A stretch of 64,000 nt of DNA from a virus. Lineage: Duplodnaviria > Heunggongvirae > Uroviricota > Caudoviricetes. This document shows, in pieces, positions 1 to 64,000 of this stretch. The stretch lies in the IMG/VR virus record IMGVR_UViG_3300029736_000004; one strand, written 5' to 3'. The notes under the pieces were generated by a model that ran no database searches, was not told the origin of the DNA, and saw only the letters and a program-made list of their open reading frames with translations. The stretch's first letter is position 1. The number at the start of each line of letters is the position of its first letter. Both the position numbers and the translations under genes were made by a program.

Positions 1-44
1 CCACTTCGTACTAATCGCTTCAATCCAAAGAACTTCACTTTTCC

Positions 45-278
45 TTAGCGTGTGTTATCGCAGAAATGCCCACGGAACCCCTGGAGGCTTAACTGCCGGT
101 AGTGCCGTAGCCGTTCCATGAAATAGGCGCGCAGGTTTTCCGGTTGCTCACGGGCCACCTGCTCTGCAATCACAGGTATATTCAGTCGTTCTTTGTAAGC
201 AACGCCGCTGGCGGCAAGGTCTACGTTCACCTTGTCTCGCTCTTCCTGGCTTTTAGCTGCTATATTTCGATCTGACAC
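45..278 (-). CDS. hypothetical protein (77 aa)
   Basis: ORF with GTG start preceded by GGGAGG RBS; same orientation as neighbouring minus-strand genes; no recognisable motif. Confidence 0.4.
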
Positions 279-310
279 AAGAAACCTCCCGGAGTTAGTG
301 GATCAGGCAC

Positions 311-661
311 ATGCACAATAACGTTCTCAATGTTAGCCGTTCAATTCAGACAATCAGAGACTGCACCAGTGTGGTGGCATCAATCCCATTGCGAAACAGC
401 ATAGACGAACTGCAAATTCGTGTATTGAATCTGAATCAGGCTAATAAGCAATTGCGCTTTATTTTGACGCTGAAAAGTGAAACAGAGGGGATAAAGCACA
501 GCGTAAAAGTATTTTCTGAGGCCATTCTGCTTAATGGGAAGCTCCGGCATCTGGTAAGGCCAGAACGTCAATATCCTGACGTCCTGGCGCGTGAAAAAGA
601 CCTTCTTTCCGAAGTTCAGAATAGGGTGATCGATTTCGTTAAATGCCACCCACTACAATGA
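311..661 (+). CDS. hypothetical protein (116 aa), strand assignment uncertain
   Basis: Protein-like balanced composition but weak RBS; overlaps antisense ORF 380..649 which fits the minus-strand operon better positionally. Confidence 0.25.
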   Translation: MHNNVLNVSRSIQTIRDCTSVVASIPLRNSIDELQIRVLNLNQANKQLRFILTLKSETEGIKHSVKVFSEAILLNGKLRHLVRPERQYPDVLAREKDLLSEVQNRVIDFVKCHPLQ

Positions 662-717
662 TTTGTAGTAACCAGGGGTACTGCGGGTAGCCAAAACTAC
701 AAGCTCACCAGTCATCA

Positions 718-1533
718 TTAATACCGGCATTCATAGCATGAGTATCTCCACTGTTCATGGTCAAAGCACCAGAATGCTTCCCTGGGCAGATTGTGTTTGT
801 TCATTAGCGCCAATACTTGCGTAGGCGTATTCGCGGGAATTTCTGGTAGTAAAGCCTTCGCCATTTCATGAACCAACATGGCATCAATGACGCCTAGCGT
901 ATGGCCTGCCTTAATCTTTAATGCAGTTTCAAGATAGCTCCTTTCCAGAGTTGTGCTTACTCTTGGCTTCGGCACCTCTTGTGGATGAGTATCCAGACGG
1001 TTGCCAGATTCATAGGCTACCCGCAGCCAGTGCATGAATGTTTCAGTAGACACACAACCGCAGTCCAGGTCGATTTTTTCGCGTTGTTGCCCCAGCCATT
1101 GCTCAAAATTTAACTTATTGGATGCTTCAAGAGCCTCTTCGTATTGTTTGCGCGAAATTATTTCCGTGTATTCCTCGCGATAAAGGTTACTTATCGGAAG
1201 CCTGACCTCAAGGCAAAAATTGCGCCCACACGGGCTTTTCGCTGGATCAGAGCCAAAAGCAAAGAAACCATATGATGGTTCACAGCAGTCCTCTCTAACC
1301 ATGCGACAATCGAGCATATCATCAGGCCACCCTCCACGCTTTGGCAGCTCCTGCACCAACAAGTCAATCAGCTTTATACTCTCACCGTCTTTGCAGGTTG
1401 CTAACGCTATTTGGGCAAGCTCCAATACCTCATCTGCCGTGTATCCAGCGCCGTGTCCATACATTTCGATGCGTGCAATAATCTCTGATATGCGGAATTT
1501 AGTGATTTTAGTCATAGTTTTATTTCCTTGCAT
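718..1533 (-). CDS. hypothetical protein (271 aa)
   Basis: Long ORF, AAAGG RBS upstream of ATG; no recognisable catalytic motif. Confidence 0.5.
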   Translation of the reverse strand: MQGNKTMTKITKFRISEIIARIEMYGHGAGYTADEVLELAQIALATCKDGESIKLIDLLVQELPKRGGWPDDMLDCRMVREDCCEPSYGFFAFGSDPAKSPCGRNFCLEVRLPISNLYREEYTEIISRKQYEEALEASNKLNFEQWLGQQREKIDLDCGCVSTETFMHWLRVAYESGNRLDTHPQEVPKPRVSTTLERSYLETALKIKAGHTLGVIDAMLVHEMAKALLPEIPANTPTQVLALMNKHNLPREAFWCFDHEQWRYSCYECRY

Positions 1534-1721
1534 GGTTCGCCTTTACGGCATACAGCTACACGGTCATTTCTTACATTAACCACTGTCACCGTTCCGTCAT
1601 CACATTGAATAACGATGAAAGGGTGTTCATTCTCTTTTGTGCAATGTTGCTGTTCTCCAGCCATTGCAGCCGGAGGAGCAAATAGCGCCAGAACAAATGC
1701 CAACCTTAAAAAATGCTTCAT
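1512..1721 (-). CDS. small secreted protein (signal peptide, Cys-containing)
   Basis: N-terminal hydrophobic signal MKHFLRLAFVLALFAPPAAMA followed by Cys-containing mature region. Confidence 0.45.
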   Translation of the reverse strand: MKHFLRLAFVLALFAPPAAMAGEQQHCTKENEHPFIVIQCDDGTVTVVNVRNDRVAVCRKGEPCKEIKL

Positions 1722-1728
1722 TTGGCCT

Positions 1729-1780
1729 TATCCGTTATCAAAATTGGAATATCCGTTATCACGAGCGTGATATCCGTTAT
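1729..1780. repeat. three direct repeats of (A)TATCCGTTAT at about 21-bp spacing
   Basis: Copies at 1729-1738, 1749-1759, 1770-1780, immediately upstream of the 1512..1721 gene start. Confidence 0.6.
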
Positions 1781-1962
1781 GAAGGGGGTAATAAAATTAC
1801 TTAGTAATACCCTCCTCCAGACTGAACGCCAGCGATAACCCAGGCTGCAAGAAGCGTAAATCCACTCCCAGCTTCACATTCAAGCGTTCCCCATTCAACA
1901 CCACCAGCCAACAAAACAAATAACAAACAAAAAAGTAATCCAAAATTTCTTTCTGTTTTTCA

Positions 1963-2262
1963 TTATGGTTGACTCCAGTTATCTTCAATAACAATGCTCA
2001 ATCTTTGTAGCCATTCTGCTAACTTCAGCATTGCTTCTCTTTCGCTTAAACCACGAGGGAAATCATCAAGCGATATTGTTGGCTTGAAATTCCCGAAATT
2101 ATCCATTTCAACGGTCAGATTTTGCTCCAGCACGGTATTCCTTACGCGGCTATTGTGCCGGAGCAAATATACTGAGCGCGATTTATTGGTTTTGTGGTCT
2201 AGCTTATATTCGGTAAGTATCATATGGCTTCTGCCATGATTATTACCGCGCCACATAATCAC
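1963..2262 (-). CDS. hypothetical protein (99 aa)
   Basis: ORF only; fits minus-strand gene series. Confidence 0.3.
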   Translation of the reverse strand: MIMWRGNNHGRSHMILTEYKLDHKTNKSRSVYLLRHNSRVRNTVLEQNLTVEMDNFGNFKPTISLDDFPRGLSEREAMLKLAEWLQRLSIVIEDNWSQP

Positions 2263-2268
2263 TCCGTG

Positions 2269-2670
2269 TTAATAAGAAAAGTAGACCGTTGCGACTCTGT
2301 TATATTGATCGAACGAAATAGCATTTACTTCATAGCTGGTGGGTATCTTTTCGCCAAGAATGTAACCAGGCCATGATTTCCACGGAATTTCTGCTCGTTC
2401 GTCATGCCACACTGCGCAACCAAGAGAACCGACCGTCTCTCCATACCGTTTTCCGCAAGTAACAAAGCCTATATTTGGCTTATCTTGCGTGACTGCTACA
2501 GTGGTAGTATTTGCGGATGCATTGATTGCAGTGCGTTGCTCCTGCTCGCTTGCGGCTGAGGCGCTAATTGCTGCCGTTGTTGCGGCGGTTGCAACAATAA
2601 CCGATGCATGTGATAAATGGCAGGCAGATAACATTGCCAGAAAAATAATAGTTCTCCGAAATTTAGCCAT
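2269..2670 (-). CDS. putative lipoprotein
   Basis: Start chosen at MAKFRR with AAAGGG RBS; signal peptide with LSAC lipobox-like motif. Confidence 0.45.
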   Translation of the reverse strand: MAKFRRTIIFLAMLSACHLSHASVIVATAATTAAISASAASEQEQRTAINASANTTTVAVTQDKPNIGFVTCGKRYGETVGSLGCAVWHDERAEIPWKSWPGYILGEKIPTSYEVNAISFDQYNRVATVYFSY

Positions 2671-2846
2671 TGATTTACCCTTTATTGCGAACATATTTAG
2701 CTGTGTGTTGCCGATGCGCGGAGATTCTCTTATATCAATTCCACGCGCTCTGCTAACGAGCAATCCAAATAATCATCCGGATGCTTGTCGGTGTTATTAA
2801 TGATGCGAATCCTCAAATCTTTTCACCTTTGAGGATAAGTTGCAGG

Positions 2847-3893
2847 TTAGCCACGGTTAACTCCTTGCTGTGTGGCGTCGAGTAATAAATCCCACAACCG
2901 CTGAGAGCAATTTCCGCATGTACAGCGTTGACCCACAACGTTTATCGCGTTGCTGATTTCCGGCGTTACCTGTTTAGGAACCATAACCCAACCATCCGGA
3001 GTTACCGGAAGCGAGAACGGCAGCACATCTCTGTGAACAAGTTTTTGCTGTGACAGGTTATCCAGAACTTTCTGTACTGCTGCATCACCGAATACACCAA
3101 GCGCATCTGCCATAACTCCTACAACCTGATAAGCCTCAGCGCATACCGTGGATAAACCATCCGGAATTACCGGAGAGTTGCCTGCCAGTCTACGCAAAAC
3201 AGTCTTAACCGCCTCAATACGGTCATCATCGCAACTTTCCAGCGTATCTATGCGATCGAGCATGATGATGGCGTTATCAATATCAGGATTGCCGGTCCAC
3301 TCATTACCGCGATTGGATTCGGCAGCCTGGTTGCCGCGTACTGGTTGATTCTCGGCTTTACCCTGTCTGTCGTCGCTGCATGAATGCCCTTCCAGCCAGA
3401 CCAGTGCTTGTCGCATGAAATACGCAATATGCTTGCCGTGGTAATCGTCTTCATCGATGTGAAAAGCGATACTGCGGATATATTCAATTGCGTTTTCAAT
3501 GGCCTCCGGCGTTATCGGTGCTGACATATTTTTATTTTGGAGTGCCAAGACGCGGCTGGCATCCTCTACGCCTTTAACTGCATCTGCGCAGTAGTTATAG
3601 CGATTGCATTCCACTAACTTCTGCTTGAGATTTTCAATTGCTTGTGCGACATCAGCCTGCAATTCCGGAACTGGCGGAGTGGCATATAACGGCACCCACT
3701 TTGGTGCTTTATCCCCGACCGAACGCTGATACCAGTCACCCGGTTTGTATTCATAAAAATCACCAACTGGCTCTGCTTCCAGAGATGCCAGCGCAATTTC
3801 ATAAGCACGGCGCTCAATATTGTCTCGCACGTCCAGACTGCCTATGCGCTCTTTGATTTCTTTAATCAGTTCTTTGTCGGTTAAAGTGGTCAT
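2847..3893 (-). CDS. hypothetical phage protein (348 aa)
   Basis: Long ORF, C-terminal CTCGNC motif; no confident family assignment. Confidence 0.5.
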   Translation of the reverse strand: MTTLTDKELIKEIKERIGSLDVRDNIERRAYEIALASLEAEPVGDFYEYKPGDWYQRSVGDKAPKWVPLYATPPVPELQADVAQAIENLKQKLVECNRYNYCADAVKGVEDASRVLALQNKNMSAPITPEAIENAIEYIRSIAFHIDEDDYHGKHIAYFMRQALVWLEGHSCSDDRQGKAENQPVRGNQAAESNRGNEWTGNPDIDNAIIMLDRIDTLESCDDDRIEAVKTVLRRLAGNSPVIPDGLSTVCAEAYQVVGVMADALGVFGDAAVQKVLDNLSQQKLVHRDVLPFSLPVTPDGWVMVPKQVTPEISNAINVVGQRCTCGNCSQRLWDLLLDATQQGVNRG

Positions 3894-3903
3894 AAATTAT
3901 GCC

Positions 3904-4437
3904 TCAGTTGTATCCGATTGGATTAACCGCAACAATAACGCCATCCGCGAACAAATCTTTAATGAGGTGTTCGCTCGGCTCGCCTTTTTCGTACTCTTCA
4001 ATAAGGTAAGTGTCTCCATCCTCATTGATATAAACTGGAAGAATGGAACCGTTGATGAAGTAGGTTCCGTTGTTATCGAGGATTTTTGCCTCGGCGATTT
4101 GTTTTTTGGTAAAACGATCTTCTTTTTTCAAAGTTGCCATATCTGTTTCCTTATGTGGGTTAATTTTATTGTGTAGCTTCCTGAATGGGGTCCACACTAT
4201 ATCGATATACAGTTCAACTAACGGTTCAAATACTTTCCCCATTAGAACAGTCACTAATATTGAGGCTATTGGTATCAGCAACACGAAAAACAGAATGATA
4301 AACAGCAATTCTAGTGCTCTACTCTTTCGCGGATATTCTTTTCTGAATAAAGTGGGCATTTCCTCCCCATTAAATGCCTCAATGATTTCTCCAGTGTTTT
4401 GCGCTGCACCTGAATTATCTTTAAATCCTTCTTTCAT
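3904..4437 (-). CDS. membrane protein (177 aa), AT-rich gene
   Basis: Central transmembrane segment LELLFIILFFVLLIPIASILVTVL; locally low GC. Confidence 0.5.
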   Translation of the reverse strand: MKEGFKDNSGAAQNTGEIIEAFNGEEMPTLFRKEYPRKSRALELLFIILFFVLLIPIASILVTVLMGKVFEPLVELYIDIVWTPFRKLHNKINPHKETDMATLKKEDRFTKKQIAEAKILDNNGTYFINGSILPVYINEDGDTYLIEEYEKGEPSEHLIKDLFADGVIVAVNPIGYN

Positions 4438-5132
4438 CGTTTGCTATCTTCCTCACACCCAAGATATGAAAGAGATGTAATTGCTTTTGCACGGAAACCA
4501 CCAACCTTGCTAAGTGCGCTTTTAAGTGCGTCAAGGTCAGATTGTGATTTGATCATGAAAGTTAACCGCGCAATTCCAGACATAGAGTCAGAACCATTCA
4601 CTGCGTTGTAGTGATATATGTATCGGGTGACTGATTGAGTCACGCCCTCCTGCTGGTGGTTTATATTGGCGTCCTGTCTTGTGTTGGCCTGCTCCAACTC
4701 TTCGATACGTTCAGCCATCGCAGCACACTCTTCAAAGTTGCTTAATGCTTTTCGCTCCGATTCAGCGCATTGTTTTTCCAGTTCTGCTATGCGCTTACCT
4801 CCATCCGCGATTACTCCCTCGTAATGCTCGCGCTGCTCGTTGAGTTTTGATTTTGCCGACTCCAGTTGTTTTGTTAGTTCCACAATACGGCAAACATCGT
4901 TGATACGCGTTTCCTCTAATGCGTTGATCTCATCCAGTAGTGCCAAAGCAACCTTGGGATTAAAGGCAGCAATAAATTCAGCGTTGTTTTTCAGAACGTG
5001 TTGCGCAATGGCCTGACTACTTAGTCGGACCTCATAACCACGTGCGCCACGGTGTGGTTTATATGAGTCCCAGTCTCCCCACGTTGCTTTCACTGCCGCC
5101 TCACGCAGTGCCTGGTAATTAATTTCGCTCAC
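4434..5132 (-). CDS. Ead/Ea22-like family protein
   Basis: N-terminus [13 protein letters not shown] typical of lambdoid Ead/Ea22-like proteins; coiled-coil middle; start overlaps upstream stop. Confidence 0.6.
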   Translation of the reverse strand: MSEINYQALREAAVKATWGDWDSYKPHRGARGYEVRLSSQAIAQHVLKNNAEFIAAFNPKVALALLDEINALEETRINDVCRIVELTKQLESAKSKLNEQREHYEGVIADGGKRIAELEKQCAESERKALSNFEECAAMAERIEELEQANTRQDANINHQQEGVTQSVTRYIYHYNAVNGSDSMSGIARLTFMIKSQSDLDALKSALSKVGGFRAKAITSLSYLGCEEDSKR

Positions 5133-5577
5133 TGGTTGCCTCCTTATTAATCAGTTTATACAGGTGCACCACAGTCACAGAGAGTGCATCCATCGCTCGT
5201 TTATCCAGGCGCGGGGCCAGAGCAACCAGTTCATTTATTGCAATCTGAATACGCTGCTCCGCCGCCAGCGTCGCGCGATTGCTCTCCAGTTCTGCAATTC
5301 GGCACATGGCATCAATATTTGCGTCTTCCAGGCGCTTAATTTCGCCCAGTAGCGCCAGCGCAACTTTTGGTGGGATAGCCGCGATATAACGGGCATTGGC
5401 ACCAGCGTTTCTCAGCCCATCAATACCAGGCCAGTCAATAAAGTATCCGCAATGCCTACCCTCAGACGTGCGCGCAGGATAAATGCCGTTATGACCCGGC
5501 AAAATATATGCTACCCATTCATCTTGCGTTGCCTGTTCCGCCGCCTCGCGCAGTTCTTGATAGTTAATTTTGATCAC
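5119..5577 (-). CDS. Ead/Ea22-like family protein
   Basis: N-terminus (V)IKINYQELREAAEQA; GTG start overlapping upstream stop in conserved junction GGAGGCAACCAGTGA. Confidence 0.6.
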   Translation of the reverse strand: MIKINYQELREAAEQATQDEWVAYILPGHNGIYPARTSEGRHCGYFIDWPGIDGLRNAGANARYIAAIPPKVALALLGEIKRLEDANIDAMCRIAELESNRATLAAEQRIQIAINELVALAPRLDKRAMDALSVTVVHLYKLINKEATSERN

Positions 5578-5830
5578 TGGTTGCCTCCGCTTCCCACGTT
5601 TTCAGACTTTCACCACAGAACGGGCAAAATGAAATTCGAATCGGCGATTTAGAAAACTCGCCTGACCGCAGCATGATCAGGTCTTGTGAATGAATTAATG
5701 CATGGTTATAGATTTTGTATTTCAGCAGACCTTTTCGCGTCGTGTATTCAGCGTCATGTTCCAGGGATTGCGTCAACGCCGCGCACGGTTCTATCTTGTT
5801 GCCATTAATTTGGCATTTTGACTCACTCAC
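5564..5830 (-). CDS. small Cys-containing protein (about 88 aa)
   Basis: GTG start at 5830 in the conserved junction (GGAGG then GTGA overlap); FCPFCG motif. Confidence 0.4.
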   Translation of the reverse strand: MSESKCQINGNKIEPCAALTQSLEHDAEYTTRKGLLKYKIYNHALIHSQDLIMLRSGEFSKSPIRISFCPFCGESLKTWEAEATSDQN

Positions 5831-6066
5831 TGGTTGCCTCCTTTGCGGAGTTGCGCTGCGATGCACGAAAAAAAAGACTCCCGAGTATGACAGTTAAGAG
5901 CTGGTGCGAACGCCGCGTTAAGAACGGCGGCATCACAGCCGTCATCAATATAGAGCGCAATTTTTTTCTCCAGGCGCGCTTTGGCTTCCTGCAACTGCAT
6001 ACCCCGGCACGCACGCGGGATATAATCAGCAATTTGAGCGATAGCTTTTTCGTTCTGTTTAAACAT
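5827..6066 (-). CDS. small protein with Ea22-type C-terminal tail (LRKGGNQ)
   Basis: Ends with the same [10 protein letters not shown] tail as the larger Ea22-like proteins at 9629 and 11143. Confidence 0.45.
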   Translation of the reverse strand: MFKQNEKAIAQIADYIPRACRGMQLQEAKARLEKKIALYIDDGCDAAVLNAAFAPALNCHTRESFFSCIAAQLRKGGNQ

Positions 6067-6262
6067 GCTTCACCTCGATAGGCTTGATGGTGTCTAACAG
6101 CAGTCGGCGGCGCGTATTTTCTGCAAAATGGCGGCGTCCAGTTTCTTTGTGGTAAAACTCGTTTTTGCCAACGACCCACATCCGCTCTGTTTGGTGCAGT
6201 TTTTTTACCTGCGGGCCATCTTTGGTGATCACGGTACCGGTATGGGTTTTTACGATTGTCAT
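6059..6262 (-). CDS. hypothetical protein (67 aa)
   Basis: ORF in operon context. Confidence 0.4.
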   Translation of the reverse strand: MTIVKTHTGTVITKDGPQVKKLHQTERMWVVGKNEFYHKETGRRHFAENTRRRLLLDTIKPIEVKHV

Positions 6263-6311
6263 GCCACTACCTATTCGAACAGATGAACGAGATTTGATGC
6301 ATACTCACGGT

Positions 6312-7040
6312 TTATTCCTGAATGCGCTTAAACTCGATTACCCACACCCAGGGATTAGCGTTCCAGCTTTCTTCACCATAGATGGATTCCCACAGGCGCT
6401 GGAACGCAACCTTGGCCATTGCGAAATCCCCCTTGGGAGTAAGGAATGTTCCCGGGTGATCAGGGAGCAAACTTCCAGCAGGCGGAACGCCCTCATCCCT
6501 TGCATCGCATTCGCTGATATCGTTCAACCGCTCAACGCGCACGTTGGTAATTTCCAACAGGATGCGTGATGCCCATCGCGGCATGTGAATTGATGGACGC
6601 CACCCACCATCAAACTTTTCATTCACAGTGTGAGGTTTCCAGTCGGCATCATCGGGTATCGACCATAAACCGTAATCACCAGGCTTTTGCTCACAACTGG
6701 CCCGATAAATCCTTGCTGCGTTCTTCTCATCGCCACGACAAAGGTTGTCGTTCCAGTCCACACTGCAACCATCTTCATTGCCTAATATCGCCCATGTTTC
6801 ACGAACCCAAATTCGATCGCCGACGATACCAAAGGGGCAATTGAAAACACTGCTTACACCATCAGCCCCGTACCACTGAAAACCTGCACCAATTTCCCTA
6901 ACCATCACTGGTGCTTCTGGACCAACTTCCGCAGGCTGATTTTTCATTATCCGCCGCGTCTGCGTTTTCCTTCCTTCGAGGATGGCTCGGACCATCTCAT
7001 CGTTAAAAATCATCCCGCGTTCTTTCATTTTTTGATCCAC
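6312..7040 (-). CDS. conserved prophage protein (242 aa)
   Basis: N-terminal MIFNDEMVRAILEGRKTQTRR motif resembling prophage proteins of unknown function. Confidence 0.5.
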   Translation of the reverse strand: MDQKMKERGMIFNDEMVRAILEGRKTQTRRIMKNQPAEVGPEAPVMVREIGAGFQWYGADGVSSVFNCPFGIVGDRIWVRETWAILGNEDGCSVDWNDNLCRGDEKNAARIYRASCEQKPGDYGLWSIPDDADWKPHTVNEKFDGGWRPSIHMPRWASRILLEITNVRVERLNDISECDARDEGVPPAGSLLPDHPGTFLTPKGDFAMAKVAFQRLWESIYGEESWNANPWVWVIEFKRIQE

Positions 7041-7044
7041 ACCA

Positions 7045-8040
7045 TCAGTTATTGAACGTGATCACTCCGCGCTCGATGGCGAAGTCGAAAAGCTGGTTGG
7101 CGGCTACGTAAAGGCGTATGCCATGTGCTTTTTCCCATGCCCGGACATCGTTTTCTGCGCTTCTGGCGCATTCATCGCAAAGAGGAACGGCCCAGCGATC
7201 GTGTTCGTTTAACGAGCGGGCGCGGTACATGAACGGGTGATTAACTTTGCCTCCGCATCCGATGCACGGACGAGAAATCACAAACCGGAGATAAGCCGGG
7301 CTTTTACCGAGAACCGCTTTTGGTCGGCGCATATACAGCAGGCCGGAATCCTCATCTACAGACAGGTTGACGATCTGCTCTGCGGTTATGTCCACCAGCT
7401 CACGGGTGCTGTGCTCCCAGGTGATATCCGATTCTTTCAGTGTGCCGGTAGGGATTTCCTGTTTTGGCTGACAAAATGCAATGCGACCGGCTTCATCTGG
7501 CAGCTCGTCTTTCAGATTCCGGCGAATGGCCCAAAAAGTGAGTTCAACCATGCTCAGATCGCGTTCTGGCGGTAGTTTTAACTCGCTCGCAGCCCAGTTC
7601 ATAACCCAGTTGGCACGATTCAGGGATAACTGGTCATCCAGCTTGCCGTACCCCTTCATCATGTATTCCGCATCATGCTTCCAGCACAGGCGAACGGCAG
7701 AGCCGTTATAGAAATGAGTGGTTAGCTGGTGGCTGCAATCGCGCTTATCGTGCGCCTGGCAATCGTGGATATTGGAACTTACCCAATGAACAAGCGAATC
7801 TTCACCGCCTAATGCGTTAAATACGCGCTCGCTTTGAAAAAATGCTTTCAGAGACTGGTTGGCAACCAGCGAATAGTTCAGATCCACTACGCCATCTGGC
7901 GTGTTTTCAGCCTGTTCGCGCGGAAGTGGAGAGATAATGAAACGGCGACCTGCGCCAATGTAGTTGCTGGTGGGCTTGTCTACCGGAAAGACAGCCACAC
8001 CAGCTCCGTTTACGAAATGAGGTGTGATTATTGCACTCAT
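7045..8040 (-). CDS. prophage protein with C-terminal Cys-rich HNH-like motif (YdfU/DUF968-like)
   Basis: C-terminal CIGCGG ... HPFMYRARSLNEHDRWAVPLCDEC pattern. Confidence 0.45.
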   Translation of the reverse strand: MSAIITPHFVNGAGVAVFPVDKPTSNYIGAGRRFIISPLPREQAENTPDGVVDLNYSLVANQSLKAFFQSERVFNALGGEDSLVHWVSSNIHDCQAHDKRDCSHQLTTHFYNGSAVRLCWKHDAEYMMKGYGKLDDQLSLNRANWVMNWAASELKLPPERDLSMVELTFWAIRRNLKDELPDEAGRIAFCQPKQEIPTGTLKESDITWEHSTRELVDITAEQIVNLSVDEDSGLLYMRRPKAVLGKSPAYLRFVISRPCIGCGGKVNHPFMYRARSLNEHDRWAVPLCDECARSAENDVRAWEKAHGIRLYVAANQLFDFAIERGVITFNN

Positions 8041-8082
8041 AATGTATACCGACTCTGTTTTGTTCCGAGCGGTAAAATAATA

Positions 8083-8113
8083 TGTTAGAAAATTAAAATC
8101 AACATTCTAACAC
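8083..8113. promoter_or_regulatory. operator-like inverted motif (site A)
   Basis: TGTTAGAAAATT-9 bp-ATTCTAACAC in the intergenic region upstream of the 7045..8040 gene. Confidence 0.5.
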
Positions 8114-8144
8114 GGTTTTGAGTGCATAAACGATGTGTTCAGGA

Positions 8145-8831
8145 TTACGGCTGGCCTCCCTTCACCTGCTTTAGCGTCAGATTTCCGCAAAAAACCGCGC
8201 CAGTGTCTATGTAGTGCTGGTTCCAGAAAGATTTCGGGCTGTTTACTGGCGTATGCCCGAAAATAAAGCTATCTGCACCAGTGATCATTCCACCAACACC
8301 ATCAACCGCGTCATAAAATCGCTCACGCCGCCAGGTAACATTGAGATCGCTAACAGGTTTACCAAACTGGTATTCGTTATCAGGATAGTCGGCATGGGCT
8401 ATAACGATAGTTTCATGCCCGGTGTTCAACTCAATGATATAGGGTAAACGTCTTACCAGCTCCACCAGCGCCCTGGCTAATATTTCCCGATCAGCGTCCA
8501 GCATGAAGAACCATTGGCCGCCATTCATTAGCCAGTTATTCACGTTGCCTGCGGGGCTTAACGCATCGATCATTAATCGCTCGTGGTTTCCCATAACCGA
8601 CCGAAACCAGGGCATCTGCAATAGCTCCAGGCATTCAACATTTTCGGTGCCGCGATCGATAAGGTCGCCAACCGATATCAGTAAATCCTGTGTCGGGTCA
8701 AAGTCCACACGATGAAGTTCAGACATCAATCTGGTGTAGCAACCATGCAGATCACCAACAACCCATATGTTTCTGTAGCCTGAACCATCAATACTGCTAT
8801 ATAAATTCACTTCATGCAGCGCCTGGGTCAT
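8145..8831 (-). CDS. Ser/Thr protein phosphatase (lambda phosphatase family)
   Basis: GDLHGC, GDLIDRG, GNHE metallophosphatase motifs and overall similarity to lambda orf221 phosphatase; start at MTQALHE overlapping upstream stop. Confidence 0.85.
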
Positions 8832-9139
8832 GCGGCAACCTTCTCCCGCAGCCAGATACAAACCGGGCCATCTTCAGTGTCATGAATAGAGCCAACAAAC
8901 CATCCTTCGCCCTCTGGTCGCTCTGGTTCCCAGGCGGCAATATCGGGACCATCTGCGTCCAGATTAAAATGATCTTCATCCATACTGCGAATAGTCCACT
9001 GAAGATTATTTTCCTTCATCCAGGCGTCAAATTCCTCAGTGGATATATATTCACGACCTGCGCAAAACTTTTCATACTCCGGATGTGTCCAGCAGCCATA
9101 TTCATCACGTTCTACCGGCATTTCTTTAATGATGCTCAC
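8828..9139 (-). CDS. hypothetical protein (103 aa)
   Basis: ORF, translationally coupled in the operon. Confidence 0.45.
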
Positions 9140-9360
9140 TCTTCATCCTCCAAGTCGGCAACGGCCTCCATCACATCAGAACCGCGAATAACCTCAAAAG
9201 CACGGCAGGCCATTTCAAACACCTGTTGTTCTTGCGGATGCGGTGACTCCCAATACTTAAAACCAGGTCGATGCTCGTAACCCAACATGGAATAAAAATC
9301 GCCAGCAAGCTCAATCGCGGCATCAACAAGTTCGCGATTTGTCATCGTCTGTTCTGTCAT
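9136..9360 (-). CDS. small acidic hypothetical protein (74 aa)
   Basis: ORF, coupled. Confidence 0.45.
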   Translation of the reverse strand: MTEQTMTNRELVDAAIELAGDFYSMLGYEHRPGFKYWESPHPQEQQVFEMACRAFEVIRGSDVMEAVADLEDEE

Positions 9361-9632
9361 TTTGTTTTCTCCTGTCTGAACATCACTATCATCAGGTCGC
9401 CTTTTGTCGCTATCCTGGCTGTTGTACCTGGTTCAATGCGGCTAAGCTCAAATGCGTCATAGAACGCTTCTAATGCCTTCTGGCGTAGTTCCTGTTTGCG
9501 CCGTTTTTTCCACTGTTTCAGGAAAATGGAACCCAGCCATCGCCATGTACGGGACATGATGTAAAGCCAACCGAGAAGTGCCAGACCGGTATTTAGGAGC
9601 GTATCGATCTTTATTGTCGTGTCGATATTCAC
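9357..9632 (-). CDS. small membrane protein (91 aa)
   Basis: Hydrophobic segment LLNTGLALLGWLYIM; start overlaps upstream stop. Confidence 0.45.
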   Translation of the reverse strand: MNIDTTIKIDTLLNTGLALLGWLYIMSRTWRWLGSIFLKQWKKRRKQELRQKALEAFYDAFELSRIEPGTTARIATKGDLMIVMFRQEKTK

Positions 9633-10339
9633 TGGCTGCCTCCTTTGCGAAGCTGTTCAGCAATACTTACGCATATCTCTGCGCCTCTAATCAGCCCCGG
9701 AACGTTCTTGTTTGGCCCAACTTCACCATCGACAAAATCAATCATCGCGTTACGAGCCATATCCACGCCCTGCGCACGTACTTCAGCCAGGAAAGCATCG
9801 GTGGCTGGGGTGTCAACACGGATACTGTCGCGCAAGATGAAAAATGCATTGAGCATTCCAGTCTCTGGCACTTCATCCTGATGCTTCTCATACGCATCAA
9901 GAGCCTTCATCATCTCAGCTCCGAATGGTTGAGGGTGCACAGACTTCAGCTCCGCATTCTCCGCCGCCAGCACCGCGCGTTCGCTCTCCAGTTCTGTAAT
10001 GCGCCGTCTTGCAGCATCCAGTTCAATCGACAATTTTTCCAACTGCTCTTTATGCTTCTTGTATTCCTGATATGCGTGCCAAGACTGACCTTTGCGCACA
10101 CTATCCGTGATATCAGTAATCTGTTCTGGTGTTAGCGTGGTCAGTGGCTGTGCTGGGAAAATCAGCACTTTCCCGGCATCCCAATCAAACCCCACCTGAA
10201 TTGACTGAACCTCAACTGATGGTGTTGAACCGATGCGACCAGGCGAATGAACAACGATCGTTACATCCATATCGCGACGATGGCTGTGGTTGTTGGACAA
10301 AATACGATTCACCAACTCCGAGAATTTGGAAAATTTCAT
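9629..10339 (-). CDS. Ea22-like protein (coiled-coil, C-terminal [10 protein letters not shown] tail)
   Basis: Start taken at MKFSKF (ATGA overlap with upstream stop); shared C-terminal module with 11143..11817. Confidence 0.5.
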
Positions 10340-10692
10340 GCTGATTCCCTTTGCTCTTCCTGGATAATGTTGTTGCAATCTTTCACGCACTCGTTGCAGA
10401 TGAAAACGTTGTCCCCGGCAATTAACTTTTTAACGGTGTGCTGGGATTTGTTGCAGAAGCTGCAATAAAGCGTTGGACTGGCTGATACGGATGGTGCGCC
10501 AGATGTCAGCCGCGCGATGTCGTTCTTGCGACGCAATATCACACGGCTGCACTCGACCAGCATCTCCGGGGATATATCCTCCTCCGTGGCGAGCGCCTCC
10601 AGACGTTCGAGCAAGCGAAATACTTTTTCCTGGGTGATTGCAGAATGCGATGTGGTCATCTCACTCTCCTTTGAGGCGAATGCCTGTTGCAA
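10336..10692 (-). CDS. protein with ClpX-type C4 zinc-finger domain
   Basis: C-terminal [38 protein letters not shown] closely resembles the ClpX N-terminal zinc-binding domain. Confidence 0.55.
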
Positions 10693-11146
10693 TGCTGTTT
10701 ATGATGCTGTCAGTGCATGGGGTAGAAAGCTGGGCATCTCCAGCAATTTTCATGACCTCAACATCTGCATATCGAATACCGAGGTGTATCAGACCGGCTA
10801 TGCCTGACTTAAGCCGAGCATTTTCCATAAATAGAACCTTTGCCCGCTGTTTTTCTGCTTCAAGCTCAACGCGCAGCTTCCCTACCGTTAGCGCAATATC
10901 CTCGTTCTCCTGGTCGCGGCGTTTGATGTATTGCTGGTTTCTTTCCCGTTCATCCAGTAGTGCCAGCACGGTTTCTGGTCCGGCCAGAAATTTGAAGGCG
11001 TTGAGCGCATCAATATCCACACCGTAATCTTTAAGTTCCTGTTCACTTAACAAATCATCATCAGCTGGCAACATTAACAGGCGTTCCATTGCTGGAATTG
11101 CACGTTCCGCCGCCTCACGCAGTGCCTGGTAATTAATTTCGCTCAC
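10661..11146 (-). CDS. Ead/Ea22-like family protein
   Basis: N-terminus [16 protein letters not shown]; conserved junction. Confidence 0.6.
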
Positions 11147-11817
11147 TGGTTGCCTCCTTTGCGAAGCTGGGCAGCGAACCTATCAGCTGCATCCGCGCAA
11201 GCAGAAGCAACGGAATCAAAAAATGGATCATCTCCTGTATCGCGCATCGTCAAAGCGAATGCCTCCACCCCTTGTGCCTGTATTTCTACAAGGGATGCCT
11301 TAGATGTAGTGCTTTTCGCCTCGCCTAATTCGTTATGAGCGATGTTCGCTATACATGCGATGTCTATATCTGGATGATTAATTGGGCAATGGCTAAGAAT
11401 TGCCTCAAGTGCTGCTTTTTTGCTTTGGCATTCCGCCACCAGCGCCCCGCAATTGCTTTCCAGCTCTGCAATACACTTTTTAGCGGCCTCCAGCTCAACA
11501 CGCAGATTCTCAAGCGTTAGAGCCTTCTCCACGTTCTCGTCCAGCAGTTCAATCACATCAGGATCGCTACCATCAACTACTGATATGCGCGAATTTTTGT
11601 AATGCTCGTCAGCATAAGTTCGTCCAGTTTTGAAGCATCCGTCATCCTCCATGCCGGAACAGGCATAAACAACATGTGATCCAGATATGCGCTGCATTGA
11701 CATTTCCTCGCCACAAACAGGGCATTTAGGCGCTGGTTTCGGTGAATAACGTTCACGTAACGGATAGTAAAGCTCGATCTCCGCCAGTTGCTCTGGCGTT
11801 AAACCTTCAGACTTCAT
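11143..11817 (-). CDS. Ea22-like protein with N-terminal Cys cluster
   Basis: CPVCGEE...ACSG...C N-terminal motif, coiled-coil, C-terminal [10 protein letters not shown] tail. Confidence 0.5.
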   Translation of the reverse strand: MKSEGLTPEQLAEIELYYPLRERYSPKPAPKCPVCGEEMSMQRISGSHVVYACSGMEDDGCFKTGRTYADEHYKNSRISVVDGSDPDVIELLDENVEKALTLENLRVELEAAKKCIAELESNCGALVAECQSKKAALEAILSHCPINHPDIDIACIANIAHNELGEAKSTTSKASLVEIQAQGVEAFALTMRDTGDDPFFDSVASACADAADRFAAQLRKGGNQ

Positions 11818-12124
11818 GTACTCTCCTTTCGAAATAAACGTACTGATTAATCATTCCCAGGGGCATTTCGAGTTTTTCTGCGATCTCACGGCGGGGAACA
11901 CCACACTGATGAAGCTGCCGCGCCAGTTCTATATCGCTCTGCCGGTATTTGGCTGACTGGTGAAAGTCTCCTTTCAGAATCATGCTGATCCGCAGTTGCC
12001 GCGCTTTAGTCCTGACAGCACCACCGGTACGCCCGATCAGTCTCCCAATACCCTCGACTGTCATAGTCCCGGCGCACTGGCGGAGCATCATGATTTCTGC
12101 CCTTCCCCATCCCCGCCAGCTCAC
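11807..12124 (-). CDS. putative HTH DNA-binding protein
   Basis: C-terminal CGVPRREIAEKLEMPLGMINQYV helix-turn-helix-like segment. Confidence 0.35.
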   Translation of the reverse strand: MSWRGWGRAEIMMLRQCAGTMTVEGIGRLIGRTGGAVRTKARQLRISMILKGDFHQSAKYRQSDIELARQLHQCGVPRREIAEKLEMPLGMINQYVYFERRVHEV

Positions 12125-12732
12125 GCAGAACTCCTTCTAACCAAAAGAACGCCATCTTCAGAAACAATGTTGCAGGACTTCAGGTAATTCATTGCTACTT
12201 TCGGTAATGGATTCTTTGGATCGGCGTTTGCCAGGGATTTCGATAACCTCATGATAAATTTGATCATTACCTTCTGACGGAGCTTGTGCTCATGAGATGC
12301 AGACAGGTAATAGGAAATGGTATGGGCTAAACGCTCACGAAGCTGTTCTGTGCCGTGATATACAGCAGCGATATCACGCAGTGCATTGACCAGTTCCCGG
12401 TAAATATGCGGAGCAACCTGGCATTCAATGTTGGTTGGTGACTCATAAATTACATTCAGCCCCAGCTTTTGAGCCAGCTCGTGCTCTGCACGAGCGCCAA
12501 CTGATTCCTCCCACCCCTTGAGCAAATAGACCGCATTAGCCGAACGCACCATTGCAAGGCAAATATCCATGTATTCGCTCTCGCAGAGGCCAGCAGGTAA
12601 CAGCGCCGGATTCAGAACAATATGCCCTACCTCCATCAGCTCTTTTGCTTTCGAAAAAAACGCTGTGCGGTTGTAGTCGGGATAACCAGTCATCGGCCCT
12701 GCGATGTAAATTTTCATAATGCGTTTTGACAT
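12121..12732 (-). CDS. DUF4406 / nucleoside 2-deoxyribosyltransferase-like protein with C-terminal extension
   Basis: MKIYIAGPMTG...LLKGWEESVGA pattern; start uncertain (ORF extends to 12759). Confidence 0.5.
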   Translation of the reverse strand: MSKRIMKIYIAGPMTGYPDYNRTAFFSKAKELMEVGHIVLNPALLPAGLCESEYMDICLAMVRSANAVYLLKGWEESVGARAEHELAQKLGLNVIYESPTNIECQVAPHIYRELVNALRDIAAVYHGTEQLRERLAHTISYYLSASHEHKLRQKVMIKFIMRLSKSLANADPKNPLPKVAMNYLKSCNIVSEDGVLLVRRSSA

Positions 12733-12927
12733 CAAAGTTTCCCCAGGAACGTTACGCAAAAGTTGATGAGAGCAAAGAGTTCAATGCCCAGCTCAAACAA
12801 CGCCAGGACAGTGAAAAACAGGGCATATAGCAACCCAATTTCTGTACCGGATTGCTGGTGGATTGCACTTATTGCGACAAGCATCATGACCTCCTGATAT
12901 AGCGTCTGAAAAAAGTATCTTCATTTT

Positions 12928-12959
12928 GTGTTAGAAAATCAATTTTGATTTTCTAACAC
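12928..12959. promoter_or_regulatory. operator-like near-perfect palindrome (site B) in a divergent promoter region
   Basis: GTGTTAGAAAATCAA-TT-TTGATTTTCTAACAC between the minus-strand operon and the ref-like gene. Confidence 0.55.
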
Positions 12960-12961
12960 GT

Positions 12962-13579
12962 TTGATCAACCATAGCGGCGATGTAGACAAACCGGGTATT
13001 TCTATGAAGCAAAGCTATTGGGAGAAACAGACACAAAAAGCCCTGCAAAAACTGGCTGATCCGAAATGGCGGGAGGAACAAAGGGCAAAGCGTCTTCAGC
13101 AAGCTCAACGCCTGCAGCAGCGTGCGCGAGAAAAAGCCGCATCGCCTGAATATCGGCAAAAGAAAATTGAAAAAGCGAAGCAATATGAACAGCGAAGAAA
13201 AGAGAAGGCCGCTTCTGCTCCTGTCAAAAAAACTCGCGCGTCACGCGGCCTGAAAGGCAGAACACTCACAGCAGATGAGCGCCGGATACAAACTGCCATC
13301 GGTGCTCTCCCCTGCATTGCCTGCCATATGCACGGACAGCATAGCCCTGTGGTATCCCTGCACCACATCTTCGGAAGAACAGCAGAGAACGCGCATAAAT
13401 ACGTCCTCCCTTTGTGTAAATGGCACCATCAACACGCAGCGCCAGCAGAGATCCGCGAGCAATACCCCTGGTTGGTTCCTGTTCATGCTGATGGAAAAAT
13501 AGGCGGCAAAGCAGATTTCAGGCGGCACAATGCTGATGAAATGACGTTGTATCAGATGGTGACTGAATTAATAAATTAA
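12962..13579 (+). CDS. ref: Ref-like HNH endonuclease (recombination enhancement function family)
   Basis: Basic Lys/Arg-rich N-terminal half plus C-terminal His/Cys HNH-like core (CIACHMHG, SLHHIFGR, LPLCKWHH); TTG or internal ATG start. Confidence 0.5.
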   Translation: MINHSGDVDKPGISMKQSYWEKQTQKALQKLADPKWREEQRAKRLQQAQRLQQRAREKAASPEYRQKKIEKAKQYEQRRKEKAASAPVKKTRASRGLKGRTLTADERRIQTAIGALPCIACHMHGQHSPVVSLHHIFGRTAENAHKYVLPLCKWHHQHAAPAEIREQYPWLVPVHADGKIGGKADFRRHNADEMTLYQMVTELIN

Positions 13580-13590
13580 TTTTCTAACAT
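13578..13590. promoter_or_regulatory. operator-like half-site (site C)
   Basis: ATTTTCTAACA overlapping the ref stop, upstream of the immI-like region. Confidence 0.35.
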
Positions 13591-13909
13591 TTTAAGTTGA
13601 ATTGTGAGATCCGCCGTTGTACATTCACAACCGATTGGTACACCGGTCAACTTTTTGAGACAAACCGTTTGGTTTTTCGTATGATTGCCGCCGCCATACC
13701 AATGGCGGTGCAATATAGGTGGCTGAAAAGCCCCCGTTGACTCACGGTGTTCCAACCTTTATTGCGCCGCCACCAGACCGTGGAACAGTCGATGGCGGCT
13801 CCGAAAGCAAGGAGTCACTACACTATGAACAGCTACTGTCTTTTCCCATCACTCGTTATCCGCCACTCACGCGATAATCTGCATTCTTTACTCGCGCTGG
13901 GGGTGTCAA

Positions 13910-14079
13910 AATGACCGTTCGCTATCTCAACTTTCAAATCCAGAACATCACTGGCGGTTGCTATGACTGGTTTGTCACTCTCGGAAAAGAAGTGATCACC
14001 GGAAAGCTGGATGAAGTGAAAGCTAAAGCAATGGCCTACGCCTGCAAGCAAGCCCAAAAGAAGAAAAGAAAAGCATAAT
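13910..14079 (+). CDS. small ORF (56 aa, Lys-rich C-terminus)
   Basis: ATG with GGGGG RBS; below the ORF-track cutoff; followed by an intrinsic terminator. Confidence 0.25.
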
Positions 14080-14184
14080 AAAACACACAGTTGCGCCCTG
14101 GCATTATCGTGGGGTATATTTCTACGGCACCTTAGAAAAACGGGTGCCGGGATTGGAACCCCGGATAATGTCAAAGGCGACACA

Positions 14185-14206
14185 GACGCCGAAAGCGTCT
14201 TTTTTT
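14185..14206 (+). terminator. intrinsic terminator-like hairpin
   Basis: GACGC-CGAAA-GCGTC followed by TTTTTTT. Confidence 0.45.
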
Positions 14207-14224
14207 GTGTCATGCCATCGCGCA

Positions 14225-14330
14225 GCCATACGTAGCGTTTAGCTCAGAGATCAATGGTAGTGCTGGCTGGGCTGCCGAAAGGCAGGCCGGTTCCCTTTGA
14301 CGCCGGTAGTTCCAACCCAGTCAGTGCTAC
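14225..14330 (+). ncRNA. c4-like antisense RNA (immI-type), approximate bounds
   Basis: Contains GGTTCC, CCTTTGAC and GTTCCAA complementary to TTGGAACC and GTCAAAGG found upstream (14151-14177) and over the icd RBS (14341-14383); local hairpins. Confidence 0.4.
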
Positions 14331-14391
14331 CGCCATTGAGATTGGAACCTCACGCGGTAGCTCCTTAACTTAGTCAAAGGAGGCTGCCAAT

Positions 14392-14607
14392 ATGGCTACT
14401 ATCCCCACCCCAACTCATTCTGAATTTATCTGGCGTTTCTATTCCTGCCAAAAACACCTCTATATCTGCGTCATGGCTGCTACCGAAGCAGAAGCGCGCT
14501 CATACCTTCCCGAAGAACCCTGCATTTTTGCTGCTCGCTTCACTCTTGATGCGATGGAGATCCTCAATTACTGGAATCTGCCGATGAACTGCGTGGAGGT
14601 GCACTGA
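14392..14607 (+). CDS. icd: Icd-like host cell division inhibitor
   Basis: 71 aa with EFIWRF motif typical of P1 Icd-like proteins; AGGAGG RBS; stop overlaps ant start. Confidence 0.6.
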   Translation: MATIPTPTHSEFIWRFYSCQKHLYICVMAATEAEARSYLPEEPCIFAARFTLDAMEILNYWNLPMNCVEVH

Positions 14608-15548
14608 TGAATCTGTCCATCTCTCAAAAAGCGACAATGACCAGTATTGAAATCGCGGAACTGGTAGGTAAGCGTCATGATAATGTGAAGCGTACCATTG
14701 AAGTATTAACTAAAGGTGGTGTCATTCAATTTCCTCAAATTGAGGAAATTGAAAATAAACAATCAGTTGGCCCTCGTCGATTTTCCAAGGCTTACATCTT
14801 TGAAGGCGAACAAGGCAAGCGTGACAGTATCATTGTCGTTGCGCAGCTCTCTCCGGAATTCACCGCCCGGCTGGTGGACCGCTGGCGCGAACTGGAGAAT
14901 GCCAGGGGACCGTTAAAATCAAAAGCCGAAATCCTGGCTGAAATGGCGCAAATGCATCTTGAGCATGAACGCCGGATCAACGCTGTTAATGCCCAGGTAG
15001 CCGAAGTATCGGCACAAGTGTCCAAAGTCGCTGAAACCGTCGAGCAGATCAAGAAAGGCAACATACCAGAAGGTTACATTGGCTATCGCCAGTTAGCGGC
15101 GAAATGCGGCCTGACTGAAGCCAAATGCCGCAACCTGGTCAACGCTTACCGGATCCCCACAGATACGCATGAGTTTTTGACTCCCGACGGTTTGCTTGCG
15201 CGACGCTCAATTGTGGCCCTGGCCCCCTTCCGGAAAGCCTTTAAGCAGGTGATGTCGGAGGCAGAACCACGTAACAAACGCTGGTATCATCCCAGGATGG
15301 GGCTATTTCAGGCCATTCACCATCCTGTGCCTGAAAGTCCAAAGGCAAACCTGTCGTTGCATACCGCCAGAGAGAAGATTAAAACAGGGTATGCAACCGT
15401 ATGCCGTCGAGCATCCTGGCCTGAAAGTGTCTGGGTATGGCCCGAAAGAGGCTCACGGAAAAACTGGCGCACCATTCGCGACGGCAAGATCTGTGCGATT
15501 GATTTACAGCCAGAAGATGTAGCAGCGACCGACTGGATTGTTAGTTAA
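14607..15548 (+). CDS. ant: antirepressor (Rha/Ant family)
   Basis: N-terminal SIEIAELVGKRHDNVKR Rha-type motif; translationally coupled to icd (TGATG overlap). Confidence 0.65.
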   Translation: MNLSISQKATMTSIEIAELVGKRHDNVKRTIEVLTKGGVIQFPQIEEIENKQSVGPRRFSKAYIFEGEQGKRDSIIVVAQLSPEFTARLVDRWRELENARGPLKSKAEILAEMAQMHLEHERRINAVNAQVAEVSAQVSKVAETVEQIKKGNIPEGYIGYRQLAAKCGLTEAKCRNLVNAYRIPTDTHEFLTPDGLLARRSIVALAPFRKAFKQVMSEAEPRNKRWYHPRMGLFQAIHHPVPESPKANLSLHTAREKIKTGYATVCRRASWPESVWVWPERGSRKNWRTIRDGKICAIDLQPEDVAATDWIVS

Positions 15549-15555
15549 TAGATTT

Positions 15556-15580
15556 GCCCCGGTCATGCCGGGGCTTTAAC
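15556..15580 (+). terminator. terminator-like hairpin after ant
   Basis: GCCCCGG-TCATG-CCGGGGC followed by TTTAA. Confidence 0.35.
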
Positions 15581-15586
15581 TACTAA

Positions 15587-15925
15587 GTGACCGGACACAG
15601 CAAAATGTATGCCACGAAAAAAATTGATTTCACTTATTCTTCCGCCACAATTGAGCGGCGCTTCACCCTCATTAGAGAGTTGGAACTGTCAAAAGTCTGG
15701 TATCAAATTCTACTGGATGAAGAGTTCTCACTGATGATAATGGCTGAAAAAGAAGCAATGCCGAATGACCGGCATAAAGTCATTGCCAGCCTTGACCTGG
15801 TGACAAACAGATACTGGGAGACAGAGGAACTGCGTGAAGCGGGAGTAATTCGTGACCTGATGGAGAGTTCCGTTCCCCGCCGCTATCGTGCGGGAAACGA
15901 AATCTCCGTGATTAAAGGGGCTTAA
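15587..15925 (+). CDS. hypothetical protein (112 aa)
   Basis: ORF only. Confidence 0.35.
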   Translation: MTGHSKMYATKKIDFTYSSATIERRFTLIRELELSKVWYQILLDEEFSLMIMAEKEAMPNDRHKVIASLDLVTNRYWETEELREAGVIRDLMESSVPRRYRAGNEISVIKGA

Positions 15926-16314
15926 AGCTCACCAGCACGCTGTTTTTCAAGCGTAGATTTAACATTGGGCGCTTTCCCTTTAAAAGAATGGAAAGTGCCA
16001 CATTTTTCTGTTTTAACCTCGCGCAGAGCTTCGCCATCGGCATTCTGCCATTGATGAGATAACGTCATATCACCACGAGAAGGAACATCCAGCGAGTACA
16101 ACGTGTAAGTTCCCCCCATCTCGGCATACTCCTGGAACACATAGCTCATTACGTCAGATTCAGTTTTCCGGTGCGCGTTATCGACCTTATTCCCATTCAG
16201 AAATATGGCGTTCGGATAGATTTTTATATCAAACCTACCGCACTTCACTTGTAAATTCCCGGCATGAGCGATCAAAGGGAAAGCTGCCAATAAAGCAATA
16301 GCTAATCTTTTCAA
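15922..16314 (-). CDS. secreted protein (signal peptide, two Cys)
   Basis: MKRLAIALLAAFPLIAHA signal peptide. Confidence 0.5.
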   Translation of the reverse strand: MKRLAIALLAAFPLIAHAGNLQVKCGRFDIKIYPNAIFLNGNKVDNAHRKTESDVMSYVFQEYAEMGGTYTLYSLDVPSRGDMTLSHQWQNADGEALREVKTEKCGTFHSFKGKAPNVKSTLEKQRAGEL

Positions 16315-16334
16315 TTCTGCCTCCGCTGCGTAAC

Positions 16335-16955
16335 TTATTGCCCGTATTGTTTACACCATTGCTCTGCCATTTGTGGGGCTAAAGGCCCAGCCACTGCGCT
16401 GTATTCTGCTGTTTTGCTTTGCACGCATGAGGCAGATGGTTTTTTATTGCGCTGTTCCTTGAGTTGTTTTTCATAGGCAACGATGGCATCGAAACCAGCT
16501 ACATCTTCCTCCCTCATGAACCCTTTCTTGATCAGAAACTGCTGACCTTCCGGCACCAATGCTAGAGCATACAACGGCTGCAACAGCTCCCCCAATCCTT
16601 CCCGGCTATAAACTTGAAACTGCATCCAGCTTTTACTTAACGCTGTCATAGTGTCTTTGGTGGAATAGCCAGCCTTGCGTATAGCCTTGTCTAATCGATC
16701 TGCTGAATACGCAAACAAACAGAAATCGCCCTTTCCTGTAAACCCCGGTTCAACCGGTTGCAACGTGATATTTTCTTTTTCGCAAAAGTCTATAAATTCA
16801 TCAGGTCTATCGGTTTTATAGTCCCGCAATACCTTCAGTCCAGCCTCATACTTTGCAGGTAACGCGCCTGCATAGGCAGCATTAAGAGAAACTCCCCCCA
16901 ATATAACCGCGAGCACTGCTCCCAAAACCCTTAACTTCACAAAACCATCCTTCAT
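16335..16955 (-). CDS. secreted protein (signal peptide)
   Basis: Start taken at MKDGFVKLRVLGAVLAVILGGVSLNAAYA; the ORF extends upstream to 17096. Confidence 0.45.
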   Translation of the reverse strand: MKDGFVKLRVLGAVLAVILGGVSLNAAYAGALPAKYEAGLKVLRDYKTDRPDEFIDFCEKENITLQPVEPGFTGKGDFCLFAYSADRLDKAIRKAGYSTKDTMTALSKSWMQFQVYSREGLGELLQPLYALALVPEGQQFLIKKGFMREEDVAGFDAIVAYEKQLKEQRNKKPSASCVQSKTAEYSAVAGPLAPQMAEQWCKQYGQ

Positions 16956-17170
16956 GTAAAAAAACTGAAGTTTTATGTTACAAAAGCAAACATGTACGCC
17001 AAAATGACCTAGGCCAAATTCAGCGCGAATAAAAAATTCAAAAAAATTGTTGACACTATTCTGGAAATCACAATCTGGACAAAATCCATTACGCAAACGG
17101 CTCCCGTTGAAGGTTCTTTTGACGACTAACTTTCAGCCGATGCGCGGTAGGGAGTCATAACGCCAAAGCA

Positions 17171-17194
17171 GGCCGCCATGTGCGGCCTTTTTTT
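17171..17194 (+). terminator. intrinsic terminator in the leader of the 17221 gene
   Basis: GGCCGC-CATGT-GCGGCC followed by TTTTTTT, 27 nt upstream of the start codon. Confidence 0.5.
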
Positions 17195-17220
17195 GTGCCT
17201 GCTATCGTGGAGTAAAAGCC

Positions 17221-17874
17221 ATGCAAAAGATCGCAATATTCAGCCTTTCTACTAACAAGCCGCTGATGGCTACAGCAGTCCTGAAAGACGGCGCGCTTGT
17301 AATTGACAAAGTAAAGCCCCTCCCTGCATCTGCAATTGAGCAAAAACGAAAAATTCCACCAGCAATTGCCGAGCTGCGTAAAAGTGAATTTAAGGTGCTG
17401 GTTGACGAAATCACGCCAACCATTTCAGCCGGTACAGGGGCCAGTCAGGTAACATTAAAAACACGGCACGCCGACGGCAGAGCGGCGATCATTGTCGGCA
17501 TGGAGAGATACCGAGAGCTGAAACTACAAAGACTGCTATCCCTGCCTGACAAGAACAAAGGGGCATTCGAGATCCCCGACTCTATCGTCGATACCGAATA
17601 CAACGGCAACGGTGAAGAGGTTTATCGAGTTAACTGGCAAGATATCCGACCAGAGCACATCCTGATGATTCTGTGCTGCTATGCAACGGTATACCACAAT
17701 GTTGCCAGCGCGGATTACCTGAAACAAATGACAGGAGCGGTAGAGAAAGAAAACAAAGCAGGGATAATGGCCTCGTTCCTGTCAATTATCAGCGATCAAA
17801 AAGCTAAAGCAGGAAATACCCAACCAAAATCGCTGGCCGGGCAAGTAATTGATGAAGATACGGTGATACTTTAA
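17221..17874 (+). CDS. hypothetical protein (217 aa)
   Basis: ORF with GGAG RBS; no recognisable motif. Confidence 0.5.
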   Translation: MQKIAIFSLSTNKPLMATAVLKDGALVIDKVKPLPASAIEQKRKIPPAIAELRKSEFKVLVDEITPTISAGTGASQVTLKTRHADGRAAIIVGMERYRELKLQRLLSLPDKNKGAFEIPDSIVDTEYNGNGEEVYRVNWQDIRPEHILMILCCYATVYHNVASADYLKQMTGAVEKENKAGIMASFLSIISDQKAKAGNTQPKSLAGQVIDEDTVIL

Positions 17875-18210
17875 TCAACTCAGTAGCTTTGTTAACTCCC
17901 TTAATACAAGGTAGAAGAGTAACAAAAACACTGACGTGGATACCTGCTGAGTTAAAGAAGCACTAATGAATTTATTCAATAAATCAATCAGCTTATTAAA
18001 AATATTCATCTTTTCGAATCCATTCGATCGGTAAATAACACCCAGCTCACTATCGAGCTGGTCCATGCCTTAAGATTAATGAAAGTCACTTGTTGACAGT
18101 CAATAAATTCCAGGGCGGCGAAAAAACTCTGTCTATACGGATAGTGCTTGCATTTTGCTCTTTCTGCGTGTAGCGTATATACACAGGTTACACGCACGAA
18201 TGGAATTATT

Positions 18211-18492
18211 TTGATTAAGTCATTTCGCCATAAAGGGCTTGAACGCTTTTTCAAGACAGGTTCAACCGCAGGCATTCAGGCCAAACATGCGGTTAAGCTA
18301 CGCATTCAATTGACTGCGCTTAATACAGCTAAACGCCCGGACGATATGTCTGCGCCTGGATGGGAATTGCACCCTCTAAAGGGGGCGGACCTTAAAGGTC
18401 ACTGGGCAATATCGGTAAACGGTAACTGGCGACTTACCTTCCGATTTGAAGGAGAAGACGCAATTCTAGTTGACTATCAGGATTATCATTGA
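18211..18492 (+). CDS. higB: HigB-type toxin (RelE/ParE superfamily, plasmid maintenance killer)
   Basis: (M)[13 protein letters not shown] ... HPLKG ... WRLTFRF ... YQDYH matches the HigB killer-protein family; TTG/ATT start inferred. Confidence 0.8.
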
Positions 18493-18500
18493 GGAACACT

Positions 18501-18782
18501 ATGAGTCGTATGCATAATCCCGCGCATCCAGGCGCGGTTCTTCGTGAATATTTGGGAGACATGTCAGTCACAGACGCCGCTGCTGCATTAGGCATTACTC
18601 GCACGGCGCTTTCCCGAATTCTGAACGAAAAAGCAGGTATTTCTGCTGATATGGCACTTCGTCTGGAGTCCGCTCTTGGAACCAGTGCCGAAATGTGGAC
18701 CGGTATGCAATCCCAGTATGAGCTTTGGGTTGCTTCGCAAACCACTCGCCCAAACATCCGTCCATTATTTTTCCACGCATAA
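18501..18782 (+). CDS. higA: HigA-type antitoxin (HTH, XRE family)
   Basis: [10 protein letters not shown]...[20 protein letters not shown]; GAGG RBS; immediately downstream of higB. Confidence 0.8.
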
Positions 18783-18874
18783 TTTCACAGCGTCACCAAG
18801 CCAGGTGGCGCTGCTTTCTCGCATTTCACACCCTGCATACAGTTCCCCCCAGGTTATGACTGTGAGGAACTGTT

Positions 18875-19204
18875 ATGAGTTACAGCAGGCTCGACGATCG
18901 ATGCATTGAAGACGATGTGCTGCGCGCACTATTCCATCAGGAGATGATCAAGCGGGTATCGGAGTATCACTCCGATAATTTCCAGTACACGATAAAAATT
19001 GATGAGGTTTATCGCTCAGACCTGGCGGCCTATCGCGCCTATGGCAACGCTGATTTGCGCTGGGTATTTCGCGTGCTGGTGGGCCATGAGTCAGAAATGG
19101 AAGAAATGCCGGTCGGGACAACGTTAACTCTTCCTGACGCAGCATGGCTAAGAAACAAGATTCGCGATTACGCTGGCTCGGCACCGGAGATAGAAAATGC
19201 CTGA
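18875..19204 (+). CDS. hypothetical protein (109 aa)
   Basis: ORF; overlaps start of next gene. Confidence 0.45.
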   Translation: MSYSRLDDRCIEDDVLRALFHQEMIKRVSEYHSDNFQYTIKIDEVYRSDLAAYRAYGNADLRWVFRVLVGHESEMEEMPVGTTLTLPDAAWLRNKIRDYAGSAPEIENA

Positions 19205-20402
19205 CTTCCTGAAAAATCAGGACGGGCGATATATCACTGACGGCCTGTCCTCTAAGGATTTCACACGCGTATTTGAACTCATCAGGAAAGAGCAAAACCG
19301 CAAACGCCGCCAGGCGCACAGGACACTCACGCCGGGCAGGCTTAGGAATAAATCAGCCGAAGACATTCTTAAGCTGGGGAAAAAGAAAGGCGGCACGTTC
19401 TTTACGCGTGACGATCTGAAAGGCTTCGAAAAGCTGCGAAGCAAAGCTCGCGAAAAATACGACAGCAAGACGGCTGGCATTACATACGCACAACTGGTAG
19501 CGTCCAGCCAGGCTATCGATATTAAGCGAGCAAATAACGCCGTAGACGACGGTTCTGGTATCAAAAGAGCTACGCCCGTATCTCTTCGTCACAATGTGAT
19601 TAATATCCGCGTGGAAGCGTCCGATATATCCGTTCACCAGCACCACATTGTCCGGGTACGTTTTGAAGAATGGGATCAGATGGTCGATGACATCGCAGAA
19701 GACGATAAATCAGCCCTGAAAGTCACAAAATCACTGTGTGCCGGGCGAGTGTCTTTCGATTGTGACTGCGGTCGCCATCAATACTGGTATCGCTACATCG
19801 CCACTGCGGGTAACTTTGCCCTGGCCCCGCCAAAAGAATACGCCTATCCAAAAGTTCGCAACCCTAAGCTGCAAGGCGTCGCCTGTAAACATGTGATCCA
19901 CTCAATGACACGACTACAGTCTGCCAGTTGGCAGATGAGTATTGCTCGCGCCCTGCAAAAAGCTGCAACGCAAGTTGCCTTTGGTGACGATCGCCGCCGC
20001 ACGACAAAACACTTCACAAAAGAAGACGAGAAGGCGTTCAATCGAAACCGTAGCAGCAAAACGAATGTTGAGGCAGCTAAACGTGAATGGAAGCTCTATC
20101 AGAAACGCCAGGCCGCTTTAAGCTCAAAACTGGCAAAGGACAACGGTAAGATCGACAAGCTGCGCGACCAACTGACCAGGGCCAGAAAGTTATCCGACGC
20201 ACAGAAAAAACGGGCAGCGGCAAAAGAAGCTGCTTTGCAACGGGAGAAGCAGAAAAACAAGGAACTTCAGCAACGCCTTGCTGATCAGTTCGCACTGAAG
20301 AAGCAGGCGTTCATTGATGCGCTTGTTATGGCAGGAACACCACCAGCACAAGCCGAAAAGATGTTCATGGCGTATGTGAAGAACAACGTAAAAAATGTAT
20401 AA
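19197..20402 (+). CDS. hypothetical protein with CxC...CxH zinc-finger-like motif and Lys/Ala-rich coiled-coil tail
   Basis: SFDCDCGRHQ...GVACKHV motif; C-terminal 120 aa highly charged and helical. Confidence 0.45.
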   Translation: MPDFLKNQDGRYITDGLSSKDFTRVFELIRKEQNRKRRQAHRTLTPGRLRNKSAEDILKLGKKKGGTFFTRDDLKGFEKLRSKAREKYDSKTAGITYAQLVASSQAIDIKRANNAVDDGSGIKRATPVSLRHNVINIRVEASDISVHQHHIVRVRFEEWDQMVDDIAEDDKSALKVTKSLCAGRVSFDCDCGRHQYWYRYIATAGNFALAPPKEYAYPKVRNPKLQGVACKHVIHSMTRLQSASWQMSIARALQKAATQVAFGDDRRRTTKHFTKEDEKAFNRNRSSKTNVEAAKREWKLYQKRQAALSSKLAKDNGKIDKLRDQLTRARKLSDAQKKRAAAKEAALQREKQKNKELQQRLADQFALKKQAFIDALVMAGTPPAQAEKMFMAYVKNNVKNV

Positions 20403-20603
20403 GTGTTTGCAAGGACATGAATAGTACACTATTATGATGGTGAAGGAATGGTACATGTTGAACCAAACCTTCGAGGATGCAGCAGACTGAAGAAATTCAG
20501 ACATCCCGCAACCAGCTATCATAACAGGTCAAACCAGTTGTGATACTTGGTCAAGGCAAAGTCCGGTAATGGCGTTCTGAATACCAGAAAATAATTTCTG
20601 GCG

Positions 20604-20634
20604 AAGCCCACCTTAAGGTGGGCTTTGTTATTTT
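20604..20634. terminator. terminator-like hairpin
   Basis: AAGCCCACC-TTAA-GGTGGGCTT followed by T-rich tract. Confidence 0.4.
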
Positions 20635-21167
20635 GGTGGCTTAGGAAGCGGTTTGTTCCTTAACAGATTGTATGCGATTGCGAAAAACTTCACTGACCTG
20701 CCATTTGGTTTTTCTGATACCGGGTAGGCGCTAGTGATGTGTAACCGCAACTTTTTCTTTTCCCTGAAAGCCTTAAACGCAACAAAATAATACTCCTTGT
20801 TACCCTCCCCAATATTTACCTCAATAACGGCATAGCTTCCGTATCCGGCATGGATCACCTTACCTTCCGACAATGACAGAATTGCCTCTTTTAAGTGAAG
20901 TTTGGCAAGATTATAGCGACGCTCACAAAATGGACGAGACTCTTTAGGGGCGTGGTACATTAACGCCAGTTTCTCTTCCTCAGTCTGGTGTGCATAGTCT
21001 TTTGTGAAGCAGTGAAAAGAGTACGTAACCCAAAAGCGATACTCTATCGGTTGCTTTCCTTCTTGTTGCTGAACAAACACAGCCTGATGAGCATCAAGAA
21101 ATGACAAATCACGAATAACACCATCAGGGTGTTCAAATGCTCGCCACTTTTCAACTTCCTGACTCAC
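20628..21167 (-). CDS. hypothetical protein (179 aa)
   Basis: Isolated minus-strand ORF between plus-strand operons. Confidence 0.45.
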   Translation of the reverse strand: MSQEVEKWRAFEHPDGVIRDLSFLDAHQAVFVQQQEGKQPIEYRFWVTYSFHCFTKDYAHQTEEEKLALMYHAPKESRPFCERRYNLAKLHLKEAILSLSEGKVIHAGYGSYAVIEVNIGEGNKEYYFVAFKAFREKKKLRLHITSAYPVSEKPNGRSVKFFAIAYNLLRNKPLPKPPK

Positions 21168-21318
21168 TGTCTCTCCTTAAATTTCAACCGAGCAATGATA
21201 CCGCACCTCTGATAGTTTTCGCCTCCCCAATCTACATAAATCTCCTGTCAGCAAACAAATCACAATCTCCCGAAAATCTTCCTTTCGATACCTGATAAAT
21301 CGACCTTTGAGGACGCTT

Positions 21319-22113
21319 ATGGGCCGTTTTGATGAATGGCTTGCTGATGATGCAAGCCTGATGAGAAAGGGAACAGAACATGACAGCACGCAGAGAGAAG
21401 AGACAACGACGGTTGAAGCGAATGAAGGAAGCACAACGGAAAATGGGAAGGTCAGTACAGGGCCATTCAGTATTCTGGAAGAACGCGCTGCCACCGAAGC
21501 AGATAGCCGCCATGATAATTGGTCTGATAATGCTGGTGACTCTGTTACGGAAGTGATTGAACCTGACATCGCTCCCCTACCGGCATCGCTCGCTAACAGA
21601 GAACCAAACCAGCAGCTTAAAACCCGATATAACGGACACAAAGCGTTCAACGACCAGATCCGCGCCGATTGGATGCTCATTATTGAATCAAGCCCTGACG
21701 CATTCGAGGCGCTTTTATATCGCCCGGCTGATGGCACCTATGGCGTCGTAAACGATGAAACAGGTGAAGAGTCATTCACGCAACTGGACAACAACCAGCG
21801 TGAGCTTACCTATCTGGAACCGGAAATCGTATACGTCCTGGACAACCCGGACGGAAGGGATTCGTTTCATGCCATTGATGCCGATGGAGAACAGGATGGT
21901 CTTGCTGATGAAGTGCTAATCCTGCGTATTGCTGCAAACAACGTACCTGTTGGTTCAATCCTGGAATGGAACGAAGAAATGGCGAATGGCCTCGCCCGCC
22001 GCTGGTGGTACGTGCACCGAATCTTCAGCTACGGAACACAACACGTCGGCTCCCTTTATTACTGCATCCCGGCCAGGAACTTTGATACCACTCAAAACGG
22101 AGTGATCGAATGA
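21319..22113 (+). CDS. acidic hypothetical protein
   Basis: ATG with GAGGA RBS; first of four coupled genes ending in a gpV-like spike. Confidence 0.45.
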   Translation: MGRFDEWLADDASLMRKGTEHDSTQREETTTVEANEGSTTENGKVSTGPFSILEERAATEADSRHDNWSDNAGDSVTEVIEPDIAPLPASLANREPNQQLKTRYNGHKAFNDQIRADWMLIIESSPDAFEALLYRPADGTYGVVNDETGEESFTQLDNNQRELTYLEPEIVYVLDNPDGRDSFHAIDADGEQDGLADEVLILRIAANNVPVGSILEWNEEMANGLARRWWYVHRIFSYGTQHVGSLYYCIPARNFDTTQNGVIE

Positions 22114-22877
22114 CATCCAACAAAACTCTCCTGTCCCGCATTGGCGAGTGGCAGACAACGCGTACTGGAAAATTCCAGACAACTGGTCTGGAAAGAGTGG
22201 ATAACGCTTTTGCTACGCTAATCAGCGACATTTTTTCTGACGTAACGCTGGTGGAACCAGCAAAAGAAGAAAGGCGCTTTGCATCATTCCTGAGTCGCCC
22301 ACCAGCGGAGCGTGTTTATGTTGCCCGTTTTGATAACGCGGTCGAGTTCCTTAAATCGGTTCGCCGTGCTAATGCCGGGCAAGGGAGAAAGCCAGAGAAT
22401 CCGAACATTAATCGCGATGCGCTCCCTCTGATTAATATCTCGCGCTCAATGGATATCAGCTATATCAACAATGACCAGCAGATAGACCGCAAAAGCTGTG
22501 ATCACTTCTGCGAACCTGGCAGCGGTATGCCTTTAGTAGCCCTGGAATACACCCAGGCAAATCTGACGTATGACGTTACGTTAATGGCGACGGATAAGGC
22601 GACCATGAGTCTGATGTGTAATTCGCTAGGAGCACGTCTTCGCTTGATGGCAGGAACGCAGTTTGAAGCAACAACCCCGCTGGTACGAGTACCCGTCCCG
22701 CTAATTTGCGCGATTCAGGATGCTAAAGACATCAGTTTTACTGATGTTTCAGCCCCAATTGGGGAAGAGCGTATTTATGCTGCACAAACGGCAATTAGTG
22801 TTATAGCAGACGTGATCACCGCCTGGGAGCTGGACGCGAAACGAATTATTACTGAAACCTCTCTGAGAATGGGGTAA
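22110..22877 (+). CDS. hypothetical protein (baseplate-associated by context)
   Basis: Coupled ORF. Confidence 0.4.
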   Translation: MTSNKTLLSRIGEWQTTRTGKFQTTGLERVDNAFATLISDIFSDVTLVEPAKEERRFASFLSRPPAERVYVARFDNAVEFLKSVRRANAGQGRKPENPNINRDALPLINISRSMDISYINNDQQIDRKSCDHFCEPGSGMPLVALEYTQANLTYDVTLMATDKATMSLMCNSLGARLRLMAGTQFEATTPLVRVPVPLICAIQDAKDISFTDVSAPIGEERIYAAQTAISVIADVITAWELDAKRIITETSLRMG

Positions 22878-22880
22878 GCC

Positions 22881-23861
22881 ATGTCCCAGGAGCTACAGCA
22901 ATACTTTCTACAGTCCGTTACCATCAACGGAAACAAAGTACCCAGGGAGTGGATATTCACTGCCGTATATGTGGAAAAGGCAAACCTGCGTGCACCATTG
23001 CTGAAACTGGAAATTCACGACATTACCGGCACCATAATTGATGACTGGAAAACAAAATACGGCGCAGCACTGGTTGCAGAGATGGGAGATCCACAAGGCA
23101 ATTCAGGCACGTTTAAAACAACTTTTTTCGTAACATCTGCGGTGCTGGCTGGTGATGTCATCACGGTCATTGCAGTCAGTGAAGACGTTCGGATATTTAA
23201 GATCCCCGCTATACGGGCTAACCTGCATACAAATAAAACGCCTGATACCATTTTCAAGACGTATACCGGTACACTGAAAATCGCCTCCAGCGCATTGAAA
23301 CGAAGCTGTACGTACCATCTTTCCGCCGGGGAAAAACCCTCCAAAATGCTATCTGAAATGGCCCGCGACAAAGGCGCTTTATGCTGGGCCTGCCGTGGTC
23401 AGTTTAACTTTTATACATTAGCTGACCTTATGAAAGCCAAACCATCATTCACCTATGAAGGGAACAACCCCAGGGCGGAATACACGATTTCAAAAATGAG
23501 GCTTATACAGCAAGAGTATGCCGTTACGGCAAATACTCAGTATCGATTTACCGGCTATTCAATGACTGAAGGCTATGTCGAATATGGCGATAGCTCACTT
23601 CCAATACGCTATATATCCGATCCGGATATGGAAACTCTGCGCAATATGCAATTGTCGCTCGTACCCAAAATGGATATTGAGGTCGCGGGTAATCCCGACA
23701 TCACGCCGGGAATGGTTATTGAGATCCTCGTGTATCGTTACGACCAGGAAAATAAGCTGGACGAATCGTTGCCTCGTAAGCTGTTGGTGAAAAACGTAGC
23801 CCATTTTGAGGACCGGATCGGATATACAACACGAATGATATTAGGAGTACCCAACCAGTGA
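22881..23861 (+). CDS. hypothetical protein (baseplate-associated by context)
   Basis: Coupled ORF upstream of the spike gene. Confidence 0.4.
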   Translation: MSQELQQYFLQSVTINGNKVPREWIFTAVYVEKANLRAPLLKLEIHDITGTIIDDWKTKYGAALVAEMGDPQGNSGTFKTTFFVTSAVLAGDVITVIAVSEDVRIFKIPAIRANLHTNKTPDTIFKTYTGTLKIASSALKRSCTYHLSAGEKPSKMLSEMARDKGALCWACRGQFNFYTLADLMKAKPSFTYEGNNPRAEYTISKMRLIQQEYAVTANTQYRFTGYSMTEGYVEYGDSSLPIRYISDPDMETLRNMQLSLVPKMDIEVAGNPDITPGMVIEILVYRYDQENKLDESLPRKLLVKNVAHFEDRIGYTTRMILGVPNQ

Positions 23862-24535
23862 AACGCAGAGCGCAAATCGTAGGGACCAAACACCCTGCCG
23901 GACTTATGCGAGCGCAGGTCCGCATACTGCCTGACTGGAACGGTGTACCGGATGAAGACCTCCCATGGGCAGAGTATCAAATGCCTATCGGTAACGCCTT
24001 TACACCTACAGTCAGCGGCGATTTAGTCTGGGTAGAATTTCCTTATCTGGATGCTAAAGGCAGGATAGACACGCGCCGACCTTTAATCGTTGGTGCGGCG
24101 CAGGATGCCCCAGGAGGCGTACCAAATGTGCCTCCGGAAGCCTCCGGACAAGGAAGTGGATGGTCGCCAGAAGAAGTTGATGGTGCTCCTGCCCGCCCCC
24201 AGTTTTCGGCGACTGAAGATTTTGTTATTCACCGAAACAATATCCTTGAGGTCAGAACGGCTGGCGGTGGCTATGAAATAGCAAACACCGCCGCAGGATC
24301 AAGGATAGGGATGAACGAATCCGGCCAGATTTACATAATCGGCCCGGCGAATATAGTGCTTAATGCTGGAGGTGAGGTTAACGTCAAATCAAGCAGCAAA
24401 ACCAATGTATCCTCTGATGGAGACGTTAATGTAAAAGGCAGCAATGTAACCGTCGCCGCTGATGGTGATATAGCCCTGAAAGCTGGTGGCGCGCTAAAAG
24501 CAACAGCGAGCAATTTCTCCTTTGTGAAGGGATAG
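23858..24535 (+). CDS. baseplate central spike protein (gpV-like)
   Basis: N-terminal OB-fold-like region (GDLVWVEFPYLD) and C-terminal beta-helix repeats (VNVKSS..DGDVNVKGSNVTVAADGDIALKAGG). Confidence 0.5.
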   Translation: MKRRAQIVGTKHPAGLMRAQVRILPDWNGVPDEDLPWAEYQMPIGNAFTPTVSGDLVWVEFPYLDAKGRIDTRRPLIVGAAQDAPGGVPNVPPEASGQGSGWSPEEVDGAPARPQFSATEDFVIHRNNILEVRTAGGGYEIANTAAGSRIGMNESGQIYIIGPANIVLNAGGEVNVKSSSKTNVSSDGDVNVKGSNVTVAADGDIALKAGGALKATASNFSFVKG

Positions 24536-24543
24536 CAAAATGC

Positions 24544-24587
24544 AAAACTGTGTTAGATAATTGAGTTTTATTTTCTAACACAGTTTT
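24544..24587. promoter_or_regulatory. operator-like palindrome (site D)
   Basis: 13-bp perfect inverted arms AAAACTGTGTTAG / CTAACACAGTTTT separated by 18 bp, directly upstream of rdgC. Confidence 0.55.
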
Positions 24588-24594
24588 GCGAAAC

Positions 24595-25500
24595 ATGAGA
24601 TTAGTCGCCTTTAAAAACATATACGTCTATCGCCTTGCCCGCGAAATTAAACTGGACTCAACCACCGTTAGTGATGCCTTAAGCCAATTCACATTCACTC
24701 CATGCGCATCACAAGAAATGGCAAAAGTCGGATGGGTGCCGGTTCTGGCTGACAACCTGATCCATGAATACCACGGTTTTCTACTTCTCCAGCAACAGCG
24801 AGAAATTAAGCTCCTGCCCTCTCATGTCATTAAGGAGGAAGTGCAGAAAAAAGTGGAAAAGCTCGAAAATGAGCAATCTCGTAAGCTGAAGAAGTCGGAA
24901 AAAAACACCCTGAAGGATGAAGTTCTCCACTCTTTGTTGCCTCGCGCATTCACTCGCAAATCATTGTCGCGAATCCTTATTGATCGCGACAACTATCTGG
25001 TCTTCGTAGAAGCTTCCAGCGCCAGAAAAGCAGAAGAAATGCTGGCGCTCTTACGTAAATCACTTGGCAGCCTGCCAGTGATTCCATTCACGCCGATAGA
25101 ACCGCTCGAAATGACTATGACCGAATGGTTCAAGTCAACATTTCCTCAAGGCTTTAAAGCAGGCGAAGAAGCCATATTGAAATCGCTGTTCGATGACGGC
25201 GGCGCAGTTCGTTGCAAGAAAGTAGACCTACAGTCAGAGGAAATAATGACTCATATTGAAGCCGGAAAAGTTGCAACAACAGTTGCAATCAACTGGCAGG
25301 ACCGCGCGACCTTCAGGTTAAACGATGATATGAGCATCAAAGCACTGACGTTTTGCGATGATCTCTATGACCAGAACGATGACATCGACCGTGAAGATGT
25401 TGCCCAGCGATTTGATGCTGACTTCATTCTGTTCACAAGCGAATTATCCGCGATGTTTAGCTCGCTGGTGGAGGCCATTGGCGGTGAAGCAGAGCATTAA
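24595..25500 (+). CDS. rdgC: recombination-associated protein RdgC
   Basis: FKN..VYRL N-terminus, MAKVGWVP, and EVLHSLLPRAFTRKS...LALLRKSLGSLPV match RdgC throughout. Confidence 0.8.
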   Translation: MRLVAFKNIYVYRLAREIKLDSTTVSDALSQFTFTPCASQEMAKVGWVPVLADNLIHEYHGFLLLQQQREIKLLPSHVIKEEVQKKVEKLENEQSRKLKKSEKNTLKDEVLHSLLPRAFTRKSLSRILIDRDNYLVFVEASSARKAEEMLALLRKSLGSLPVIPFTPIEPLEMTMTEWFKSTFPQGFKAGEEAILKSLFDDGGAVRCKKVDLQSEEIMTHIEAGKVATTVAINWQDRATFRLNDDMSIKALTFCDDLYDQNDDIDREDVAQRFDADFILFTSELSAMFSSLVEAIGGEAEH

Positions 25501-26164
25501 TAACCGACCGCTGGCGGTGAGTCTTTGTGATTATACAGGGAATATGGTTTCCCCCTGGCTGGAACACGGCATTGATGCAGTCATTGTCGATCCGCAACAC
25601 CAGGAGTCCGGCAGCCAATTGATGGAGTCAGGTGCTGTACTCACACGTATCAGCGCAATTATTGACAGTGATGAGGTCTACAATTTCCTTCGGAAAAATT
25701 TGCACAGAGTTGTATTTTTAGCCGGTTTCCCTCCATGTACTGACCTGGCTGTATCTGGCGCACGCTGGTTCGCAGATAAAGCGAAAAAAGATCCGGTTTT
25801 CCAGTTCAAAGCAATGCAGGTTGTCTGGCAGTGTTACGACATTGCAAAGATGATTGGTTGCCCGTACATGATTGAAAACCCGGTCAGCCAAATATCGACA
25901 TTCTGGCGTAAACCTGATCACATATTCCATCCTTATCACTTCACTGCATATTGCAAGGAAGACAATTACACCAAAAAAACATGCCTGTGGAGCGGACAAG
26001 GATTCATCATGCCAACTCCGCGAATCGACGAGTCGTTAGGTGATCCAGACAACCGAATACACAAGGCACCGCCAGGACCTGAAAGAGCGAATTTTCGTAG
26101 CGCAACACCTTACGGTTTTGCAAGAGCTGTATTTGAAGCAAATAAGGAGGGAATCCGTGGCTGA
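25484..26164 (+). CDS. putative DNA methyltransferase (C5-cytosine-like PC and ENV-like motifs)
   Basis: GFPPCTDLAVSG and MIENPV motifs; GTG start with GGAGG RBS inside the rdgC 3-prime end; overlaps dam start. Confidence 0.45.
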   Translation: MKQSINNRPLAVSLCDYTGNMVSPWLEHGIDAVIVDPQHQESGSQLMESGAVLTRISAIIDSDEVYNFLRKNLHRVVFLAGFPPCTDLAVSGARWFADKAKKDPVFQFKAMQVVWQCYDIAKMIGCPYMIENPVSQISTFWRKPDHIFHPYHFTAYCKEDNYTKKTCLWSGQGFIMPTPRIDESLGDPDNRIHKAPPGPERANFRSATPYGFARAVFEANKEGIRG

Positions 26165-27074
26165 TATTGGTGCTAAATTTATTTCTTATAGCGACAATCA
26201 TCGTCCTGCGGCGGAAGCCACTATCAACCATATGCGACGTATTCGCTCGGAGGACGAATTTGATCGCCCCGTCTTTAAGTGGGTCGGCGGCAAATTTTCT
26301 GCACTGCCCATTATCTTCGAACACCTGCCCCACGGAAAACGGTTGATAGAACCTTTCGTTGGAGGTGGCGCTGTTTTCACTAATGCCGGATTTAAAAGCA
26401 ACCTGCTGAACGATATCAATAATGACCTGATTAACTTCTATCAGACATTGCAGCGTGAAGGGCATTCTCTTATCACACTGGCATATCGTTTTTTTCAGGA
26501 TTACAACTCTGCTGATGCATTTTTGAATGTTCGCAATGCATTCAACAATGGTGCTTATGATTCTCTTCACCATGCGGCGGCGTTCCTGTATCTCAATCGT
26601 CATTGTTTTAATGGCGTCACTCGCTATAACCGTAAAGGAGAGTTCAACGTCGGATATGGAAAGCAGAAATCTCCCTACTTCCCTCTCGCGGAAATGGAGG
26701 CGTTCCTGGATGACGATATTTCAAAGTATTCGGAGTTTGTGTCCGGCGATTTTGCTGGTGTAATTGAGGCTGCCGGGAATGATGATGTGATTTTCTGCGA
26801 TCCCCCCTATGAACCATTGCCTGACACTACCGGATTTACAAATTACTCAGGGCATAGCTTTAGGTTTGAAGATCAACAACGGCTGGTGTCACTGCTGGTG
26901 GATGCCCACAGACGCGGAGCGAAAATTGTGATAACAAACAGTGGTGCGCCTAACATTCGCGAACTTTACGTTGGCAATGGCTTCAAGGTGTATCCTATGC
27001 CATCCCGTCGCTCTGTATCCTGTAAAGCATCAACGCGAATGATAGCTAACGACATTATAGCCACGCTTAATTAA
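26157..27074 (+). CDS. dam: DNA adenine methyltransferase (Dam family)
   Basis: FKWVGGK and DPPY motifs; GTG start with AAGGAGG RBS. Confidence 0.8.
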   Translation: MADIGAKFISYSDNHRPAAEATINHMRRIRSEDEFDRPVFKWVGGKFSALPIIFEHLPHGKRLIEPFVGGGAVFTNAGFKSNLLNDINNDLINFYQTLQREGHSLITLAYRFFQDYNSADAFLNVRNAFNNGAYDSLHHAAAFLYLNRHCFNGVTRYNRKGEFNVGYGKQKSPYFPLAEMEAFLDDDISKYSEFVSGDFAGVIEAAGNDDVIFCDPPYEPLPDTTGFTNYSGHSFRFEDQQRLVSLLVDAHRRGAKIVITNSGAPNIRELYVGNGFKVYPMPSRRSVSCKASTRMIANDIIATLN

Positions 27075-27077
27075 GAA

Positions 27078-27098
27078 AAGCCCCATATGGGGCTTTTA
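27078..27098 (+). terminator. intrinsic terminator after the methyltransferase operon
   Basis: AGCCCCA-TA-TGGGGCT followed by TTTTAT. Confidence 0.5.
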
Positions 27099-27099
27099 T

Positions 27100-27205
27100 A
27101 ACATCAAACAAGCACCGTTACGGTACACTAATAACACCATTCTGGTACTAAAAAGGAACCAAAGCAGCCTCAAAATAACACATGGAACCAAAACGGTGTT
27201 ATTCC
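27100..27205. repeat. repeat cluster flanking the ParA/ParG operon (downstream side)
   Basis: AACACCATTCTGGTACTAAAAAGGAACCAAA and AGCCTCAAA..TGGAACCAAAACGGTGTT units shared with 28140-28375. Confidence 0.45.
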
Positions 27206-27209
27206 GGCG

Positions 27210-27497
27210 TCATTTTGTATCCTCAGACTCTGCAAGCATGAGGATAGCATGGCGGATCATATTCAATTTGCTGCGATTATGCTTTTTGCTTAACGCATCA
27301 AGTACCTGGTACTCGTATTCATTGAAGCCAACACGAATGGATTTAAAATCACGTGGGGCGTCCTTATCGAGCACTTTGTTGTCTTCTGGTTGCTCACCCG
27401 GCACCAAATCAGCTTTGCTGGCAAAAGCCTCAATTCGGCGTTCAAGATCGAGGTCTTTTACTTCGGGGGCTTTTACCGATTTACGAGGCTTAATCAC
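27210..27497 (-). CDS. ParG-like ribbon-helix-helix partition protein
   Basis: Small protein directly downstream of the ParA gene; C-terminal beta-strand/helix pattern IRVGFNEYEYQVLDALSKKHNRSKLNMIRHAIL. Confidence 0.5.
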   Translation of the reverse strand: MIKPRKSVKAPEVKDLDLERRIEAFASKADLVPGEQPEDNKVLDKDAPRDFKSIRVGFNEYEYQVLDALSKKHNRSKLNMIRHAILMLAESEDTK

Positions 27498-28131
27498 TTA
27501 ATAACTCCTTAACCAACATCTGGATTTCACCTTTAGCTTTCCCGTTGTCCATCTCAACAACGCCCTTCCCTTCAGCCATACAATCGCGGTAAACCTTGCG
27601 ATCGCGAATGATGGTTTTCAGCAACTTCAGTTGCGGATATTCAGCAAGGTACTCTTTGGCCTCATTGGCTTCATTCACAACCGGATTGGATGGGGCCATT
27701 GTTAAGACTGCGCACGCCTTAATGCTAGGATTAGGCATCAGATCCAAAGCCTCTTCAAAGACTTCAACAAAATGCGCCAGCGTGTCTAAATCTGGCTGAG
27801 ATGGCCTGAATGGAACAAGCAAAACATCCGCCGCAGTAATACCGGTGCGCATCTCTTTGCTATCACGACCAGCGGTATCAACAACCACAAATTCATAACG
27901 CTTGTCCAGATCAAGAAGTGTTTCACGAATATTCCCAAACTTCTGGACGCAATGAATTACTGGAGAAACCTCTGCCGCATTACGGTCCGATGCCCAACGG
28001 GCAGATGTTCCTTGCTTATCTGCATCAAGTAGAACTACGTCCTTATTTGCGCGGGCAAGCTCCGCACAAATGTTTACGCTGGTGGTTGATTTGCCACAGC
28101 CACCTTTTTGGCTGGCTACCAATATAATCAT
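27490..28131 (-). CDS. parA: ParA-family partition ATPase (small type Ib, ParF-like)
   Basis: Deviant Walker A KGGCGKST near N-terminus; 213 aa. Confidence 0.85.
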   Translation of the reverse strand: MIILVASQKGGCGKSTTSVNICAELARANKDVVLLDADKQGTSARWASDRNAAEVSPVIHCVQKFGNIRETLLDLDKRYEFVVVDTAGRDSKEMRTGITAADVLLVPFRPSQPDLDTLAHFVEVFEEALDLMPNPSIKACAVLTMAPSNPVVNEANEAKEYLAEYPQLKLLKTIIRDRKVYRDCMAEGKGVVEMDNGKAKGEIQMLVKELLSD

Positions 28132-28139
28132 ATCCGTTC

Positions 28140-28375
28140 CTCGGTGTTATTTTGGTATCAAAATGGTTCCAAACAGAAGCCTTATTGATGCGGTTTTGGC
28201 TCTATAGTGGAGTCACTATGCTTTGCAAAAGTATAACACTAAACACTCTAAATTTGCCCTCTGTTGCATCCTGTTTAACACGAAATCAGCCTCAAAGTGG
28301 AACCAGACACAAAACAGCACCATAACAACACCGTTTTGGTACTAAAAGAACACCAAATTAGAACCATAACAGTAT
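28140..28375. repeat. repeat cluster upstream of the ParA gene (candidate centromere/operator)
   Basis: GGTGTTATTTTGGTATCAAAATGGTTCCAAA and CACCGTTTTGGTACTAAAAGAACACCAAA related units. Confidence 0.45.
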
Positions 28376-28400
28376 AAAAAAGGCTGCAAATTGCAGCCTT
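28375..28400 (-). terminator. intrinsic terminator after parR (minus strand)
   Basis: Perfect palindrome AGGCTGCAA-A-TTGCAGCCT followed on the minus strand by TTTTTAT. Confidence 0.5.
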
Positions 28401-28416
28401 TGAAGATGTAGATTTG

Positions 28417-28782
28417 TTAATCAGGGAGTGAGTTTGCCAAATTCTGTGCAGAGCGGCTTTTCGAAACGCCAGGTTTTTTAACATCCGCTGAGGCAGAGGG
28501 GTTTCCTTCAGGGTTTTCCCGAACTTCAGGCGAAATTTCAAGAAATGAAACCAGCATTTTTCTGATCACTTCAGGGCTATTATCACCGGATAAAAGCGAT
28601 GCCAACATGGGAGGTAATCTGCTATCAACCTCGCCAAGAGCGATACCTGCAAGCATCGCTGTGCGCGCCATATCATTGCGATCTCTTAATGGATGGCCCT
28701 CAAGTTTTGCATCAGCATATTGCTCACTGGCGTTAAGACCAGGACGAAGATAAAACAATACTTTTCGACGTTCCTGAGACAT
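28417..28782 (-). CDS. parR: ParR (StbB-like) centromere-binding protein
   Basis: Resembles R1 ParR (RKVLFYLRPGLNASEQYADAKL...RTAMLAGIAL); directly downstream of parM. Confidence 0.7.
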   Translation of the reverse strand: MSQERRKVLFYLRPGLNASEQYADAKLEGHPLRDRNDMARTAMLAGIALGEVDSRLPPMLASLLSGDNSPEVIRKMLVSFLEISPEVRENPEGNPSASADVKKPGVSKSRSAQNLANSLPD

Positions 28783-28792
28783 GGCAACCTCA

Positions 28793-29752
28793 TCAACCGA
28801 TAGATTTTAGACCATAGACAAGAGCAAGTTGTGGATCATCAGCAACGAAAAACCTATCGTCACGAATGTTTACCTGCTCACGGATAGCATCAGCAACAAG
28901 CGGCGCGCCGCCACCAATGACCATAACATGCGTGTATCCTTTGAAATCACTGATCACATCCAGTACGCGTGTACGGAGTCGTTCTATGCTTGACGAAATG
29001 GCTTTCTTAACATCATCAATAGCAGACGGATCGTTAATATTGTCGGTCAAATAATCCTCATCATCACGATTAATGATTAATTGATCGACATTATAATTAG
29101 AGGTTTCGGTATTCGCTTTTGCAAGTGCCTGTCTGACCTCTTTAGTTACCAGCGAAACGCCGAGATTAGAATCGCCAAATACGCGAGAAACGGCGGTCAT
29201 TTGCCCGGCGACCATCGACACATCCAGAGTAGTCCCACCAAGATCAACAATAAGCACAGAATGCGCTGGCACAAGGCTGTCGCACAGACCGATCCCTGCG
29301 GGTATTGACTCCGGGCGCACAGTCACTTTTTTGATAGTAAAAACCTGACCTTTGTTAAGGGTGACTGGTCGCATCAGGCTGGCCTTTTTCCGCTCAATAT
29401 TTTTCATGTTGTATTGTGCGTCGTCGTCATAAAACTCTGCCAGTGGCAACGTGACAACTATTTCCACTTCTTGAGGCTCAATGCCACTTGTAAGCAGGGC
29501 ATGATGAACAGCAAGCACATTAAGCGGGCTGTATTGCCATTCAACGTTATTCGTCGGCAGCACATCCGGCGAGATCAAGTCATATGAATATTTTTCGTCA
29601 TCAATGATGTAGTTAAACGGCTTTCCTGCGCCAAATGTGGCGGACCATCCACGTTTAAAACTGTTCGGACAGATATGGGTTCGAGTTTCCCCGTCTTGTT
29701 CCCACAGCATTTTGATATTGGTAGAACCATCGTCGATAAAAATGCGCATCAT
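28793..29752 (-). CDS. parM: ParM (StbA) actin-like segregation ATPase
   Basis: MMRIFIDDGSTNIK...NSFKRGW...AVHHALLTSG matches R1 ParM; start at ATG with GGAG RBS. Confidence 0.85.
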   Translation of the reverse strand: MMRIFIDDGSTNIKMLWEQDGETRTHICPNSFKRGWSATFGAGKPFNYIIDDEKYSYDLISPDVLPTNNVEWQYSPLNVLAVHHALLTSGIEPQEVEIVVTLPLAEFYDDDAQYNMKNIERKKASLMRPVTLNKGQVFTIKKVTVRPESIPAGIGLCDSLVPAHSVLIVDLGGTTLDVSMVAGQMTAVSRVFGDSNLGVSLVTKEVRQALAKANTETSNYNVDQLIINRDDEDYLTDNINDPSAIDDVKKAISSSIERLRTRVLDVISDFKGYTHVMVIGGGAPLVADAIREQVNIRDDRFFVADDPQLALVYGLKSIG

Positions 29753-29766
29753 ATTGCTCCACTTCT

Positions 29767-29940
29767 GAGACACATTTGAGAAAGAATTGAATTTTATATG
29801 AGAAAACAAAATAAGACCAGAAGTTAGATAGCGTAAAAAGCATCAAACTAGAGACGTAAAAGAGACACAAAAGAGACTTAGATGATACATGATGTACCCA
29901 CGATACCCATTTGAGACAAATCAGAGACAAATATGAGAAG
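29767..29940. repeat. parC-like centromere: clusters of 11-bp-phased (A/T)GAGA(C/A) repeats
   Basis: AGAGAC at 29851, 29862, 29873 and TGAGAC/AGAGAC/TGAGAA at 29913, 29924, 29935; more copies at 29767-29805. Confidence 0.6.
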
Positions 29941-30001
29941 TAAGAAATCTGAAGAGTGAAAATCACAAAGTGGAGAAGATTTAAGAAAAAGGAGGTGTTA
30001 G

Positions 30002-30286
30002 ATGAGTGCAATAGCGACCAGTGACACAGTTTGTTCTGGTCATGGAGGATTCCCTCCGCGACCTGTAGCAGAAACAGTTTCCTGGTTTACCGTAAATGGA
30101 AAGCCAGTGGTTGTAGATGGGGGAGCGTTCCCCAGCCATACAGACGGAAATAGCGCGCACCCCGGATCAGCCGTATCGACGCGCTCATGGTTTGCAATAG
30201 GCGGAAAAGGAGTTGTTTGTGTGGGAGATCCCCTTTCTTGTGGCTCAGTCATCGCCAATGGTGAGGCAATTTTTCAGGTGTCATAA
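30002..30286 (+). CDS. PAAR-motif spike-tip protein
   Basis: NGKPVVVDGG and IGGKGVVCVGDPLSCGSVIANG PAAR-like repeats; AGGAGG RBS. Confidence 0.55.
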   Translation: MSAIATSDTVCSGHGGFPPRPVAETVSWFTVNGKPVVVDGGAFPSHTDGNSAHPGSAVSTRSWFAIGGKGVVCVGDPLSCGSVIANGEAIFQVS

Positions 30287-31080
30287 TGCTTGATTCAATC
30301 GCTGAAGTTAATGCATTCAAAATTCTAAATGCATCAGGCACAACTACGCCTGCATCTATCACGCTAAGTAAAACAGCGTCATCCAATGCCAGTTCTCTGG
30401 AAGAGAATATCCAGGCTCTTATCCTGAAGGATAAAGCATACCCGGCGTCGGTGGTTTCATGGGTCAATCAGCTTTCTGTCTTTTCAGAACAACTGAAAAC
30501 TGTCAGTGCAGAAGCAACCAATTTAGCCGACTCGCTGTCTCCGTATACTTCGCCAACTGAATTACTTCAGATGAAAATTGGCTGGGAATGTTACGTCAAA
30601 GGTAATGAGTTATCTCCTGCGCCAGAATTTGCTCTCGTAACAGTTATGGGAGATACCCTGCATCCGCAATCGCTTATTGACGCGTTGGCTGCATTTGAAC
30701 TGGTGCCAATCACTTCAGCCATGGCCGCTATAAATGCAAAAGTTCAGGCGTCAAGCGGGGAGGCTTCAGGCAACGGAAGTTCCACCGGAACAACACAGCA
30801 ACCAGCACTAACAGAAGAAGAGATCAAAGCACTAAAAGACGCTGTGGAAGCAGCAACAGAACAAATAAATGCAATAAACAACACGAGCAGTAGTCTCTCA
30901 ACACTTGCACAGCAAGTTAAGGACTCTACCGGAAAAGCCAAACAGGGACTGGAAAATGCTGTAGCTATTACGTTAACCGGTTCTCTACTGGGCGATGAAG
31001 TAATGAGTCCGGCAATCAGTTTGATCATGCCACAAGGTGTAATCGATGCGCTCCAAAGCAACACTAAAAAGGAATCATAA
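30286..31080 (+). CDS. hypothetical protein (264 aa), coupled to the PAAR gene
   Basis: Start overlaps the PAAR stop; Ser/Thr/Ala-rich. Confidence 0.45.
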   Translation: MLDSIAEVNAFKILNASGTTTPASITLSKTASSNASSLEENIQALILKDKAYPASVVSWVNQLSVFSEQLKTVSAEATNLADSLSPYTSPTELLQMKIGWECYVKGNELSPAPEFALVTVMGDTLHPQSLIDALAAFELVPITSAMAAINAKVQASSGEASGNGSSTGTTQQPALTEEEIKALKDAVEAATEQINAINNTSSSLSTLAQQVKDSTGKAKQGLENAVAITLTGSLLGDEVMSPAISLIMPQGVIDALQSNTKKES

Positions 31081-31150
31081 CCACACCATTTAAGCCCATA
31101 AATGGTTACAAATTGGTACACATATCACACCAACAAAAAATCTGAAGAGG

Positions 31151-31609
31151 ATGGTTTTGAAAAAGATAATTTTGATAGTAGTTGCGCTTTTAGCCATTTA
31201 TGGAATTTACCGTACTACGGCGGCAGTTATCGATCACATCAGGTATATCCGTTCCCTGGAAGACTCAAAATCACAACTTGAAAGCGAGAACAACACGCTT
31301 TCTACCGCATTGCAGTTAAGTGAAAAATCGCGATCTGCCATGATGGCTGAAAACGAAAGAATTAAAACACTGGAGAAGGAGTACCAGCGCAAAACAGCAG
31401 AACTGAATACCAGCCTGATCAAACAACGGGAGGAAAGCCAGAATGAAATCAATCGTCTTGAAACTGCGTTACGTAATGCCGGGGTTAATGATGTGCGTGT
31501 GCCTGATGACGTTATCAGGATGCAGCGGGAACGGGCAAAAGAAATCAATCAGCGTGCCAATGCAAATTACCGTAGAAGCCACCAGCAAACCGCAGGGAAA
31601 TCTGATTGA
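31151..31609 (+). CDS. Rz-like i-spanin
   Basis: N-terminal transmembrane helix then coiled-coil; contains the overlapping Rz1-like ORF. Confidence 0.55.
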   Translation: MVLKKIILIVVALLAIYGIYRTTAAVIDHIRYIRSLEDSKSQLESENNTLSTALQLSEKSRSAMMAENERIKTLEKEYQRKTAELNTSLIKQREESQNEINRLETALRNAGVNDVRVPDDVIRMQRERAKEINQRANANYRRSHQQTAGKSD

Positions 31610-31775
31610 TTATACCCCTTGCATAGTGCCAGAGGACACACCTGTGCTGTTAAACAAGTATCCGGCATACACTGAACAGTTATTCAGCACTATCGATGAA
31701 TGCAACCAACGAAATGCACTGAATAACCAAAGGAACAGGGAAATTTGGGAAGGGAAGGGGGATCACGGCTCCTGA
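31476..31775 (+). CDS. Rz1-like o-spanin lipoprotein (overlapping Rz in +1 frame)
   Basis: LSGC lipobox after a short signal peptide; Pro-rich mature part; start uncertain (31443 or 31476). Confidence 0.45.
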   Translation: MPGLMMCVCLMTLSGCSGNGQKKSISVPMQITVEATSKPQGNLIDYTPCIVPEDTPVLLNKYPAYTEQLFSTIDECNQRNALNNQRNREIWEGKGDHGS

Positions 31776-32245
31776 AGCCAGATATCCTGGCTGTCAGCTT
31801 CTTCAAAACCGTGACAGACGTTAAAGTCACTCAAGCGATACTGGCGCTGACGGCCTCTATTTCGCTCATGCCAATGCATATATCCACCGGCAAATGCCAG
31901 CGGACAATCGCTATAGTCGATGTAGCCAATACCATTACCCAAACGCGCTTCGCGCGCCCCGGCTTTCCAGGACAGTAGAAAAGAGTCACGATCTGCCAGC
32001 ATGACTACAAAATCATCTGGATCGCCTATGCAGTGAAGAATGCCTGCCTTGCATAACTGTTTGAGTGCCTTAGACTGGCTCAGGATGTCTTCACCGTAAT
32101 ACTGAAAACAATCATCAACAATAGCGGGATAGCCAGCGGGTGGATTCAGGCTGGTTGGTATAGCTGACGCGATAGCCAGCATTAAACGATATTGTGTTTT
32201 CGATGGGTTCGCGTGACTCATGTTTCCTCTACTCACTGTCTCCAT
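31763..32245 (-). CDS. hypothetical protein (160 aa)
   Basis: Coupled downstream of the RHH-like gene. Confidence 0.4.
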   Translation of the reverse strand: METVSRGNMSHANPSKTQYRLMLAIASAIPTSLNPPAGYPAIVDDCFQYYGEDILSQSKALKQLCKAGILHCIGDPDDFVVMLADRDSFLLSWKAGAREARLGNGIGYIDYSDCPLAFAGGYMHWHERNRGRQRQYRLSDFNVCHGFEEADSQDIWLQEP

Positions 32246-32625
32246 GCATTTTTCAGCTCCGGAATATCAGCCATTTCCACTAACTTCCGAAGCCCCGCGC
32301 TGACCTTCCCATTACCAACCGCAGCAAGCCAATCCCTTACTGACTTCGGCATATAAAGAGTGGTCGTTACAGGATCTTCCACTCTTACAGGCGTGCCAAT
32401 TTGAGGCCACTTAACAGATGCCAAAACGTCAGAAGGCGGGGTAAGCGCGGGAACATTAAGAATAGCCTTTCCTGAATGGAGAATCACGATTCGTTCAGCC
32501 AGGGAAAGAATGTCTCTTTCAGTAAGGATTGATGACAGTTGAGCTTCTACAAGGCATCTGCTGCTTGTATTCAGAGAATGGCTTTTAGCACCATTTTTGT
32601 ATGAAACGAAGATCTTGTACGCCAT
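32233..32625 (-). CDS. protein with C-terminal ribbon-helix-helix-like segment (candidate regulator)
   Basis: C-terminal TTLYMPKSVRDWLAAVGNGKVSAGLRKLVE resembles Arc/CopG RHH; adjacent to operator site E. Confidence 0.35.
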   Translation of the reverse strand: MAYKIFVSYKNGAKSHSLNTSSRCLVEAQLSSILTERDILSLAERIVILHSGKAILNVPALTPPSDVLASVKWPQIGTPVRVEDPVTTTLYMPKSVRDWLAAVGNGKVSAGLRKLVEMADIPELKNAWRQ

Positions 32626-32642
32626 TTGTTCTAATGTTTTAT

Positions 32643-32704
32643 GTTAGAAAATTAAGATTAAAACATACTAACACAAGATTGTTAACGAAAATTATTTTTC
32701 TAAT
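32643..32704. promoter_or_regulatory. operator-like motifs (site E) in a divergent promoter region
   Basis: TGTTAGAAAATT-11 bp-ATACTAACAC plus TTTTCTAATG at 32695. Confidence 0.5.
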
Positions 32705-32784
32705 GCTATTGACTAAATAACAAAGTGAGTATTGTCACCTCGTCAAAAGAATCTTCACGCCGCGCCCGAATTTAGGGTTTAACC

Positions 32785-34482
32785 GTGAACAAGAACATTG
32801 AGCCAGCTCGTAAGCGCGAGCGCGAGATTATGAATCGGGCGGCAAGCGTCATGGCTATGACCGTCGATCCAACCACTGATGCTGCCGGTAACATGATTGC
32901 CGACAACGAAGTGATGATGGCTAACCTGGAAAAAGCTATCCAGAAAGAGCCTATGTTTGAAGGCGTTGAACCAGAAGCAGCTCGCCAGATCATTGGTAGC
33001 TGGGCCATGTCTATTCATGAATACAAACGCCAGTATGGGCATTATCCGGCAAGCGATGTATTAGCCAACGCCCATGTAGCACTTGAGCGCCTGATGATGG
33101 AGTCCGCTAAAGAGACTCATGAAGGCGCTGGCAAAGCCATGTTTGAATCAGTAGCCAAGGACATGCGCACCTCCGATGGTGTAATGAAGGTTGCACAATA
33201 TGCCGCACTGATCCTGCCTGCTTCTCTCGGCGCAGCCACCAGCGACGCATGTACGTTTATCCCTTGTGATCGTGATGAAACCAATATTTACGAGCTGACC
33301 AACGTTGCTGGTACAAAATTCGGTACATTCGAGCAGGGCGATGAACTGAACATGCAGTCTGCTGGAGTGTATTCGCAGATGAAACGCCTGTACATCCTGA
33401 CCGAAAAAGGAGATGGCAGCAAAACCACCTTCCAGTTTGATATCCAGAACTTCGAAGGCCAGGCCTGCCCACTGCGCCAGGGCTACAACAAACTGCTGAT
33501 TAACCGCAAACCGTCCAAAGTAGATGATGGTGACGGCAACCTGTATTTCAACGACAAAGACGTCAACGGCAACTCTTTCTCTGTGACGGCAAAGGTTCGA
33601 TACGATACCGGCGTTATCGATATCACCTTTAATGAAGCACCAGCAGAAGGCACAGAAATCGCTGTTCAGGTTGAAATCAACATTGAACGCAATCCGAACC
33701 TGATACCTGTCATTAACCAGTCCATGCGCAATTACGCCCTGCGCCCGTCGGAGTACGTGATCGCATCCGAACATACGGTTATGGCTGCATCTGACCTGAG
33801 CCGTGAACACGGACTCGAACTGGCAGCATTGCAATTCTCTGCAATGCGCAACTGGATTTCCCACGAAATCGATATGATGCGCCTGCGCACTCTGGTATTC
33901 CACACCGTTTACGGTCGTGAATTTGATGTGGCACTGCCAGAAGCGCAGAACTACGAGTCGTGGGTTGGTTTAATTCGCCATGTTGTGAACGCGCTGTCAC
34001 AGGAGATGGCTGACCGCACCCTGACTACCGGTATCCGTGGTGGCTTTGCTGGTGGCGATGCTGCTAACTTCCTGCGTTCCTTACCGCCGCAGCACTTCCA
34101 GTTGGCACCGGGCTATGTACAGTCGCCGTACATTCAATACATCGGCACCCTGTTTGGTTCCATTCGTATCTACGAAGTGCCGAAGCCTATCTGCAAACAA
34201 TTCCAGAAATATGGCTACGACTTCGGCCTGGACGACATCTATTTCTATGGTCGTGGCGAAGGCATTGGTAAAGCAGGCCTGGTCGCAGGTGATGCTGTGC
34301 CTGCTATTCCGTATGTCCACGAAACAAATCCAGCCCTGGTGAACCGCACCACTTTCTGGGGCAAAGCAATCAACGATGTGCATCCGCGCAACGGTGAGAA
34401 CTATTTCACTCGCCTTCGCCTGACACGTTCGAAAGAAGGTGCGATTGACATGTTGAGCGGGCAAATCAACGAAAAAAAGTAG
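32785..34482 (+). CDS. putative major head protein (by position upstream of the sheath)
   Basis: 565-aa ORF, GTG start; heads a block followed by Ig-like, sheath and tube genes; assignment positional only. Confidence 0.35.
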   Translation: MNKNIEPARKREREIMNRAASVMAMTVDPTTDAAGNMIADNEVMMANLEKAIQKEPMFEGVEPEAARQIIGSWAMSIHEYKRQYGHYPASDVLANAHVALERLMMESAKETHEGAGKAMFESVAKDMRTSDGVMKVAQYAALILPASLGAATSDACTFIPCDRDETNIYELTNVAGTKFGTFEQGDELNMQSAGVYSQMKRLYILTEKGDGSKTTFQFDIQNFEGQACPLRQGYNKLLINRKPSKVDDGDGNLYFNDKDVNGNSFSVTAKVRYDTGVIDITFNEAPAEGTEIAVQVEINIERNPNLIPVINQSMRNYALRPSEYVIASEHTVMAASDLSREHGLELAALQFSAMRNWISHEIDMMRLRTLVFHTVYGREFDVALPEAQNYESWVGLIRHVVNALSQEMADRTLTTGIRGGFAGGDAANFLRSLPPQHFQLAPGYVQSPYIQYIGTLFGSIRIYEVPKPICKQFQKYGYDFGLDDIYFYGRGEGIGKAGLVAGDAVPAIPYVHETNPALVNRTTFWGKAINDVHPRNGENYFTRLRLTRSKEGAIDMLSGQINEKK

Positions 34483-34611
34483 CAGTGGCGAACGTGTCAG
34501 TTTCACCAACGGCAATTGAAGTAAACGAAGGTGAAACTATCGCCGCGAGCACTTCAAAGACACGAAAAACACCCAAAAAGAAGTAAAACCAGCCCCTGAA
34601 TAGGGGGCTAT

Positions 34612-34902
34612 ATGGAGGAAAAAATGGCTGATATCAAAGTAACTATTACCCCACCAAATGCGACAGATAAAACTTTCACTGTCGAATCCGATCATCCGGA
34701 AATTGTGAGAGTTGATGGAACCACATGCACCGCAGTATCTGCTGGTACTGCGGTACTAACCATCAAAACTACAGATGGAAATAAAACCGCAACGTGCACT
34801 GTAACGGTTAATGAAGCCGTAGTAAGTGTCGACTCTGTCAGCGTTGATCCGTCAACCAAAGAAGTGACGGTAGGTGACAGCTTCACGGTCGGCGAAGCCT
34901 GA
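34612..34902 (+). CDS. Ig-like (Big_2-type) domain protein
   Basis: Thr/Val-rich beta-sandwich-like sequence; strong RBS. Confidence 0.45.
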   Translation: MEEKMADIKVTITPPNATDKTFTVESDHPEIVRVDGTTCTAVSAGTAVLTIKTTDGNKTATCTVTVNEAVVSVDSVSVDPSTKEVTVGDSFTVGEA

Positions 34903-34967
34903 TAAAAGCCTCCCCATGCAAATGGGGAGGCTTCTCTCATCCGCTCGATAAAGAGGAAAAGAGCAGC

Positions 34968-36623
34968 ATGAATAAAATTGGTTTTTCTGTTGGTCAGGCT
35001 GCGGGCGTTGCGGTAGCGGACGTTAATGCCGATGCTACTCTGACTAACACATCTGGCGGTGCTTCCGTCTTTGCCGGGCTGGTCATTTCCCGCAGAGGGG
35101 CGCCAGGTAAGGTTTTGCAGGTTACAGCAGCCAACTATCAGAGCGTGTTAGGTTCACCTCTTCACCCGCGCACCGGGGCCGCATTTGAACCATATCGCCA
35201 CGTTGAACGCGCAGTAAAAGGCGGCAGCGGTTATGTGGTTCGCGTATGCGCAAAAGACATGAAAGTACCGGGCATTGCCGTTTCTGTTCAGGCCAAGTCG
35301 AAAAGCACTAAGTCTGCAAAAACTCTGCAAATTGCTCCGACCGAAGCAACGGTAAACATCGGCGATACACTGACCGTTCGTGCCGTTTCTGGTGCCACTT
35401 CTACGGTAACTTTCGCTGCAAGCGAAACACCTGAAATTTCCGGCAGTGAACTGGCTATTTTCTACATAAAGGACGGTGATGCTTCGACAAACCGCACGTT
35501 ATCACTGACCCGTGAGGACGAAGAAAATGACCTGTTCACTCTGGAACTGAAAGAGACACAGACCGATGGTTCTGTAGAAACTCTGGAAAGCTACCAGGTT
35601 TCTTTCGATCCGGATGCAACGAACGATATGGGCCAGCCAGCATGGATTCCTGCGTTGTTAGAAAGTCAGTCCACCAGGCTTGGAGCTGTACTGGCTGATG
35701 GTGCCGAAGACTCCGCTCACTTGCTGACTTTCGAAGATGTAGCGTTTGAAGGCGGTACAGATGGCGATCTGTCCTCAATTGACGCTGATGATTATCTGAA
35801 AGCGTTAGAGGTTCTCGAAGCGTCAGAAGTTAATTATACCGCGCTGCTTTCTCTGGGCTGCTACGACGCATCCGTGCTGGCAAAAATCAATTCGCTGGCA
35901 GAAGACGTTCGCGTGGATATGTTCTACGACCTGAAATGTGCTCAGACTGGTGAAAACGCTATCGCAGAAGCTAAATCACATGGTTTCGGCAAATCCCACC
36001 AGGCTGCACGTTATCACTTCCCGTACTCATGCCGTGACACTTTCAGCGGTATGAATGTGGTTTACGGAATCAGTTGCGACGCATTTGTGGCAAAAGCGAA
36101 AGGCGTTGCGCTTGTGTCTGATGTAGGCGGCTGGCATTACGCCCCGGCTGGTCTGTCTCGCGCAATCATTGATCGCCAGAACATCACCAGACTCTCCGGG
36201 ATTGGCACAATCGATCGTGAAGCGTATGTAACCGCTCGTATTAACCCTGTAAGCGTTGCAGCGGATGGTTCTGTCTACATCGACGACTCCCTGACGACAT
36301 ACAGCAAAAATAACCATCTGCGATTCCAGCACGTTTCATCACTGATGAATGCAATTGCCCGCAATTTCTATGAAGTTGCTCAGGCAATCAAGCATGAACC
36401 TGATGGCGTAACGCAGGAAAGTCTGACTAACGCACTGACAGATCTTCTGGACCGTTTTTATGCGGCTGGTGCGCTGGTTACACCACGCGATGAATCTCAA
36501 GGTTCAGACCCTTATGTGGTCAAGGTAACTCAAAAAGACATCGACTTGTGGGAAGTGGAATGGTCCGTGTGCCCAACAGGCACTGCTCGTCGAATCCTCG
36601 GCAAACCAATCCTGATGCGTTGA
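34968..36623 (+). CDS. tail sheath protein
   Basis: C-terminal region (INPVSVAADGSVYIDDSLTTYS ... VVKVTQKD ... VEWSVCPTGTARRI) parallels the T4 gp18 C-terminal domain. Confidence 0.6.
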   Translation: MNKIGFSVGQAAGVAVADVNADATLTNTSGGASVFAGLVISRRGAPGKVLQVTAANYQSVLGSPLHPRTGAAFEPYRHVERAVKGGSGYVVRVCAKDMKVPGIAVSVQAKSKSTKSAKTLQIAPTEATVNIGDTLTVRAVSGATSTVTFAASETPEISGSELAIFYIKDGDASTNRTLSLTREDEENDLFTLELKETQTDGSVETLESYQVSFDPDATNDMGQPAWIPALLESQSTRLGAVLADGAEDSAHLLTFEDVAFEGGTDGDLSSIDADDYLKALEVLEASEVNYTALLSLGCYDASVLAKINSLAEDVRVDMFYDLKCAQTGENAIAEAKSHGFGKSHQAARYHFPYSCRDTFSGMNVVYGISCDAFVAKAKGVALVSDVGGWHYAPAGLSRAIIDRQNITRLSGIGTIDREAYVTARINPVSVAADGSVYIDDSLTTYSKNNHLRFQHVSSLMNAIARNFYEVAQAIKHEPDGVTQESLTNALTDLLDRFYAAGALVTPRDESQGSDPYVVKVTQKDIDLWEVEWSVCPTGTARRILGKPILMR

Positions 36624-36666
36624 TTTATCTTCCCCGCTGAAACGCGGGGATGAATGAGGTTTCCTA

Positions 36667-37413
36667 ATGAAAAACTATTCTGTTGTTGATCCATTCATGC
36701 GCGCGCTATTTGCAGGCAAAACAGCCGATAACGCAGATACAGCCATACTGGAAAGCGCCAAAGATTCTGGTTGTTTTGAAAGTGGCGATAACGCCATCCT
36801 GGAAAGTGCCAAGAATGGAACCGATGGCGCGGATATCGAAGCCGCAATGATGGAAGCGGTGGAATCCCGTGCACAAAGTGACATCCGCAGTCTGGCAGCT
36901 TCAATGCTGGCGAGCTGGGTAGAAGATGGCGACCCTGAAGCGGATTCATTTGATGCGCTGGCAATCACAATGGCTGGCCTGGCCGACATTGACGAAGACA
37001 CAGAACTGACCGACGAACAGGTTGACGCATATAACGACGCACTCGCGGCGTTGGCTAACGCGGCTGTGGCCCTGGGCGCTGATCAGGACGACGTCACCGA
37101 GATGATCGATGACGAAGATGACGCGGCAGCAGAACGCGTATTTGACGCACTGTCAGAAAGCGATAGCGAAATGATGGAAGAAGCCATTGCAATTTACACC
37201 GTTGCTGGTGGCAATACAGCAATGCTCGAAGCTGTAAGCAAAAAAGTCGTCCGTGATGGCAAGGTTACTATCATCCGCAAACGCCCGCGCCCGCGTCGCA
37301 TGACGTCCTTACAAAAGCAGGCGCTGAAAAAAGCGCGCCTTAAGGCGCATACGTCGATAGCTAACACTCGCCGCCGGAAGTCTATCCGCATTCGCAAAAA
37401 ACGCGGCCTGTAA
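36667..37413 (+). CDS. acidic protein with basic C-terminus (virion-associated by context)
   Basis: Asp/Glu-rich body with Arg/Lys-rich tail. Confidence 0.4.
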   Translation: MKNYSVVDPFMRALFAGKTADNADTAILESAKDSGCFESGDNAILESAKNGTDGADIEAAMMEAVESRAQSDIRSLAASMLASWVEDGDPEADSFDALAITMAGLADIDEDTELTDEQVDAYNDALAALANAAVALGADQDDVTEMIDDEDDAAAERVFDALSESDSEMMEEAIAIYTVAGGNTAMLEAVSKKVVRDGKVTIIRKRPRPRRMTSLQKQALKKARLKAHTSIANTRRRKSIRIRKKRGL

Positions 37414-37431
37414 TTATGTAAGCCACCTGTA

Positions 37432-38049
37432 ATGGTGGCCTGTTTGGGAGAAATAGCAGTGATTTGCGGCGCGATCATGGCAGACGGCATAAGCCCGCTA
37501 ATGAAAGCCTACATCAAGTCAAGTGAGGATATGGTAGTCGGATATATCGGCGAAGGTTCCTCTGCCGAACTATCGTCTCTGTGGCAGTCGCCATTTGAAG
37601 ATAAAGCGATGGGCAGCATGTTAGGCGCTATTAGCGAGGCTGCATCATCTCTTGCAGGCATCGTGCAGACATCATCAGGGTACACGAGTAAAAGCCGGTT
37701 CAACTCCACCCTCGTGTGGGAAGGGCAACAACCGCCGGAATTTACCCTTGTCCTGGATTTTTTAGCTACATCCAGCGCAAAAATTGAGGTGAATGACGCC
37801 ATCACGACGTTGCTGAAAATGGCATCGCCAGAACTAAACGACATTACGCCTTTTGGTCGAGTCCCGGAGGCCGTAACGATAAATATCGGCAGGAACGTGA
37901 TGTTAACGAACGTTGTGATCAAAAGCGTCAGCTATCAGCTTGACGCCCCGCGCACATCGGAAGGCTATTTCACCCACAACACGGTCACTCTGCAATGCAG
38001 TGGCAACACATCTATTAACCGCAGCAATATCTCATCTGTTTTTGTTTAG
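37432..38049 (+). CDS. tail component (hypothetical)
   Basis: ORF between sheath and tube genes. Confidence 0.4.
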   Translation: MVACLGEIAVICGAIMADGISPLMKAYIKSSEDMVVGYIGEGSSAELSSLWQSPFEDKAMGSMLGAISEAASSLAGIVQTSSGYTSKSRFNSTLVWEGQQPPEFTLVLDFLATSSAKIEVNDAITTLLKMASPELNDITPFGRVPEAVTINIGRNVMLTNVVIKSVSYQLDAPRTSEGYFTHNTVTLQCSGNTSINRSNISSVFV

Positions 38050-38057
38050 GAGTAATT

Positions 38058-38549
38058 ATGGCCGGTTTTTCAAACACAAAAGCCGATCTCGCCTTCCTGA
38101 AAGCCAGATTCAACAAGAACCTGGCAGCAGGCGAAAAATTAATTGGCACTGAATACTGGATGACCATTAAGGGATACGAAAATCTGTCAGTGCTGATCCG
38201 CACTGCGCAGTTACCGGAAATGACGCGTGAAGACGTAGAAGATTACGCACCAGGCGGTATGAAGTTCAACCAACACGGTCCGCTGCGTAACTCAGGTGAA
38301 TTTCAGGTTACCTGTGCGGAGACGATTGAAGGTGTTGTACTCGCTGCCGTCAAAGAGATGGTTTATCAGAAGAAATATCTGGATATCTCTTTCCAGGCTG
38401 CCGCTGAATCTAACAGCGGTGACAGCAAAGGTCTGTCACGTACTTACTCACACTGCAAAGTGTATTCCGATGCCGTTGATTTCTCATCAGAAGATGTAAC
38501 GGCGGTTGTCAGACCGACCCTGCGTATTGTGTACAACTGGGTTGAGTAA
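38058..38549 (+). CDS. tail tube protein (putative)
   Basis: 163 aa, position after sheath, strong RBS. Confidence 0.45.
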   Translation: MAGFSNTKADLAFLKARFNKNLAAGEKLIGTEYWMTIKGYENLSVLIRTAQLPEMTREDVEDYAPGGMKFNQHGPLRNSGEFQVTCAETIEGVVLAAVKEMVYQKKYLDISFQAAAESNSGDSKGLSRTYSHCKVYSDAVDFSSEDVTAVVRPTLRIVYNWVE

Positions 38550-38600
38550 TACCGATCCCGCTCAAAAGAGCGGGGTTATCCCCCTCCGTCCGGAGCATCT

Positions 38601-39152
38601 ATGACACCTTCTGAACTATTAGAAAGCGTTAAAGCGCGATTCAATCCTCTTCTTGTACGGGAAGAGGAGACACTGAAAGCATTCCTGATCAAAGCATTGA
38701 CTACTTACCAGGACAGAGCGGGAGTAGTGAAGGCATTAAAGCTGGAGAAAGCAGACGGTACGGCGATCCCTGTTCCGGATGATTATCTGTCTCTGGTCCA
38801 CGTCACTGACCACAACGGACTTCTGGTTTACGCCGACGAGATTGCCGGTTTTGTCGAACTTGAGCTTACCGGTTCTGAACGCTGGCCTTTCAAGATGCAA
38901 TACCTTGTAAATCTCCGCGATCGCAACCTGGATGAGTGGCAAGTTCCACCTGCGATTATCGGAATGCTTGAGGAATATCTTGAAGCACTAATCAATGTCC
39001 GCAACGTTGCCCGCCAGCGAAGGGCGTCAATTGATGGCAAGTTTGATTACTCCGATCTTCCTGATGAGGCGACGCTCTACGCGCGTGTTCAGGAGATAGA
39101 AGAAAAAATGGCAGCCAACCGGGCCATTATCCCTGGTGCCACCATTTTTTAA
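38601..39152 (+). CDS. hypothetical tail/virion protein
   Basis: ORF in structural block. Confidence 0.4.
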   Translation: MTPSELLESVKARFNPLLVREEETLKAFLIKALTTYQDRAGVVKALKLEKADGTAIPVPDDYLSLVHVTDHNGLLVYADEIAGFVELELTGSERWPFKMQYLVNLRDRNLDEWQVPPAIIGMLEEYLEALINVRNVARQRRASIDGKFDYSDLPDEATLYARVQEIEEKMAANRAIIPGATIF

Positions 39153-39165
39153 CACGGAGGGCTAC

Positions 39166-39873
39166 GTGAGTATTTTTAGTGCTACAACGCAAACGCTAGC
39201 CAGTGCGGTATCGTTTAGCGCGAAATCGTTCACCAGCAACCTTATCAGCGACATTCTGGATAGAGCGGTGTCTGGCAGTGGCGTTAGTGGGAGCTACGGC
39301 AATGACATCGCTTACGGAAAGAACGTAGTTGCTACGGCTATGCGTATCCGCTATGCCCAGGGCTGGCAGTGGACGGTAGACGTAGACGGATTAAGCGGCT
39401 TTGATATGTTCGTTAAGGACATCACTTACAGTAGCGGGAATATTGAAACAGAAAGCAAAATCATTGGTAGCGTCGAGTTCAATAAGCCAACGCACGTAAC
39501 CGCCGGACCGGTAACAATGACGGTCAGAGACACAGAAGACGGCAAAATAATGAATTGGTTCAAGGAGCGCCGCGCCCGTGTAACCAATAGCGATGGTACG
39601 CTAAACCTGCCGCCAGATTATCTCATGAATATCAGGCTATACCGCGTTACACAGGAAGGCGGGAAAGAGCTGGAAGAGGAAATGCGTGTATTTCCGACTC
39701 AGATAGGAGAGATCAGCCGCTCACGTGATCAGGTGTCCGAATTCTTGTCCTATCCGATCACGTTCCAGCGATACACATCTGCTGGTTCCGGCCTGTCCGC
39801 ATTAGTCAATGGAGCTGCTGGTTTAGCAACAAGCGCACTTAAAAGCGCCGCCAGCAACGTGATCAAGTTTTGA
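39166..39873 (+). CDS. hypothetical tail/virion protein
   Basis: GTG start with GAGG RBS; ORF in structural block. Confidence 0.4.
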   Translation: MSIFSATTQTLASAVSFSAKSFTSNLISDILDRAVSGSGVSGSYGNDIAYGKNVVATAMRIRYAQGWQWTVDVDGLSGFDMFVKDITYSSGNIETESKIIGSVEFNKPTHVTAGPVTMTVRDTEDGKIMNWFKERRARVTNSDGTLNLPPDYLMNIRLYRVTQEGGKELEEEMRVFPTQIGEISRSRDQVSEFLSYPITFQRYTSAGSGLSALVNGAAGLATSALKSAASNVIKF

Positions 39874-39914
39874 AATGCAATATTAAAGTGCGAGAAGGAG
39901 AGGAAAGGACAAAC

Positions 39915-40208
39915 TTGAGGGCAATTTTTACACCAGCTATTTACACCAGTGATGGCATTTTTTACACACCACAACAAAATCAATGAGTTACATTCAAAAA
40001 ACACTTAACAGGTGTGCTATAAAAATAGCTATAACATACGATGCTATCTGAGGGTGATTTTTACACATTACTTATTAATCAATAAATTACAAATGATGTT
40101 AGCCGTTAAAGCTCCAACCAACTCACTAATGGTGTAAGAATTGCCCTCAATCTCCCATCTTTAAGGGCAAATCCTACACCTACAGAGAGGTGTAGAAATT
40201 GCCCTTAA
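39915..40208. repeat. RepA iterons, downstream array (incA-like)
   Basis: TTGAGGGCAATTTTTACACC-type 19-20 bp units in both orientations (39915, 40049, 40131, 40161, 40189). Confidence 0.6.
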
Positions 40209-40993
40209 GACTGCTGATAGGTGAATTTTATTTTTGTAACTCTGCCACCTTCTGTAACCTCTGAGAAAACTATTTTCATTTTTGTGTTTTTTTCGATTTC
40301 AGCTACAGCTTTTGCCAGAAAGCTTCTCTTAAATTCGGCGTACCGTTGATAGCTTTTGGGAAGACCATAACGCTCCCGCATCCATTCAACGCCAAGTATA
40401 GCGAAGCCGCTCCCATCATCCTTTCTATACTGGCATAAGGACTCATAAAGCCGCATAGAATAAGGGTTTGTCAGGCGAGACACTTCAGTAAAATTCAGCC
40501 TCGTGAACCTCTTATCAAGCAGAGTAAAAAACGGCATGAGATATGGATTCAGATGAATAATGTAAGTCCCCCGGCGTGGTGAGTAAGCATCCTTAATCAT
40601 CCAGGGATAAGACTCATAACTGTCTTCTGATTCGGTTGATTCATCAGGGTTATATATCGTGACTTTCTTCTCACTAAGTCCGGAGATAGCTTTACGAATA
40701 TCCTTGCTGGCTTCAGCAGAGGGCAAATTATACATCTCTGCATATTCGTTGACCGTCAACTCACAGGCTCCTGAACCAAGAACGCCATCCTTAGAAGCAT
40801 AGCGAAGTCTTCCCACCACAATAAACAACAGTCGCTTTTGGTCGCGTGTCAGGTGATAAGCCGCCTCTGTGATCTCATTGGCCTGCGCCAAGCTACGGCT
40901 AATTGGTGTCGCTGATTCAATCAGACTGACGGCTTTTGCCGTTAATTCCGCTCTGTTCATAACCCTGTGTGATCCTTCAAATGGTGAGGGCAA
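40205..40993 (-). CDS. repA: iteron-binding plasmid replication initiator RepA (Rep_3-like)
   Basis: C-terminal NPYSMRLYESLCQY...GLPKSYQRYAEFKRSFL pattern typical of Rep_3 initiators; flanked by iterons. Confidence 0.75.
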   Translation of the reverse strand: MPSPFEGSHRVMNRAELTAKAVSLIESATPISRSLAQANEITEAAYHLTRDQKRLLFIVVGRLRYASKDGVLGSGACELTVNEYAEMYNLPSAEASKDIRKAISGLSEKKVTIYNPDESTESEDSYESYPWMIKDAYSPRRGTYIIHLNPYLMPFFTLLDKRFTRLNFTEVSRLTNPYSMRLYESLCQYRKDDGSGFAILGVEWMRERYGLPKSYQRYAEFKRSFLAKAVAEIEKNTKMKIVFSEVTEGGRVTKIKFTYQQS

Positions 40994-41340
40994 TTTTTAC
41001 ATCACTTTGAGGGCAATTACTACACCTTTTGAGGGCAAATCTTACACCTGCTGAGGGCAAATCTTACACCTCAATAGCTTAATTGAGGGCAAATCTTACA
41101 CCTTGGTCCTCTACAAGCCCCGCCACACCTGACCTCCGCGATGCCTAAAAAGGATCTAAAAAGGATTAAAAAGAGAAAAAGGTTTATAAAAATACTCTGT
41201 GGATATGTGAATTGCGTCACTTAAGGTGTAAAAATCACCCTCAATAGTTGCTGTTCGATCGACAAAGATCCTTATTCAATACTCCCACAAATCACACACT
41301 CCCTATCCTCTGAAAAACTAACTGAACCTAGCTTTCGGAG
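40984..41340. repeat. origin region: five direct iterons plus DnaA-box-like site, GATC sites and AT-rich tract
   Basis: Iterons at 40984, 41007, 41029, 41051, 41084 (22-23 bp phasing) and inverted copy at 41225; TGTGGATAT at about 41198; AT-rich AAAAAGGATCTAAAAAGGATTAAAAAG. Confidence 0.6.
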
Positions 41341-41346
41341 GAATCC

Positions 41347-42171
41347 TTGAACATTCCCAAATTCCCATTGCCTTCACAGCCTGAAATGGAAATTCAGTTT
41401 CATGCACCTACTGTGAAAGATGCCCTGAAATATTCAGACATCAATCCGGCAGAAGACGAGGCAACCACAACAGAATACCTCAATGCCATGCAAGACGGCG
41501 AAATTAACGACAGCTCAAACTGGACAGTTCAGGATCGCAGAACCGCACTTTGGTGGATCTTTGTCAATTCCAGACCAGATGCCGTAATGACTTACTCATA
41601 CGAGTGTGGTCACTGTGGAAGCGTTCATCACGCAGATATTAACCTTTCCGACCTTGCCGAAACGGTAGAAATCCTGACTGTTCCGCCGTTTATTAAAACT
41701 ATGGTCCCAATAAACGGAGTACCAACCGAGTGGACGCTTAAACCACTAACAGGGAAAGGCGCTGAATTGCTTGAGCGTATGCGCGCCACTCTGCCTGATA
41801 TGAAAACTCCAGAGTACAGTGCTAAGGTTGCTCGTCTCCGCATAGCTGAGTTGGCCTTGTGTACATCTCTGAACGACGATCCAGAAGACTTCACACAAGC
41901 TGCAAACAGACGATTCGATATCATTGAAAACATGGCACTGGAAACCGAGTTTACCCCTCTGGTAGCTCGCATTCAGCTCATGCAGAAAGACCTTCGCCAC
42001 GGCTTAAAAATGGCTATTGAACGAGGCACAAGCCGCCTGATCCTACCGCCACAACGTTGCAAAAACGCTAAGGAGGGTGCAGACGTGACTACCACGCTGT
42101 ACGCCCCATTTCTCAATAGAGAGTTTATCCCATCAATTAGATCTGAATGGATGGCTAACCATTATCAATAA
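41347..42171 (+). CDS. hypothetical protein (274 aa)
   Basis: ORF adjacent to origin; contains CGHCG motif. Confidence 0.4.
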   Translation: MNIPKFPLPSQPEMEIQFHAPTVKDALKYSDINPAEDEATTTEYLNAMQDGEINDSSNWTVQDRRTALWWIFVNSRPDAVMTYSYECGHCGSVHHADINLSDLAETVEILTVPPFIKTMVPINGVPTEWTLKPLTGKGAELLERMRATLPDMKTPEYSAKVARLRIAELALCTSLNDDPEDFTQAANRRFDIIENMALETEFTPLVARIQLMQKDLRHGLKMAIERGTSRLILPPQRCKNAKEGADVTTTLYAPFLNREFIPSIRSEWMANHYQ

Positions 42172-42222
42172 CCTGACGTTATACGGCTACCAGCCAGTTA
42201 GTGACGTTGAACAATTACCGCA

Positions 42223-45200
42223 GTGGCGGGCACTCCATATGGAAAAAGCACTGGAAGAGAAATACAAAGCCCACGCCAAAAAAACAGGGTGATCACCGCC
42301 GATGTAAGTGAGGTTATTTTGAACGATAAAAAAGACCGAATAGCGATAATCGACGCAATACAAACGGCAAACGCGAAAGAGCTAGCTGCGCTTTCAGAAA
42401 TAAAAAAAGCACTTGAGTCTTACGGACGCAATCCTGATACCAGCGACGCACCACAAGGACGCGTAAGTCGTCGCCTGGCCCGAACAGGGAAAGCAGGGGC
42501 GCAACGCAACAGTTTCACACAGGGGCCGTATAAAGACCGGCTCCCTGCCAAGAAACAGAGATTACGTATAAACAACGCTAGCGAGATAGATAATCCGCAA
42601 AAAGCAGCAGCAGATCACCGCACCGCTCATTCGGAATCAAAAACAGCACCGCTGGCTGAAGGCAAAGCCACGAAGTCATCACCTGAGCGCATTCAGTCGC
42701 TCACTTCTGACATTCAGCCTGCAAGGCAAGAACAACCAGTTAGAGAAAACCAGAGTATCGCTGGTGCACCGTTACGGGATAGCAACGGACGATTTGCCTC
42801 TCAGAAAAAAAACGAGGATCTCGCACGCCAGAATGAGCTACGCGCACAGGCAAAACTACAGGTTGGGTTCCTGCGAAAACTCGGTTCCATTATGGGGGTT
42901 GATGGTTCAGGGAAAGTCGACGATGGAGCTGTAACCGATGCTGCTGGGGTAGGTGCTGGTGGTCCACTATGGATGGCAGCACGGGGCGTATTTGATATCA
43001 GCCGCGAGATTACTGGTAAGGCTAAATCATTGAAAGAATGGATAGATAATGGCAACGACAAGGCGGCTGGCGCACCGGTGGTCGCAAAATCCCCCGCCAT
43101 TACTTACCCGGCACCTGACAATGAAAGGAAGACTCCAGATAACGCGCCCGGTTCAGCAAAGGCATTTACTGAAGCCGTTAAAGAAAAATCTGTACGTGCG
43201 ATCGAAGAACAAACGAAAGTTCTTCAACGCAACGACAGCCAGATAATTGATGAGCTGGAAACTGTATCCGAAGAGATCCGGAAACTACGAAAGTCGCAGG
43301 AGAGTGGGCTAAAACTGAGCGACCTCCTCGGCGGTGGCGGATTACGTACCAAAATATCCCCTACACGCGGTCGTAGCAGTGCACGTGGTGGCAACACGGG
43401 CCGCACTGGAGACAGTAAAGAAAACAAGGGCAAGAAGGGAAAAAACACCAGCAAACCTACTGAGACGGGCAGGAGTCAGGAAGGCAAAGAGGGGAAAAAA
43501 AATCAGCCAGGCAAAAACAACAGTGCGGGCGAGGAAAAAAATCGGACAAAAAATGCTGGTGGGAACGAGGGTAGTACCTCACCAAAATCATCGGGTGATA
43601 AATCTTCAGTTAAAACCAGAGCAGGTAAGGTCACTGAAGAAAGTGTAGCCAAAACGGTGACTGGTGGAGCGGCAGGGAAAGACGCTGGTAAAGCGGCAAC
43701 TTCCGCTGGGGAAAGCCTTACCAGGAAAGAGGCGGGTAAGGTTGCCGTTGCCACTGGTGAAAACATCGCGAAAAAAGAAGCTGGAAAAGTGGCTCTCAAA
43801 GCTGCCGGAGGTGTTGCCGCAAGGGCCGGATTCAGGGCGATTCCAGTCATCGGCCAGGTGGCTATGGTTGGTTATGATGCCGTAGACGGCTACAGCGACA
43901 CAGAAGCGCAGAGGGCGACTTATAACCTGAAGGAAGGGCAGGACGTTACAACACAGCAAAAGAGCGCCTACGCCGCTGCTAACGTCCTGGATATGGGCGG
44001 TCTGGTGACGGGAGCGGCTAACCTCATTGGCGAGGGGATGTCCGCGCTAGGCTTTGAAGGTGTCGGACAAAAACTTCAGAGTCTTGATACCAGCAATATC
44101 GCTCGCGGCATAAATAGTTCTATCGACGCGTCGAAGAACGCATTCAGCAGCCTAAAAGAATCGTTCTCATCAAGCAGCGAAGGCACTGCGCAGGTTAAGA
44201 AAGCCGTTGAAGATGGCACCAAGCAAACGGTAGCCGCAATTAATGATCTGGCCCGACAGCTACAGGGCGGGCGCAGAGGTGAGGATGGCGTGGGTGAACA
44301 CGGCTACAAATCGCCAGACGAATTTAAAGCGCCTGAAAAAAATACAATAACGGCTGATCTGAATATAGGCGGAAGCAACGCCAAGAACAGGAATTACCGG
44401 AATAACAACCTGGGGAACCTGGTTTTTGCAAATCAGGAGGGGGCGGTACTGGAAGCGCCGAACGCGAAAGGCGAACAGCGTTTTGCGCGGTTTAATACGC
44501 CCGAAGAAGGGATTCGGGCATTGGCAAACCAGGTATCGAGTTATTACAACGGTACAAGTGCTGCCGCCGGGTATCAGAAGCTGCAAACAGTATCCAGCAT
44601 CATTTCAAAATGGGCACCACCAACAGAGAACAACACCAATCAGTACATTGAAAACGTCAGCAAATATCTCGGGGTATCCCCCAACGATAAAATAGACGTT
44701 AGCAACCCTGAAGTTATGACGCACCTTGTTCGCGCCATTGCGACGAAGGAGGGGGGTAACCCGGCGGTTAACAACAATTTCATCAAAACAGCTCTTGGTT
44801 CATTCAACGCTAAAACTGGGCGTTGGGAAGGGCAATTCAATGATGAAACGCTGGAACACATTAATAAAATCCAGAAGGAAAAGGGCGGTCCTCTAATCGC
44901 TCGCAACTCCCAATATAGTGTCGGTAGCAAAGTCAAATACGCCAACGGCTCATCTTCTGCTATTCCTGCGTCAAGCGTAGCCCAGGCTGTAATGCCTAGC
45001 CCTACTGACGTGGTTCAACACGCACAGGCAGCTAAAAAACCGAAGGCAGCTCAACAGGAAAATGCCCAGGCGATCAGCCACGCGAAAGCTAGTGGCAATT
45101 CTTCCGCCGCAGCCGGATTGACGGAGCGGTTAATGAGTGCAGACGGTGTTGGGGGCGTCATCGCCGGGATAGTTGGGGGAGATCCCAATATGGGGCTAAA

Positions 45201-46086
45201 TCTCGGCCCTGTCAGTTCTCCGGAAGAGATGTCCTCGTTAGCAGCAAAAGCCAAGCAATTGGATAAGTTTCTTGTTGAAAAAATATCCAGAGCAACGGGC
45301 AAAAACTTTAGTTTCCAGAAGGCGGAACAGATCGCCGATATCACTACGGCTATACAGCAAAAGCGCAACGTTAACCGCGATACAGAAACCATTGGCCTGC
45401 TTCCGGAGAGTCCGGCAACCATCAGCGAGAAGCGTGCCACATCGACACCGGCGGGTGTGCAGATGTACGACAACGGCTACAAGGTGGTTGAAGGTGAGGA
45501 CAGGGGCTTCTTTGGCTCGCTATTTGATTCAACTGTGTCAGGGCTTAACCAGGTAGGCTCCGCCGTCCTCCCCGCCGTTGGAGATAACCTCTCGCGACTT
45601 GTGGGCGGTATTGATAGCACCGGAATGTTAAATGACTTTGTATTGCAGTCCTCTGGACAGAATACCGATGTTGCTCGCGCTATTAGTCCGTTAACAAGGA
45701 GTGTTGGCGGTTGGCTGAATGGTGGCATACAGAAAACGGCGGATACGATCAGGGACACAACTGGCGCAATCAATCAAAGCCTGTTTGCTTCGGGCGTGGC
45801 TGCTAAAGAACCGTTCCTTGCAATGCCTCCGCAGCTACCAATCGTCACGGACCTCGCACGAAGCGGAATAAGGCAGATGCTAACAACAGATACCGCAAAT
45901 AACGATCCGGCTATGTTGAAAGCACTGGAGAACGTTTATTCCGTTCTCAAAGAGATTCTTGGCGTAAGCAAAGACAACCGAAAAGGCGATCAGGACAAAG
46001 TTGTGAACACATCACAACCACAACCTCGTCAGCGTGCCAGCACGACTATCAATGACCCATCTCTTGACAAATTACTGGAGGATTAA
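42223..46086 (+). CDS. tail tape measure protein
   Basis: 1287 aa with Ala/Lys/Gly-rich repeats (EAGKVAVATGENIAKKEAGKVALKAAGG) and a globular C-terminal region; start uncertain (GTG 42223 or 42289). Confidence 0.55.
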   Translation: MAGTPYGKSTGREIQSPRQKNRVITADVSEVILNDKKDRIAIIDAIQTANAKELAALSEIKKALESYGRNPDTSDAPQGRVSRRLARTGKAGAQRNSFTQGPYKDRLPAKKQRLRINNASEIDNPQKAAADHRTAHSESKTAPLAEGKATKSSPERIQSLTSDIQPARQEQPVRENQSIAGAPLRDSNGRFASQKKNEDLARQNELRAQAKLQVGFLRKLGSIMGVDGSGKVDDGAVTDAAGVGAGGPLWMAARGVFDISREITGKAKSLKEWIDNGNDKAAGAPVVAKSPAITYPAPDNERKTPDNAPGSAKAFTEAVKEKSVRAIEEQTKVLQRNDSQIIDELETVSEEIRKLRKSQESGLKLSDLLGGGGLRTKISPTRGRSSARGGNTGRTGDSKENKGKKGKNTSKPTETGRSQEGKEGKKNQPGKNNSAGEEKNRTKNAGGNEGSTSPKSSGDKSSVKTRAGKVTEESVAKTVTGGAAGKDAGKAATSAGESLTRKEAGKVAVATGENIAKKEAGKVALKAAGGVAARAGFRAIPVIGQVAMVGYDAVDGYSDTEAQRATYNLKEGQDVTTQQKSAYAAANVLDMGGLVTGAANLIGEGMSALGFEGVGQKLQSLDTSNIARGINSSIDASKNAFSSLKESFSSSSEGTAQVKKAVEDGTKQTVAAINDLARQLQGGRRGEDGVGEHGYKSPDEFKAPEKNTITADLNIGGSNAKNRNYRNNNLGNLVFANQEGAVLEAPNAKGEQRFARFNTPEEGIRALANQVSSYYNGTSAAAGYQKLQTVSSIISKWAPPTENNTNQYIENVSKYLGVSPNDKIDVSNPEVMTHLVRAIATKEGGNPAVNNNFIKTALGSFNAKTGRWEGQFNDETLEHINKIQKEKGGPLIARNSQYSVGSKVKYANGSSSAIPASSVAQAVMPSPTDVVQHAQAAKKPKAAQQENAQAISHAKASGNSSAAAGLTERLMSADGVGGVIAGIVGGDPNMGLNLGPVSSPEEMSSLAAKAKQLDKFLVEKISRATGKNFSFQKAEQIADITTAIQQKRNVNRDTETIGLLPESPATISEKRATSTPAGVQMYDNGYKVVEGEDRGFFGSLFDSTVSGLNQVGSAVLPAVGDNLSRLVGGIDSTGMLNDFVLQSSGQNTDVARAISPLTRSVGGWLNGGIQKTADTIRDTTGAINQSLFASGVAAKEPFLAMPPQLPIVTDLARSGIRQMLTTDTANNDPAMLKALENVYSVLKEILGVSKDNRKGDQDKVVNTSQPQPRQRASTTINDPSLDKLLED

Positions 46087-46091
46087 GACCG

Positions 46092-46466
46092 ATGCTTTAT
46101 GAGATTGATGCCCGCCTTCAGACAAACGAGAGCGGGGTGGTGATCGCTGAAGGCGACACAAACGCCTGGATAGCCCGACTCGATGAATGGCTACGGACAC
46201 CAAATGGCAGCGTTTACGGATTGCCGTCATGGGGGAATCCGATGGAGGAGTTCAAACACGAACCCTTCGGTTCTGATACGTCACACATTGTTGAAGTGGC
46301 GATTGAAGCGCGAATGATGACGAAGCTACAGCAGGACTTACCAGGGCTTGGACTCCAGGCGATCCGCTGCGCGACTGTCTCTGAAGACCAGTTACTAATT
46401 AGCTTCCAGGCAAAAGGAGGCACCGTGAATGTTGTTATGCAGAAAGATAGCGGAGATACAGCGTGA
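46092..46466 (+). CDS. baseplate protein (putative)
   Basis: Small ORF between tape measure and baseplate J-like gene. Confidence 0.4.
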   Translation: MLYEIDARLQTNESGVVIAEGDTNAWIARLDEWLRTPNGSVYGLPSWGNPMEEFKHEPFGSDTSHIVEVAIEARMMTKLQQDLPGLGLQAIRCATVSEDQLLISFQAKGGTVNVVMQKDSGDTA

Positions 46467-47893
46467 GTATTACCGAATTACTGGACAAGTTTAATGCCAA
46501 GCTGAACGAAAACCCCTGGTGGGCGCGATTTGTAAACAGCCAGTTTATTCAAATGCAGTCCGTTTTGGGCGCGCAGATTGTTTATATTGCGCGTACATTT
46601 GCAAGCCGTGCACTTACAGAAGGATTCATTTCCACCGCGACGCGTAGAGCAAGTATTCTCGCGGCAGCGGAAGACCGTGGCTATGTCGGTCGTTTGGTCG
46701 ATGCGTCATACGGCACTGTTTCCATCACCAACAAAACCGACAGGGATATTACTCTACCCGGAGGGGCTGAATTACTGACAAGTGACCAGACACCAATTGC
46801 AACCAGCAGTAGTGTTGTTATCCCTGCTGGTGAAACAGTACCCGGCATAGAAGTAAAACAGCATGAAGCAGTCAGCGTAACGTTCGACGTGGTGCAAGAA
46901 ACACCATTCTTGACGCTGTTACTTTCCCGTGAGTTAACAGCAGAAGTCGCCAGCCTGGAAGTTGTCGTGATAACTAATGGTGTCGAGGAAAAATGGACAC
47001 ATAACCCCCTGTTCCGCATGTCCAGGGATAACAGTAAACATTATGTGTTGGTTTATAAGCCGACAGAACAGATCGGCGTGCGCTTCGGTGATGGATCAAT
47101 GGGGATGATGCCAGCGGCAGGGAGTCAGGTACGCATTGACATTATGGCAAGCCTCGGTGATTACACGCTGGCTGAAGGCCAGAAACTTGAACCAGCAGGG
47201 AACATCTCCGGGTATGTCGAATCACTGGAAGTAAAAACCGATTCGATCATTTCTGGCGGTGGTGGCATGGAAACTACCGAGGAAACCCGAAACAGGGCGC
47301 AGTATTATGTGGCCTACGATGAGCAGGTTGTTTGGGGCGGTGATTACCGCCAGTTCATTCAGAACGTGGTCAGTGGCACGTCATGGCTTAACGTGTGGGG
47401 GGAGGCGCTACAGGAGAAAATAACGGGCTTTGATGTGCGTAATATCAACAAAATTTTCTTTTGTGGGCATAAGCCCGGCGTAACACAGGAAGCTCTGAAA
47501 ACAGAGATATTATCAGCCCTTGAGAGTATCCCTAATGAGCTGAATAAGAAGTTCGAATACGTCGCCACCAATGAACAGCCGTTCAATATCAAATTTACCG
47601 GTATCGTAAAAAAGAGTGTGCTGGTGGATGACGCGCTAACTGCAATTAAAGCGGCACTGGAGGAGAACTTCGGTAAAGACTCCATGTCATTTAACCAGCT
47701 ATTGCAGAGTGATGACGACTCACAGCAATGTTATGCACAGGTCAAAGTAAAAGATATCTGGCGAGTAATCGAATCGCTGGATATGTTCCTGTCTTATGAC
47801 GTGGCTACGCAGAACATGAAAGAAGCAGTGTACTTTAATGATTTTGTTTATCTGGACGTGGAATCATCAACGTTCAGCATAACCTATCCGTAA
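46463..47893 (+). CDS. baseplate wedge protein (J-like)
   Basis: 476 aa, position and size consistent with gpJ/gp6-like proteins. Confidence 0.45.
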   Translation: MSITELLDKFNAKLNENPWWARFVNSQFIQMQSVLGAQIVYIARTFASRALTEGFISTATRRASILAAAEDRGYVGRLVDASYGTVSITNKTDRDITLPGGAELLTSDQTPIATSSSVVIPAGETVPGIEVKQHEAVSVTFDVVQETPFLTLLLSRELTAEVASLEVVVITNGVEEKWTHNPLFRMSRDNSKHYVLVYKPTEQIGVRFGDGSMGMMPAAGSQVRIDIMASLGDYTLAEGQKLEPAGNISGYVESLEVKTDSIISGGGGMETTEETRNRAQYYVAYDEQVVWGGDYRQFIQNVVSGTSWLNVWGEALQEKITGFDVRNINKIFFCGHKPGVTQEALKTEILSALESIPNELNKKFEYVATNEQPFNIKFTGIVKKSVLVDDALTAIKAALEENFGKDSMSFNQLLQSDDDSQQCYAQVKVKDIWRVIESLDMFLSYDVATQNMKEAVYFNDFVYLDVESSTFSITYP

Positions 47894-47902
47894 GAGGTCA
47901 CA

Positions 47903-48745
47903 ATGCAGAATAACTGGCTAAAAGAGCGTCTGACGCAATTTAAACAGGATTCTAAATTGTGGGCCGCCTTTGTTGATACGATTCAGGACGTGTGGAATGA
48001 ATCGGTTGAACCTATTCTCACGCGAATAAGCAACCGTAAATCGTTTTTCACAATGGCAAGCGAGGATATGGACACTCGCATTGCTGAATATGGTCGTTTC
48101 TTTGTTATCACAGAAACGGACAAAACACGCAGGCCAATGCTATTAGCTCAACGACTGGATGAGGTGCACTTCAAAGGAACAGTAAGGCCGATAGAGCAAA
48201 CGTTCTGGCGTGAATTTGGCACAATCCCCGTCTCATGGGAACCTTTGTATGCGCCTGTCGATACAGAAAAACATCCCTATGGTTCATTCTTCGCGACTGC
48301 AAATGAAATACCGACTGCTCAGGCACAATATGGTGAGTTTTTCCTGACATCCAGAGGGCTGGTTGTCGTCAACCAAAATAAGCTGTATCGAGCTTATGAT
48401 AGCGATGACAGAGACGTTGCTGTACAGAAGCTACTTGCTGATTTTGATACGGTTATAGCGCCGCTATTGCCATTGCATATCGTGTTTGATGGTGTTTCTT
48501 TCCAGTTGAGCGCAACATTGCCGGAAATGGCGGAGATCCTGAATTGCTTATCTGCGGAAGTGTCCTTTATTGAGGGGGTGTACACGACGCAAGAGATGGT
48601 CGATGAACTATCTATTAGCGATACGATCATTCAATTAGACGGCATCCAGTTCGCAGGAAGGCCAGACCGGACGACGGAAAGAGTGCTTCATCTCGATGAA
48701 CTCCCGCTCGACGCCTGGGCGCTGGATTATAATTTTGCACCTTAG
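47903..48745 (+). CDS. tail/baseplate protein (I-like)
   Basis: ORF following the J-like gene. Confidence 0.4.
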   Translation: MQNNWLKERLTQFKQDSKLWAAFVDTIQDVWNESVEPILTRISNRKSFFTMASEDMDTRIAEYGRFFVITETDKTRRPMLLAQRLDEVHFKGTVRPIEQTFWREFGTIPVSWEPLYAPVDTEKHPYGSFFATANEIPTAQAQYGEFFLTSRGLVVVNQNKLYRAYDSDDRDVAVQKLLADFDTVIAPLLPLHIVFDGVSFQLSATLPEMAEILNCLSAEVSFIEGVYTTQEMVDELSISDTIIQLDGIQFAGRPDRTTERVLHLDELPLDAWALDYNFAP

Positions 48746-48762
48746 CAAACCAGGCCCCACCA

Positions 48763-48790
48763 ACCTGGGTGGGGCCATTTCTCAAAACAA
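48763..48790 (+). terminator. terminator-like hairpin
   Basis: GGCCCCACC-AACCT-GGGTGGGGCC followed by ATTTCT. Confidence 0.4.
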
Positions 48791-48861
48791 AAGACCACTG
48801 GAAATCACAAACTGAACATACTGCCCTTCGATTTATTGCTTGTTAAAGGGGCTATGTTCGT

Positions 48862-49308
48862 ATGGCTGAAACTTTAAAATCCCAAAGCGATTCAAGTATT
48901 TACAAGGCGCAACTCCTTTCTTACTACTACTCTCGCCGTGCAGAGTCTGCAATCGGCAGGGGTGAGCGTTTTGTTATGACAAAGGCTTATTGGTGCAAGT
49001 CCGATCTTGTGACGGTAAATAGTGCTGGTGGCTGGACTATTTCTGATATTCCGCTCGACTTCAAGTTAAGTGATGCACAGCATTTTGCTGAATCCAATCT
49101 CATTCTTTCCAGCCTCGATGGTGTCATTACGATTAATGCCGCTTTTCCACAAGAAACGATGCCGGACGATACACCTTACGATTTCAATACGCTGGTTCTC
49201 GTAGATGCAGAGGATCAGGCTTTTGGGGTTGTTTGTACTCAACAGGACACCTTATTCAAAGGTAAGCGATACAGCTTGCTCATGACCATTGAACAGGTCG
49301 AGGGATAA
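48862..49308 (+). CDS. hypothetical protein preceding the tail fibre gene
   Basis: ORF in the position of P1 R upstream of the fibre gene. Confidence 0.4.
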   Translation: MAETLKSQSDSSIYKAQLLSYYYSRRAESAIGRGERFVMTKAYWCKSDLVTVNSAGGWTISDIPLDFKLSDAQHFAESNLILSSLDGVITINAAFPQETMPDDTPYDFNTLVLVDAEDQAFGVVCTQQDTLFKGKRYSLLMTIEQVEG

Positions 49309-49310
49309 TT

Positions 49311-52300
49311 ATGTGCGCAGATAAAGTAAAGAATATTGTCACCTTATCTTCGGACATTTCCGCTCCACTAATTGCAGACATGCAATACTTTGAGCTGTAT
49401 AGCACCGAAGCTCTAAACAGGAAGATGAAAAATATCGTTCTGCCCGGAGTGTACTGTGGGTTTGAACCGGTGCCAGGGGATGGTCTGTTTGTGCGTATTA
49501 CATCCGAGAAAACAGAGGGAAGAGGGGCGGCTTCAATTGACGTGGGTAAATGTCAGATATCCGTGCAGCAAGTCAGTGATGTTCTTGTTCCTGTAGAAGC
49601 TGGTGTAACGACAATCATCGTTCTTGAAGCTAATTACGAACATGGAGTGAAAACCAGCCAGGTAGATAGCTCATCGGATATTAGCGCAGCGAGAATTATT
49701 GCTCTCGTTGATGAGGAAATAGCATCTAACCAGATTGAGCTATGCCGCGTGATCGTGCCTGACAATGCTCAAGCCGTTACCGCAGATATGATTAGCACTG
49801 AATATCGTGCTAATCGTGCTGTTGGTGTTGAGTTTTCCAGTGCTTTGGATAGTGACGAAGAATATAAAGCCGCAACACCTCTTGCTATCAGCACGTTAAA
49901 CAAACTAAAAGCTCCGGTTGATAGCCCGGAGTTTATTGGTATACCTAAATCTCCAACTCCGGAACAAGGTACAAACAGTACACAAATCGCAAACACTGCC
50001 TTTGTTCAGGCCGCAATAACCGCCCTTATTGATGGTTCTCCTTCAGCGTTGGATACGCTGAAAAAAATTGCAGATGCAATTAACAATGATCCTCAGTTTA
50101 GCCAGACGATTAATGCTGCTTTAGCTCTTAAAGCACCGTTATTAAGCCCGGCATTTACAGGGGTGCCAACAGCGCCTACAGCGTCACAAGGTACGAACAA
50201 CACTCAGATTGCAACAACCGCTTATGTTCGTGCCGCTATTTCTGCATTGGTCGGCTCATCACCAGAAGCTCTTGATACTCTTAATGAGCTTGCTGCGGCG
50301 CTGGGCAATGACCCGAACTTTGCGGCTACAATGACAAATGCCCTGGCAGGTAAGCAGCCTCTCGACGCAACCTTAACCGCGCTCGCTGACCTGGCGACGG
50401 GGGCAAATAAATTACCGTACTTTACCGGAACAGACACTGTAGCCCAGACTGATTTAACGTCAGTCGGTCGCGATATTCTTGCTAAAACAAGCACACTGGC
50501 TGTTATCCAATACCTTGGTTTAAGAGAACTCGGAACCAGCGGAGAAAAGCTCCCCCTGTTGAGCACAGCTAATACCTGGAGTGCACGCCAGACTTTCAGC
50601 GCGGGGATCACTGGTACGCTGACCGGGAACGCCGATACTGCGACGAAATTAAAAACAGCCAGAAAGATTAACGGTGTGGCATTTGATGGGTCGGCAGATA
50701 TTACTCTGACCCCTGAAGATCTTGGCTTAACGGATATTGCTTCTCAAGCTGGTAACGCAGTTCAGCGTTCTGGCGACACAATGGGGGGGCAGCTAAAAAT
50801 TGGCACAATAAATGCCCTTCGAATATTTAACCAGGACTTTGGCCTTATCTTCAGGAGATCCGAGGAATATCTTCATCTTATCCCGACAAATGAAGGTGAG
50901 GGAGAAAATGGTGACATCGGCCCATTAAGACCTTTTGCTATAAATTTAAGAACCGGGTTGGTGTCCATCGGTAATGGGGTAACAGTTAGTGGTGGCATTA
51001 CAGGTAATTTGACGGGAAACGCAGATACTGCCACAAAGCTCAAGATGGCCCGAACGATCGGCGGGGTGGCATTTGATGGCACCGCCAATATCGACCTGCC
51101 GGGTGTGAACATTGCCGGTAACCAGAACACAACAGGTAATGCTGCAACCGCTACAAAACTTCAGACGGCACGCACAATCAACGGTGTTAAGTTTGATGGT
51201 TCTGCGAACATTTCGATACCAACAATTACGTCCAGAGGGCGTGTTACTGCGCTCACCGGTACAACGCAAGGTGCTGCTGCTGGATTGCAGATGTATGAGG
51301 CGTACAACAACGGCTATCCTTCTGCTTACGGGAATGTGCTTCATCTTAAGGGCGCAACGGCAGTTGGTGAAGGCGAGTTGTTCATAGGCTGGAGCGGTAC
51401 AAGTGGCGCTCATGCCCCGGCTTTTATTCGCTCTCGCAGGGATTCAACAGATGCTGCATGGTCTGAGTGGGCGCAGGTCTACACATCGAAGGATTCCATC
51501 CCTGGTGTAAATACAACAGGCAACCAGAACACAACCGGAAACGCAGATACTGCCACAAAGCTCAAGATGGCCCGAACGATCGGCGGGGTGGCATTTGATG
51601 GCACCGCCAATATCAACCTGCCGGGCGTTAATAAAACAGGTAATCAGAGCACAACCGGTAATGCTGCAACCGCAACAAAACTTCAGACGGCACGCACAAT
51701 CGGCGGGGTGGCATTTGATGGCAGCGCCAATATCAACCTGCCGGGTGTGAACATTGCCGGTAACCAGAACACAACAGGTAATGCTGCAACCGCTACAAAA
51801 CTGCAAACAGCCCGCACAATCAACGGTGTTAAGTTTGATGGTTCTGCAGATATCACATTAACGGCAAGTCATGTTGGTGCGTTACCAACAACAGGTGGTA
51901 CTGTTACCGGTGAAATTATATCCAGCAGCCAAAATGCTATACGCCTAACTTATAATAATAACTATGGATTCCTAATAACTAATACTGGATATAGTTTCCA
52001 GATATCAACCACTGGGCAAAATGTTAATGGTGATGTCGTTTACACTCCATTAAAGATAGATGGCGGTGATGGTCGCGTAGAATTAGGACGTGCTGATGGT
52101 CATGTAAGGGTTATGGGGAATTTATCTGCCGCTGGTCAGATTACCCCTGGTAACTATAGTAATTTCAACACGAAATATCAGGCTAAAAACACAGCATATG
52201 CCAACATTCATGGATGGCATAAGGATACATCAACTAAGGTGATGATGCAGTGGGGGATTATAGCGGCTGTTACTCCAGGAAGCGTAGTTAAATTTCCGAC

Positions 52301-52460
52301 TGCTTTTCCTGAGGCGTGTGCGGTAGTTGTGATTTCACCTAATAGCGGGAATGCTGTTAATGCAATTCTTTATACATACAACAACTCAGCCACTGGTTTT
52401 ACAGTAAAAAGTAGCTCTACTGATAAAGTATATGCACAGTATGTTGCTTATGGGTATTAA
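49311..52460 (+). CDS. tail fibre protein
   Basis: 1049 aa with fibre repeat motifs (TQIANTAFVQAAI, ALDTLKKIADA, repeated GNADTATKL...FDG...) typical of T-even/P1/P2-type fibres. Confidence 0.85.
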   Translation: MCADKVKNIVTLSSDISAPLIADMQYFELYSTEALNRKMKNIVLPGVYCGFEPVPGDGLFVRITSEKTEGRGAASIDVGKCQISVQQVSDVLVPVEAGVTTIIVLEANYEHGVKTSQVDSSSDISAARIIALVDEEIASNQIELCRVIVPDNAQAVTADMISTEYRANRAVGVEFSSALDSDEEYKAATPLAISTLNKLKAPVDSPEFIGIPKSPTPEQGTNSTQIANTAFVQAAITALIDGSPSALDTLKKIADAINNDPQFSQTINAALALKAPLLSPAFTGVPTAPTASQGTNNTQIATTAYVRAAISALVGSSPEALDTLNELAAALGNDPNFAATMTNALAGKQPLDATLTALADLATGANKLPYFTGTDTVAQTDLTSVGRDILAKTSTLAVIQYLGLRELGTSGEKLPLLSTANTWSARQTFSAGITGTLTGNADTATKLKTARKINGVAFDGSADITLTPEDLGLTDIASQAGNAVQRSGDTMGGQLKIGTINALRIFNQDFGLIFRRSEEYLHLIPTNEGEGENGDIGPLRPFAINLRTGLVSIGNGVTVSGGITGNLTGNADTATKLKMARTIGGVAFDGTANIDLPGVNIAGNQNTTGNAATATKLQTARTINGVKFDGSANISIPTITSRGRVTALTGTTQGAAAGLQMYEAYNNGYPSAYGNVLHLKGATAVGEGELFIGWSGTSGAHAPAFIRSRRDSTDAAWSEWAQVYTSKDSIPGVNTTGNQNTTGNADTATKLKMARTIGGVAFDGTANINLPGVNKTGNQSTTGNAATATKLQTARTIGGVAFDGSANINLPGVNIAGNQNTTGNAATATKLQTARTINGVKFDGSADITLTASHVGALPTTGGTVTGEIISSSQNAIRLTYNNNYGFLITNTGYSFQISTTGQNVNGDVVYTPLKIDGGDGRVELGRADGHVRVMGNLSAAGQITPGNYSNFNTKYQAKNTAYANIHGWHKDTSTKVMMQWGIIAAVTPGSVVKFPTAFPEACAVVVISPNSGNAVNAILYTYNNSATGFTVKSSSTDKVYAQYVAYGY
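51010..51850 (+). repeat. tandem near-identical DNA repeats inside the tail fibre gene
   Basis: Units encoding TARTIGGVAFDG(T/S)ANI(N/D)LPGVN...GNQNTTGNAATATKLQ recur at about 51017-51200 and 51541-51850. Confidence 0.7.
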
Positions 52461-52491
52461 AAATATAGTTAATTAGAATGAAGGCTTTTAA

Positions 52492-52914
52492 ATGGCAAAG
52501 TATTACAGCAAAGATACTGGTGGTTTCTACGACGATAGACTAAAAGAAGATTACGATAAAAACGGTTCATGGCCGTCCGATGCTGTACATATACCTGATG
52601 ACTTATATGATGAATTGTTATCAGGGTATGGCAATGGGAAAATAATAATTGCAAATGGCGATGGTTATCCAATGTTATCTGACCCACAACCTATGAGCTT
52701 AGAGGATAGAGTCAGCATTGCTGAAAACACCAAAAGTAGTCTTATGAATGATGTGAGCATAAAAATATCAACGCTTCAGGATGCTGTTGATATGGATATT
52801 GCCACTGATGAGGAAATAGAAATGTTGACAAAGTTAAAGAGGTATAGAGTTCTTCTTAATAGAGTTGACACTTCTGTTGATGCAGATATCTCATGGCCTG
52901 AGATGCCTGCATAA
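52492..52914 (+). CDS. tail fibre assembly protein (Tfa)
   Basis: C-terminal LQDAVDMDIATDEEIEMLTKLKRYRVLLNRVDTS...ISWPEMP is the classic Tfa signature. Confidence 0.8.
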   Translation: MAKYYSKDTGGFYDDRLKEDYDKNGSWPSDAVHIPDDLYDELLSGYGNGKIIIANGDGYPMLSDPQPMSLEDRVSIAENTKSSLMNDVSIKISTLQDAVDMDIATDEEIEMLTKLKRYRVLLNRVDTSVDADISWPEMPA

Positions 52915-52957
52915 ACAATCATAACAATCCAATCAGCACTGCTTTTTTGATATTTCA

Positions 52958-52982
52958 AGCCCTCTTTTGTTGAGGGCTTTAT
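52958..52982 (+). terminator. intrinsic terminator after the tail fibre operon
   Basis: AGCCCTC-TTTTGTT-GAGGGCT followed by TTATT. Confidence 0.5.
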
Positions 52983-53374
52983 TAGTGAGTGCTTTTGTGA
53001 CCTTTTTTAGTAATACAATCCTTTGGTACAAAAAAGCCGCCGTCCAGTCAATGACGGCGGGCAAAATGAACACTCAGTTAGTGGTATCTGAGAGGGGGGC
53101 ATTATATTCACTGAATGACGCTTGTGAAGACTCACATGTCATCATTTTGTCCTCAAGAATCAGCTCACATCTTGCGCATTCAAGCGTATTTCTCTTTAAA
53201 GCCGTGTTTGGACCATTTTGTTGATACGCGAATTTGGCATCCTCCACGCTCTGAGTGACGAGGTTTACGGACCACCGGGCCATCATATGCATCCATTTTG
53301 TGTGAATGGCATTTAGTCGGGAAATAACAAACTGGATAAGTTGAAGCCGCGTTAAACGTCATTTCTGGAGGGGT

Positions 53375-53701
53375 ATGTTTGCAGATTATGAAAATCTGGC
53401 TGTAGCAGTCATAACATCCCTGCTGAGTGGAACCGGCGTATTCCTTCTCGGAGTTAGAGACGGGCGCATTTCTGCGTCACTGCTCAACCTCGCGAGTGAA
53501 TTGTTTACTGCGGTAACTGCCGGGCTTGCGGGGTTTTGGGTGGCTGATAGCTATGAATGGCCGGAAGGCATCATTTACTGCGTTGTTCTGATTGCCAGTA
53601 ACAACGGAAGTGAAATTTTACAGGGCTTGAAGTCCAGAGCTAGTAACGTCTTGAATCTCTTAAGCGTAATAGCGAGTGGGGGAAAAGGTGGAGAGAAGTA
53701 A
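53375..53701 (+). CDS. holin-like membrane protein (LydA-like by size and position)
   Basis: 108 aa with 2-3 hydrophobic segments and charged C-terminus. Confidence 0.4.
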   Translation: MFADYENLAVAVITSLLSGTGVFLLGVRDGRISASLLNLASELFTAVTAGLAGFWVADSYEWPEGIIYCVVLIASNNGSEILQGLKSRASNVLNLLSVIASGGKGGEK

Positions 53702-54147
53702 TGGGTGACTTTGGAAATTATTTCATTTTTATCATGGCATTTGTTGCCGTTATTGACCGTTTCTTATTTCGTCGCAAGAGTGTTGATATTTTGAGCATTG
53801 GCGAAGCTGTAGTGAAAGAGTCTGCTATAGCGTTTCCTGTGTCGCTTCGCGTTAAACGAAGCTGGGTAAGCAATGCACAAATCGAATATTGGTTGCAGGA
53901 CTTGAAAAATCCATCTGTGGTTATTTCGGGGAAAACCAGACCAGTTGACGCGTCAAAACGCGGTGAGAGAGAAGAATATTTGCTCATCGACACGAAATAT
54001 CTTGAGCCAGCGAAGTGGGATCTAAAGGTCACATTGACTAACGGTAATTGCCGCCTGAATCCGCTTTATCGCATTTTCCCTATCAATGACTGCATAGAAC
54101 GTCAGTTTATGATTGAAAAGTGTGAAGGAGACTGGAATGTCAAATAA
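53701..54147 (+). CDS. membrane protein (antiholin LydB-like by size and position)
   Basis: 148 aa with N-terminal transmembrane helix; coupled to preceding gene. Confidence 0.35.
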   Translation: MGDFGNYFIFIMAFVAVIDRFLFRRKSVDILSIGEAVVKESAIAFPVSLRVKRSWVSNAQIEYWLQDLKNPSVVISGKTRPVDASKRGEREEYLLIDTKYLEPAKWDLKVTLTNGNCRLNPLYRIFPINDCIERQFMIEKCEGDWNVK

Positions 54148-54754
54148 GTCTAATTATGTTCTTCTTAATTATGATGAGTTAAACGAAAAGGGGCTGGCAA
54201 AACTCGTCAAAGAAATCGGTAAAGGAGGCTACAAGATAGCGAGGGTGATCCCCGCCAGTAATGGCAGGAAGAAAGACGGGATCATGACGCGCACGTTTAC
54301 CCTTATCGGAATCGATGAGCAGACGATGGACGTTCAGGTTAATGATACTGGTGATATTTCTGGTGTAAAACTGAACGGAAAAATTGTTCCTTTCAAGCCA
54401 GTTAAAACGCTGATGGCTTTAGGGCAATCACTGGCTGCTTTATTTAATAAAGGCGCATCATCATTTCAGAAATCATTGGCGCGTAAGTTAGCTCGTGCGG
54501 CGAAAGATATTGATGATGGGAATAAGAAAATAAAAGGCGTTAAGTCCAATGCGCAGAAACTAGCAGAGGCAAAGGAATCTCGCGATGCGATCCGCGAGGA
54601 TATTGAAAGGGCCAAAGAAAAATTAAATCAGGTGCAAGGTAATTCAGACCGCGCAACAAGAGAAACTGAAATCATTAGAACCGAGATGGCGCAGGAACTG
54701 GCGAAAACTCGCGTATTGAAAGAAGAAATAGCGCGCCTGGAGGAAGATGCATGA
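54137..54754 (+). CDS. hypothetical protein with coiled-coil C-terminus
   Basis: Start at MSNKSNY with GGAGA RBS. Confidence 0.4.
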   Translation: MSNKSNYVLLNYDELNEKGLAKLVKEIGKGGYKIARVIPASNGRKKDGIMTRTFTLIGIDEQTMDVQVNDTGDISGVKLNGKIVPFKPVKTLMALGQSLAALFNKGASSFQKSLARKLARAAKDIDDGNKKIKGVKSNAQKLAEAKESRDAIREDIERAKEKLNQVQGNSDRATRETEIIRTEMAQELAKTRVLKEEIARLEEDA

Positions 54755-56703
54755 TAAAGAAACCTATTCGAATAAATATCCAGTCCACTTTTGCAGATAC
54801 GCTCACTGGATATACGCCTAATCGTTGGGTGGCGGAAGATATCACCGAGGATGATTTACTTATCGAGCCTGCGACGCTGGAAGATATCGAGCTGGCCTAT
54901 ATGGGCAACGAAATTTTGGTAACTACCAATGAGGCAATGTTCGAAGCCATAACCACAACAAAATTGCGGTTAGCGCAAACAATGCGAGCATTTGTCCGGG
55001 CGCTTAATCGCGGCCTGAATGGCACTGACATTGCTGCGGGTACGGATGAGGCAGGTGAATATGAAGACGGACGTAATAGTATCGGTGGGGCAATCATTGG
55101 GCGCGTGCGCCGGGTTGCTAATATCCCTGTTGTAACAGCACAAATACCTCTAACCGATGGACAAACGACAAGCATAATTTTCCATTCTCCAACCGCAGAC
55201 GGCACAAGAATTAAAGGGGATGACGAGCTGGTTGCGTTTCAGTTTCTTCTTAACAAAAGAAACGTTACGCATGTTGTTGCGCCAATCGGTGGGCGTGATG
55301 TATCTCTGAGCCAGGTGTGTCAGGCGCTTTCTAACCTCATTGAGCGTAACAGTGCAAAATTCAAAAAAGCAAAGGAGCGCCAGGACAAAATGAAGGCTGA
55401 TATTGAGGGGTATCTCAATGAAGCCGACAAGCTGGCAGAAGAACGTTCTGTGCTGATTGAGCAGGTTGAAGACGCACAGCGGGGGCTGGCAGAGAAACGC
55501 TCAACACTCAATGATATGCAGAATAAATTAGACGCACAAAAAGCCCTTAACGCGGAATTGCAGGCTAAACGCGATAATTTATTGTCAGCTAAGAGCCAAG
55601 GAACTAAAGAGCGTGCCTTCAATGATCAACTGCGACACATAAAACATAATCTTGCTACAGAAGGCCAAACAACGCTGGATAATGGTGCTGTAGTTAAGTA
55701 TGTCACGTCAGGCAGTGATAGCTTTGTCACGATTGAGGCACCAGAAGGCAATTTCAGTATTGATGTCAGTGCTGTTAAAGGTGGGAGTTCAGCGGACGCT
55801 GCAACCAAATTACTTAAAGCCTATCGTGAACATAATGCTGATCAATACAAAGTGGATGTGTTGCCGGGCCAGCCTGAGCCAACTGATCAGCCGCAGCCTG
55901 AACAGGAGCCACAACCAGCATCACATCCTGATCCCCTGGAGGTTGGTAAATATCGCTATGCGCTCCAATCTCGCCCGGCGGGTGTTGGTGCGGTTCCTGA
56001 AGGAAATAAAGCTGTACTTGACCGTCCTGATCAGGCTGATCCGTATTACGAATATGCTCGTCACGGAATCATTACGTATGACCGCAAACTGACAGACGAA
56101 GAAGTCAGTCAGTACGAGTTGCTATATCTCCCTGGTGACGATGAATTGAAAGAGATTGCAGGCGAATTGGTTGCGTCCAGTATGTCGAACCATATTGATG
56201 GCTATGTTGATCTGTTTAGAAGCGACTTGAAAACCTTTAAGGCGCAGATAAAAATCCTCTTCCGCAAAGCATTTCCTAACGTCGCTTATCCACTTGGAGA
56301 TGGGGAGAACCTTTTTATAATGGATATCTATGACGCGCTTCAGAATCAATCAGAAGTAGTCGAAGCTGAACAGACATTAGATCAGGCACCGGAAGCAGTA
56401 CAAGAACCAGAACCTGAGTCTGAACCTGAATCCCCCCAAGAGTCTGATACAGGTTCAGATGGGCCAGTAGTTAGTGAGGCTGATCAGGAGGCGGACAGTG
56501 CGCTGGAATATCTGAAATCCGTGCCGTTGCAGTTTACGTCCCGTGATTTGACGGTGATTAGAGCGGAGTTTGATCGCATTCAGGAGGCAGCTAATGTTCT
56601 TATCAACGCAGGTCGATATGATGAGAACGAGTCACTTGTTGGTGCGGCAGCCGATCACCTGATCAACATTCTGGCAGAGATACAACAAGGGGGCGTGTGG
56701 TGA
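54751..56703 (+). CDS. large internal-protein candidate (DarA-like by position)
   Basis: 650 aa, ATGA-coupled; central coiled-coil, Pro/Glu-rich linker; positional analogy to the P1 darA operon only. Confidence 0.3.
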   Translation: MIKKPIRINIQSTFADTLTGYTPNRWVAEDITEDDLLIEPATLEDIELAYMGNEILVTTNEAMFEAITTTKLRLAQTMRAFVRALNRGLNGTDIAAGTDEAGEYEDGRNSIGGAIIGRVRRVANIPVVTAQIPLTDGQTTSIIFHSPTADGTRIKGDDELVAFQFLLNKRNVTHVVAPIGGRDVSLSQVCQALSNLIERNSAKFKKAKERQDKMKADIEGYLNEADKLAEERSVLIEQVEDAQRGLAEKRSTLNDMQNKLDAQKALNAELQAKRDNLLSAKSQGTKERAFNDQLRHIKHNLATEGQTTLDNGAVVKYVTSGSDSFVTIEAPEGNFSIDVSAVKGGSSADAATKLLKAYREHNADQYKVDVLPGQPEPTDQPQPEQEPQPASHPDPLEVGKYRYALQSRPAGVGAVPEGNKAVLDRPDQADPYYEYARHGIITYDRKLTDEEVSQYELLYLPGDDELKEIAGELVASSMSNHIDGYVDLFRSDLKTFKAQIKILFRKAFPNVAYPLGDGENLFIMDIYDALQNQSEVVEAEQTLDQAPEAVQEPEPESEPESPQESDTGSDGPVVSEADQEADSALEYLKSVPLQFTSRDLTVIRAEFDRIQEAANVLINAGRYDENESLVGAAADHLINILAEIQQGGVW

Positions 56704-57068
56704 AAATATCAGTAACGGAGCGCCTTAGCTTAGGCAAAGAACTGTCTGAGCTGATGTCAGCGCAAAAAAGCGCGACTGCGGTACAACGTGTCACTATTGG
56801 CGTGCGGATAGTTGAAGTGATGATGAAGCTGGGGCTTGGTTCATCGAATAATCCAGCACAACAGCAAGAAGAGGAAGTGCAACCGGCGGCACAAGAAACG
56901 CCTAAAATTGTTGCTGACTTCCTTAGTGGTGCATTTACTAAATCATCACAAATGGAGTTCATCGATGCTTTGAGAGGCATATCTCAATATATTGGTGAAT
57001 TTTTGACACTCGACCAGGCCAAAGAACAGACCGTAAACTGGGTTTCAGCTAACGGGTATGCAGCGTAA
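56697..57068 (+). CDS. hypothetical protein (123 aa)
   Basis: GTG start overlapping upstream stop. Confidence 0.4.
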   Translation: MVKISVTERLSLGKELSELMSAQKSATAVQRVTIGVRIVEVMMKLGLGSSNNPAQQQEEEVQPAAQETPKIVADFLSGAFTKSSQMEFIDALRGISQYIGEFLTLDQAKEQTVNWVSANGYAA

Positions 57069-57159
57069 AAGAGAGGGGCAGAATGCCCCTTTCTTCTTAA
57101 AATAGTCACCGAAATAACACACTTTTTACACTGCCTTTTTTACAGAAAGGTGGTTAATT

Positions 57160-58545
57160 GTGACTCAAAACGTAACATCAGCACTTCTGGCCGCAGCGAA
57201 CATTGAGGGGGTTATCGCTGTGGTGTCATCTCTTGAAAAGCAAGAGACGAAGTTGGGGCGTAGCAGCTATGTCGTCACCAGCAAAGGCGACGAAGTTAAA
57301 ACAGCGTTCAAGGTTATTGATGCCAAAAAGCTCATCATTTCTAACAACCTGGACGGAAGTATAAATCCGTCATTTCCGGAGGAACTCCAGCCTCGCGATC
57401 GCACCCGACTGTCAAGTAAGCTCCAGGTTAACCGTATCGCCGCCAATTTACGCCCGGCACAGCTCACTGATTCGGGTATGAGTAGTCATGGTTCCCCGAT
57501 TGTTGGTCCGGATAATGTCGTTGAGTCTGGTAATGGTCGAAGCATGGGAATCTGGCGTGCTTATGAACAAGGACAGGCTGAAGATTACCGACAATATCTT
57601 ATCGATCACGCTAAAGAGTTTGGCCTTAATCCCGAAGACGTCAGGGCAATGGTGATGCCTGTACTGGTTCGCGAGCGCCTCACTGACGTTGATCGTGCTC
57701 AATTTGCACGCGACTCAAACATCAGCGATCTGCAAGAGATGGCTGCAAGTGAGAAAGCGTATGCGGATGCGCAATTTCTCACTGAGAGCGTCATGGCGCT
57801 ATTTAATCCTTCAGATGATGGAAATCTACTGGCGCGGTCCAATGATGCGTTTATTCGTGCGTTTTTGCACGAAATAGGCGATACCGCGACGGCAGGTTTG
57901 CTTACAGCCGATGGACGTCCAACGAAACAGCTTATCGATCGCATTCAGAATGCGATTTTTGCCAAAGCCTATAAGGATGAGCGACTTGTTCGGCTTGTGG
58001 CGGAAGAACCGGATCCGGAAATGCGCAATATCCTGACCGCGCTTAATACAGCAGCCAGTGACTTTGCGCAAATGCAGTCGATTTCTGGCGATGCACATCA
58101 TGATGCTGTAACTGGTCTGGTTGATGGTATAGAGCAGGTGAACGGTCTGGATAAACAGGCTATAGCAGCACTCCAGGACGCGATTAACCTTGTTCGTGAA
58201 GCCAAAGACAACGGTCAGGCAGTGGAAGAGGTGATAGCCCAGCGCGGACTCTTCGGTGATAGCACGCCGGAAGCCGAGGCGTTGGCGCTATTCATCGTGG
58301 CAAATAATCGAAGCGCGAAGCGCATGGGGGCTGCATTCAAAAAAATGGCACAAAAAATCAACGACGAACTGATTCATAAACAGCAGGCGTTGGGCGATAT
58401 GTTCGGCGGTGGAGATGTCGATCTACGTAGTATTTTGACCGCTGTTTCTAATGAGATTGAACTGGAACATGGAGAGGGGAAAGGGCTTAACTTCACGATG
58501 TTCGAAGCCAAAACAGAACAAAGCGATTTTGGGCTGGAAACCTGA
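57160..58545 (+). CDS. hypothetical protein (461 aa), Dar-operon member candidate
   Basis: GTG start with AAGGTGG RBS; no recognisable catalytic motif. Confidence 0.4.
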   Translation: MTQNVTSALLAAANIEGVIAVVSSLEKQETKLGRSSYVVTSKGDEVKTAFKVIDAKKLIISNNLDGSINPSFPEELQPRDRTRLSSKLQVNRIAANLRPAQLTDSGMSSHGSPIVGPDNVVESGNGRSMGIWRAYEQGQAEDYRQYLIDHAKEFGLNPEDVRAMVMPVLVRERLTDVDRAQFARDSNISDLQEMAASEKAYADAQFLTESVMALFNPSDDGNLLARSNDAFIRAFLHEIGDTATAGLLTADGRPTKQLIDRIQNAIFAKAYKDERLVRLVAEEPDPEMRNILTALNTAASDFAQMQSISGDAHHDAVTGLVDGIEQVNGLDKQAIAALQDAINLVREAKDNGQAVEEVIAQRGLFGDSTPEAEALALFIVANNRSAKRMGAAFKKMAQKINDELIHKQQALGDMFGGGDVDLRSILTAVSNEIELEHGEGKGLNFTMFEAKTEQSDFGLET

Positions 58546-58657
58546 CCTGGCGACCGGACACCCCGGATAACCTCCGGGGGATTCGGTATTTCTTCTTTGA
58601 ATAGAGCGTTTTTAACAAATACCCCGTAAATCCTCGCCCAGCCAGGGCGGGGAGCAG

Positions 58658-59089
58658 TCACCGCATTGGTGTGACAGATACGGCGATATTTTTATTCAGT
58701 TGATGCAGTGCCAGCTCGACAGTTTCAACTTTCGATGAATGTTCGACGTCGAGAAGCCGATCAATCTGTGTTCCATTTTTTCCGAGTTTGCGCGCCAACT
58801 CTGCTTTGCGTGTGCCGGTTTCTATCATCGCGTTGTGGAGTGCAGCCTTCATTGCTGGTAGCACTGGCAAAGAGACAACGTACTCACCTTCTTTTGGCTC
58901 GCTACCAGTGGGAACAGGTCGGCGTTCTTCAATCTCAATCGCAACCGCTGCGACCAATCCATAACCAGCCTCAAGCAACGCTTCTTCAACTGAGTCACCC
59001 ACGGAATTAAACAATGGTAGGTCGCGGCATGATACGACATACGCGCCGGTTTTGTCGTCGCGCTCCAGTTTTACCGGATAGTTAAACAT
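58658..59089 (-). CDS. hicB: HicB-family antitoxin
   Basis: N-terminal MFNYPVKLERDDKTGAYVVSCRDLP fold plus C-terminal HTH (RKAELARKLGKNGTQIDRLL). Confidence 0.8.
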   Translation of the reverse strand: MFNYPVKLERDDKTGAYVVSCRDLPLFNSVGDSVEEALLEAGYGLVAAVAIEIEERRPVPTGSEPKEGEYVVSLPVLPAMKAALHNAMIETGTRKAELARKLGKNGTQIDRLLDVEHSSKVETVELALHQLNKNIAVSVTPMR

Positions 59090-59119
59090 AGAGAAGCTCC
59101 TAGTGAAAAAGGCTGGGGC

Positions 59120-59302
59120 TTAAAGCCCCAGGTCCTTCATTATTTTCTTGCGTAGCGGTTCAGGCATTTCCTTTGAACCGTGGTCCGGGAAAACCGACCG
59201 CTTTCCGTTCAGGTTCACTTTCTGATGACTGCCGCCACCAGGCGCTTTCCTGAACTCTGCCCCTTGCTGGATTAACCAGCGTTTGAACTCTGAATACTTC
59301 AC
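59120..59302 (-). CDS. hicA: HicA-family toxin (mRNA interferase)
   Basis: MKYSEFKRWL...GSHQK...GKRSVFPDHGSKEMPEPLRKKIMKDLGL matches HicA. Confidence 0.8.
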   Translation of the reverse strand: MKYSEFKRWLIQQGAEFRKAPGGGSHQKVNLNGKRSVFPDHGSKEMPEPLRKKIMKDLGL

Positions 59303-59534
59303 AAGTTTCCTTATGCAATTTATCCATCATGGGCGATAAGAATAGTAACACAAAAGATATAAAACACAACAAAAATGTTTATAAACATAACTTCCTTGTT
59401 TGGTGGTTGCGTTTTTGGAAAAGCATTTCCGCATATGAAAAAACATCAGCATATGGTGAAAACAACGAAAAATTACTGATGAAATCACACACTGGATAAG
59501 CTGCCACGAAATCGGAAACCTTTTGCGGTGAATC

Positions 59535-61220
59535 ATGGCAACGAAAGACAAAAACAAGGGCTTTCTGTCGGCATTGAAGAAAGCCTTCAGCGGTGGTGAT
59601 GTTACGCCTGCCGATCCGGTCGTATTTGCGAGCGGGCATAGCGTCGTTGCTCGTTCTGGCCTGTCCGCCTTGCGTCCTGGCATCCTGGGGAGCAATAGCG
59701 ATGGCATGACAAGCGCGGCGGATACTGTATCTATATCGGCAGAATTACCGAGTGACCGCCTGCAAAAATACAACATACTGGAGACGATGGCGAAAAGTCC
59801 GACTATCTCCACAGCATTAAACATTCACATTGCGCATTCTCTGGCTCCATCAAAAAAAACAGGCCTCGCATTTATTCTCTCTCCGAAAAATGGGGCGGAT
59901 AAGGAGGCTGTAAGTCGATGTGAGGAATTGACCGCTGATTTAAGCTCAATGATTAATGATGGCCTGCCATCGTGGGCCATGATCATGGCTATTTTCGGTG
60001 TGTCGTATATCCGTCCATATGCAGAGCAAGGGAAGGGGATAACTGGAATTGAGTCGAGCTATTACACGCTCCCTCATTTCGTTCAGGAGTTTTATCGCGG
60101 TAGCCAACTTGTCGGATTCAGCGGTGATTATATTCTGGATACGCATACTTTGCGCAGAGTTATAACCGAACCGTGGAATCTGGTTTCCATGAAAAACCCG
60201 TACTGGATGCCTCAGCATAAAGTAATGCCAGTAACTTACGGCACTAACGGCTATTCCTTGCTTAGTGAACAGCAGGACAAGCCGTTAATGGAGACGCAGA
60301 ACTACGGTACGTCGTTTCTTGAATACAGTTATGAACCCTACCTGAATTTATGTGCCGCGCTTGCTGCGCTGAAAGCAACGCGAAACAACGCTGCAAAAAT
60401 TGATCGCCTGATTGCACTCACAACGAACACGATAGATCCGGTAAACGCGGCGAATTATACGCGCGGGGTCAGCCAGGCACTGAAGCGTCATAGCGACCTC
60501 GTAGCGCAACGGTCGATTAATTCTAATGCTCTCCCATCTGTACTTAACCATCTGATACCCGTCATGGGGGATGGGAAGAACGGGATCACCATTGATACGC
60601 AATCTATACCCGCAGATATCAGTGGTATCGAAGACGTTATGTTTCATCTCCGACAGCTCGCGGCAAGCCTCGGTATTGACGCAACAATGCTTGGCTGGGC
60701 TGATCAGATGAGTGGTGGACTTGGAGAAGGCGGTTGGCAGCAAACAGCTATCCAGGCCGCCTTACGCGCGAACTGGATCAGACAGGCCGCCCAGCGGACT
60801 ATTTATCGGCTTCATGACATTCACCTCGCTTATAAATACGGGAAGGTTTACACCGAAAAAAACCGTCCTTATGACGTGCAATTCAACTCAATGAACACAG
60901 CTATCCAGGAAGAGGAAAACCGAGAGCTGGATGCGCGCGCCAACTTCGTAGCTGTCATCTCGCAAATAATGGACCAGATCCAGAACAACCCGAAACTGGC
61001 GGGTAGCGACGCGTTTATGCGTTATCTGTTCACCGAACAGCTTCGTATCGACGATGACACTCTCAACGTAATGATCAAAGAGTTTAAGGCGAATGAATCA
61101 GAGCAAAACAACGAGCATGGTATGTACGAATCCGCGCCGTTGTCGTCCGGTGACGATCCGGAAAACTGGACGCAAGAACAATTAATCAACTTTGCAAAAT
61201 TTGTGATGAGCAATAATTAA
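59535..61220 (+). CDS. putative portal protein (assignment weak)
   Basis: 561 aa, precedes a protease/scaffold-like gene; no Walker motif. Confidence 0.3.
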   Translation: MATKDKNKGFLSALKKAFSGGDVTPADPVVFASGHSVVARSGLSALRPGILGSNSDGMTSAADTVSISAELPSDRLQKYNILETMAKSPTISTALNIHIAHSLAPSKKTGLAFILSPKNGADKEAVSRCEELTADLSSMINDGLPSWAMIMAIFGVSYIRPYAEQGKGITGIESSYYTLPHFVQEFYRGSQLVGFSGDYILDTHTLRRVITEPWNLVSMKNPYWMPQHKVMPVTYGTNGYSLLSEQQDKPLMETQNYGTSFLEYSYEPYLNLCAALAALKATRNNAAKIDRLIALTTNTIDPVNAANYTRGVSQALKRHSDLVAQRSINSNALPSVLNHLIPVMGDGKNGITIDTQSIPADISGIEDVMFHLRQLAASLGIDATMLGWADQMSGGLGEGGWQQTAIQAALRANWIRQAAQRTIYRLHDIHLAYKYGKVYTEKNRPYDVQFNSMNTAIQEEENRELDARANFVAVISQIMDQIQNNPKLAGSDAFMRYLFTEQLRIDDDTLNVMIKEFKANESEQNNEHGMYESAPLSSGDDPENWTQEQLINFAKFVMSNN

Positions 61221-61233
61221 CCGGAGGGAAATA

Positions 61234-62232
61234 ATGCAATCACTGAATACCGTTACGGATCGCTTCTCCCTGGTAGAGAAAATCCGCAAACACACACCTC
61301 AGAACAATCGCAATTACGTTATCCAGTCGGTACGAGACACATTCAACTCGCCAGAAACAAAAGAGCGTATCGCACTGGGTGAGATGTATGGTTATTACGG
61401 TCATGGTCGCCGGGCGATGCACTATAACAAAACGAAAAGCCTGGACTTGCCGGAAGTCTCTGTTGTGATGGTAGATGGGAAGCCTGTTGTATTGGAGAAC
61501 GTGCCGTCAAACAGGACTATCGACATTTCAATTGACGACAACGGCATTGTTACCCATACACAGGAAATACTGGATACGGACACCGGACGTATTGTTCAGG
61601 GTATGATTAATTCTGGCGCAGGTGGTTGGTCATGGGCTACATCTGGTCCAGATTACTCTGTATCCCTGGTAAAGTCTTTTCACGGTTTTGATTACGTAAC
61701 TGTGCCTAACTATATCAGCCTCGACAAGAAAAGCCTGATGCTTGAATCAGCAGAAGAACGCGACGCGGCGATTCATGCGGCACTTATCGAACAAGGTTTT
61801 ACCGATAATGCTGCTACGGATCTGGTTCACCACTTTTCAGCAATGAAGAGTCAGCAAGCCATATTCGAATCAGCACAACGTGAAGTTCTGGAGTCGGAAC
61901 TGATACATCTTGAAGTGGAAAATATGCAGCTTCGCGACAAACTACGCGACCAGGCCGCGATGATGGAAAGCCAGGGGGAGAACGCGAAGAAATGCCGCCG
62001 TATTTTGCGTGATGCTATCCAGGAAATGCCTGTTTTTATCAGCGCAGAACAGCGCCGGGCGCTCTGCCGTATGCAGTCAGAGGATGATGCACGCATTGTC
62101 GCAGCGATGCTTGAATCCCTGGGGGCTAATGCCACTTATGGTCTGCCAATATCAGCCAATAAACAACAAGAAATACCGGTGAAAGAGAACAAGACGGTGA
62201 CTCCGCTGATCTTTGTGTCTAAGAGGATGTGA
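61234..62232 (+). CDS. putative head maturation/scaffold protein (assignment weak)
   Basis: 332 aa with coiled-coil C-terminus; GGAGGG RBS. Confidence 0.3.
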   Translation: MQSLNTVTDRFSLVEKIRKHTPQNNRNYVIQSVRDTFNSPETKERIALGEMYGYYGHGRRAMHYNKTKSLDLPEVSVVMVDGKPVVLENVPSNRTIDISIDDNGIVTHTQEILDTDTGRIVQGMINSGAGGWSWATSGPDYSVSLVKSFHGFDYVTVPNYISLDKKSLMLESAEERDAAIHAALIEQGFTDNAATDLVHHFSAMKSQQAIFESAQREVLESELIHLEVENMQLRDKLRDQAAMMESQGENAKKCRRILRDAIQEMPVFISAEQRRALCRMQSEDDARIVAAMLESLGANATYGLPISANKQQEIPVKENKTVTPLIFVSKRM

Positions 62233-62248
62233 GCTAAAAGATAGCTTA

Positions 62249-62262
62249 ATTTTCTAACACAG
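62249..62262. promoter_or_regulatory. operator-like half-site (site F)
   Basis: ATTTTCTAACACAG, followed by a short palindrome ACAGTGT-N8-ACACTGT. Confidence 0.4.
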
Positions 62263-62348
62263 TGTGTTTTTATACACTGTTGATCCGACGGCGCGTGATC
62301 GAGTAGGATCGCGGTCACTGCTCCGGTAGCGACTGCCAAAAAAGCAAA

Positions 62349-62370
62349 AGCCGCTGAGAAGCGGCTTTTG
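62349..62370 (+). terminator. intrinsic terminator
   Basis: AGCCGCT-GAGA-AGCGGCT followed by TTTTG. Confidence 0.5.
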
Positions 62371-62430
62371 GGTGTATAAATCTCCGGACATAGATTTATA
62401 CGGTAGATAGATTTTTCACGGTACTATCTG

Positions 62431-63390
62431 GTGAGTATTTTAAATTCAGTTTCAGTAACTTTCAACACTTCTGAGTATAAAAACAACACTGAATACCACA
62501 AAAAAATCAAAGGTCATCAGTTGAGTTTTTTTGCTCGTCATAGCGGTTTTCTTTCCCCTTCACATAGCGCCATTATTGCCGAGTTCGCCAACCTGGCAGG
62601 AGCTACCGATGAATACATGATCCGTCGCTCATATGCTGATATGTCCGAGATTACAGGACGCAGTATTTCTACTGTGCGCCGGGCATTTACCGAAGCGACG
62701 AAGTGCGGAATGCTTGTTAAGCAGCATCAGGTAGCGAATAACAATGCTCAGGTGTGTAACGTGTACCGGTTTACAACACAATTTCTCCACTTCATTCATG
62801 TAGCAATGGAGATAGGGAGTAAGCAGGGCATCAAATTTGCCAACGCCACAAAACTGGTTAAGCAGTTGATTTCAAAGGTTCGTTATTTTTTTGAAACTGG
62901 GAACCCCCTGTTCAAATTGAACAAGTCCCCCCATGTTCAAAATGAACAGCCAATAGAAAATAAGAGTCACTCTATAGCCAAAAGAAGAGAAAGATCATGC
63001 GCGGTTCAGCCAAAGGCTTCACCAGCAGATAGTTCTCAAGCGGATAATGGCTTGCTGGATAAAAAAACAGTAATCAGGGAAGAACATACCAACCACTGCC
63101 TGGCGGCAGCAAAAGCGAGAGCTGCAAAGCGTCGTTCAGACGAGGGGTACGCAAAACGGCAGGCTCTGTATCGTACCGCTGAAAAACTGGCAAAAAAATT
63201 TGCATGGTTACGTAGTGCTACCACAGTGAATAAGCCCAAACGATCCAGCGCCCTGGATTTCTCTATGGATTATTCTGCTTCCCAGGGATGTGCAACCATC
63301 AATGAAGCATTTGACCTGATGAAACAGCGTGGCTATCGGTCTGAATTTGACCGGGAAGACTGGTCAATTCCGGAGGGCTTTCGGGGATGA
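62431..63390 (+). CDS. HTH-containing protein, possibly RepL-like lytic replication initiator
   Basis: EITGRSISTVRRAFTEATKCGML HTH; preceded by 10-bp inverted repeat GTATAAATCT/AGATTTATAC (62376-62403); start uncertain. Confidence 0.3.
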   Translation: MSILNSVSVTFNTSEYKNNTEYHKKIKGHQLSFFARHSGFLSPSHSAIIAEFANLAGATDEYMIRRSYADMSEITGRSISTVRRAFTEATKCGMLVKQHQVANNNAQVCNVYRFTTQFLHFIHVAMEIGSKQGIKFANATKLVKQLISKVRYFFETGNPLFKLNKSPHVQNEQPIENKSHSIAKRRERSCAVQPKASPADSSQADNGLLDKKTVIREEHTNHCLAAAKARAAKRRSDEGYAKRQALYRTAEKLAKKFAWLRSATTVNKPKRSSALDFSMDYSASQGCATINEAFDLMKQRGYRSEFDREDWSIPEGFRG

Positions 63391-63448
63391 TGTTGCGATT
63401 GACTGTACAATAACCGTGCGGCGGGAATTTCATCGCTCGAAAATGTAT

Positions 63449-63546
63449 GTTAGAAAATTAAATTGATGTTTCTAATCAAGAATGTATGATTTATATCGTC
63501 ACTAAAAAACAGCATCTGATAAAAATTCTGTTGATCTTTCTAATGT
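63449..63546. promoter_or_regulatory. operator-like motifs (site G) upstream of the second immI-like module
   Basis: TGTTAGAAAATT-9 bp-TTTCTAATCA and TTTCTAATG at 63538. Confidence 0.5.
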
Positions 63547-63679
63547 TCAGGCTTATATTCATGCCGTCGTAGCAAATTCTGCGACCGGGTTTAGCAGCCT
63601 GAATGTTAGTGCGGACAACCGCAGATATCCGATATTGCGGTATTTTTGTGTCCGTAAAACCGCGTTACGCCCAAATTAT

Positions 63680-63745
63680 GGTGGGGCGTGATGGGGAGGC
63701 TTCGGCCTGCTGGTTTCACTAACGCCAGTCTGCTAACCCCGTCAC
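63680..63745 (+). ncRNA. second c4-like antisense RNA (approximate bounds)
   Basis: CACTAAC and CTGCTAA complementary to GTTAGTG and TTAGCAG found at 63591-63611 and over the icd RBS at 63760-63798; GGC-TTCG-GCC tetraloop hairpin. Confidence 0.4.
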
Positions 63746-63806
63746 GTCCTGCCACCTGTTTAGCAGCGGGTAGCAGGTTGTTAAACCTGTTAGTGAGGCC
63801 GTAACT

Positions 63807-64000
63807 ATGGTTAATGCCAATCCTTGCTCACGTCCAGAATTCATCTGGCGTTTTCACTCCCTGCAAAAACACTGCGATCACTTCGCAATTGCCGCAACTG
63901 AAAAAGAAGCCCGTTCTCTGATCCCGGATCAGTATGGCGTTCTCACTGGTCGTTTCTCTACTTCCCCACAACCAAACACCAATCCCTGGTATCGCAATAT
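63807..64000 (+). CDS. icd: second Icd-like protein (3-prime partial at window end)
   Basis: MVNANPCSRPEFIWRFHSLQKH... shares the EFIWRF core with the first Icd-like protein; GAGG RBS. Confidence 0.55.
   Translation, partial: MVNANPCSRPEFIWRFHSLQKHCDHFAIAATEKEARSLIPDQYGVLTGRFSTSPQPNTNPWYRN

Follow-up and report, generated by a model that had tools for sequence, protein, structure and literature searches.

A predicted RepE-lineage maintenance replicon in the tail gene region of a D6-like phage-plasmid

Gene and repeat organization of the locus

The window, which is the whole 64,000-nucleotide (64-kb) stretch of viral DNA analysed here, contains a slot between the stop codon of a tub (tail tube) homologue and the start of a pmgB homologue (39874-41346). 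This slot holds a minus-strand gene, repA, with short direct and inverted repeats on both of its sides (Table 1). A location amid tail genes had been stated in the original prediction, and it was borne out by the neighbours. The tub homologue on the left is syntenic with orf43 of phage D6, annotated as 'similar to P1 gene tub'; the pmgB homologue on the right has its annotated counterpart in D6 orf41 and is followed by a sit (tape-measure-like) gene.

A candidate late promoter of the D6 type for pmgB-sit lies at the right end of the slot. Its box was matched five times in the window, against 0.02 matches expected, and all five are on the plus strand. Four of the matches were checked, and each was located just 5′ of a late-gene ORF. 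Homologous sites occur in D6, and a near-identical core is retained in a plasmid that carries a P1-type replicon in the slot. These results suggest that 41289-41309 acts as a late promoter. The late-promoter pattern of P1 (AARTGACTW-N4-TANAAT) had no match in the window.

Table 1. Features of the tub-pmgB region, in window coordinates
Feature	Coordinates	Strand	Remarks
tub (tail tube) homologue	39136..39873	+	43% identity to P1 Tub; left slot boundary at its stop codon
Downstream iteron D1	39916..39933	+	TGAGGGCAATTTTTACAC; 0 mismatches to pattern
Downstream iteron D2, degenerate	39950..39967	+	2 mismatches
Downstream iteron D3	40049..40066	+	TGAGGGTGATTTTTACAC
Downstream iteron D4	40132..40149	-	0 mismatches
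Downstream iteron D5	40162..40179	+	pattern match
Downstream iteron D6	40190..40207	-	pattern match; begins with TAA, the repA stop codon
repA, Rep_3 (WH1+WH2) initiator, RepE lineage	40205..40960	-	251 aa from ATG
Intragenic iteron-like site, weaker	40718..40735	+	3 mismatches; inside repA
Origin iteron O1	40985..41002	+	24 nt from repA ATG
Origin iteron O2	41008..41025	+	pattern match; position conserved
Origin iteron O3	41030..41047	+	pattern match; position conserved
Origin iteron O4	41052..41069	+	pattern match; position conserved
Origin iteron O5	41084..41101	+	32 bp from O4; position conserved
G+C-rich spacer, iterons to AT-rich tract	41102..41136	.	37% A+T
AT-rich tract, candidate DNA-unwinding element	41137..41189	-	repeated CCTTTTTAG / TTTTTAGATCC units
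DnaA box	41190..41198	-	TGTGGATAT / ATATCCACA; 8/9 to consensus TTATCCACA
Inverted iteron, far side of DnaA box	41226..41243	-	kept in all D6-like loci
Candidate D6-type late promoter, pmgB-sit	41289..41309	+	AAATCACACACT-CCC-TATCCT; right slot boundary
pmgB homologue	41347..42171	+	41% identity to P1 PmgB; first gene past the slot

The repeats were searched with the pattern TGAGGGCAAWTYTTACAC, allowing up to three mismatches. All 13 matches in the 64-kb window fell within 39916-41243; 0.35 were expected by chance, and shuffled controls never reached 13. The repeats are 18-20 bp long and are present on both sides of the minus-strand rep gene. The start-to-start spacing of the five origin copies is 23, 22, 22 and 32 bp, so that four of them stand in 22-bp phase and the fifth lies one turn further out. 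The five direct upstream iterons of the original prediction were recovered, with its 22-bp phasing in four of them. The second cluster, in mixed orientation, was found downstream as predicted, with six copies in 39916-40207.

When D6-like loci were compared, the position of iteron D1 was unchanged in every checked locus that retains this segment, and D2 stood out as a conserved island amid diverged spacers. D3 and the inverted origin copy at 41226-41243 share an identical variant sequence (inverted repeat I2). Relative to the rep gene, D4 has the orientation of the incC repeats in the F sequence. D5 and the iteron D6 (a repeat, not the phage) pair up as an inverted repeat of 21 bp (I13), whose arms are 6 nt apart and 90% complementary. 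An iteron at or adjoining the rep stop codon is also present in a Pantoea plasmid, in the loci L016, L018 and L020, and in F incC. A regulatory RNA was considered and rejected: an Rfam scan of 39700-41500 with E up to 1 gave no support for one, and merely returned sub-threshold microRNA-type matches that were caused by the inverted iteron pair.

The weaker site inside repA corresponds to the coding-strand codons ATG TAT AAT TTG CCC TCT. These codons are kept in relatives of 57-72% protein identity, while nearby synonymous sites vary; among the compared relatives, F and L016 do not have the site.

Both the AT-rich tract and the DnaA-box-like sequence named in the original prediction were confirmed. 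The A+T content of 41137-41189 is 69.8%, compared with 52.4% for the whole window, and 47 of its 53 columns are invariant in the D6-type family. The DnaA box is invariant within this family, and a box is found at the equivalent place in F (two boxes), L016, L018, L020 and the Pantoea plasmid. The GATC sites, on the other hand, did not hold up as an origin feature. Five of them occur in the 1473-nt cassette, where they are as dense as in the window overall (3.5 per kb), and the AT-rich tract contains just one. At this background density, the locus lacks the Dam/GATC feature that P1 oriR has.

The segment 40974-41023 is invariant across six family members. On its minus strand, O1 contains TGtAAAAAT, which we tentatively regard as a possible extended -10 element of the repA promoter. 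This putative element is poorly kept in distant relatives. A sigma-70 consensus scan of 39800-41450 gave no promoter on the repA strand, and its sole plus-strand match was below chance expectation.

RepA and its conservation

The gene had been called a Rep_3-like initiator, and the profile search agreed well with this call. RepA matched Pfam PF01051 (Rep3_N) at 4.5e-29 (102.1 bits; gathering cut-off 22.4) and PF21205 (Rep3_C) at 3e-15 (56.7 bits; gathering cut-off 21.1). It is 98.8% identical to D6 orf42 and 100% identical to one RefSeq plasmid protein. The identity to F RepE is 50% over 228 aa (E 3e-86), and the best PDB match is likewise RepE (chains at E about 1e-73), for which a RepE-iteron structure has been solved. 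The protein misses the equivalog cut-off for RepE sensu stricto (NCBIfam NF010305, IncFIA), with 281 bits against 342, while F RepE itself scores 537.8 bits. RepA being below this cut-off, the regulatory details of F may not carry over, and the monomer/dimer switch, chaperone dependence and operator binding of F RepE may not apply to RepA. The residue matching RepE R118 is Asp. Identity to RepE is lower in WH2 (41%) than in WH1 (54%), and the stronger divergence of WH2 fits the report that WH2 reads the GTG/TGAC end (PMC4980987).

Selection on the cassette was estimated from alignments of D6-type loci. Among six loci, the dN/dS of repA was 0.008-0.028 at dS 0.24-1.05, and the WH1 region was 99-100% identical. 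Invariant columns made up 90.6% of the iterons versus 46% of the spacers (Fisher p 1.7e-30), and 90% of the AT-rich tract and DnaA box taken together. The position of 13/13 iteron sites was held in eight intact D6-like loci. This pattern of selection, as read from the alignments, supports a replicon function. A sliding-window test for synonymous constraint in repA showed just a mild dip at 40724-40823, which was unconvincing beyond the intragenic iteron-like site. In PLSDB, only one record fell in the 60-80% band of RepA identity.

Comparison with mini-F

By sequence comparison, the closest characterised homologue of the RepA replicon is mini-F, not P1. The ori2 of mini-F could be aligned with the window colinearly at the nucleotide level, from the DnaA box through the AT-rich tract, with its TTTTTAGATC unit, and the G+C spacer to the iterons. 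Within this alignment, the AT-rich tract of the window corresponds to the AT-rich region of ori2 and its 13-mer, which in mini-F likewise contains GATC, and the G+C spacer corresponds to its counterpart in ori2 and in relatives. The order of DnaA box, AT-rich tract with 13-mer and direct iterons upstream of rep is thus that of mini-F, as is a second iteron cluster immediately 3′ of rep. The architecture of F and the role of incC have been described (PMC13028717; PMC4980987). The F iterons are at 22-bp phase and in the same orientation. One iteron half, TTGCCCTCA, is common to the window and the F iteron TGTGACAAATTGCCCTCAG, whereas the other half is unlike that of F (GGTGTAAGAT vs TGTGACAAA) and the repeat of the window is 1 bp longer. 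In both replicons, the iteron that comes first after rep touches or overlaps the stop codon, and a downstream control cluster is present.

Several differences from mini-F were also seen. Mini-F has an inverted-repeat operator and a promoter between the iterons and rep, and the window is without this insert of roughly 45 nt. Instead, a fifth origin iteron sits at the place of the F operator, 24 nt from the ATG. The window has one DnaA box and F has two, and the inverted iteron beyond the DnaA box is extra in the window. The downstream cluster consists of six sites in mixed orientation, compared with five in one orientation in F. Unlike in mini-F, sopABC is not adjacent to the replicon.

Relationship to D6-like phage-plasmids

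The window is part of a D6-like, P1-related phage-plasmid and is syntenic with D6 throughout. With RepA near-identical to D6 orf42 and encoded between tub and pmgB, the locus belongs to the D6-like group (rep_cluster_1704). The element is already known as the annotated plasmid-maintenance replicon of this group: orf42 of D6 (NC_050154) is annotated as a replication initiation protein (pfam01051), and repB of pYU39_89, a D6-like plasmid prophage, has been described as associated with iteron sequences (PMC6799933). D6 and D6-like plasmids have the same 13 iteron positions, DnaA box, AT-rich tract and tub-pmgB location. Over the segment bounded by the tub stop and the pmgB start, D6 and the window share about 84% DNA identity; the far-left 330 nt of the segment was not found by megablast. 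After tub, D6 has a stretch of about 50 nt with two P1-type iterons, which the subgroup of the window does not have. This subgroup includes the E. marmotae and E. coli plasmids CP099353 and CP104667. The original prediction considered the place of the replicon unusual. Relative to P1, in which tub and pmgB are adjacent, it is so; the tub-pmgB gap is, however, the standard replicon place in D6 and about 110 D6-like plasmids.

D6-like elements exist as circular plasmids with a size of about 90 kb. The window covers 64 kb of such an element of roughly 90 kb, so that this molecule may carry a second replicon elsewhere, and contains one RepE-like gene only. Homologues of P1 RepA, ParA/ParB and SopA were not found in the 64-kb window, and its partition genes, at 27.5-29.7 kb, are ParM/StbA-like. 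A RepL-like lytic replicon at 62431-63390 has 95% identity to D6 RepL. In the literature searched, which did not take in the D6 genome paper (2018), no published experiment on this replicon was found. The PlasmidFinder type 'p0111' is not the D6 replicon; it denotes an alternative repA of P1-like elements, located at the P1 position. A 36-kb record bearing the replicon is not evidence of a natural mini-plasmid, because it is a linear, incomplete contig and thus uninformative.

Proposed function and alternatives

Taken together, we consider that 39874-41346 is, with a probability of about 0.88, a low-copy theta-type iteron-controlled maintenance replicon of the RepE lineage belonging to a D6-like phage-plasmid. 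Binding of RepA to the iterons, firing of the origin, autoregulation and control of copy number are predicted here. By mini-F homology, RepA monomers would bind the five direct iterons (40985-41101) and host DnaA the box at 41190-41198; RepA and DnaA would then open the AT-rich tract, where the host replisome would be loaded. Because repA starts 24 nt from an iteron and the F-type operator insert is missing, its promoter would have to overlap the iteron array, and, as in P1, autorepression by bound RepA is expected. The six downstream iterons would act like incC/incA and titrate RepA. Their pairing with the origin iterons, by handcuffing or looping, would hold the copy number down and set incompatibility.

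The cassette might instead be a decayed or non-essential remnant, or a mere incompatibility determinant, with maintenance provided by another origin (outside the window or repL). Exchange of replicons clearly occurs in the slot and leaves relics, such as the two P1-type iterons of D6, and a second replicon (IncY or IncFIA) is typed in some D6-like plasmids. However, repA is an intact ORF on which purifying selection is very strong (dN/dS 0.01-0.03), and the conservation of the iterons, DnaA box and AT-rich tract contrasts with the divergence of the spacers. Moreover, the complete annotation of D6 lists orf42 and repL as its only replication initiators, leaving no other of plasmid type, and MOB-suite types most D6-like elements with rep_cluster_1704, the RepE-like replicon, alone. 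We therefore regard the remnant reading as improbable.

A role mainly in lytic or early phage replication rather than in prophage maintenance, reflected in the place within the late tail operon, is also quite improbable. Such a role would suit a cassette that lies among virion genes and adjoins a candidate late promoter, but a second control cluster makes an iteron replicon copy-limiting by design (PMC13028717), and a RepL-type lytic replicon is present in the window. In addition, repA is antisense to the late genes, and in related elements and ordinary plasmids the same cassette is located apart from virion genes.

Comparison with P1 and replicon exchange in the slot

The original prediction matched the locus to the oriR/incC-repA-incA arrangement of P1, while noting that the iteron is not that of P1. 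The match holds for the layout only. Both P1 and the window have five origin iterons that reach almost to the rep start, which places the promoter within the iterons, and both have a downstream cluster in mixed orientation. By homology, the replicon is of the mini-F type. The 19-bp P1 iteron type (GATGTGTGCTGGAGGGAAA) had 0 matches within three mismatches in the whole window, in line with the note on the iteron. Pairwise comparison of RepA with P1 RepA gave nothing significant (best BLASTP E 0.056), and tblastn of P1 RepA against the window gave no match. P1 has five annotated GATC sites and the slot variant L022 has four, compared with the single site in the AT-rich tract of the window. The P1 replicon itself adjoins parAB and gene 23. 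A diverged P1-type (IncY) oriR/repA/incA replicon, for which the gross layout (five iterons abutting rep, DnaA box, AT-rich tract, mixed cluster), the relatedness of the element to P1 and a genuine P1-type replicon in the same slot of a few D6-like plasmids could be cited, is thus extremely improbable, being refuted at the level of sequence homology by the absent P1 RepA similarity, P1 iterons and GATC cluster and by the clear homology of RepA and the origin to F RepE and ori2.

The genuine P1-type occupant is found in the E. coli plasmid pE2863-2 (NZ_AP018804; rep_cluster_2221), a D6-like element with the same tub/pmgB flanks and slot boundaries. Its cassette encodes a RepA 84% identical to P1 RepA and has P1-type iterons, four GATC repeats and a consensus DnaA box. 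P1-type cassettes occupy the slot in about 5 records versus about 110 with the RepE-like cassette. Comparison of the two occupants shows that whole iteron replicons of unrelated specificity, RepE-like and P1/IncY-like (pE2863-2), have replaced each other in this slot, and D6 has kept two P1-type iterons from such a swap. We suggest, with considerable doubt, that the gap from the tub stop to the late promoter is a dedicated dock for exchangeable replicons in D6-like phage-plasmids. Speculatively, a swap would switch the incompatibility group with the virion genes untouched, and leftover foreign iterons could serve as decoys against competing IncY phage-plasmids and make these unstable. With the cassette lying antisense within the late operon, it may further be speculated that late transcription could shut down plasmid-mode replication during lytic growth.

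As a discovery the replicon carries little weight, the gene being annotated in D6 and RefSeq plasmids and the replicon having its own MOB-suite cluster. Its practical value comes from the common occurrence of D6-like phage-plasmids in E. coli, Shigella and Salmonella. The kinship with mini-F and the defined iterons allow predictions on incompatibility, copy control and curing constructs made from the downstream cluster, and cross-talk with RepFIA plasmids is possible through the common iteron half. The slot also illustrates how a phage-plasmid may change its incompatibility group by cassette exchange.

More distant relatives, with RepA 57-79% identical, were found in Pantoea sp. At-9b pPAT9B03, Nissabacter CP028040 and the metagenomic P1/D6-like contigs L016 and L018. 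All have the same origin plan and the stop-codon iteron, and most have the intragenic iteron-like site. Their genomic positions differ from the D6 slot: the Pantoea and Nissabacter replicons are on ordinary plasmids, the L016 cassette is surrounded by accessory genes, with higBA and a darB-like gene nearby, and that of L018 is upstream of gene 23 (77% identity to P1 gp23). In L016, P1-type and RepE-type iterons are interleaved in tandem units.

Relationship of the replicon to mini-F

RepA, the initiator encoded in the window, matched Pfam Rep3_N and Rep3_C well over threshold in a profile search, in agreement with the Rep_3-like initiator proposed at the outset. Among solved structures, RepE chains (RepE being the initiator of plasmid F; E ~1e-73) gave by far the best matches, with R6K pi and pPS10 RepA far behind. 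In pairwise comparison RepA was 50% identical to plasmid F RepE over 228 residues (E 3e-86), and no significant similarity to P1 RepA was found (best E 0.056); P1 RepA itself is a marginal Rep_3 member. RepA scored 281 bits against the NCBI RepE equivalog cut-off of 342. RepA lies within the RepE lineage, yet is not RepE or IncFIA proper.

The predicted layout of an initiator gene flanked by iterons, with an AT-rich tract, a DnaA box and a mixed downstream cluster, was borne out by direct reading of the sequence. The iteron consensus TGAGGGCAAWTYTTACAC was found 13 times in the 64-kb window (≤3 mismatches; 0.35 expected from shuffles), and all copies lie within 39916-41243. The TAA stop codon of repA sits inside the nearest downstream iteron. 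GATC sites, also listed as an origin feature, carried no signal, because five sites in 1473 nt is only the window average.

Features of the replicon and candidate late-promoter motifs in the window
Feature	Position	Strand	Remarks
repA ORF	40205-40960	-	251 aa from ATG; between two + strand tail genes
Origin iterons (n=5, direct)	starts 40985, 41008, 41030, 41052, 41084		upstream of repA; start-to-start spacing 23, 22, 22, 32 bp
G+C-rich spacer			between the five origin iterons and the AT-rich tract
AT-rich tract	41137-41189		69.8% A+T (window overall, 52.4%)
DnaA box	41190-41198		ATATCCACA as read on the repA strand
Single inverted iteron	41226-41243		far side of the DnaA box
Downstream iterons (n=6, mixed orientation)	39916-40207		past the repA end
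Intragenic iteron copy	40718-40735		within repA; weaker
AAATMACAMACT-N3-YANNCT sites	41289-41309, 48802-48822, 53322-53342, 57112-57132, 59482-59502	+	

In the F sequence a pair of DnaA boxes comes first, followed by an AT-rich tract whose 13-mer contains GATC, four iterons of 19 bp (TGTGACAAATTGCCCTCAG), the promoter/operator, repE and incC, the last being five iterons that begin right behind the repE stop codon. The roles of these parts have been summarised (PMC13028717; PMC4980987). Read in the repA direction, the window origin gave a nucleotide alignment with F ori2 that took in the DnaA box, both the TATTTTTATAA and the CCTTTTTAG stretch, the G+C spacer and the iterons. One iteron half, TTGCCCTCA, is common to both, whereas the other is GGTGTAAGAT in the window and TGTGACAAA in F, and the window repeat is one base longer. 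RepA and RepE were 54% identical in WH1 and 41% in WH2. In F, WH2 reportedly recognises the GTG/TGAC end of the iteron (PMC4980987), and its greater divergence is in line with the differing iteron half. The original reading as an iteron replicon was essentially right; by homology the replicon is of mini-F type and not of P1 type.

F carries an insert of ~45 nt with the promoter and an inverted-repeat operator, which is missing in the window; the fifth iteron occupies the operator position, 24 nt from the repA ATG. It follows that the repA promoter has to share sequence with the iteron array, as it does in P1 according to the P1 annotation. A consensus scan found no repA promoter, and TGtAAAAAT in the proximal iteron is tentatively put forward as a promoter element. 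The pair of iterons closest to the repA stop makes up a near-perfect inverted repeat of 21 bp, its arms spaced by 6 nt (40161-40208), which gave rise to spurious microRNA-like Rfam matches. No T-run follows this repeat on either strand, so that it does not qualify as a typical terminator; RepA dimers could use it as a site.

Conservation of the replicon

Conservation was measured in six D6-type loci with ≤19% divergence between the stop of tub and the start of pmgB. Across these loci repA showed dS of 0.24-1.05 with just 4-5 amino-acid changes (dN/dS 0.008-0.028). Among non-coding columns, 193/213 were invariant in iterons versus 193/418 in spacers (Fisher p 1.7e-30), and only 29% in the downstream spacers; in the AT-rich tract and DnaA box the count was 56/62. 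All 13 iteron sites were positionally kept in 8/8 intact loci. Remoter RepA relatives (57-79% identity), found on Pantoea and Nissabacter plasmids and metagenomic P1/D6-like contigs, have the same replicon plan, including the iteron at the rep stop codon. Homology and conservation together suggest that the cassette would direct replication, autoregulation and copy control.

The intragenic site encodes MYNLPS of the WH1 helix-turn-helix region. In relatives at 57-72% protein identity its codons (ATG TAT AAT TTG CCC TCx) are kept and the synonymous sites around it vary. It is a possible thirteenth functional site for RepA. It is absent in F and in the metagenomic contig L016.

The host element and the tub-pmgB slot

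The segment matched Escherichia phage D6 and ~110 plasmids of Escherichia, Shigella and Salmonella, which are circular, non-mobilizable and ~90 kb in size; the best matches were E. marmotae and E. coli plasmids (98-99.8%). D6 is syntenic with most of the window at 74-97% DNA identity. RepA shares 98.8% identity with D6 orf42 and 100% with a RefSeq plasmid protein, and MOB-suite typed the replicon as rep_cluster_1704. The D6 record describes the counterpart, between tub and pmgB, as 'replication initiation protein; similar to P1 gene repA?; pfam01051'. The cassette is already annotated as a replication gene, and is hence a known feature with little new.

No homologues of P1 RepA, ParA/ParB or SopA were found in the window. 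Partition genes lie at 27493-29749 (-) and encode a ParM/StbA-like protein (94% identical to D6 orf58), a small partner and a short ParA-like ATPase. P1 and F link partition genes to the replicon, whereas those of the window are unlinked, ~10.5 kb from repA. A RepL-type lytic replication gene (62431-63390, +) lies 21 kb from repA; its product is 95% identical to that of D6 and 28% to P1 RepL.

The location had been considered unusual, but elements of the D6 group normally house their replicon in this slot between tub and pmgB. P1 keeps its plasmid replicon beside parAB and gene 23, and its tub and pmgB lie side by side. A genuine P1-type replicon fills precisely the D6-group slot in E. coli pE2863-2 and a few similar D6-like plasmids (~5 PLSDB records, versus ~110 with the RepE-like cassette). 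In pE2863-2 (1608-3056) it is complete: its RepA shares 84% identity with P1 RepA, and it has five P1-type origin iterons, four GATC repeats, a consensus DnaA box (TGTGGATAA) and mixed downstream iterons. Its presence shows that replicon exchange has taken place at the slot. D6 has an inverted pair of P1-type RepA iterons, TATGTGTGCTGGAGGGTTG ctca TTTCCCGTCAGCACCCACG, right behind the tub stop (7704-7745) near its RepE-like replicon, where the P1-type cassette begins in the slot. The pair is also present in close relatives of D6 (L009-L012); it is absent from the window, from L002 and from L014, and the window's subgroup lacks the stretch. It appears to be left over from a P1-type replicon that was replaced.

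At the right slot edge a conserved motif, AAATCACACACT-N3-TATCCT, was found. The window has five copies of the form AAATMACAMACT-N3-YANNCT (0.02 expected). Of these, the four that were checked precede late-gene ORFs (pmgB, R-like, ddrB-like, portal-like) by up to ~60 nt, and the fifth (53322) is 53 nt upstream of ORF 53375, taken to be a lydA/holin homologue. Homologous sites are present in D6, one upstream of mat. The motif has P1 late-promoter architecture, but its -22 box differs, and the exact P1 pattern had zero matches in the window. The five sites are probably Lpa-dependent late promoters of the D6 group, and the slot-edge copy is interpreted as one that would restore pmgB-sit expression downstream of the antisense cassette.

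Variant and relocated replicons

In the E. coli plasmid NZ_CP127005 (L010, 2570-3030) only three origin iterons are left and an IS5 element replaces pmgB. It was typed IncY plus rep_cluster_1704, so that damage to the D6-type origin goes together with a second replicon. NZ_CP091837 (L009) was typed IncFIA plus rep_cluster_1704, which may reflect a second replicon or cross-matching.

Further P1/D6-like elements have related RepE-like cassettes elsewhere: that of L016 is close to higBA and a darB-like gene, and that of the contig L018 lies upstream of a gene with 77% identity to P1 gene 23. In the contigs L016/L017 (5660-5720, 6800-7290) the RepE-like replicon, whose RepA is 79% identical to that of the window, has P1-type iteron-like 17-mers on both flanks. 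Downstream, these 17-mers are interleaved with RepE-type iterons in tandem units of ~180 bp, forming a control region of two specificities.

Follow-up and report, generated by a model that had tools for sequence, protein, structure and literature searches.

A P1-type darA operon, assigned by homology, in a D6-like plasmid-prophage of Escherichia coli

The 64-kb stretch of viral DNA analysed here (64,000 nucleotides, called the window below) very probably carries, at positions 53375-58545, the darA operon of a P1-related, D6-like E. coli plasmid-prophage, with a packaged-head-protein function assigned by homology. An ORF scan of the window confirmed six plus-strand open reading frames in this region, and their order, lydA-lydB-hdf-darA-ddrA-ddrB, matches the P1 annotation. 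The amino acid identities to the P1 products are 41% (LydA), 34% (LydB), 40% (Hdf), 40% (DarA), 36% (DdrA) and 64% (DdrB), and matches to Pfam, PHROG and PDB concur with these BLASTP assignments. Phage D6, whose record names the syntenic genes (orf30-orf25) as lydA, lydB, hdf, darA, ddrA and ddrB homologues, is 80% identical to the window in nucleotide sequence; E. coli plasmids, in which RefSeq calls the products "hypothetical protein" or "head protein", are 99.7% identical, and near-identical plasmid copies are found in several clinical E. coli isolates (blood, urine). Knowledge of the Dar system goes back to 1987. This type of operon is already known, and the copy described here adds another member to the P1 Dar family. 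The features that the text refers to are as follows:

32785-34482, plus strand: P1 gp23-type major capsid protein gene (PDB 9ukm_A Gp23, 1.2e-164)
49311-52460: fibre gene, upstream of the operon
50506-50525, plus strand: cixR-type crossover site inside the fibre gene (exact match to D6 cixR, TCCAATACCTTGGTTTAAGA)
52492-52914: fibre assembly gene, tfa (Caudo_TAP, 1.6e-34)
53146-53233, minus strand: 5' remnant of cin (DNA invertase), a pseudogene between tfa and lydA
53322-53342, plus strand: late-promoter-like element 53 nt before the ATG of lydA, for the lydA-ddrA unit
53375-53701, plus strand: lydA, holin by homology, 108 aa
53701-54147, plus strand: lydB, LydA antagonist (antiholin) by homology, 148 aa
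54137-54754, plus strand: hdf, 205 aa from ATG, a DarA_N-only paralogue of DarA and its predicted capsid-bound partner
54751-56703, plus strand: darA, internal head protein by homology, 650 aa
56697-57068, plus strand: ddrA, 122-123 aa (GTG start at 56697 or 56700)
57074-57098 (stem 57074-57090), plus strand: GC-rich hairpin AGGGGCAGAATGCCCCT then TTCTTCTT, 5 nt past the ddrA stop
57112-57132, plus strand: a further late-promoter-like element, AAATAACACACT-ttt-TACACT, 48 nt before the GTG of ddrB
57160-58545, plus strand: ddrB, short form, 461 aa, GTG start
58562-58598, plus strand: terminator-like hairpin CCCCGGA-TAACC-TCCGGGG then a T-rich tract (read from the sequence; partly in the hairpin scan)
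61234-62232, plus strand: pro, prohead protease homologue (92% identical to its D6 counterpart, annotated "similar to P1 gene pro")

The six gene products

LydA matches the PHROG holin profile phrog_1527 (1.3e-38) and P1 LydA (4e-25) and is 93.5% identical to D6 LydA; its score against Pfam Phage_holin_3_3 (20.5 bits) is under the 28.4 gathering cut-off. LydB matches Pfam PF16084 (1.5e-24), phrog_1898 (4e-68) and P1 LydB (2e-30). In Kyte-Doolittle plots both proteins show one or more strongly hydrophobic segments near the N-terminus; in LydA one lies at aa 9-27.

The longest reading frame for Hdf begins at a TTG at 54113 (54113-54754, 213 aa), but its start is probably the ATG at 54137, because this codon has an AAGGAG Shine-Dalgarno sequence and is the start that RefSeq gives in the 99.7%-identical plasmid, and because the PHROG alignment sets in at residue 9. 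Hdf matches Pfam DarA_N (PF18788, 7e-18), the Hdf-like profile phrog_1620 (3e-72) and the PDB chain 9ukm_H "Hdf" (3.4e-25). DarA contains both DarA_N (8e-40) and DarA_C (PF18789, 4e-19), matches phrog_1926, aligns with P1 DarA over its full length (aa 36-649, 1e-144) and matches PDB 9ukm_I "Defense against restriction protein A" (3e-124). DdrA is recognised by phrog_1855 (DdrA-like, 1.4e-44) and by P1 DdrA (3e-26); no relative of it was found in Pfam or, by sequence, in PDB.

Because lydA and lydB overlap as TAATG, lydB and hdf by 11 nt, hdf and the immediately following darA as ATGA, and the darA stop and ddrA start as GTGA, the first five genes, lydA to ddrA, look translationally coupled. 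The sixth is not coupled; ddrB is separated from ddrA by a 91-nt gap that contains a hairpin and a promoter-like box.

DdrB has a Pfam ddrB-ParB match (PF18763, 2.5e-40), with a ParB/Srx-superfamily domain at aa 42-173 that is followed by a conserved extension of ~270 aa, and has no PDB relative by sequence. Its 64% identity to P1 DdrB covers aa 2-442 of the 995 residues of that protein and includes the ESGNGR motif, and it is 90% identical to D6 orf25, which is also short (454 aa). The protein ends at aa 461, so that the C-terminal zincin-like metallopeptidase half (P1 aa ~443-995) is missing, and a tblastn search with P1 DdrB aa 443-995 found no match in either the window or the other 29 kb of the near-identical plasmid. 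One P1 Dar component is therefore incomplete here. The metallopeptidase-less DdrB is nonetheless a D6-type variant of that component and does not exclude the operon from the P1 Dar family. Iyer et al. described the domain architecture of P1 DdrB and classed the DdrB-ParB domain as a predicted DNase (PMC5512222); since the 50-kDa protein has no metallopeptidase domain, it cannot undergo self-processing of the kind that they predict for P1 DdrB. Like the DdrB-like ParB and polyvalent proteins of Iyer et al. (2017), the 461-aa protein has the family-defining PF18763 domain and a late-gene virion-protein context, but it is a "solo" form that has neither the MPTase nor the other effector domains that are fused to it in P1 DdrB and in polyvalent proteins. 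The ~450-aa module is also present in unrelated phages (of Acinetobacter, Aeromonas and Pseudoalteromonas) and inside polyvalent proteins.

An earlier note on this DNA, made from its letters, had guessed a holin and an antiholin in the 108- and 148-aa proteins, which the homology to P1 LydA and LydB bears out, and a P1 Dar-like operon behind them, which now has direct homology to every P1 gene, the D6 annotation and the 9ukm matches in its favour. The profile and structure comparison that it had proposed as a check pairs DarA and Hdf with chains of the P1 capsid structure (9ukm) and DdrA with phrog_1855. Its remark that the sequences resemble nothing recognisable was mistaken (identities are 34-64% to P1 and 65-94% to D6), as was the order lydA-lydB-darA-hdf-ddrA, which in P1 as here is lydA-lydB-hdf-darA-ddrA-ddrB; the 213-aa protein is thus Hdf, the 650-aa protein DarA, the 123-aa protein DdrA and the 461-aa protein the N-terminal module of DdrB. 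Coupling, which it had assigned to all four of these genes, fits the overlapping 213-, 650- and 123-aa genes and not the 461-aa gene behind its 91-nt gap.

Late-promoter-like boxes and hairpins

The element upstream of lydA consists of the box AAATAACAAACT (53322-53333), a 3-nt spacer and the -10-like hexamer TAAGTT (53337-53342). Comparison of the regions upstream of the other late operons led to this reading, with TAAGTT as the -10-like hexamer and AAATMACAMACT as the conserved element. The motif AAATMACAMACT has five exact matches in the window (0.03 expected); all five are on the plus strand, 48-60 nt upstream of late-gene starts and followed by N3-TANNYT, so the lydA box is common to four other late units. 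D6 has an identical box upstream of its lydA. The element upstream of ddrB, which contains AAATAACACACT, is also an exact motif match, and its D6 counterpart in the same place has one mismatch and an identical TACACT. We infer from the analogy with P1 late promoters (LPdar, LPs and LPlyz), which have a -22 box plus a -10 and no -35, that boxes of the AAATMACAMACT type may act as phage-specific late promoters; the P1 box AAGTTACTT differs from the one found here. An alternative in which the AAGTT ahead of lydA would be a degenerate form of the P1 "-22" box AAGTTACTT was dropped, as matches to a loose regular expression are scattered.

The hairpin at 57074-57098 (whose stem the hairpin scan lists on the minus strand; its sequence was also read directly) is possibly an attenuator or terminator between ddrA and ddrB. 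An equivalent hairpin is present in the 94-nt ddrA-ddrB gap of D6, and in P1 this gap is 12 nt long. The hairpin at 58562-58598 is terminator-like and would close the ddrB unit, in a convergent arrangement with hicB.

Surroundings of the operon and its relation to D6 and P1

The earlier note had placed the operon directly after tfa, and it does lie downstream of the fibre and tfa genes, with a 460-bp spacer in between that holds the cin pseudogene remnant. The remnant corresponds to D6 Cin aa 11-34 at 71% identity, is 80-82% identical in nucleotide sequence to D6 and P1 cin at their 5' ends, and matches the DNA invertase profile phrog_8275 (2e-9) across 26 aa only. The statement that no cin lies between the fibre genes and the operon therefore holds for an intact gene, but the 5' remnant and an exact cixR persist. 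A search for a cixL-type partner found none within 4 mismatches except the same palindromic cixR site. The remnant marks where the invertible-segment machinery was lost, between tfa and lydA, and since cin is a short remnant and cixR is intact, the fibre segment is apparently frozen. D6, unlike the window, has kept, upstream, cin and cixL together with the alternative S'/U' fibre cassette; a cin-like piece that blastn seemed to place inside D6 orf24 is really P1 cin. The tfa-lydA spacer also has a minus-strand sigma70-like promoter (11/12) that leads into a strong terminator. A small RNA in this spacer was considered and rejected (no Rfam match; promoter-like matches near chance, 14 versus 10.0 ± 2.9); the candidate stretch falls in or beside the cin pseudogene.

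On the downstream side a hicBA module is inserted beside the operon, where D6 has a DUF4145 gene and a hypothetical gene. Nearby genes for the portal, protease, capsid, sheath and fibre proteins are intact.

Neither DarB, a giant protein of methyltransferase/helicase-like type, nor Ulx is encoded in the 64-kb window, whose largest ORFs are 1287 and 1049 aa. The plasmid NZ_LR890273.1, which is collinear with the window end and 99.1-99.7% identical to it, has a 2278-aa DarB homologue (98% identical to D6 DarB and 43% to P1 DarB) and a Ulx-like gene ~2.3 kb past the position of the window end. That no giant DarB-like gene is present, as had been stated earlier, is thus correct within the window and does not extend to the near-identical plasmid just beyond it; judged from this 99%-identical relative, DarB and Ulx are probably on the same molecule as the window.

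D6 is collinear with the region (80% nucleotide identity across 97-99% of it) and likewise has a short DdrB, a ddrA-ddrB gap with hairpin and box, and a lydA promoter box. The proteins do not diverge evenly from it: Hdf (80%), DarA (78%) and DdrA (65%, the most diverged gene) have saturated synonymous divergence, whereas identity is 92-94% for LydA, LydB, Prt and Pro on either side, a pattern by which hdf-darA-ddrA is mosaic relative to its flanks. Pairwise dN/dS against D6 is 0.04-0.22 in seven of the eight genes compared (for ddrA, with saturated dS, the ratio is not computable), which indicates real, constrained genes and not chance ORFs. Diversifying (arms-race) selection on the Dar proteins was considered and rejected, with dN/dS at 0.05-0.10 in hdf, darA and ddrB and not computable in ddrA; low dN/dS together with saturated dS indicates a recombined segment of greater age and, at the level of whole genes, no positive selection.

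The P1 operon (LPdar-lydA-lydB-hdf-darA-ddrA-ddrB) agrees with the window operon in all six genes, in their order and in their strand with respect to the fibre genes, as well as in domain content (LydB, Hdf with DarA_N only, DarA with DarA_N and DarA_C, DdrB-ParB), in the overlap of genes and in a late-type promoter in which an upstream box abuts a -10 and no -35 is present. It differs in that DdrB has 995 aa in P1 and 461 aa here, the C-terminal metallopeptidase half not being on this element; in the 12-nt ddrA-ddrB gap, against 91 nt here with a hairpin and its own promoter-like box; in the lydC and intact upstream cin that the window operon does not have; and in what lies beyond, since the window operon adjoins prt/pro directly and that of P1 adjoins hxr/isaB/IS1.

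Proposed function and alternative readings

What would such an operon do? P1 has six virion-borne Dar proteins, of which DarA and Hdf are head-size determinants and loaders, and DdrB is a virion head protein listed as helping DarB addition to the capsid (PMC9024508). Fifty-five DarA-Hdf pairs are present on the P1 capsid and are released with the DNA, the gp23 capsid forms the surface on which DarA-Hdf dock in a described geometry, and Pro processes DarA (PMC12810830); the system acts in cis against type I systems and BREX (PMC12707154), a phenotype so far known from P1 alone. The lysis, packaging, injection and anti-restriction roles given next are extrapolated from these P1 proteins, which are 34-64% identical to those encoded here. 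Late in the lytic cycle the AAATAACAAACT promoter, with a -10-like hexamer and no -35, would drive lydA-lydB-hdf-darA-ddrA as a coupled unit, and the second copy of the box, past the hairpin, would drive ddrB. The LydA holin would permeabilise the inner membrane, with LydB delaying LydA (by homology). Hdf and DarA would pair via helical domains, attach to the gp23 capsid from the inside where pentons and hexons join, and touch the DNA, and would be needed for normal head size and for the loading of DdrA, DdrB, DarB and Ulx, the last two probably supplied by a second operon just outside the window. On infection the Dar proteins would exit the head with the DNA and would act in cis only, guarding the DNA they accompany against type I restriction. 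According to PMC12810830, T4 IPI* and other co-injected head proteins follow the same strategy of being packaged and injected with the DNA against restriction; we detected no sequence relationship between IPI* and the Dar proteins. T4 IPI inhibits restriction enzymes by physical interaction (PMC5512222), and Dar is unlike it in acting in cis on packaged DNA against type I systems (PMC12707154).

It is unlikely that hdf-darA is instead a capsid morphogenesis or stability module that gives no meaningful restriction protection in this lineage and serves head-size determination, reinforcement of penton-hexon junctions and neutralisation of DNA charge. P1 DarA and Hdf are indeed listed as head-size determinants (PMC9024508), they are inner-capsid structural elements whose loss accompanies capsid rupture (PMC12810830), dar mutant phenotypes are confounded by loading dependencies (PMC12707154), and strong purifying selection fits a structural role. 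However, DdrA and DdrB, which have no known morphogenetic role, co-occur with them, as do DarB and Ulx in the near-identical plasmid, and in P1 the structural and anti-restriction roles are not mutually exclusive. We consider it very unlikely that DdrB is an independent injected ParB/Srx-type nuclease or NTPase effector, only loosely linked to Dar and directed at host or competitor DNA or at another defence system. Its own promoter-like box and upstream hairpin, the occurrence of the module in unrelated phages and polyvalent proteins, and its classification as a predicted DNase (PMC5512222) would fit such an effector, but the nuclease activity is only a prediction, P1 DdrB aids DarB addition as a head protein (PMC9024508), and the position after ddrA is kept in P1, D6 and this element.

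That the whole region belongs to a decaying, non-inducible plasmid-prophage whose genes are out of use is extremely improbable. The reduction of cin to a remnant, the loss of the alternative fibre cassette and the hicBA insertion next to the operon could be taken as decay, but none of the six ORFs is broken, dN/dS against D6 stays low wherever it could be computed, the promoter boxes and coupling signals are intact, as are the portal, protease, capsid, sheath and fibre genes nearby, and near-identical copies persist in several clinical isolates.

The P1-type darA operon proposed here adds little that is new for biology at large, as the D6 record names the genes and a structure of the DarA-Hdf capsid complex exists; its practical value is in annotation, where the plasmid genes can be confidently labelled LydA, LydB, Hdf, DarA, DdrA and DdrB (short form). 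Of possible use for work on P1-like phage-plasmids, on vectors made from them for transduction or delivery past restriction barriers, and on the regulation of their late genes are a DdrB that naturally has no metallopeptidase half, the mosaic hdf-darA-ddrA divergence and the D6-type late-promoter box. We put forward only tentatively, as a rather unlikely idea, that the D6-type Dar module, with its metallopeptidase-less DdrB, own putative late promoter and mosaic hdf-darA-ddrA cassette, is a functionally distinct variant of the P1 system; if this were true, the range of defences against which the injected DNA is protected (type I families, BREX or others) could depend on the cassette allele.

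Gene content and homology of the operon

An ORF scan placed six + strand reading frames at exactly the positions that an earlier note, made by a model from the sequence alone, had given them, and each of the six has a specific homologue in phage P1 (NC_005856), as follows:

Reading frames of the operon (ORF scan), with BLASTP identity of their products to the P1 proteins (expectation values in brackets) and identity to the proteins of Escherichia phage D6
53375-53701, + strand: lydA (holin), 108 aa; P1 LydA 41% (4e-25); D6 93.5%
53701-54147, + strand: lydB (antiholin), 148 aa; P1 LydB 34% (2e-30); D6 93.9%
54113-54754, + strand: hdf, longest form, 213 aa; P1 Hdf 40% (5e-31); D6 80%
54751-56703, + strand: darA, 650 aa; P1 DarA 40%, aa 36-649 (1e-144); D6 78%
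56697-57068, + strand: ddrA, 123 aa; P1 DdrA 36% (3e-26); D6 65%
57160-58545, + strand: ddrB, 461 aa; P1 DdrB 64%, aa 4-450 against P1 aa 2-442 of 995; D6 90%

Pfam matches above the curated cut-offs were obtained for LydB, DarA_N (in both the 213- and the 650-aa protein), DarA_C and the ddrB-ParB domain, and PHROGs label all six proteins (holin, lysis determining protein, Hdf-like, DarA family, DdrA-like and DdrB family phrog_2299). Among PDB entries, DarA and Hdf match the P1 capsid cryo-EM structures 9ukm/9vz0, at the chains named "Defense against restriction protein A" and "Hdf"; a major capsid protein of the gp23 type (match to 9ukm_A, 1e-164) is likewise encoded in the window. By these sequence matches the 213-, 650-, 123- and 461-aa proteins are Hdf, DarA, DdrA and DdrB, respectively. 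The earlier note's proposal of a P1 lydA-lydB-darA-hdf-ddrA operon, made from position and size only, is thus raised to firm homology as regards the family; the order it gave is slightly off, since the genes run hdf-darA-ddrA, as in the annotated P1 order LPdar-lydA-lydB-hdf-darA-ddrA-ddrB.

A fibre gene (1049 aa) and a fibre-assembly gene, tfa (140 aa; Pfam Caudo_TAP, 1.6e-34), do precede the operon, not directly as had been stated but with a 460-bp spacer between tfa and lydA. The first five genes, lydA to ddrA, overlap one another at their junctions (TAATG, 11 nt, ATGA and GTGA, in order), and the sixth, ddrB, is not coupled and follows a 91-nt gap. The hdf start is most likely the ATG at 54137, giving 205 aa rather than the 213-aa ORF, because an AAGGAG ribosome-binding site precedes it, residue 9 is where the PHROG alignment starts, and it is the RefSeq start in a near-identical plasmid.

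Relatives, mosaic divergence and late-promoter-like signals

Phage D6 matches the operon region at 80% DNA identity along 97-99% of that region, and the D6 record labels the syntenic genes "similar to P1 gene lydA, lydB, hdf, darA, ddrA, ddrB". E. coli plasmids of human blood and urine origin (roughly 90 kb, non-mobilizable) are 99.6-99.7% identical to it; in them the operon genes carry the labels "hypothetical protein" or "head protein", and a relative is present in about 120 PLSDB plasmids (Escherichia, Salmonella, Shigella). The D6 similarity and these plasmids therefore make the window part of a D6-like plasmid-prophage. Its presumed origin lies at 40985-41071, where a 22-bp iteron (TGAGGGCAAATCTTACACCTTT) is present in 3.9 copies immediately ahead of a gene for a replication initiation protein (40205-40993, - strand; phrog_4402, 5.5e-107).

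Divergence from D6 is uneven across 53375-62232. Synonymous divergence (dS) is 0.15-0.36 in lydA and lydB, at least 1.3 or saturated across hdf-darA-ddrA-ddrB, and back down to 0.43-0.76 in the downstream genes prt and pro (the latter a prohead protease homologue), whose products are 94% and 92% identical to those of D6. We read the saturated hdf-to-ddrB block as a recombined mosaic, and the pattern indicates putative recombinational boundaries near the lydB/hdf junction and near the end of ddrB. Positive selection on the hdf-ddrB block was considered and rejected, the dS contrast between block and flanks being read as mosaicism. The dN/dS ratio is 0.04-0.22 in seven of the eight genes compared, which are therefore constrained; for ddrA the ratio is not computable as its dS is saturated.

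In known P1 late promoters a 9-bp box (AAGTTACTT or AAGTGATTT) stands 4 nt ahead of a -10 sequence; this P1-type box is absent here. A different 12-nt box, AAATMACAMACT, has five exact matches in the window (0.03 expected). All are on the + strand, with a start codon 48-60 nt downstream and with N3 and a TANNYT hexamer after the box:

Exact matches to the AAATMACAMACT box
41289, + strand: upstream of a PmgB-like head morphogenesis gene
48802, + strand: upstream of the fibre operon
53322, + strand: upstream of lydA
57112, + strand: upstream of ddrB
59482, + strand: upstream of the portal gene

D6 has the box exactly at lydA and, with one mismatch each, between ddrA and ddrB and ahead of prt, and the near-identical E. 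coli plasmid NZ_LR890273.1 has a one-mismatch box 71 nt upstream of its darB homologue. Motif statistics and position suggest that AAATMACAMACT plus N3-TANNYT is probably a D6-type late promoter, with the P1 architecture and another box, and that ddrB could be transcribed on its own, after a hairpin at 57074-57090. A one-mismatch copy also lies at 32715, with the major capsid gene about 70 nt downstream. In P1 itself, a one-mismatch D6-type box (AAATCACAAAGT-aca-TACCGT) lies at about 11592 on the - strand, 59 nt upstream of lydC, where the P1 record annotates no promoter.

Short DdrB, the darB position and the flanking segments

DdrB is a short form here, stopping where similarity to P1 DdrB stops (about aa 445), and D6 DdrB is equally short. 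It keeps the conserved ESGNGR motif of the ParB/Srx-type domain. Sequence search of the window and of the remainder of the near-identical plasmid found no counterpart of the P1 DdrB C-terminal half; that region of P1 DdrB contains a zincin-like metallopeptidase domain predicted to self-process the protein (Iyer et al., PMC5512222).

Neither DarB nor Ulx was found in the 64-kb window, so the earlier statement that no giant DarB is present holds within it, but probably not past its end. Plasmid NZ_LR890273.1 is collinear with the final 5.7 kb (99.1% identity) and, about 2.3 kb past the window end, encodes a 2278-aa DarB homologue (98% to D6 DarB; 43% to P1 DarB over 85% of its length) and then an Ulx-like gene. 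The missing DarB is therefore probably a window edge effect, and this exact molecule would carry darB. The plasmid stretch just past the window end (7382-15298) comprises a 165-aa gene (phrog_14789), the DarB homologue and the Ulx-like gene.

Between ddrB and the portal gene is a hicB-hicA toxin-antitoxin pair (58658-59302, - strand; HicB-like_2 6e-13, HicA_toxin 1.3e-9), which fills the slot of a DUF4145 gene and a hypothetical gene in D6. Because D6 homology ends about 35 nt ahead of the ddrB stop codon, this interval is a variable cargo slot.

No intact cin invertase gene precedes the operon, as had been noted, but a remnant of one stays between it and the fibre genes:

Features of the former inversion segment
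53074-53292, - strand: cin pseudogene; recognisable part 53217-53146, about 24-26 N-terminal codons (Cin residues 11-34)
50506-50525: exact D6-type cixR crossover site inside the fibre gene

The remnant has 71% amino acid identity; at the nucleotide level it is 80-82% identical to the start of cin in D6 and P1 (5' ends), and it matches phrog_8275 at 2e-9. Of the P1/D6 host-range inversion switch, neither cixL nor the alternative S'/U' fibre cassette is left; the switch is therefore deleted and frozen in one orientation.

Two side observations concern this segment. Inside and after the cin remnant, at 53128-53028, the - strand carries a sigma70-like promoter close to consensus (TTCACA-16-TATAAT, 11/12) and, about 35 nt further on, a strong terminator made of an 8-bp stem (7 GC pairs) and a T-run. 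Together they could produce an RNA of about 65 nt, or the arrangement may be due to chance; the stretch has no Rfam match. The fibre gene (49311-52460) contains 2.6 tandem copies of a 120-bp unit at 51510-51821 (82% matches; encoding ...GNQNTTGNAATATKLQTARTIGGVAFDG...), with more diverged copies of the motif further upstream in the protein. Repeat number may vary, because the fibre of NZ_LR890273.1 is annotated about 360 bp longer.

Probable mode of action and significance

All six P1 Dar proteins are present in purified virions; DarA and Hdf are listed as head-size determinants required for incorporation of the remaining Dar proteins, DdrB as an aid to DarB addition and DdrA as an antagonist of EcoA (PMC9024508). 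In P1 cryo-EM, 55 pairs of DarA and Hdf are seen on the inner capsid at penton-hexon junctions, touching the DNA via a positively charged face and missing from DNA-ejected particles (PMC12810830). Dar shields only the DNA packaged with it, against several type I systems and BREX (PMC12707154). The window has the protein identities, order, coupling, and capsid and protease partners; the rest of the mechanism is modelled on P1. By that analogy, holin, antiholin and Dar head proteins would be expressed late, Hdf-DarA would be built into the procapsid, DdrA, DdrB, DarB and Ulx would then be loaded, and the loaded proteins would be injected with the DNA and shield it on entry.

That the operon belongs to the P1-type Dar family and works in this general way is very probable. 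With head-size determination among the P1 functions of Hdf and DarA, their role here could be purely morphogenetic, which we consider unlikely. An independent injected ParB-type effector is a quite improbable role for DdrB, and a decaying prophage, in a region where seven of eight genes are constrained, is so improbable as to be nearly negligible.

The P1-type Dar reading describes a system already known, whose D6-type version is already named in the D6 record, and the operon is a new allele of it. Its general interest is low; the only mildly non-trivial points are that the short DdrB lacks the metallopeptidase half and has a promoter-like box of its own, that hdf-darA-ddrA form a mosaic block, that a late-promoter motif of D6 type is present and that the fibre segment is frozen.

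Follow-up and report, generated by a model that had tools for sequence, protein, structure and literature searches.

A probable P1-type immI switch with a hybrid recognition address in a D6-like phage-plasmid

Why would a replicon that already carries one c4/icd immunity module carry a second, with recognition words of its own? The question arises from the end of a 64,000-nucleotide stretch of viral DNA (IMG/VR record IMGVR_UViG_3300029736_000004; the whole stretch is referred to below as the window), where the initial annotation placed a second, sequence-distinct module and took it to imply either two independent antirepressor circuits or an immunity module captured from a heteroimmune relative. 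Our analysis indicates that the region between 63447 and 64000 belongs to a D6-like phage-plasmid and is probably its canonical immI switch, of the P1 type. The c4 switch was recognisable from the raw sequence but does not represent a new kind of element: the two-switch system is of a known kind, D6-like phage-plasmids normally carry both switches, and this is already on record. The parts that may be new are the allele combinatorics, the stacking of modules and the reading of isrK as a decoy.

The mechanism of P1 immI is established and comprises co-transcription, processing of the C4 RNA, masking of the icd ribosome-binding site and the coupled shut-off of the anti-repressor. It reportedly goes back to work by Citron and Schuster in 1990, Biere and colleagues in 1992, and Hartmann and colleagues and Heinrich and colleagues, both in 1995. 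In the temperate phage P22, immI is likewise a secondary immunity region, where the sar antisense RNA keeps ant off; sar differs, however, in being cis-encoded and fully complementary, without a two-word trans address, an icd gene or the Rfam C4 structure.

Anatomy of the terminal module

Sequence similarity identifies the window as part of a D6-like phage-plasmid. The 3 kb from 61000 to 64000 shared 90.7% identity with phage D6 and 98–99% with circular, non-mobilizable plasmids of ∼90 kb from E. coli and E. marmotae; a second D6 match to the window had 88.8% identity over 2.2 kb. Portal, protease and repL genes lie upstream of the terminal module in a D6-specific neighbourhood, and the order portal, protease, repL, c4, icd and Rha/Roi-type anti-repressor was shared by D6 (MF356679), NZ_LR890273.1 and pYU39_89. 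Identity to the D6-like plasmids reached 99.3%, and these carry the same isrK-type module elsewhere on the replicon. Within 61000–64000, only positions 63531–63918 matched P1 and P7, at ∼91% (90–92%). This segment spans the −35 element of a P51b-like promoter to ∼110 nt inside icd, and megablast similarity to both phages begins exactly at 63531. By alignment and the P1 annotation, every feature of P1 immI was in register with the window (Table 1). An sroH RNA match (20441–20626, plus strand, 113 bits against a cutoff of 80; Rfam) was also observed on the phage-plasmid backbone.

Table 1. Features of the two c4/icd modules and copies of the operator-like motif, in window coordinates
Feature	Position	Strand	Evidence or remark
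ATGTTAGAAAATTAA copy	8082–8096	+	between ORFs
ATGTTAGAAAATTAA copy	13576–13590	−	abuts 3' end of ref-like ORF (12962–13579)
isrK-type module	14127–15548	+	Rfam, PHROGs, NCBIfam and ORF evidence; words at 14152, 14170, 14294, 14309, 14341 and 14373
isrK, with a1 ATTGGAAC and b1 GTCAAAGG	14127–14205	+	Rfam, 62.7 bits
C4 of isrK-type module, with b' CCTTTGAC and a' GTTCCAAC	14250–14337	+	Rfam, 77.1 bits
a2/b2 of isrK-type module	14341, 14373	+	on ribosome-binding site
icd-like ORF of isrK-type module, 71 aa	14392–14607	+	NCBIfam
Rha-type anti-repressor of isrK-type module, 313 aa	14607–15548	+	protein family matches
ATGTTAGAAAATTAA copy	32641–32655	+	between ORFs
ATGTTAGAAAATTAA copy	62246–62260	−	1 mismatch; before repL
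ATGTTAGAAAATTAA copy	63447–63461	+	before c4 promoters, overlaps upstream −35
Candidate D6-type C1 operator ATGTTAGAAAATTAAATTGA	63447–63466	+	overlaps −35 of upstream promoter; position of Op51/Oc4 in P1
Upstream sigma-70-like promoter, TTGATG-16-TATGAT	63463–63490	+	consensus scan; putative positional analogue of P1 P51a (P2c4)
Downstream sigma-70-like promoter, TTGATC-17-TATATT	63531–63559	+	consensus scan; base-for-base alignment with P1 P51b (P1c4)
c4-a1b1 leader element	63553–63605	+	Rfam RF03163
a1 TTTAGCAG	63590–63597	+	upstream target copy
b1 GTTAGTG	63605–63611	+	upstream target copy
C4 antisense RNA, predicted mature 77 nt	63680–63756	+	ends transferred from P1 c4 annotation by alignment
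GGC-UUCG-GCC hairpin (GGCTTCGGCC)	63698–63707	+	within C4 RNA
b' CACUAAC	63717–63723	+	in C4 hairpin loop
a' CUGCUAA	63730–63736	+	in C4 unpaired linker
Regulated targets a2/b2	63759–63798	+	word search, own-c4 duplex, co-variation
a2 TTTAGCAG	63759–63766	+	regulated target
b2 GTTAGTG	63789–63795	+	runs into icd Shine-Dalgarno GAGG (63795–63798)
icd-like ORF, ATG at 63807	63807–64000	+	first 64 of 74 codons before window end; NCBIfam NF033153

Positions 63553–64000 hold a complete P1/P7-type immI leader (c4-a1b1, C4 RNA, a2/b2 and an icd-like ORF), and the module is a canonical P1-like immI, that at 14127 being of the isrK type. Both RNA elements of the leader were detected with Rfam covariance models: c4-a1b1 scored 53.9 bits against a gathering cutoff of 46.7 (E = 8e-11), and C4 (RF01695) matched over its full length, 1–87, at 63674–63759 with 70 bits against 45 (E = 1.4e-11). 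The 77-nt C4 RNA has a predicted fold of −45.3 kcal/mol (z = −5.1), in which the second hairpin presents b' exactly in its 9-nt loop, and the 7-nt unpaired linker consists exactly of a', the same loop and linker geometry as in the C4 RNA of P1.

The words themselves were found largely as first described. TTAGCAG occurs at 63591 and 63760 (a1 and a2), GTTAGTG at 63605 and 63789 (b1 and b2), and the complementary CACTAAC and CTGCTAA at 63717 (b') and 63730 (a'); the block of complementary words begins where it had been placed but ends at 63736, not at 63737. The GGC-TTCG-GCC tetraloop hairpin is present at 63698, and the Icd-like ORF opens at its ATG behind a GAGG, with a match to NF033153. The reported overlap of b2 with this GAGG amounts to one shared base of the word, and predicted pairing with c4 continues over the GAGG by one A-U pair and two G-U pairs, giving a 9-pair duplex. 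Single 7-mers were not significant, with 3–9 occurrences each on the plus strand of the window; taken together with the Rfam matches, the fold and the duplexes compared against shuffled targets, however, the ensemble is not a product of chance.

Comparison with known c4 RNAs, as the initial annotation had proposed, placed the terminal RNA in the Rfam C4 family with the a-word of P7 and the b-word of P1. Relative to P1 immI (NC_005856, 48.1–49.7 kb), the order of parts is the same, including the operator-overlapped promoter, the second promoter, the 77-nt C4 and the coupled gene, and nucleotide identity is ∼90.5% from the P51b-like promoter into icd. The b words are identical in the two (GTTAGTG / CACTAAC), but the a words of P1 are TTGACAG / CTGTCAA whereas those of the window are the P7-type TTAGCAG / CTGCTAA. 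P1 immI lies before kilA-repL, carries the P1 C1 operator and is followed by ant1/ant2; the terminal module lies after repL, lacks that operator and, in its relatives, precedes a Rha/Roi-type gene unrelated to Ant1/2. P7 immI (AF503408, 50.9–52.4 kb) shares 91.3% leader identity, and its a words and linked flanking bases are identical to those of the window, but its b words (GATTGTG / CACAATC) differ; otherwise it departs from the window as P1 does, in operator, 3' half of icd and type of anti-repressor. The resulting address is a hybrid that differs from those of D6, P1 and P7. D6 pairs a P1-type a-word with its own b-word (ACTTACG / CGTAAGT), and the words of its isrK-type module are also unlike those of the window; heteroimmunity between D6 and the element of the window is accordingly predicted for both modules. 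Among the close plasmid relatives, NZ_LR890273.1 has a c4 allele identical to that of the window, and the E. marmotae plasmid, 99.3% identical, has both P1 words.

By analogy with P1, the two tandem promoters would give rise to one RNA carrying a1/b1, c4, a2/b2, icd and the anti-repressor, with the candidate C1 operator overlapping the upstream promoter of this immI transcript. The 77-nt C4 would be cut out of the transcript, a step carried out in P1 by RNase P, and its loop (b') and linker (a') would then pair with b2 and a2, covering the icd ribosome-binding site. Translation of icd would be blocked and the coupled downstream anti-repressor kept off, as in P1; in a lysogen the anti-repressor would be silent and a C1-type repressor would remain active. 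What the sequences themselves establish is the anatomy, the membership in the RNA families, the complementarity with its co-variation, and the conservation; processing of C4, repression, anti-repressor activity and the binding of C1 to the operator-like site are inferred.

Two modules on one replicon

The first module identified in the window also proved to be real, with Rfam matches to isrK and C4 and its own words in place (Table 1). Its words (a ATTGGAAC, b GTCAAAGG) are unrelated to those of the terminal module. Rfam, word and duplex evidence likewise bore out the claim that the replicon holds a further complete c4/icd module whose recognition words are different, and both modules occur ∼47.5 kb apart in the same plasmid records, e.g. 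the circular D6-like NZ_LR890273.1.

The initial annotation further held that the two antisense specificities do not cross-react, and the predicted duplexes agree. The terminal c4 RNA was predicted to pair with its own a2/b2 target at −34.8 kcal/mol, compared with −14.9 kcal/mol for the target of the isrK-type module, while the c4 RNA of the isrK-type module gave −29.3 kcal/mol with its own target and −16.3 kcal/mol with the terminal one. The own-target duplexes beat all of 300 shuffled targets (0/300 as good), and the cross pairings were no better than shuffled targets. On these predictions, the reading of two independently addressed switches on one replicon is sound. The anti-repressors of the two modules are paralogues with 68% identity, and their Icd proteins are 45% identical; because the word addresses are unrelated, independent regulation would be expected, with each switch gating one anti-repressor paralogue.

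This arrangement had been put forward as not previously described, which does not hold. The GenBank record of D6 annotates both icd/anti-repressor pairs (orf19/18 and orf83/82), and Rfam detects both C4 RNAs in the same phage. A second antisense-RNA/icd region was called noteworthy by Silva et al. 2019 (PMC6799933). We also observed that the P1-like phage RCS47 (FO818745, 103.4–105.0 kb) carries an unannotated isrK and C4 pair before an annotated extra 'ant'; this isrK-C4-icd-ant module lies between pacB and c1, in addition to the canonical immI of that phage, so that P1-like phages can bear both c4 types as well.

The isrK-type module resembles a locus known from Salmonella. In the isrK-orf45-anrP locus of Gifsy-1, IsrK supplied in trans activates translation of the anti-repressor (Hershko-Shalev et al. 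2016, PMC4825925), and the terms 'icd' and 'phage P1' are absent from that paper. Both loci have an isrK RNA with a terminator, a C4-like region reached by read-through, and a small ORF translationally coupled to a Rha-type anti-repressor. The terminal module differs from the Gifsy-1 locus in having a c4-a1b1 leader and no isrK. Across 74 loci related to the isrK-type module, the isrK words co-varied with the C4 words in 72, with a mismatch in the isrK a-word in the other 2, and 2 a-types and 2 b-types were seen in all 4 combinations. Such co-variation suggests that isrK RNA may serve as an a1/b1 decoy for the neighbouring C4; if so, the published activation of Gifsy-1 AnrP by IsrK would be titration of a C4 repressor. 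Literature searches for a link between isrK and c4, or for c4 allele diversity, returned nothing explicit.

Control region and anti-repressor gene

The control region ahead of the terminal module contains the 20-mer ATGTTAGAAAATTAAATTGA, of which the window holds 4 matches where 0.02 would be expected. Its 15-mer core, ATGTTAGAAAATTAA, occurs in 5 copies with at most 1 mismatch, placed relative to ORFs by reading of the ORF lists (Table 1). Copies in D6 were found at L127:198, L127:10318 and L128:1726, and D6 c1 is likewise preceded by the motif; the homologue of this gene sits on a part of the replicon outside the window. Among the matches listed, the operator position was occupied by a ATGTTAGAAAATTAA-type motif in 17/17 loci of the Rha class and by the P1 operator in 79/79 loci of the P1-Ant class. 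We consider ATGTTAGAAAATTAA likely to be a D6-type C1 operator. No site in the window matched the P1-type C1 operator ATTGCTCTAATAAATTT when up to 3 mismatches were allowed, and tblastn with the P1 C1 and Coi proteins gave no match in the window.

Both promoter-like sites start with the same 14-mer, TTGAT(G/C)TTTCTAAT (63463–63476 and 63531–63544), a direct repeat made up of the −35 hexamer and the first 8 bases of the spacer. The shorter TTTCTAAT was considered as an operator core, but its 5 matches against 2.5 expected were not significant and the longer ATGTTAGAAAATTAA motif was preferred.

The terminal icd-like ORF matched NCBIfam NF033153 with 40.5 bits against a cutoff of 25; Pfam gave no matches for the Icd ORFs, although NCBIfam and PHROGs did. 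Its product is 61% identical at the amino acid level to P1 Icd, with the 3' half of the gene diverging. As the window ends after 64 codons of icd, the gene that follows is deduced from relatives. Whether an ant gene lies downstream had been raised as a check on the module, with its absence to count as a refutation; an anti-repressor-type gene followed icd in every complete relative examined. In these relatives icd is coupled by a TGATG overlap to a gene of Rha/Roi anti-repressor type; in NZ_LR890273.1, whose sequence is 98.6% identical, icd encodes 74 aa and is followed, with a one-base overlap, by a 235-aa Rha-family gene. The full 74-aa icd was present in 17/17 Rha-class loci among the matches listed.

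The downstream Rha/Roi-type gene is annotated in D6 as a 'putative anti-repressor', and the protein of the relatives matched PHROG 63, 'anti-repressor Ant' (1.9e-47). Its Pfam Rha score of 21.7 was below the curated cutoff of 29.9, and no significant similarity to P1 Ant1 was found (E = 0.13). Anti-repressor activity is accordingly a family annotation, and the protein is best described as a putative anti-repressor. By analogy with P1, the terminal module would work like immI but with another class of anti-repressor.

The closest short relative (L007, IMG/VR 3300013958_000038), 99.94% identical to positions 62400–64000, shows a departure from this pattern. Just past the equivalent of position 64000, at L007:5002–5943, it encodes a mosaic anti-repressor of 313 aa instead of 235 aa, with at least 4 switches between sequence like that of the terminal module and sequence like that of the isrK-type module, followed by the flanking genes of the latter. 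The mosaic reflects either gene conversion between paralogues or a chimera of metagenome assembly, and an anti-repressor-type gene follows icd in this locus too, whichever its origin. Given the mosaic and these flanks, L007 was rejected as sole proxy for the sequence beyond 64000.

Address words among phage-plasmids

When IMG/VR was scanned for the pattern of the conserved C4 core, at least 120 loci were found, and the addition of the reference loci and the window gave 126 copies; the survey counts are of loci, not of independent lineages. Among the matches listed, P1-type c4 included at least 2 a-types and at least 7 b-types in at least 12 combinations. In all copies with both flanks among these matches (119/119), a' was the exact reverse complement of a1 and of a2, as b' was of b1 and of b2; one copy failed the Shine-Dalgarno filter only and was concordant by eye. 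The allele of the window was present in 12 of the 126 copies among the matches listed, and preceded both P1-type Ant and Rha-type genes.

The survey bears on the suggestion that the terminal module was captured, namely that a c4/icd cassette was acquired recently from a heteroimmune P1/P7-like relative and is accessory to the isrK-type switch. Exchange with elements of the P1 family clearly occurs, as the b-word is P1-like, and the a-word is P7-like together with several linked bases. The similarity to P1 and P7 is confined to the segment described above, with flanks that do not share it, and the same word alleles precede genes of both anti-repressor classes, points in favour of a capture. Recent capture of the whole module is nevertheless unlikely and was not supported: throughout the D6-like family it is a fixed component, with a position (repL, c4, icd, Rha gene) shared by D6 and ∼110 plasmid records, and its Rha-class loci always carry the operator-like motif of that family rather than the P1 operator (17/17 versus 79/79 among the matches listed, as given above). 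Furthermore, its anti-repressor is a paralogue of that of the isrK-type module and not of P1 Ant. The word order a1-b1-b'-a'-a2-b2 means that a P7/P1 hybrid would need at least 3 exchanges or patchwise conversion, not one crossover. It is apparently the short address words, or patches of the leader, that move, and not the module as a whole.

Carriage of more than one module was common. Among the 38 contigs of 75 kb or more that were sampled, 15 carried both c4 types, and seven sampled contigs had 2–4 P1-type modules, never with the same address. Stacking of 2–4 differently addressed modules per replicon is thus common in this sample. The seven are P1-like contigs of ∼100 kb with separate modules: 2703718869_000013 (modules L020, L055, L103 and L125), 651053023_000001 (L017, L079 and L108) and five others. 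A P1-type ant gene follows each of the four copies on 2703718869_000013, as it does both copies on each of three other contigs, five copies of the multi-module contigs being on loci too short for classing.

These observations raise the possibility that the a/b words form a combinatorial two-word address common to P1-like and D6-like phage-plasmids, a tentative reading toward which we remain slightly sceptical. No description of it was found in the searchable literature, a scope to which the D6 genome paper does not belong. If true, co-circulating phage-plasmids would form a network of partial cross-immunity and immunity escape. Confirmation of the pattern would help in predicting which phage-plasmids can co-reside or induce one another, many such elements carrying resistance genes in E. 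coli and Salmonella, and the address words would constitute a natural set of orthogonal antisense regulators.

A shared pool of alleles also invites the view that the terminal c4 is mainly directed at P1-like phage-plasmids with the same a/b address, whether superinfecting or co-resident, whose anti-repressors it would silence, its own icd/anti-repressor pair being secondary. Targets of this kind exist, as the allele of the window precedes P1-type Ant1/2 genes in 8 sampled loci and one allele pool is common to P1-type and D6-type elements. We regard such a primary role as very improbable: all sampled D6-like loci retain their own perfectly matched targets and an intact, coupled icd/anti-repressor pair, which makes self-regulation at least a co-equal role.

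The canonical immI reading is kept for the terminal module, and the view that it is a non-functional, decaying duplicate carried along by hitch-hiking is already disfavoured and scarcely credible: the window does hold only 64 icd codons and no anti-repressor after them, and one close relative has the scrambled mosaic gene, but the RNA retains Rfam-level structure, three-way word matches were concordant in all 119 copies across 12 alleles among the matches listed, icd is intact in the Rha-class loci as noted above, and the region is ∼90% conserved with D6.
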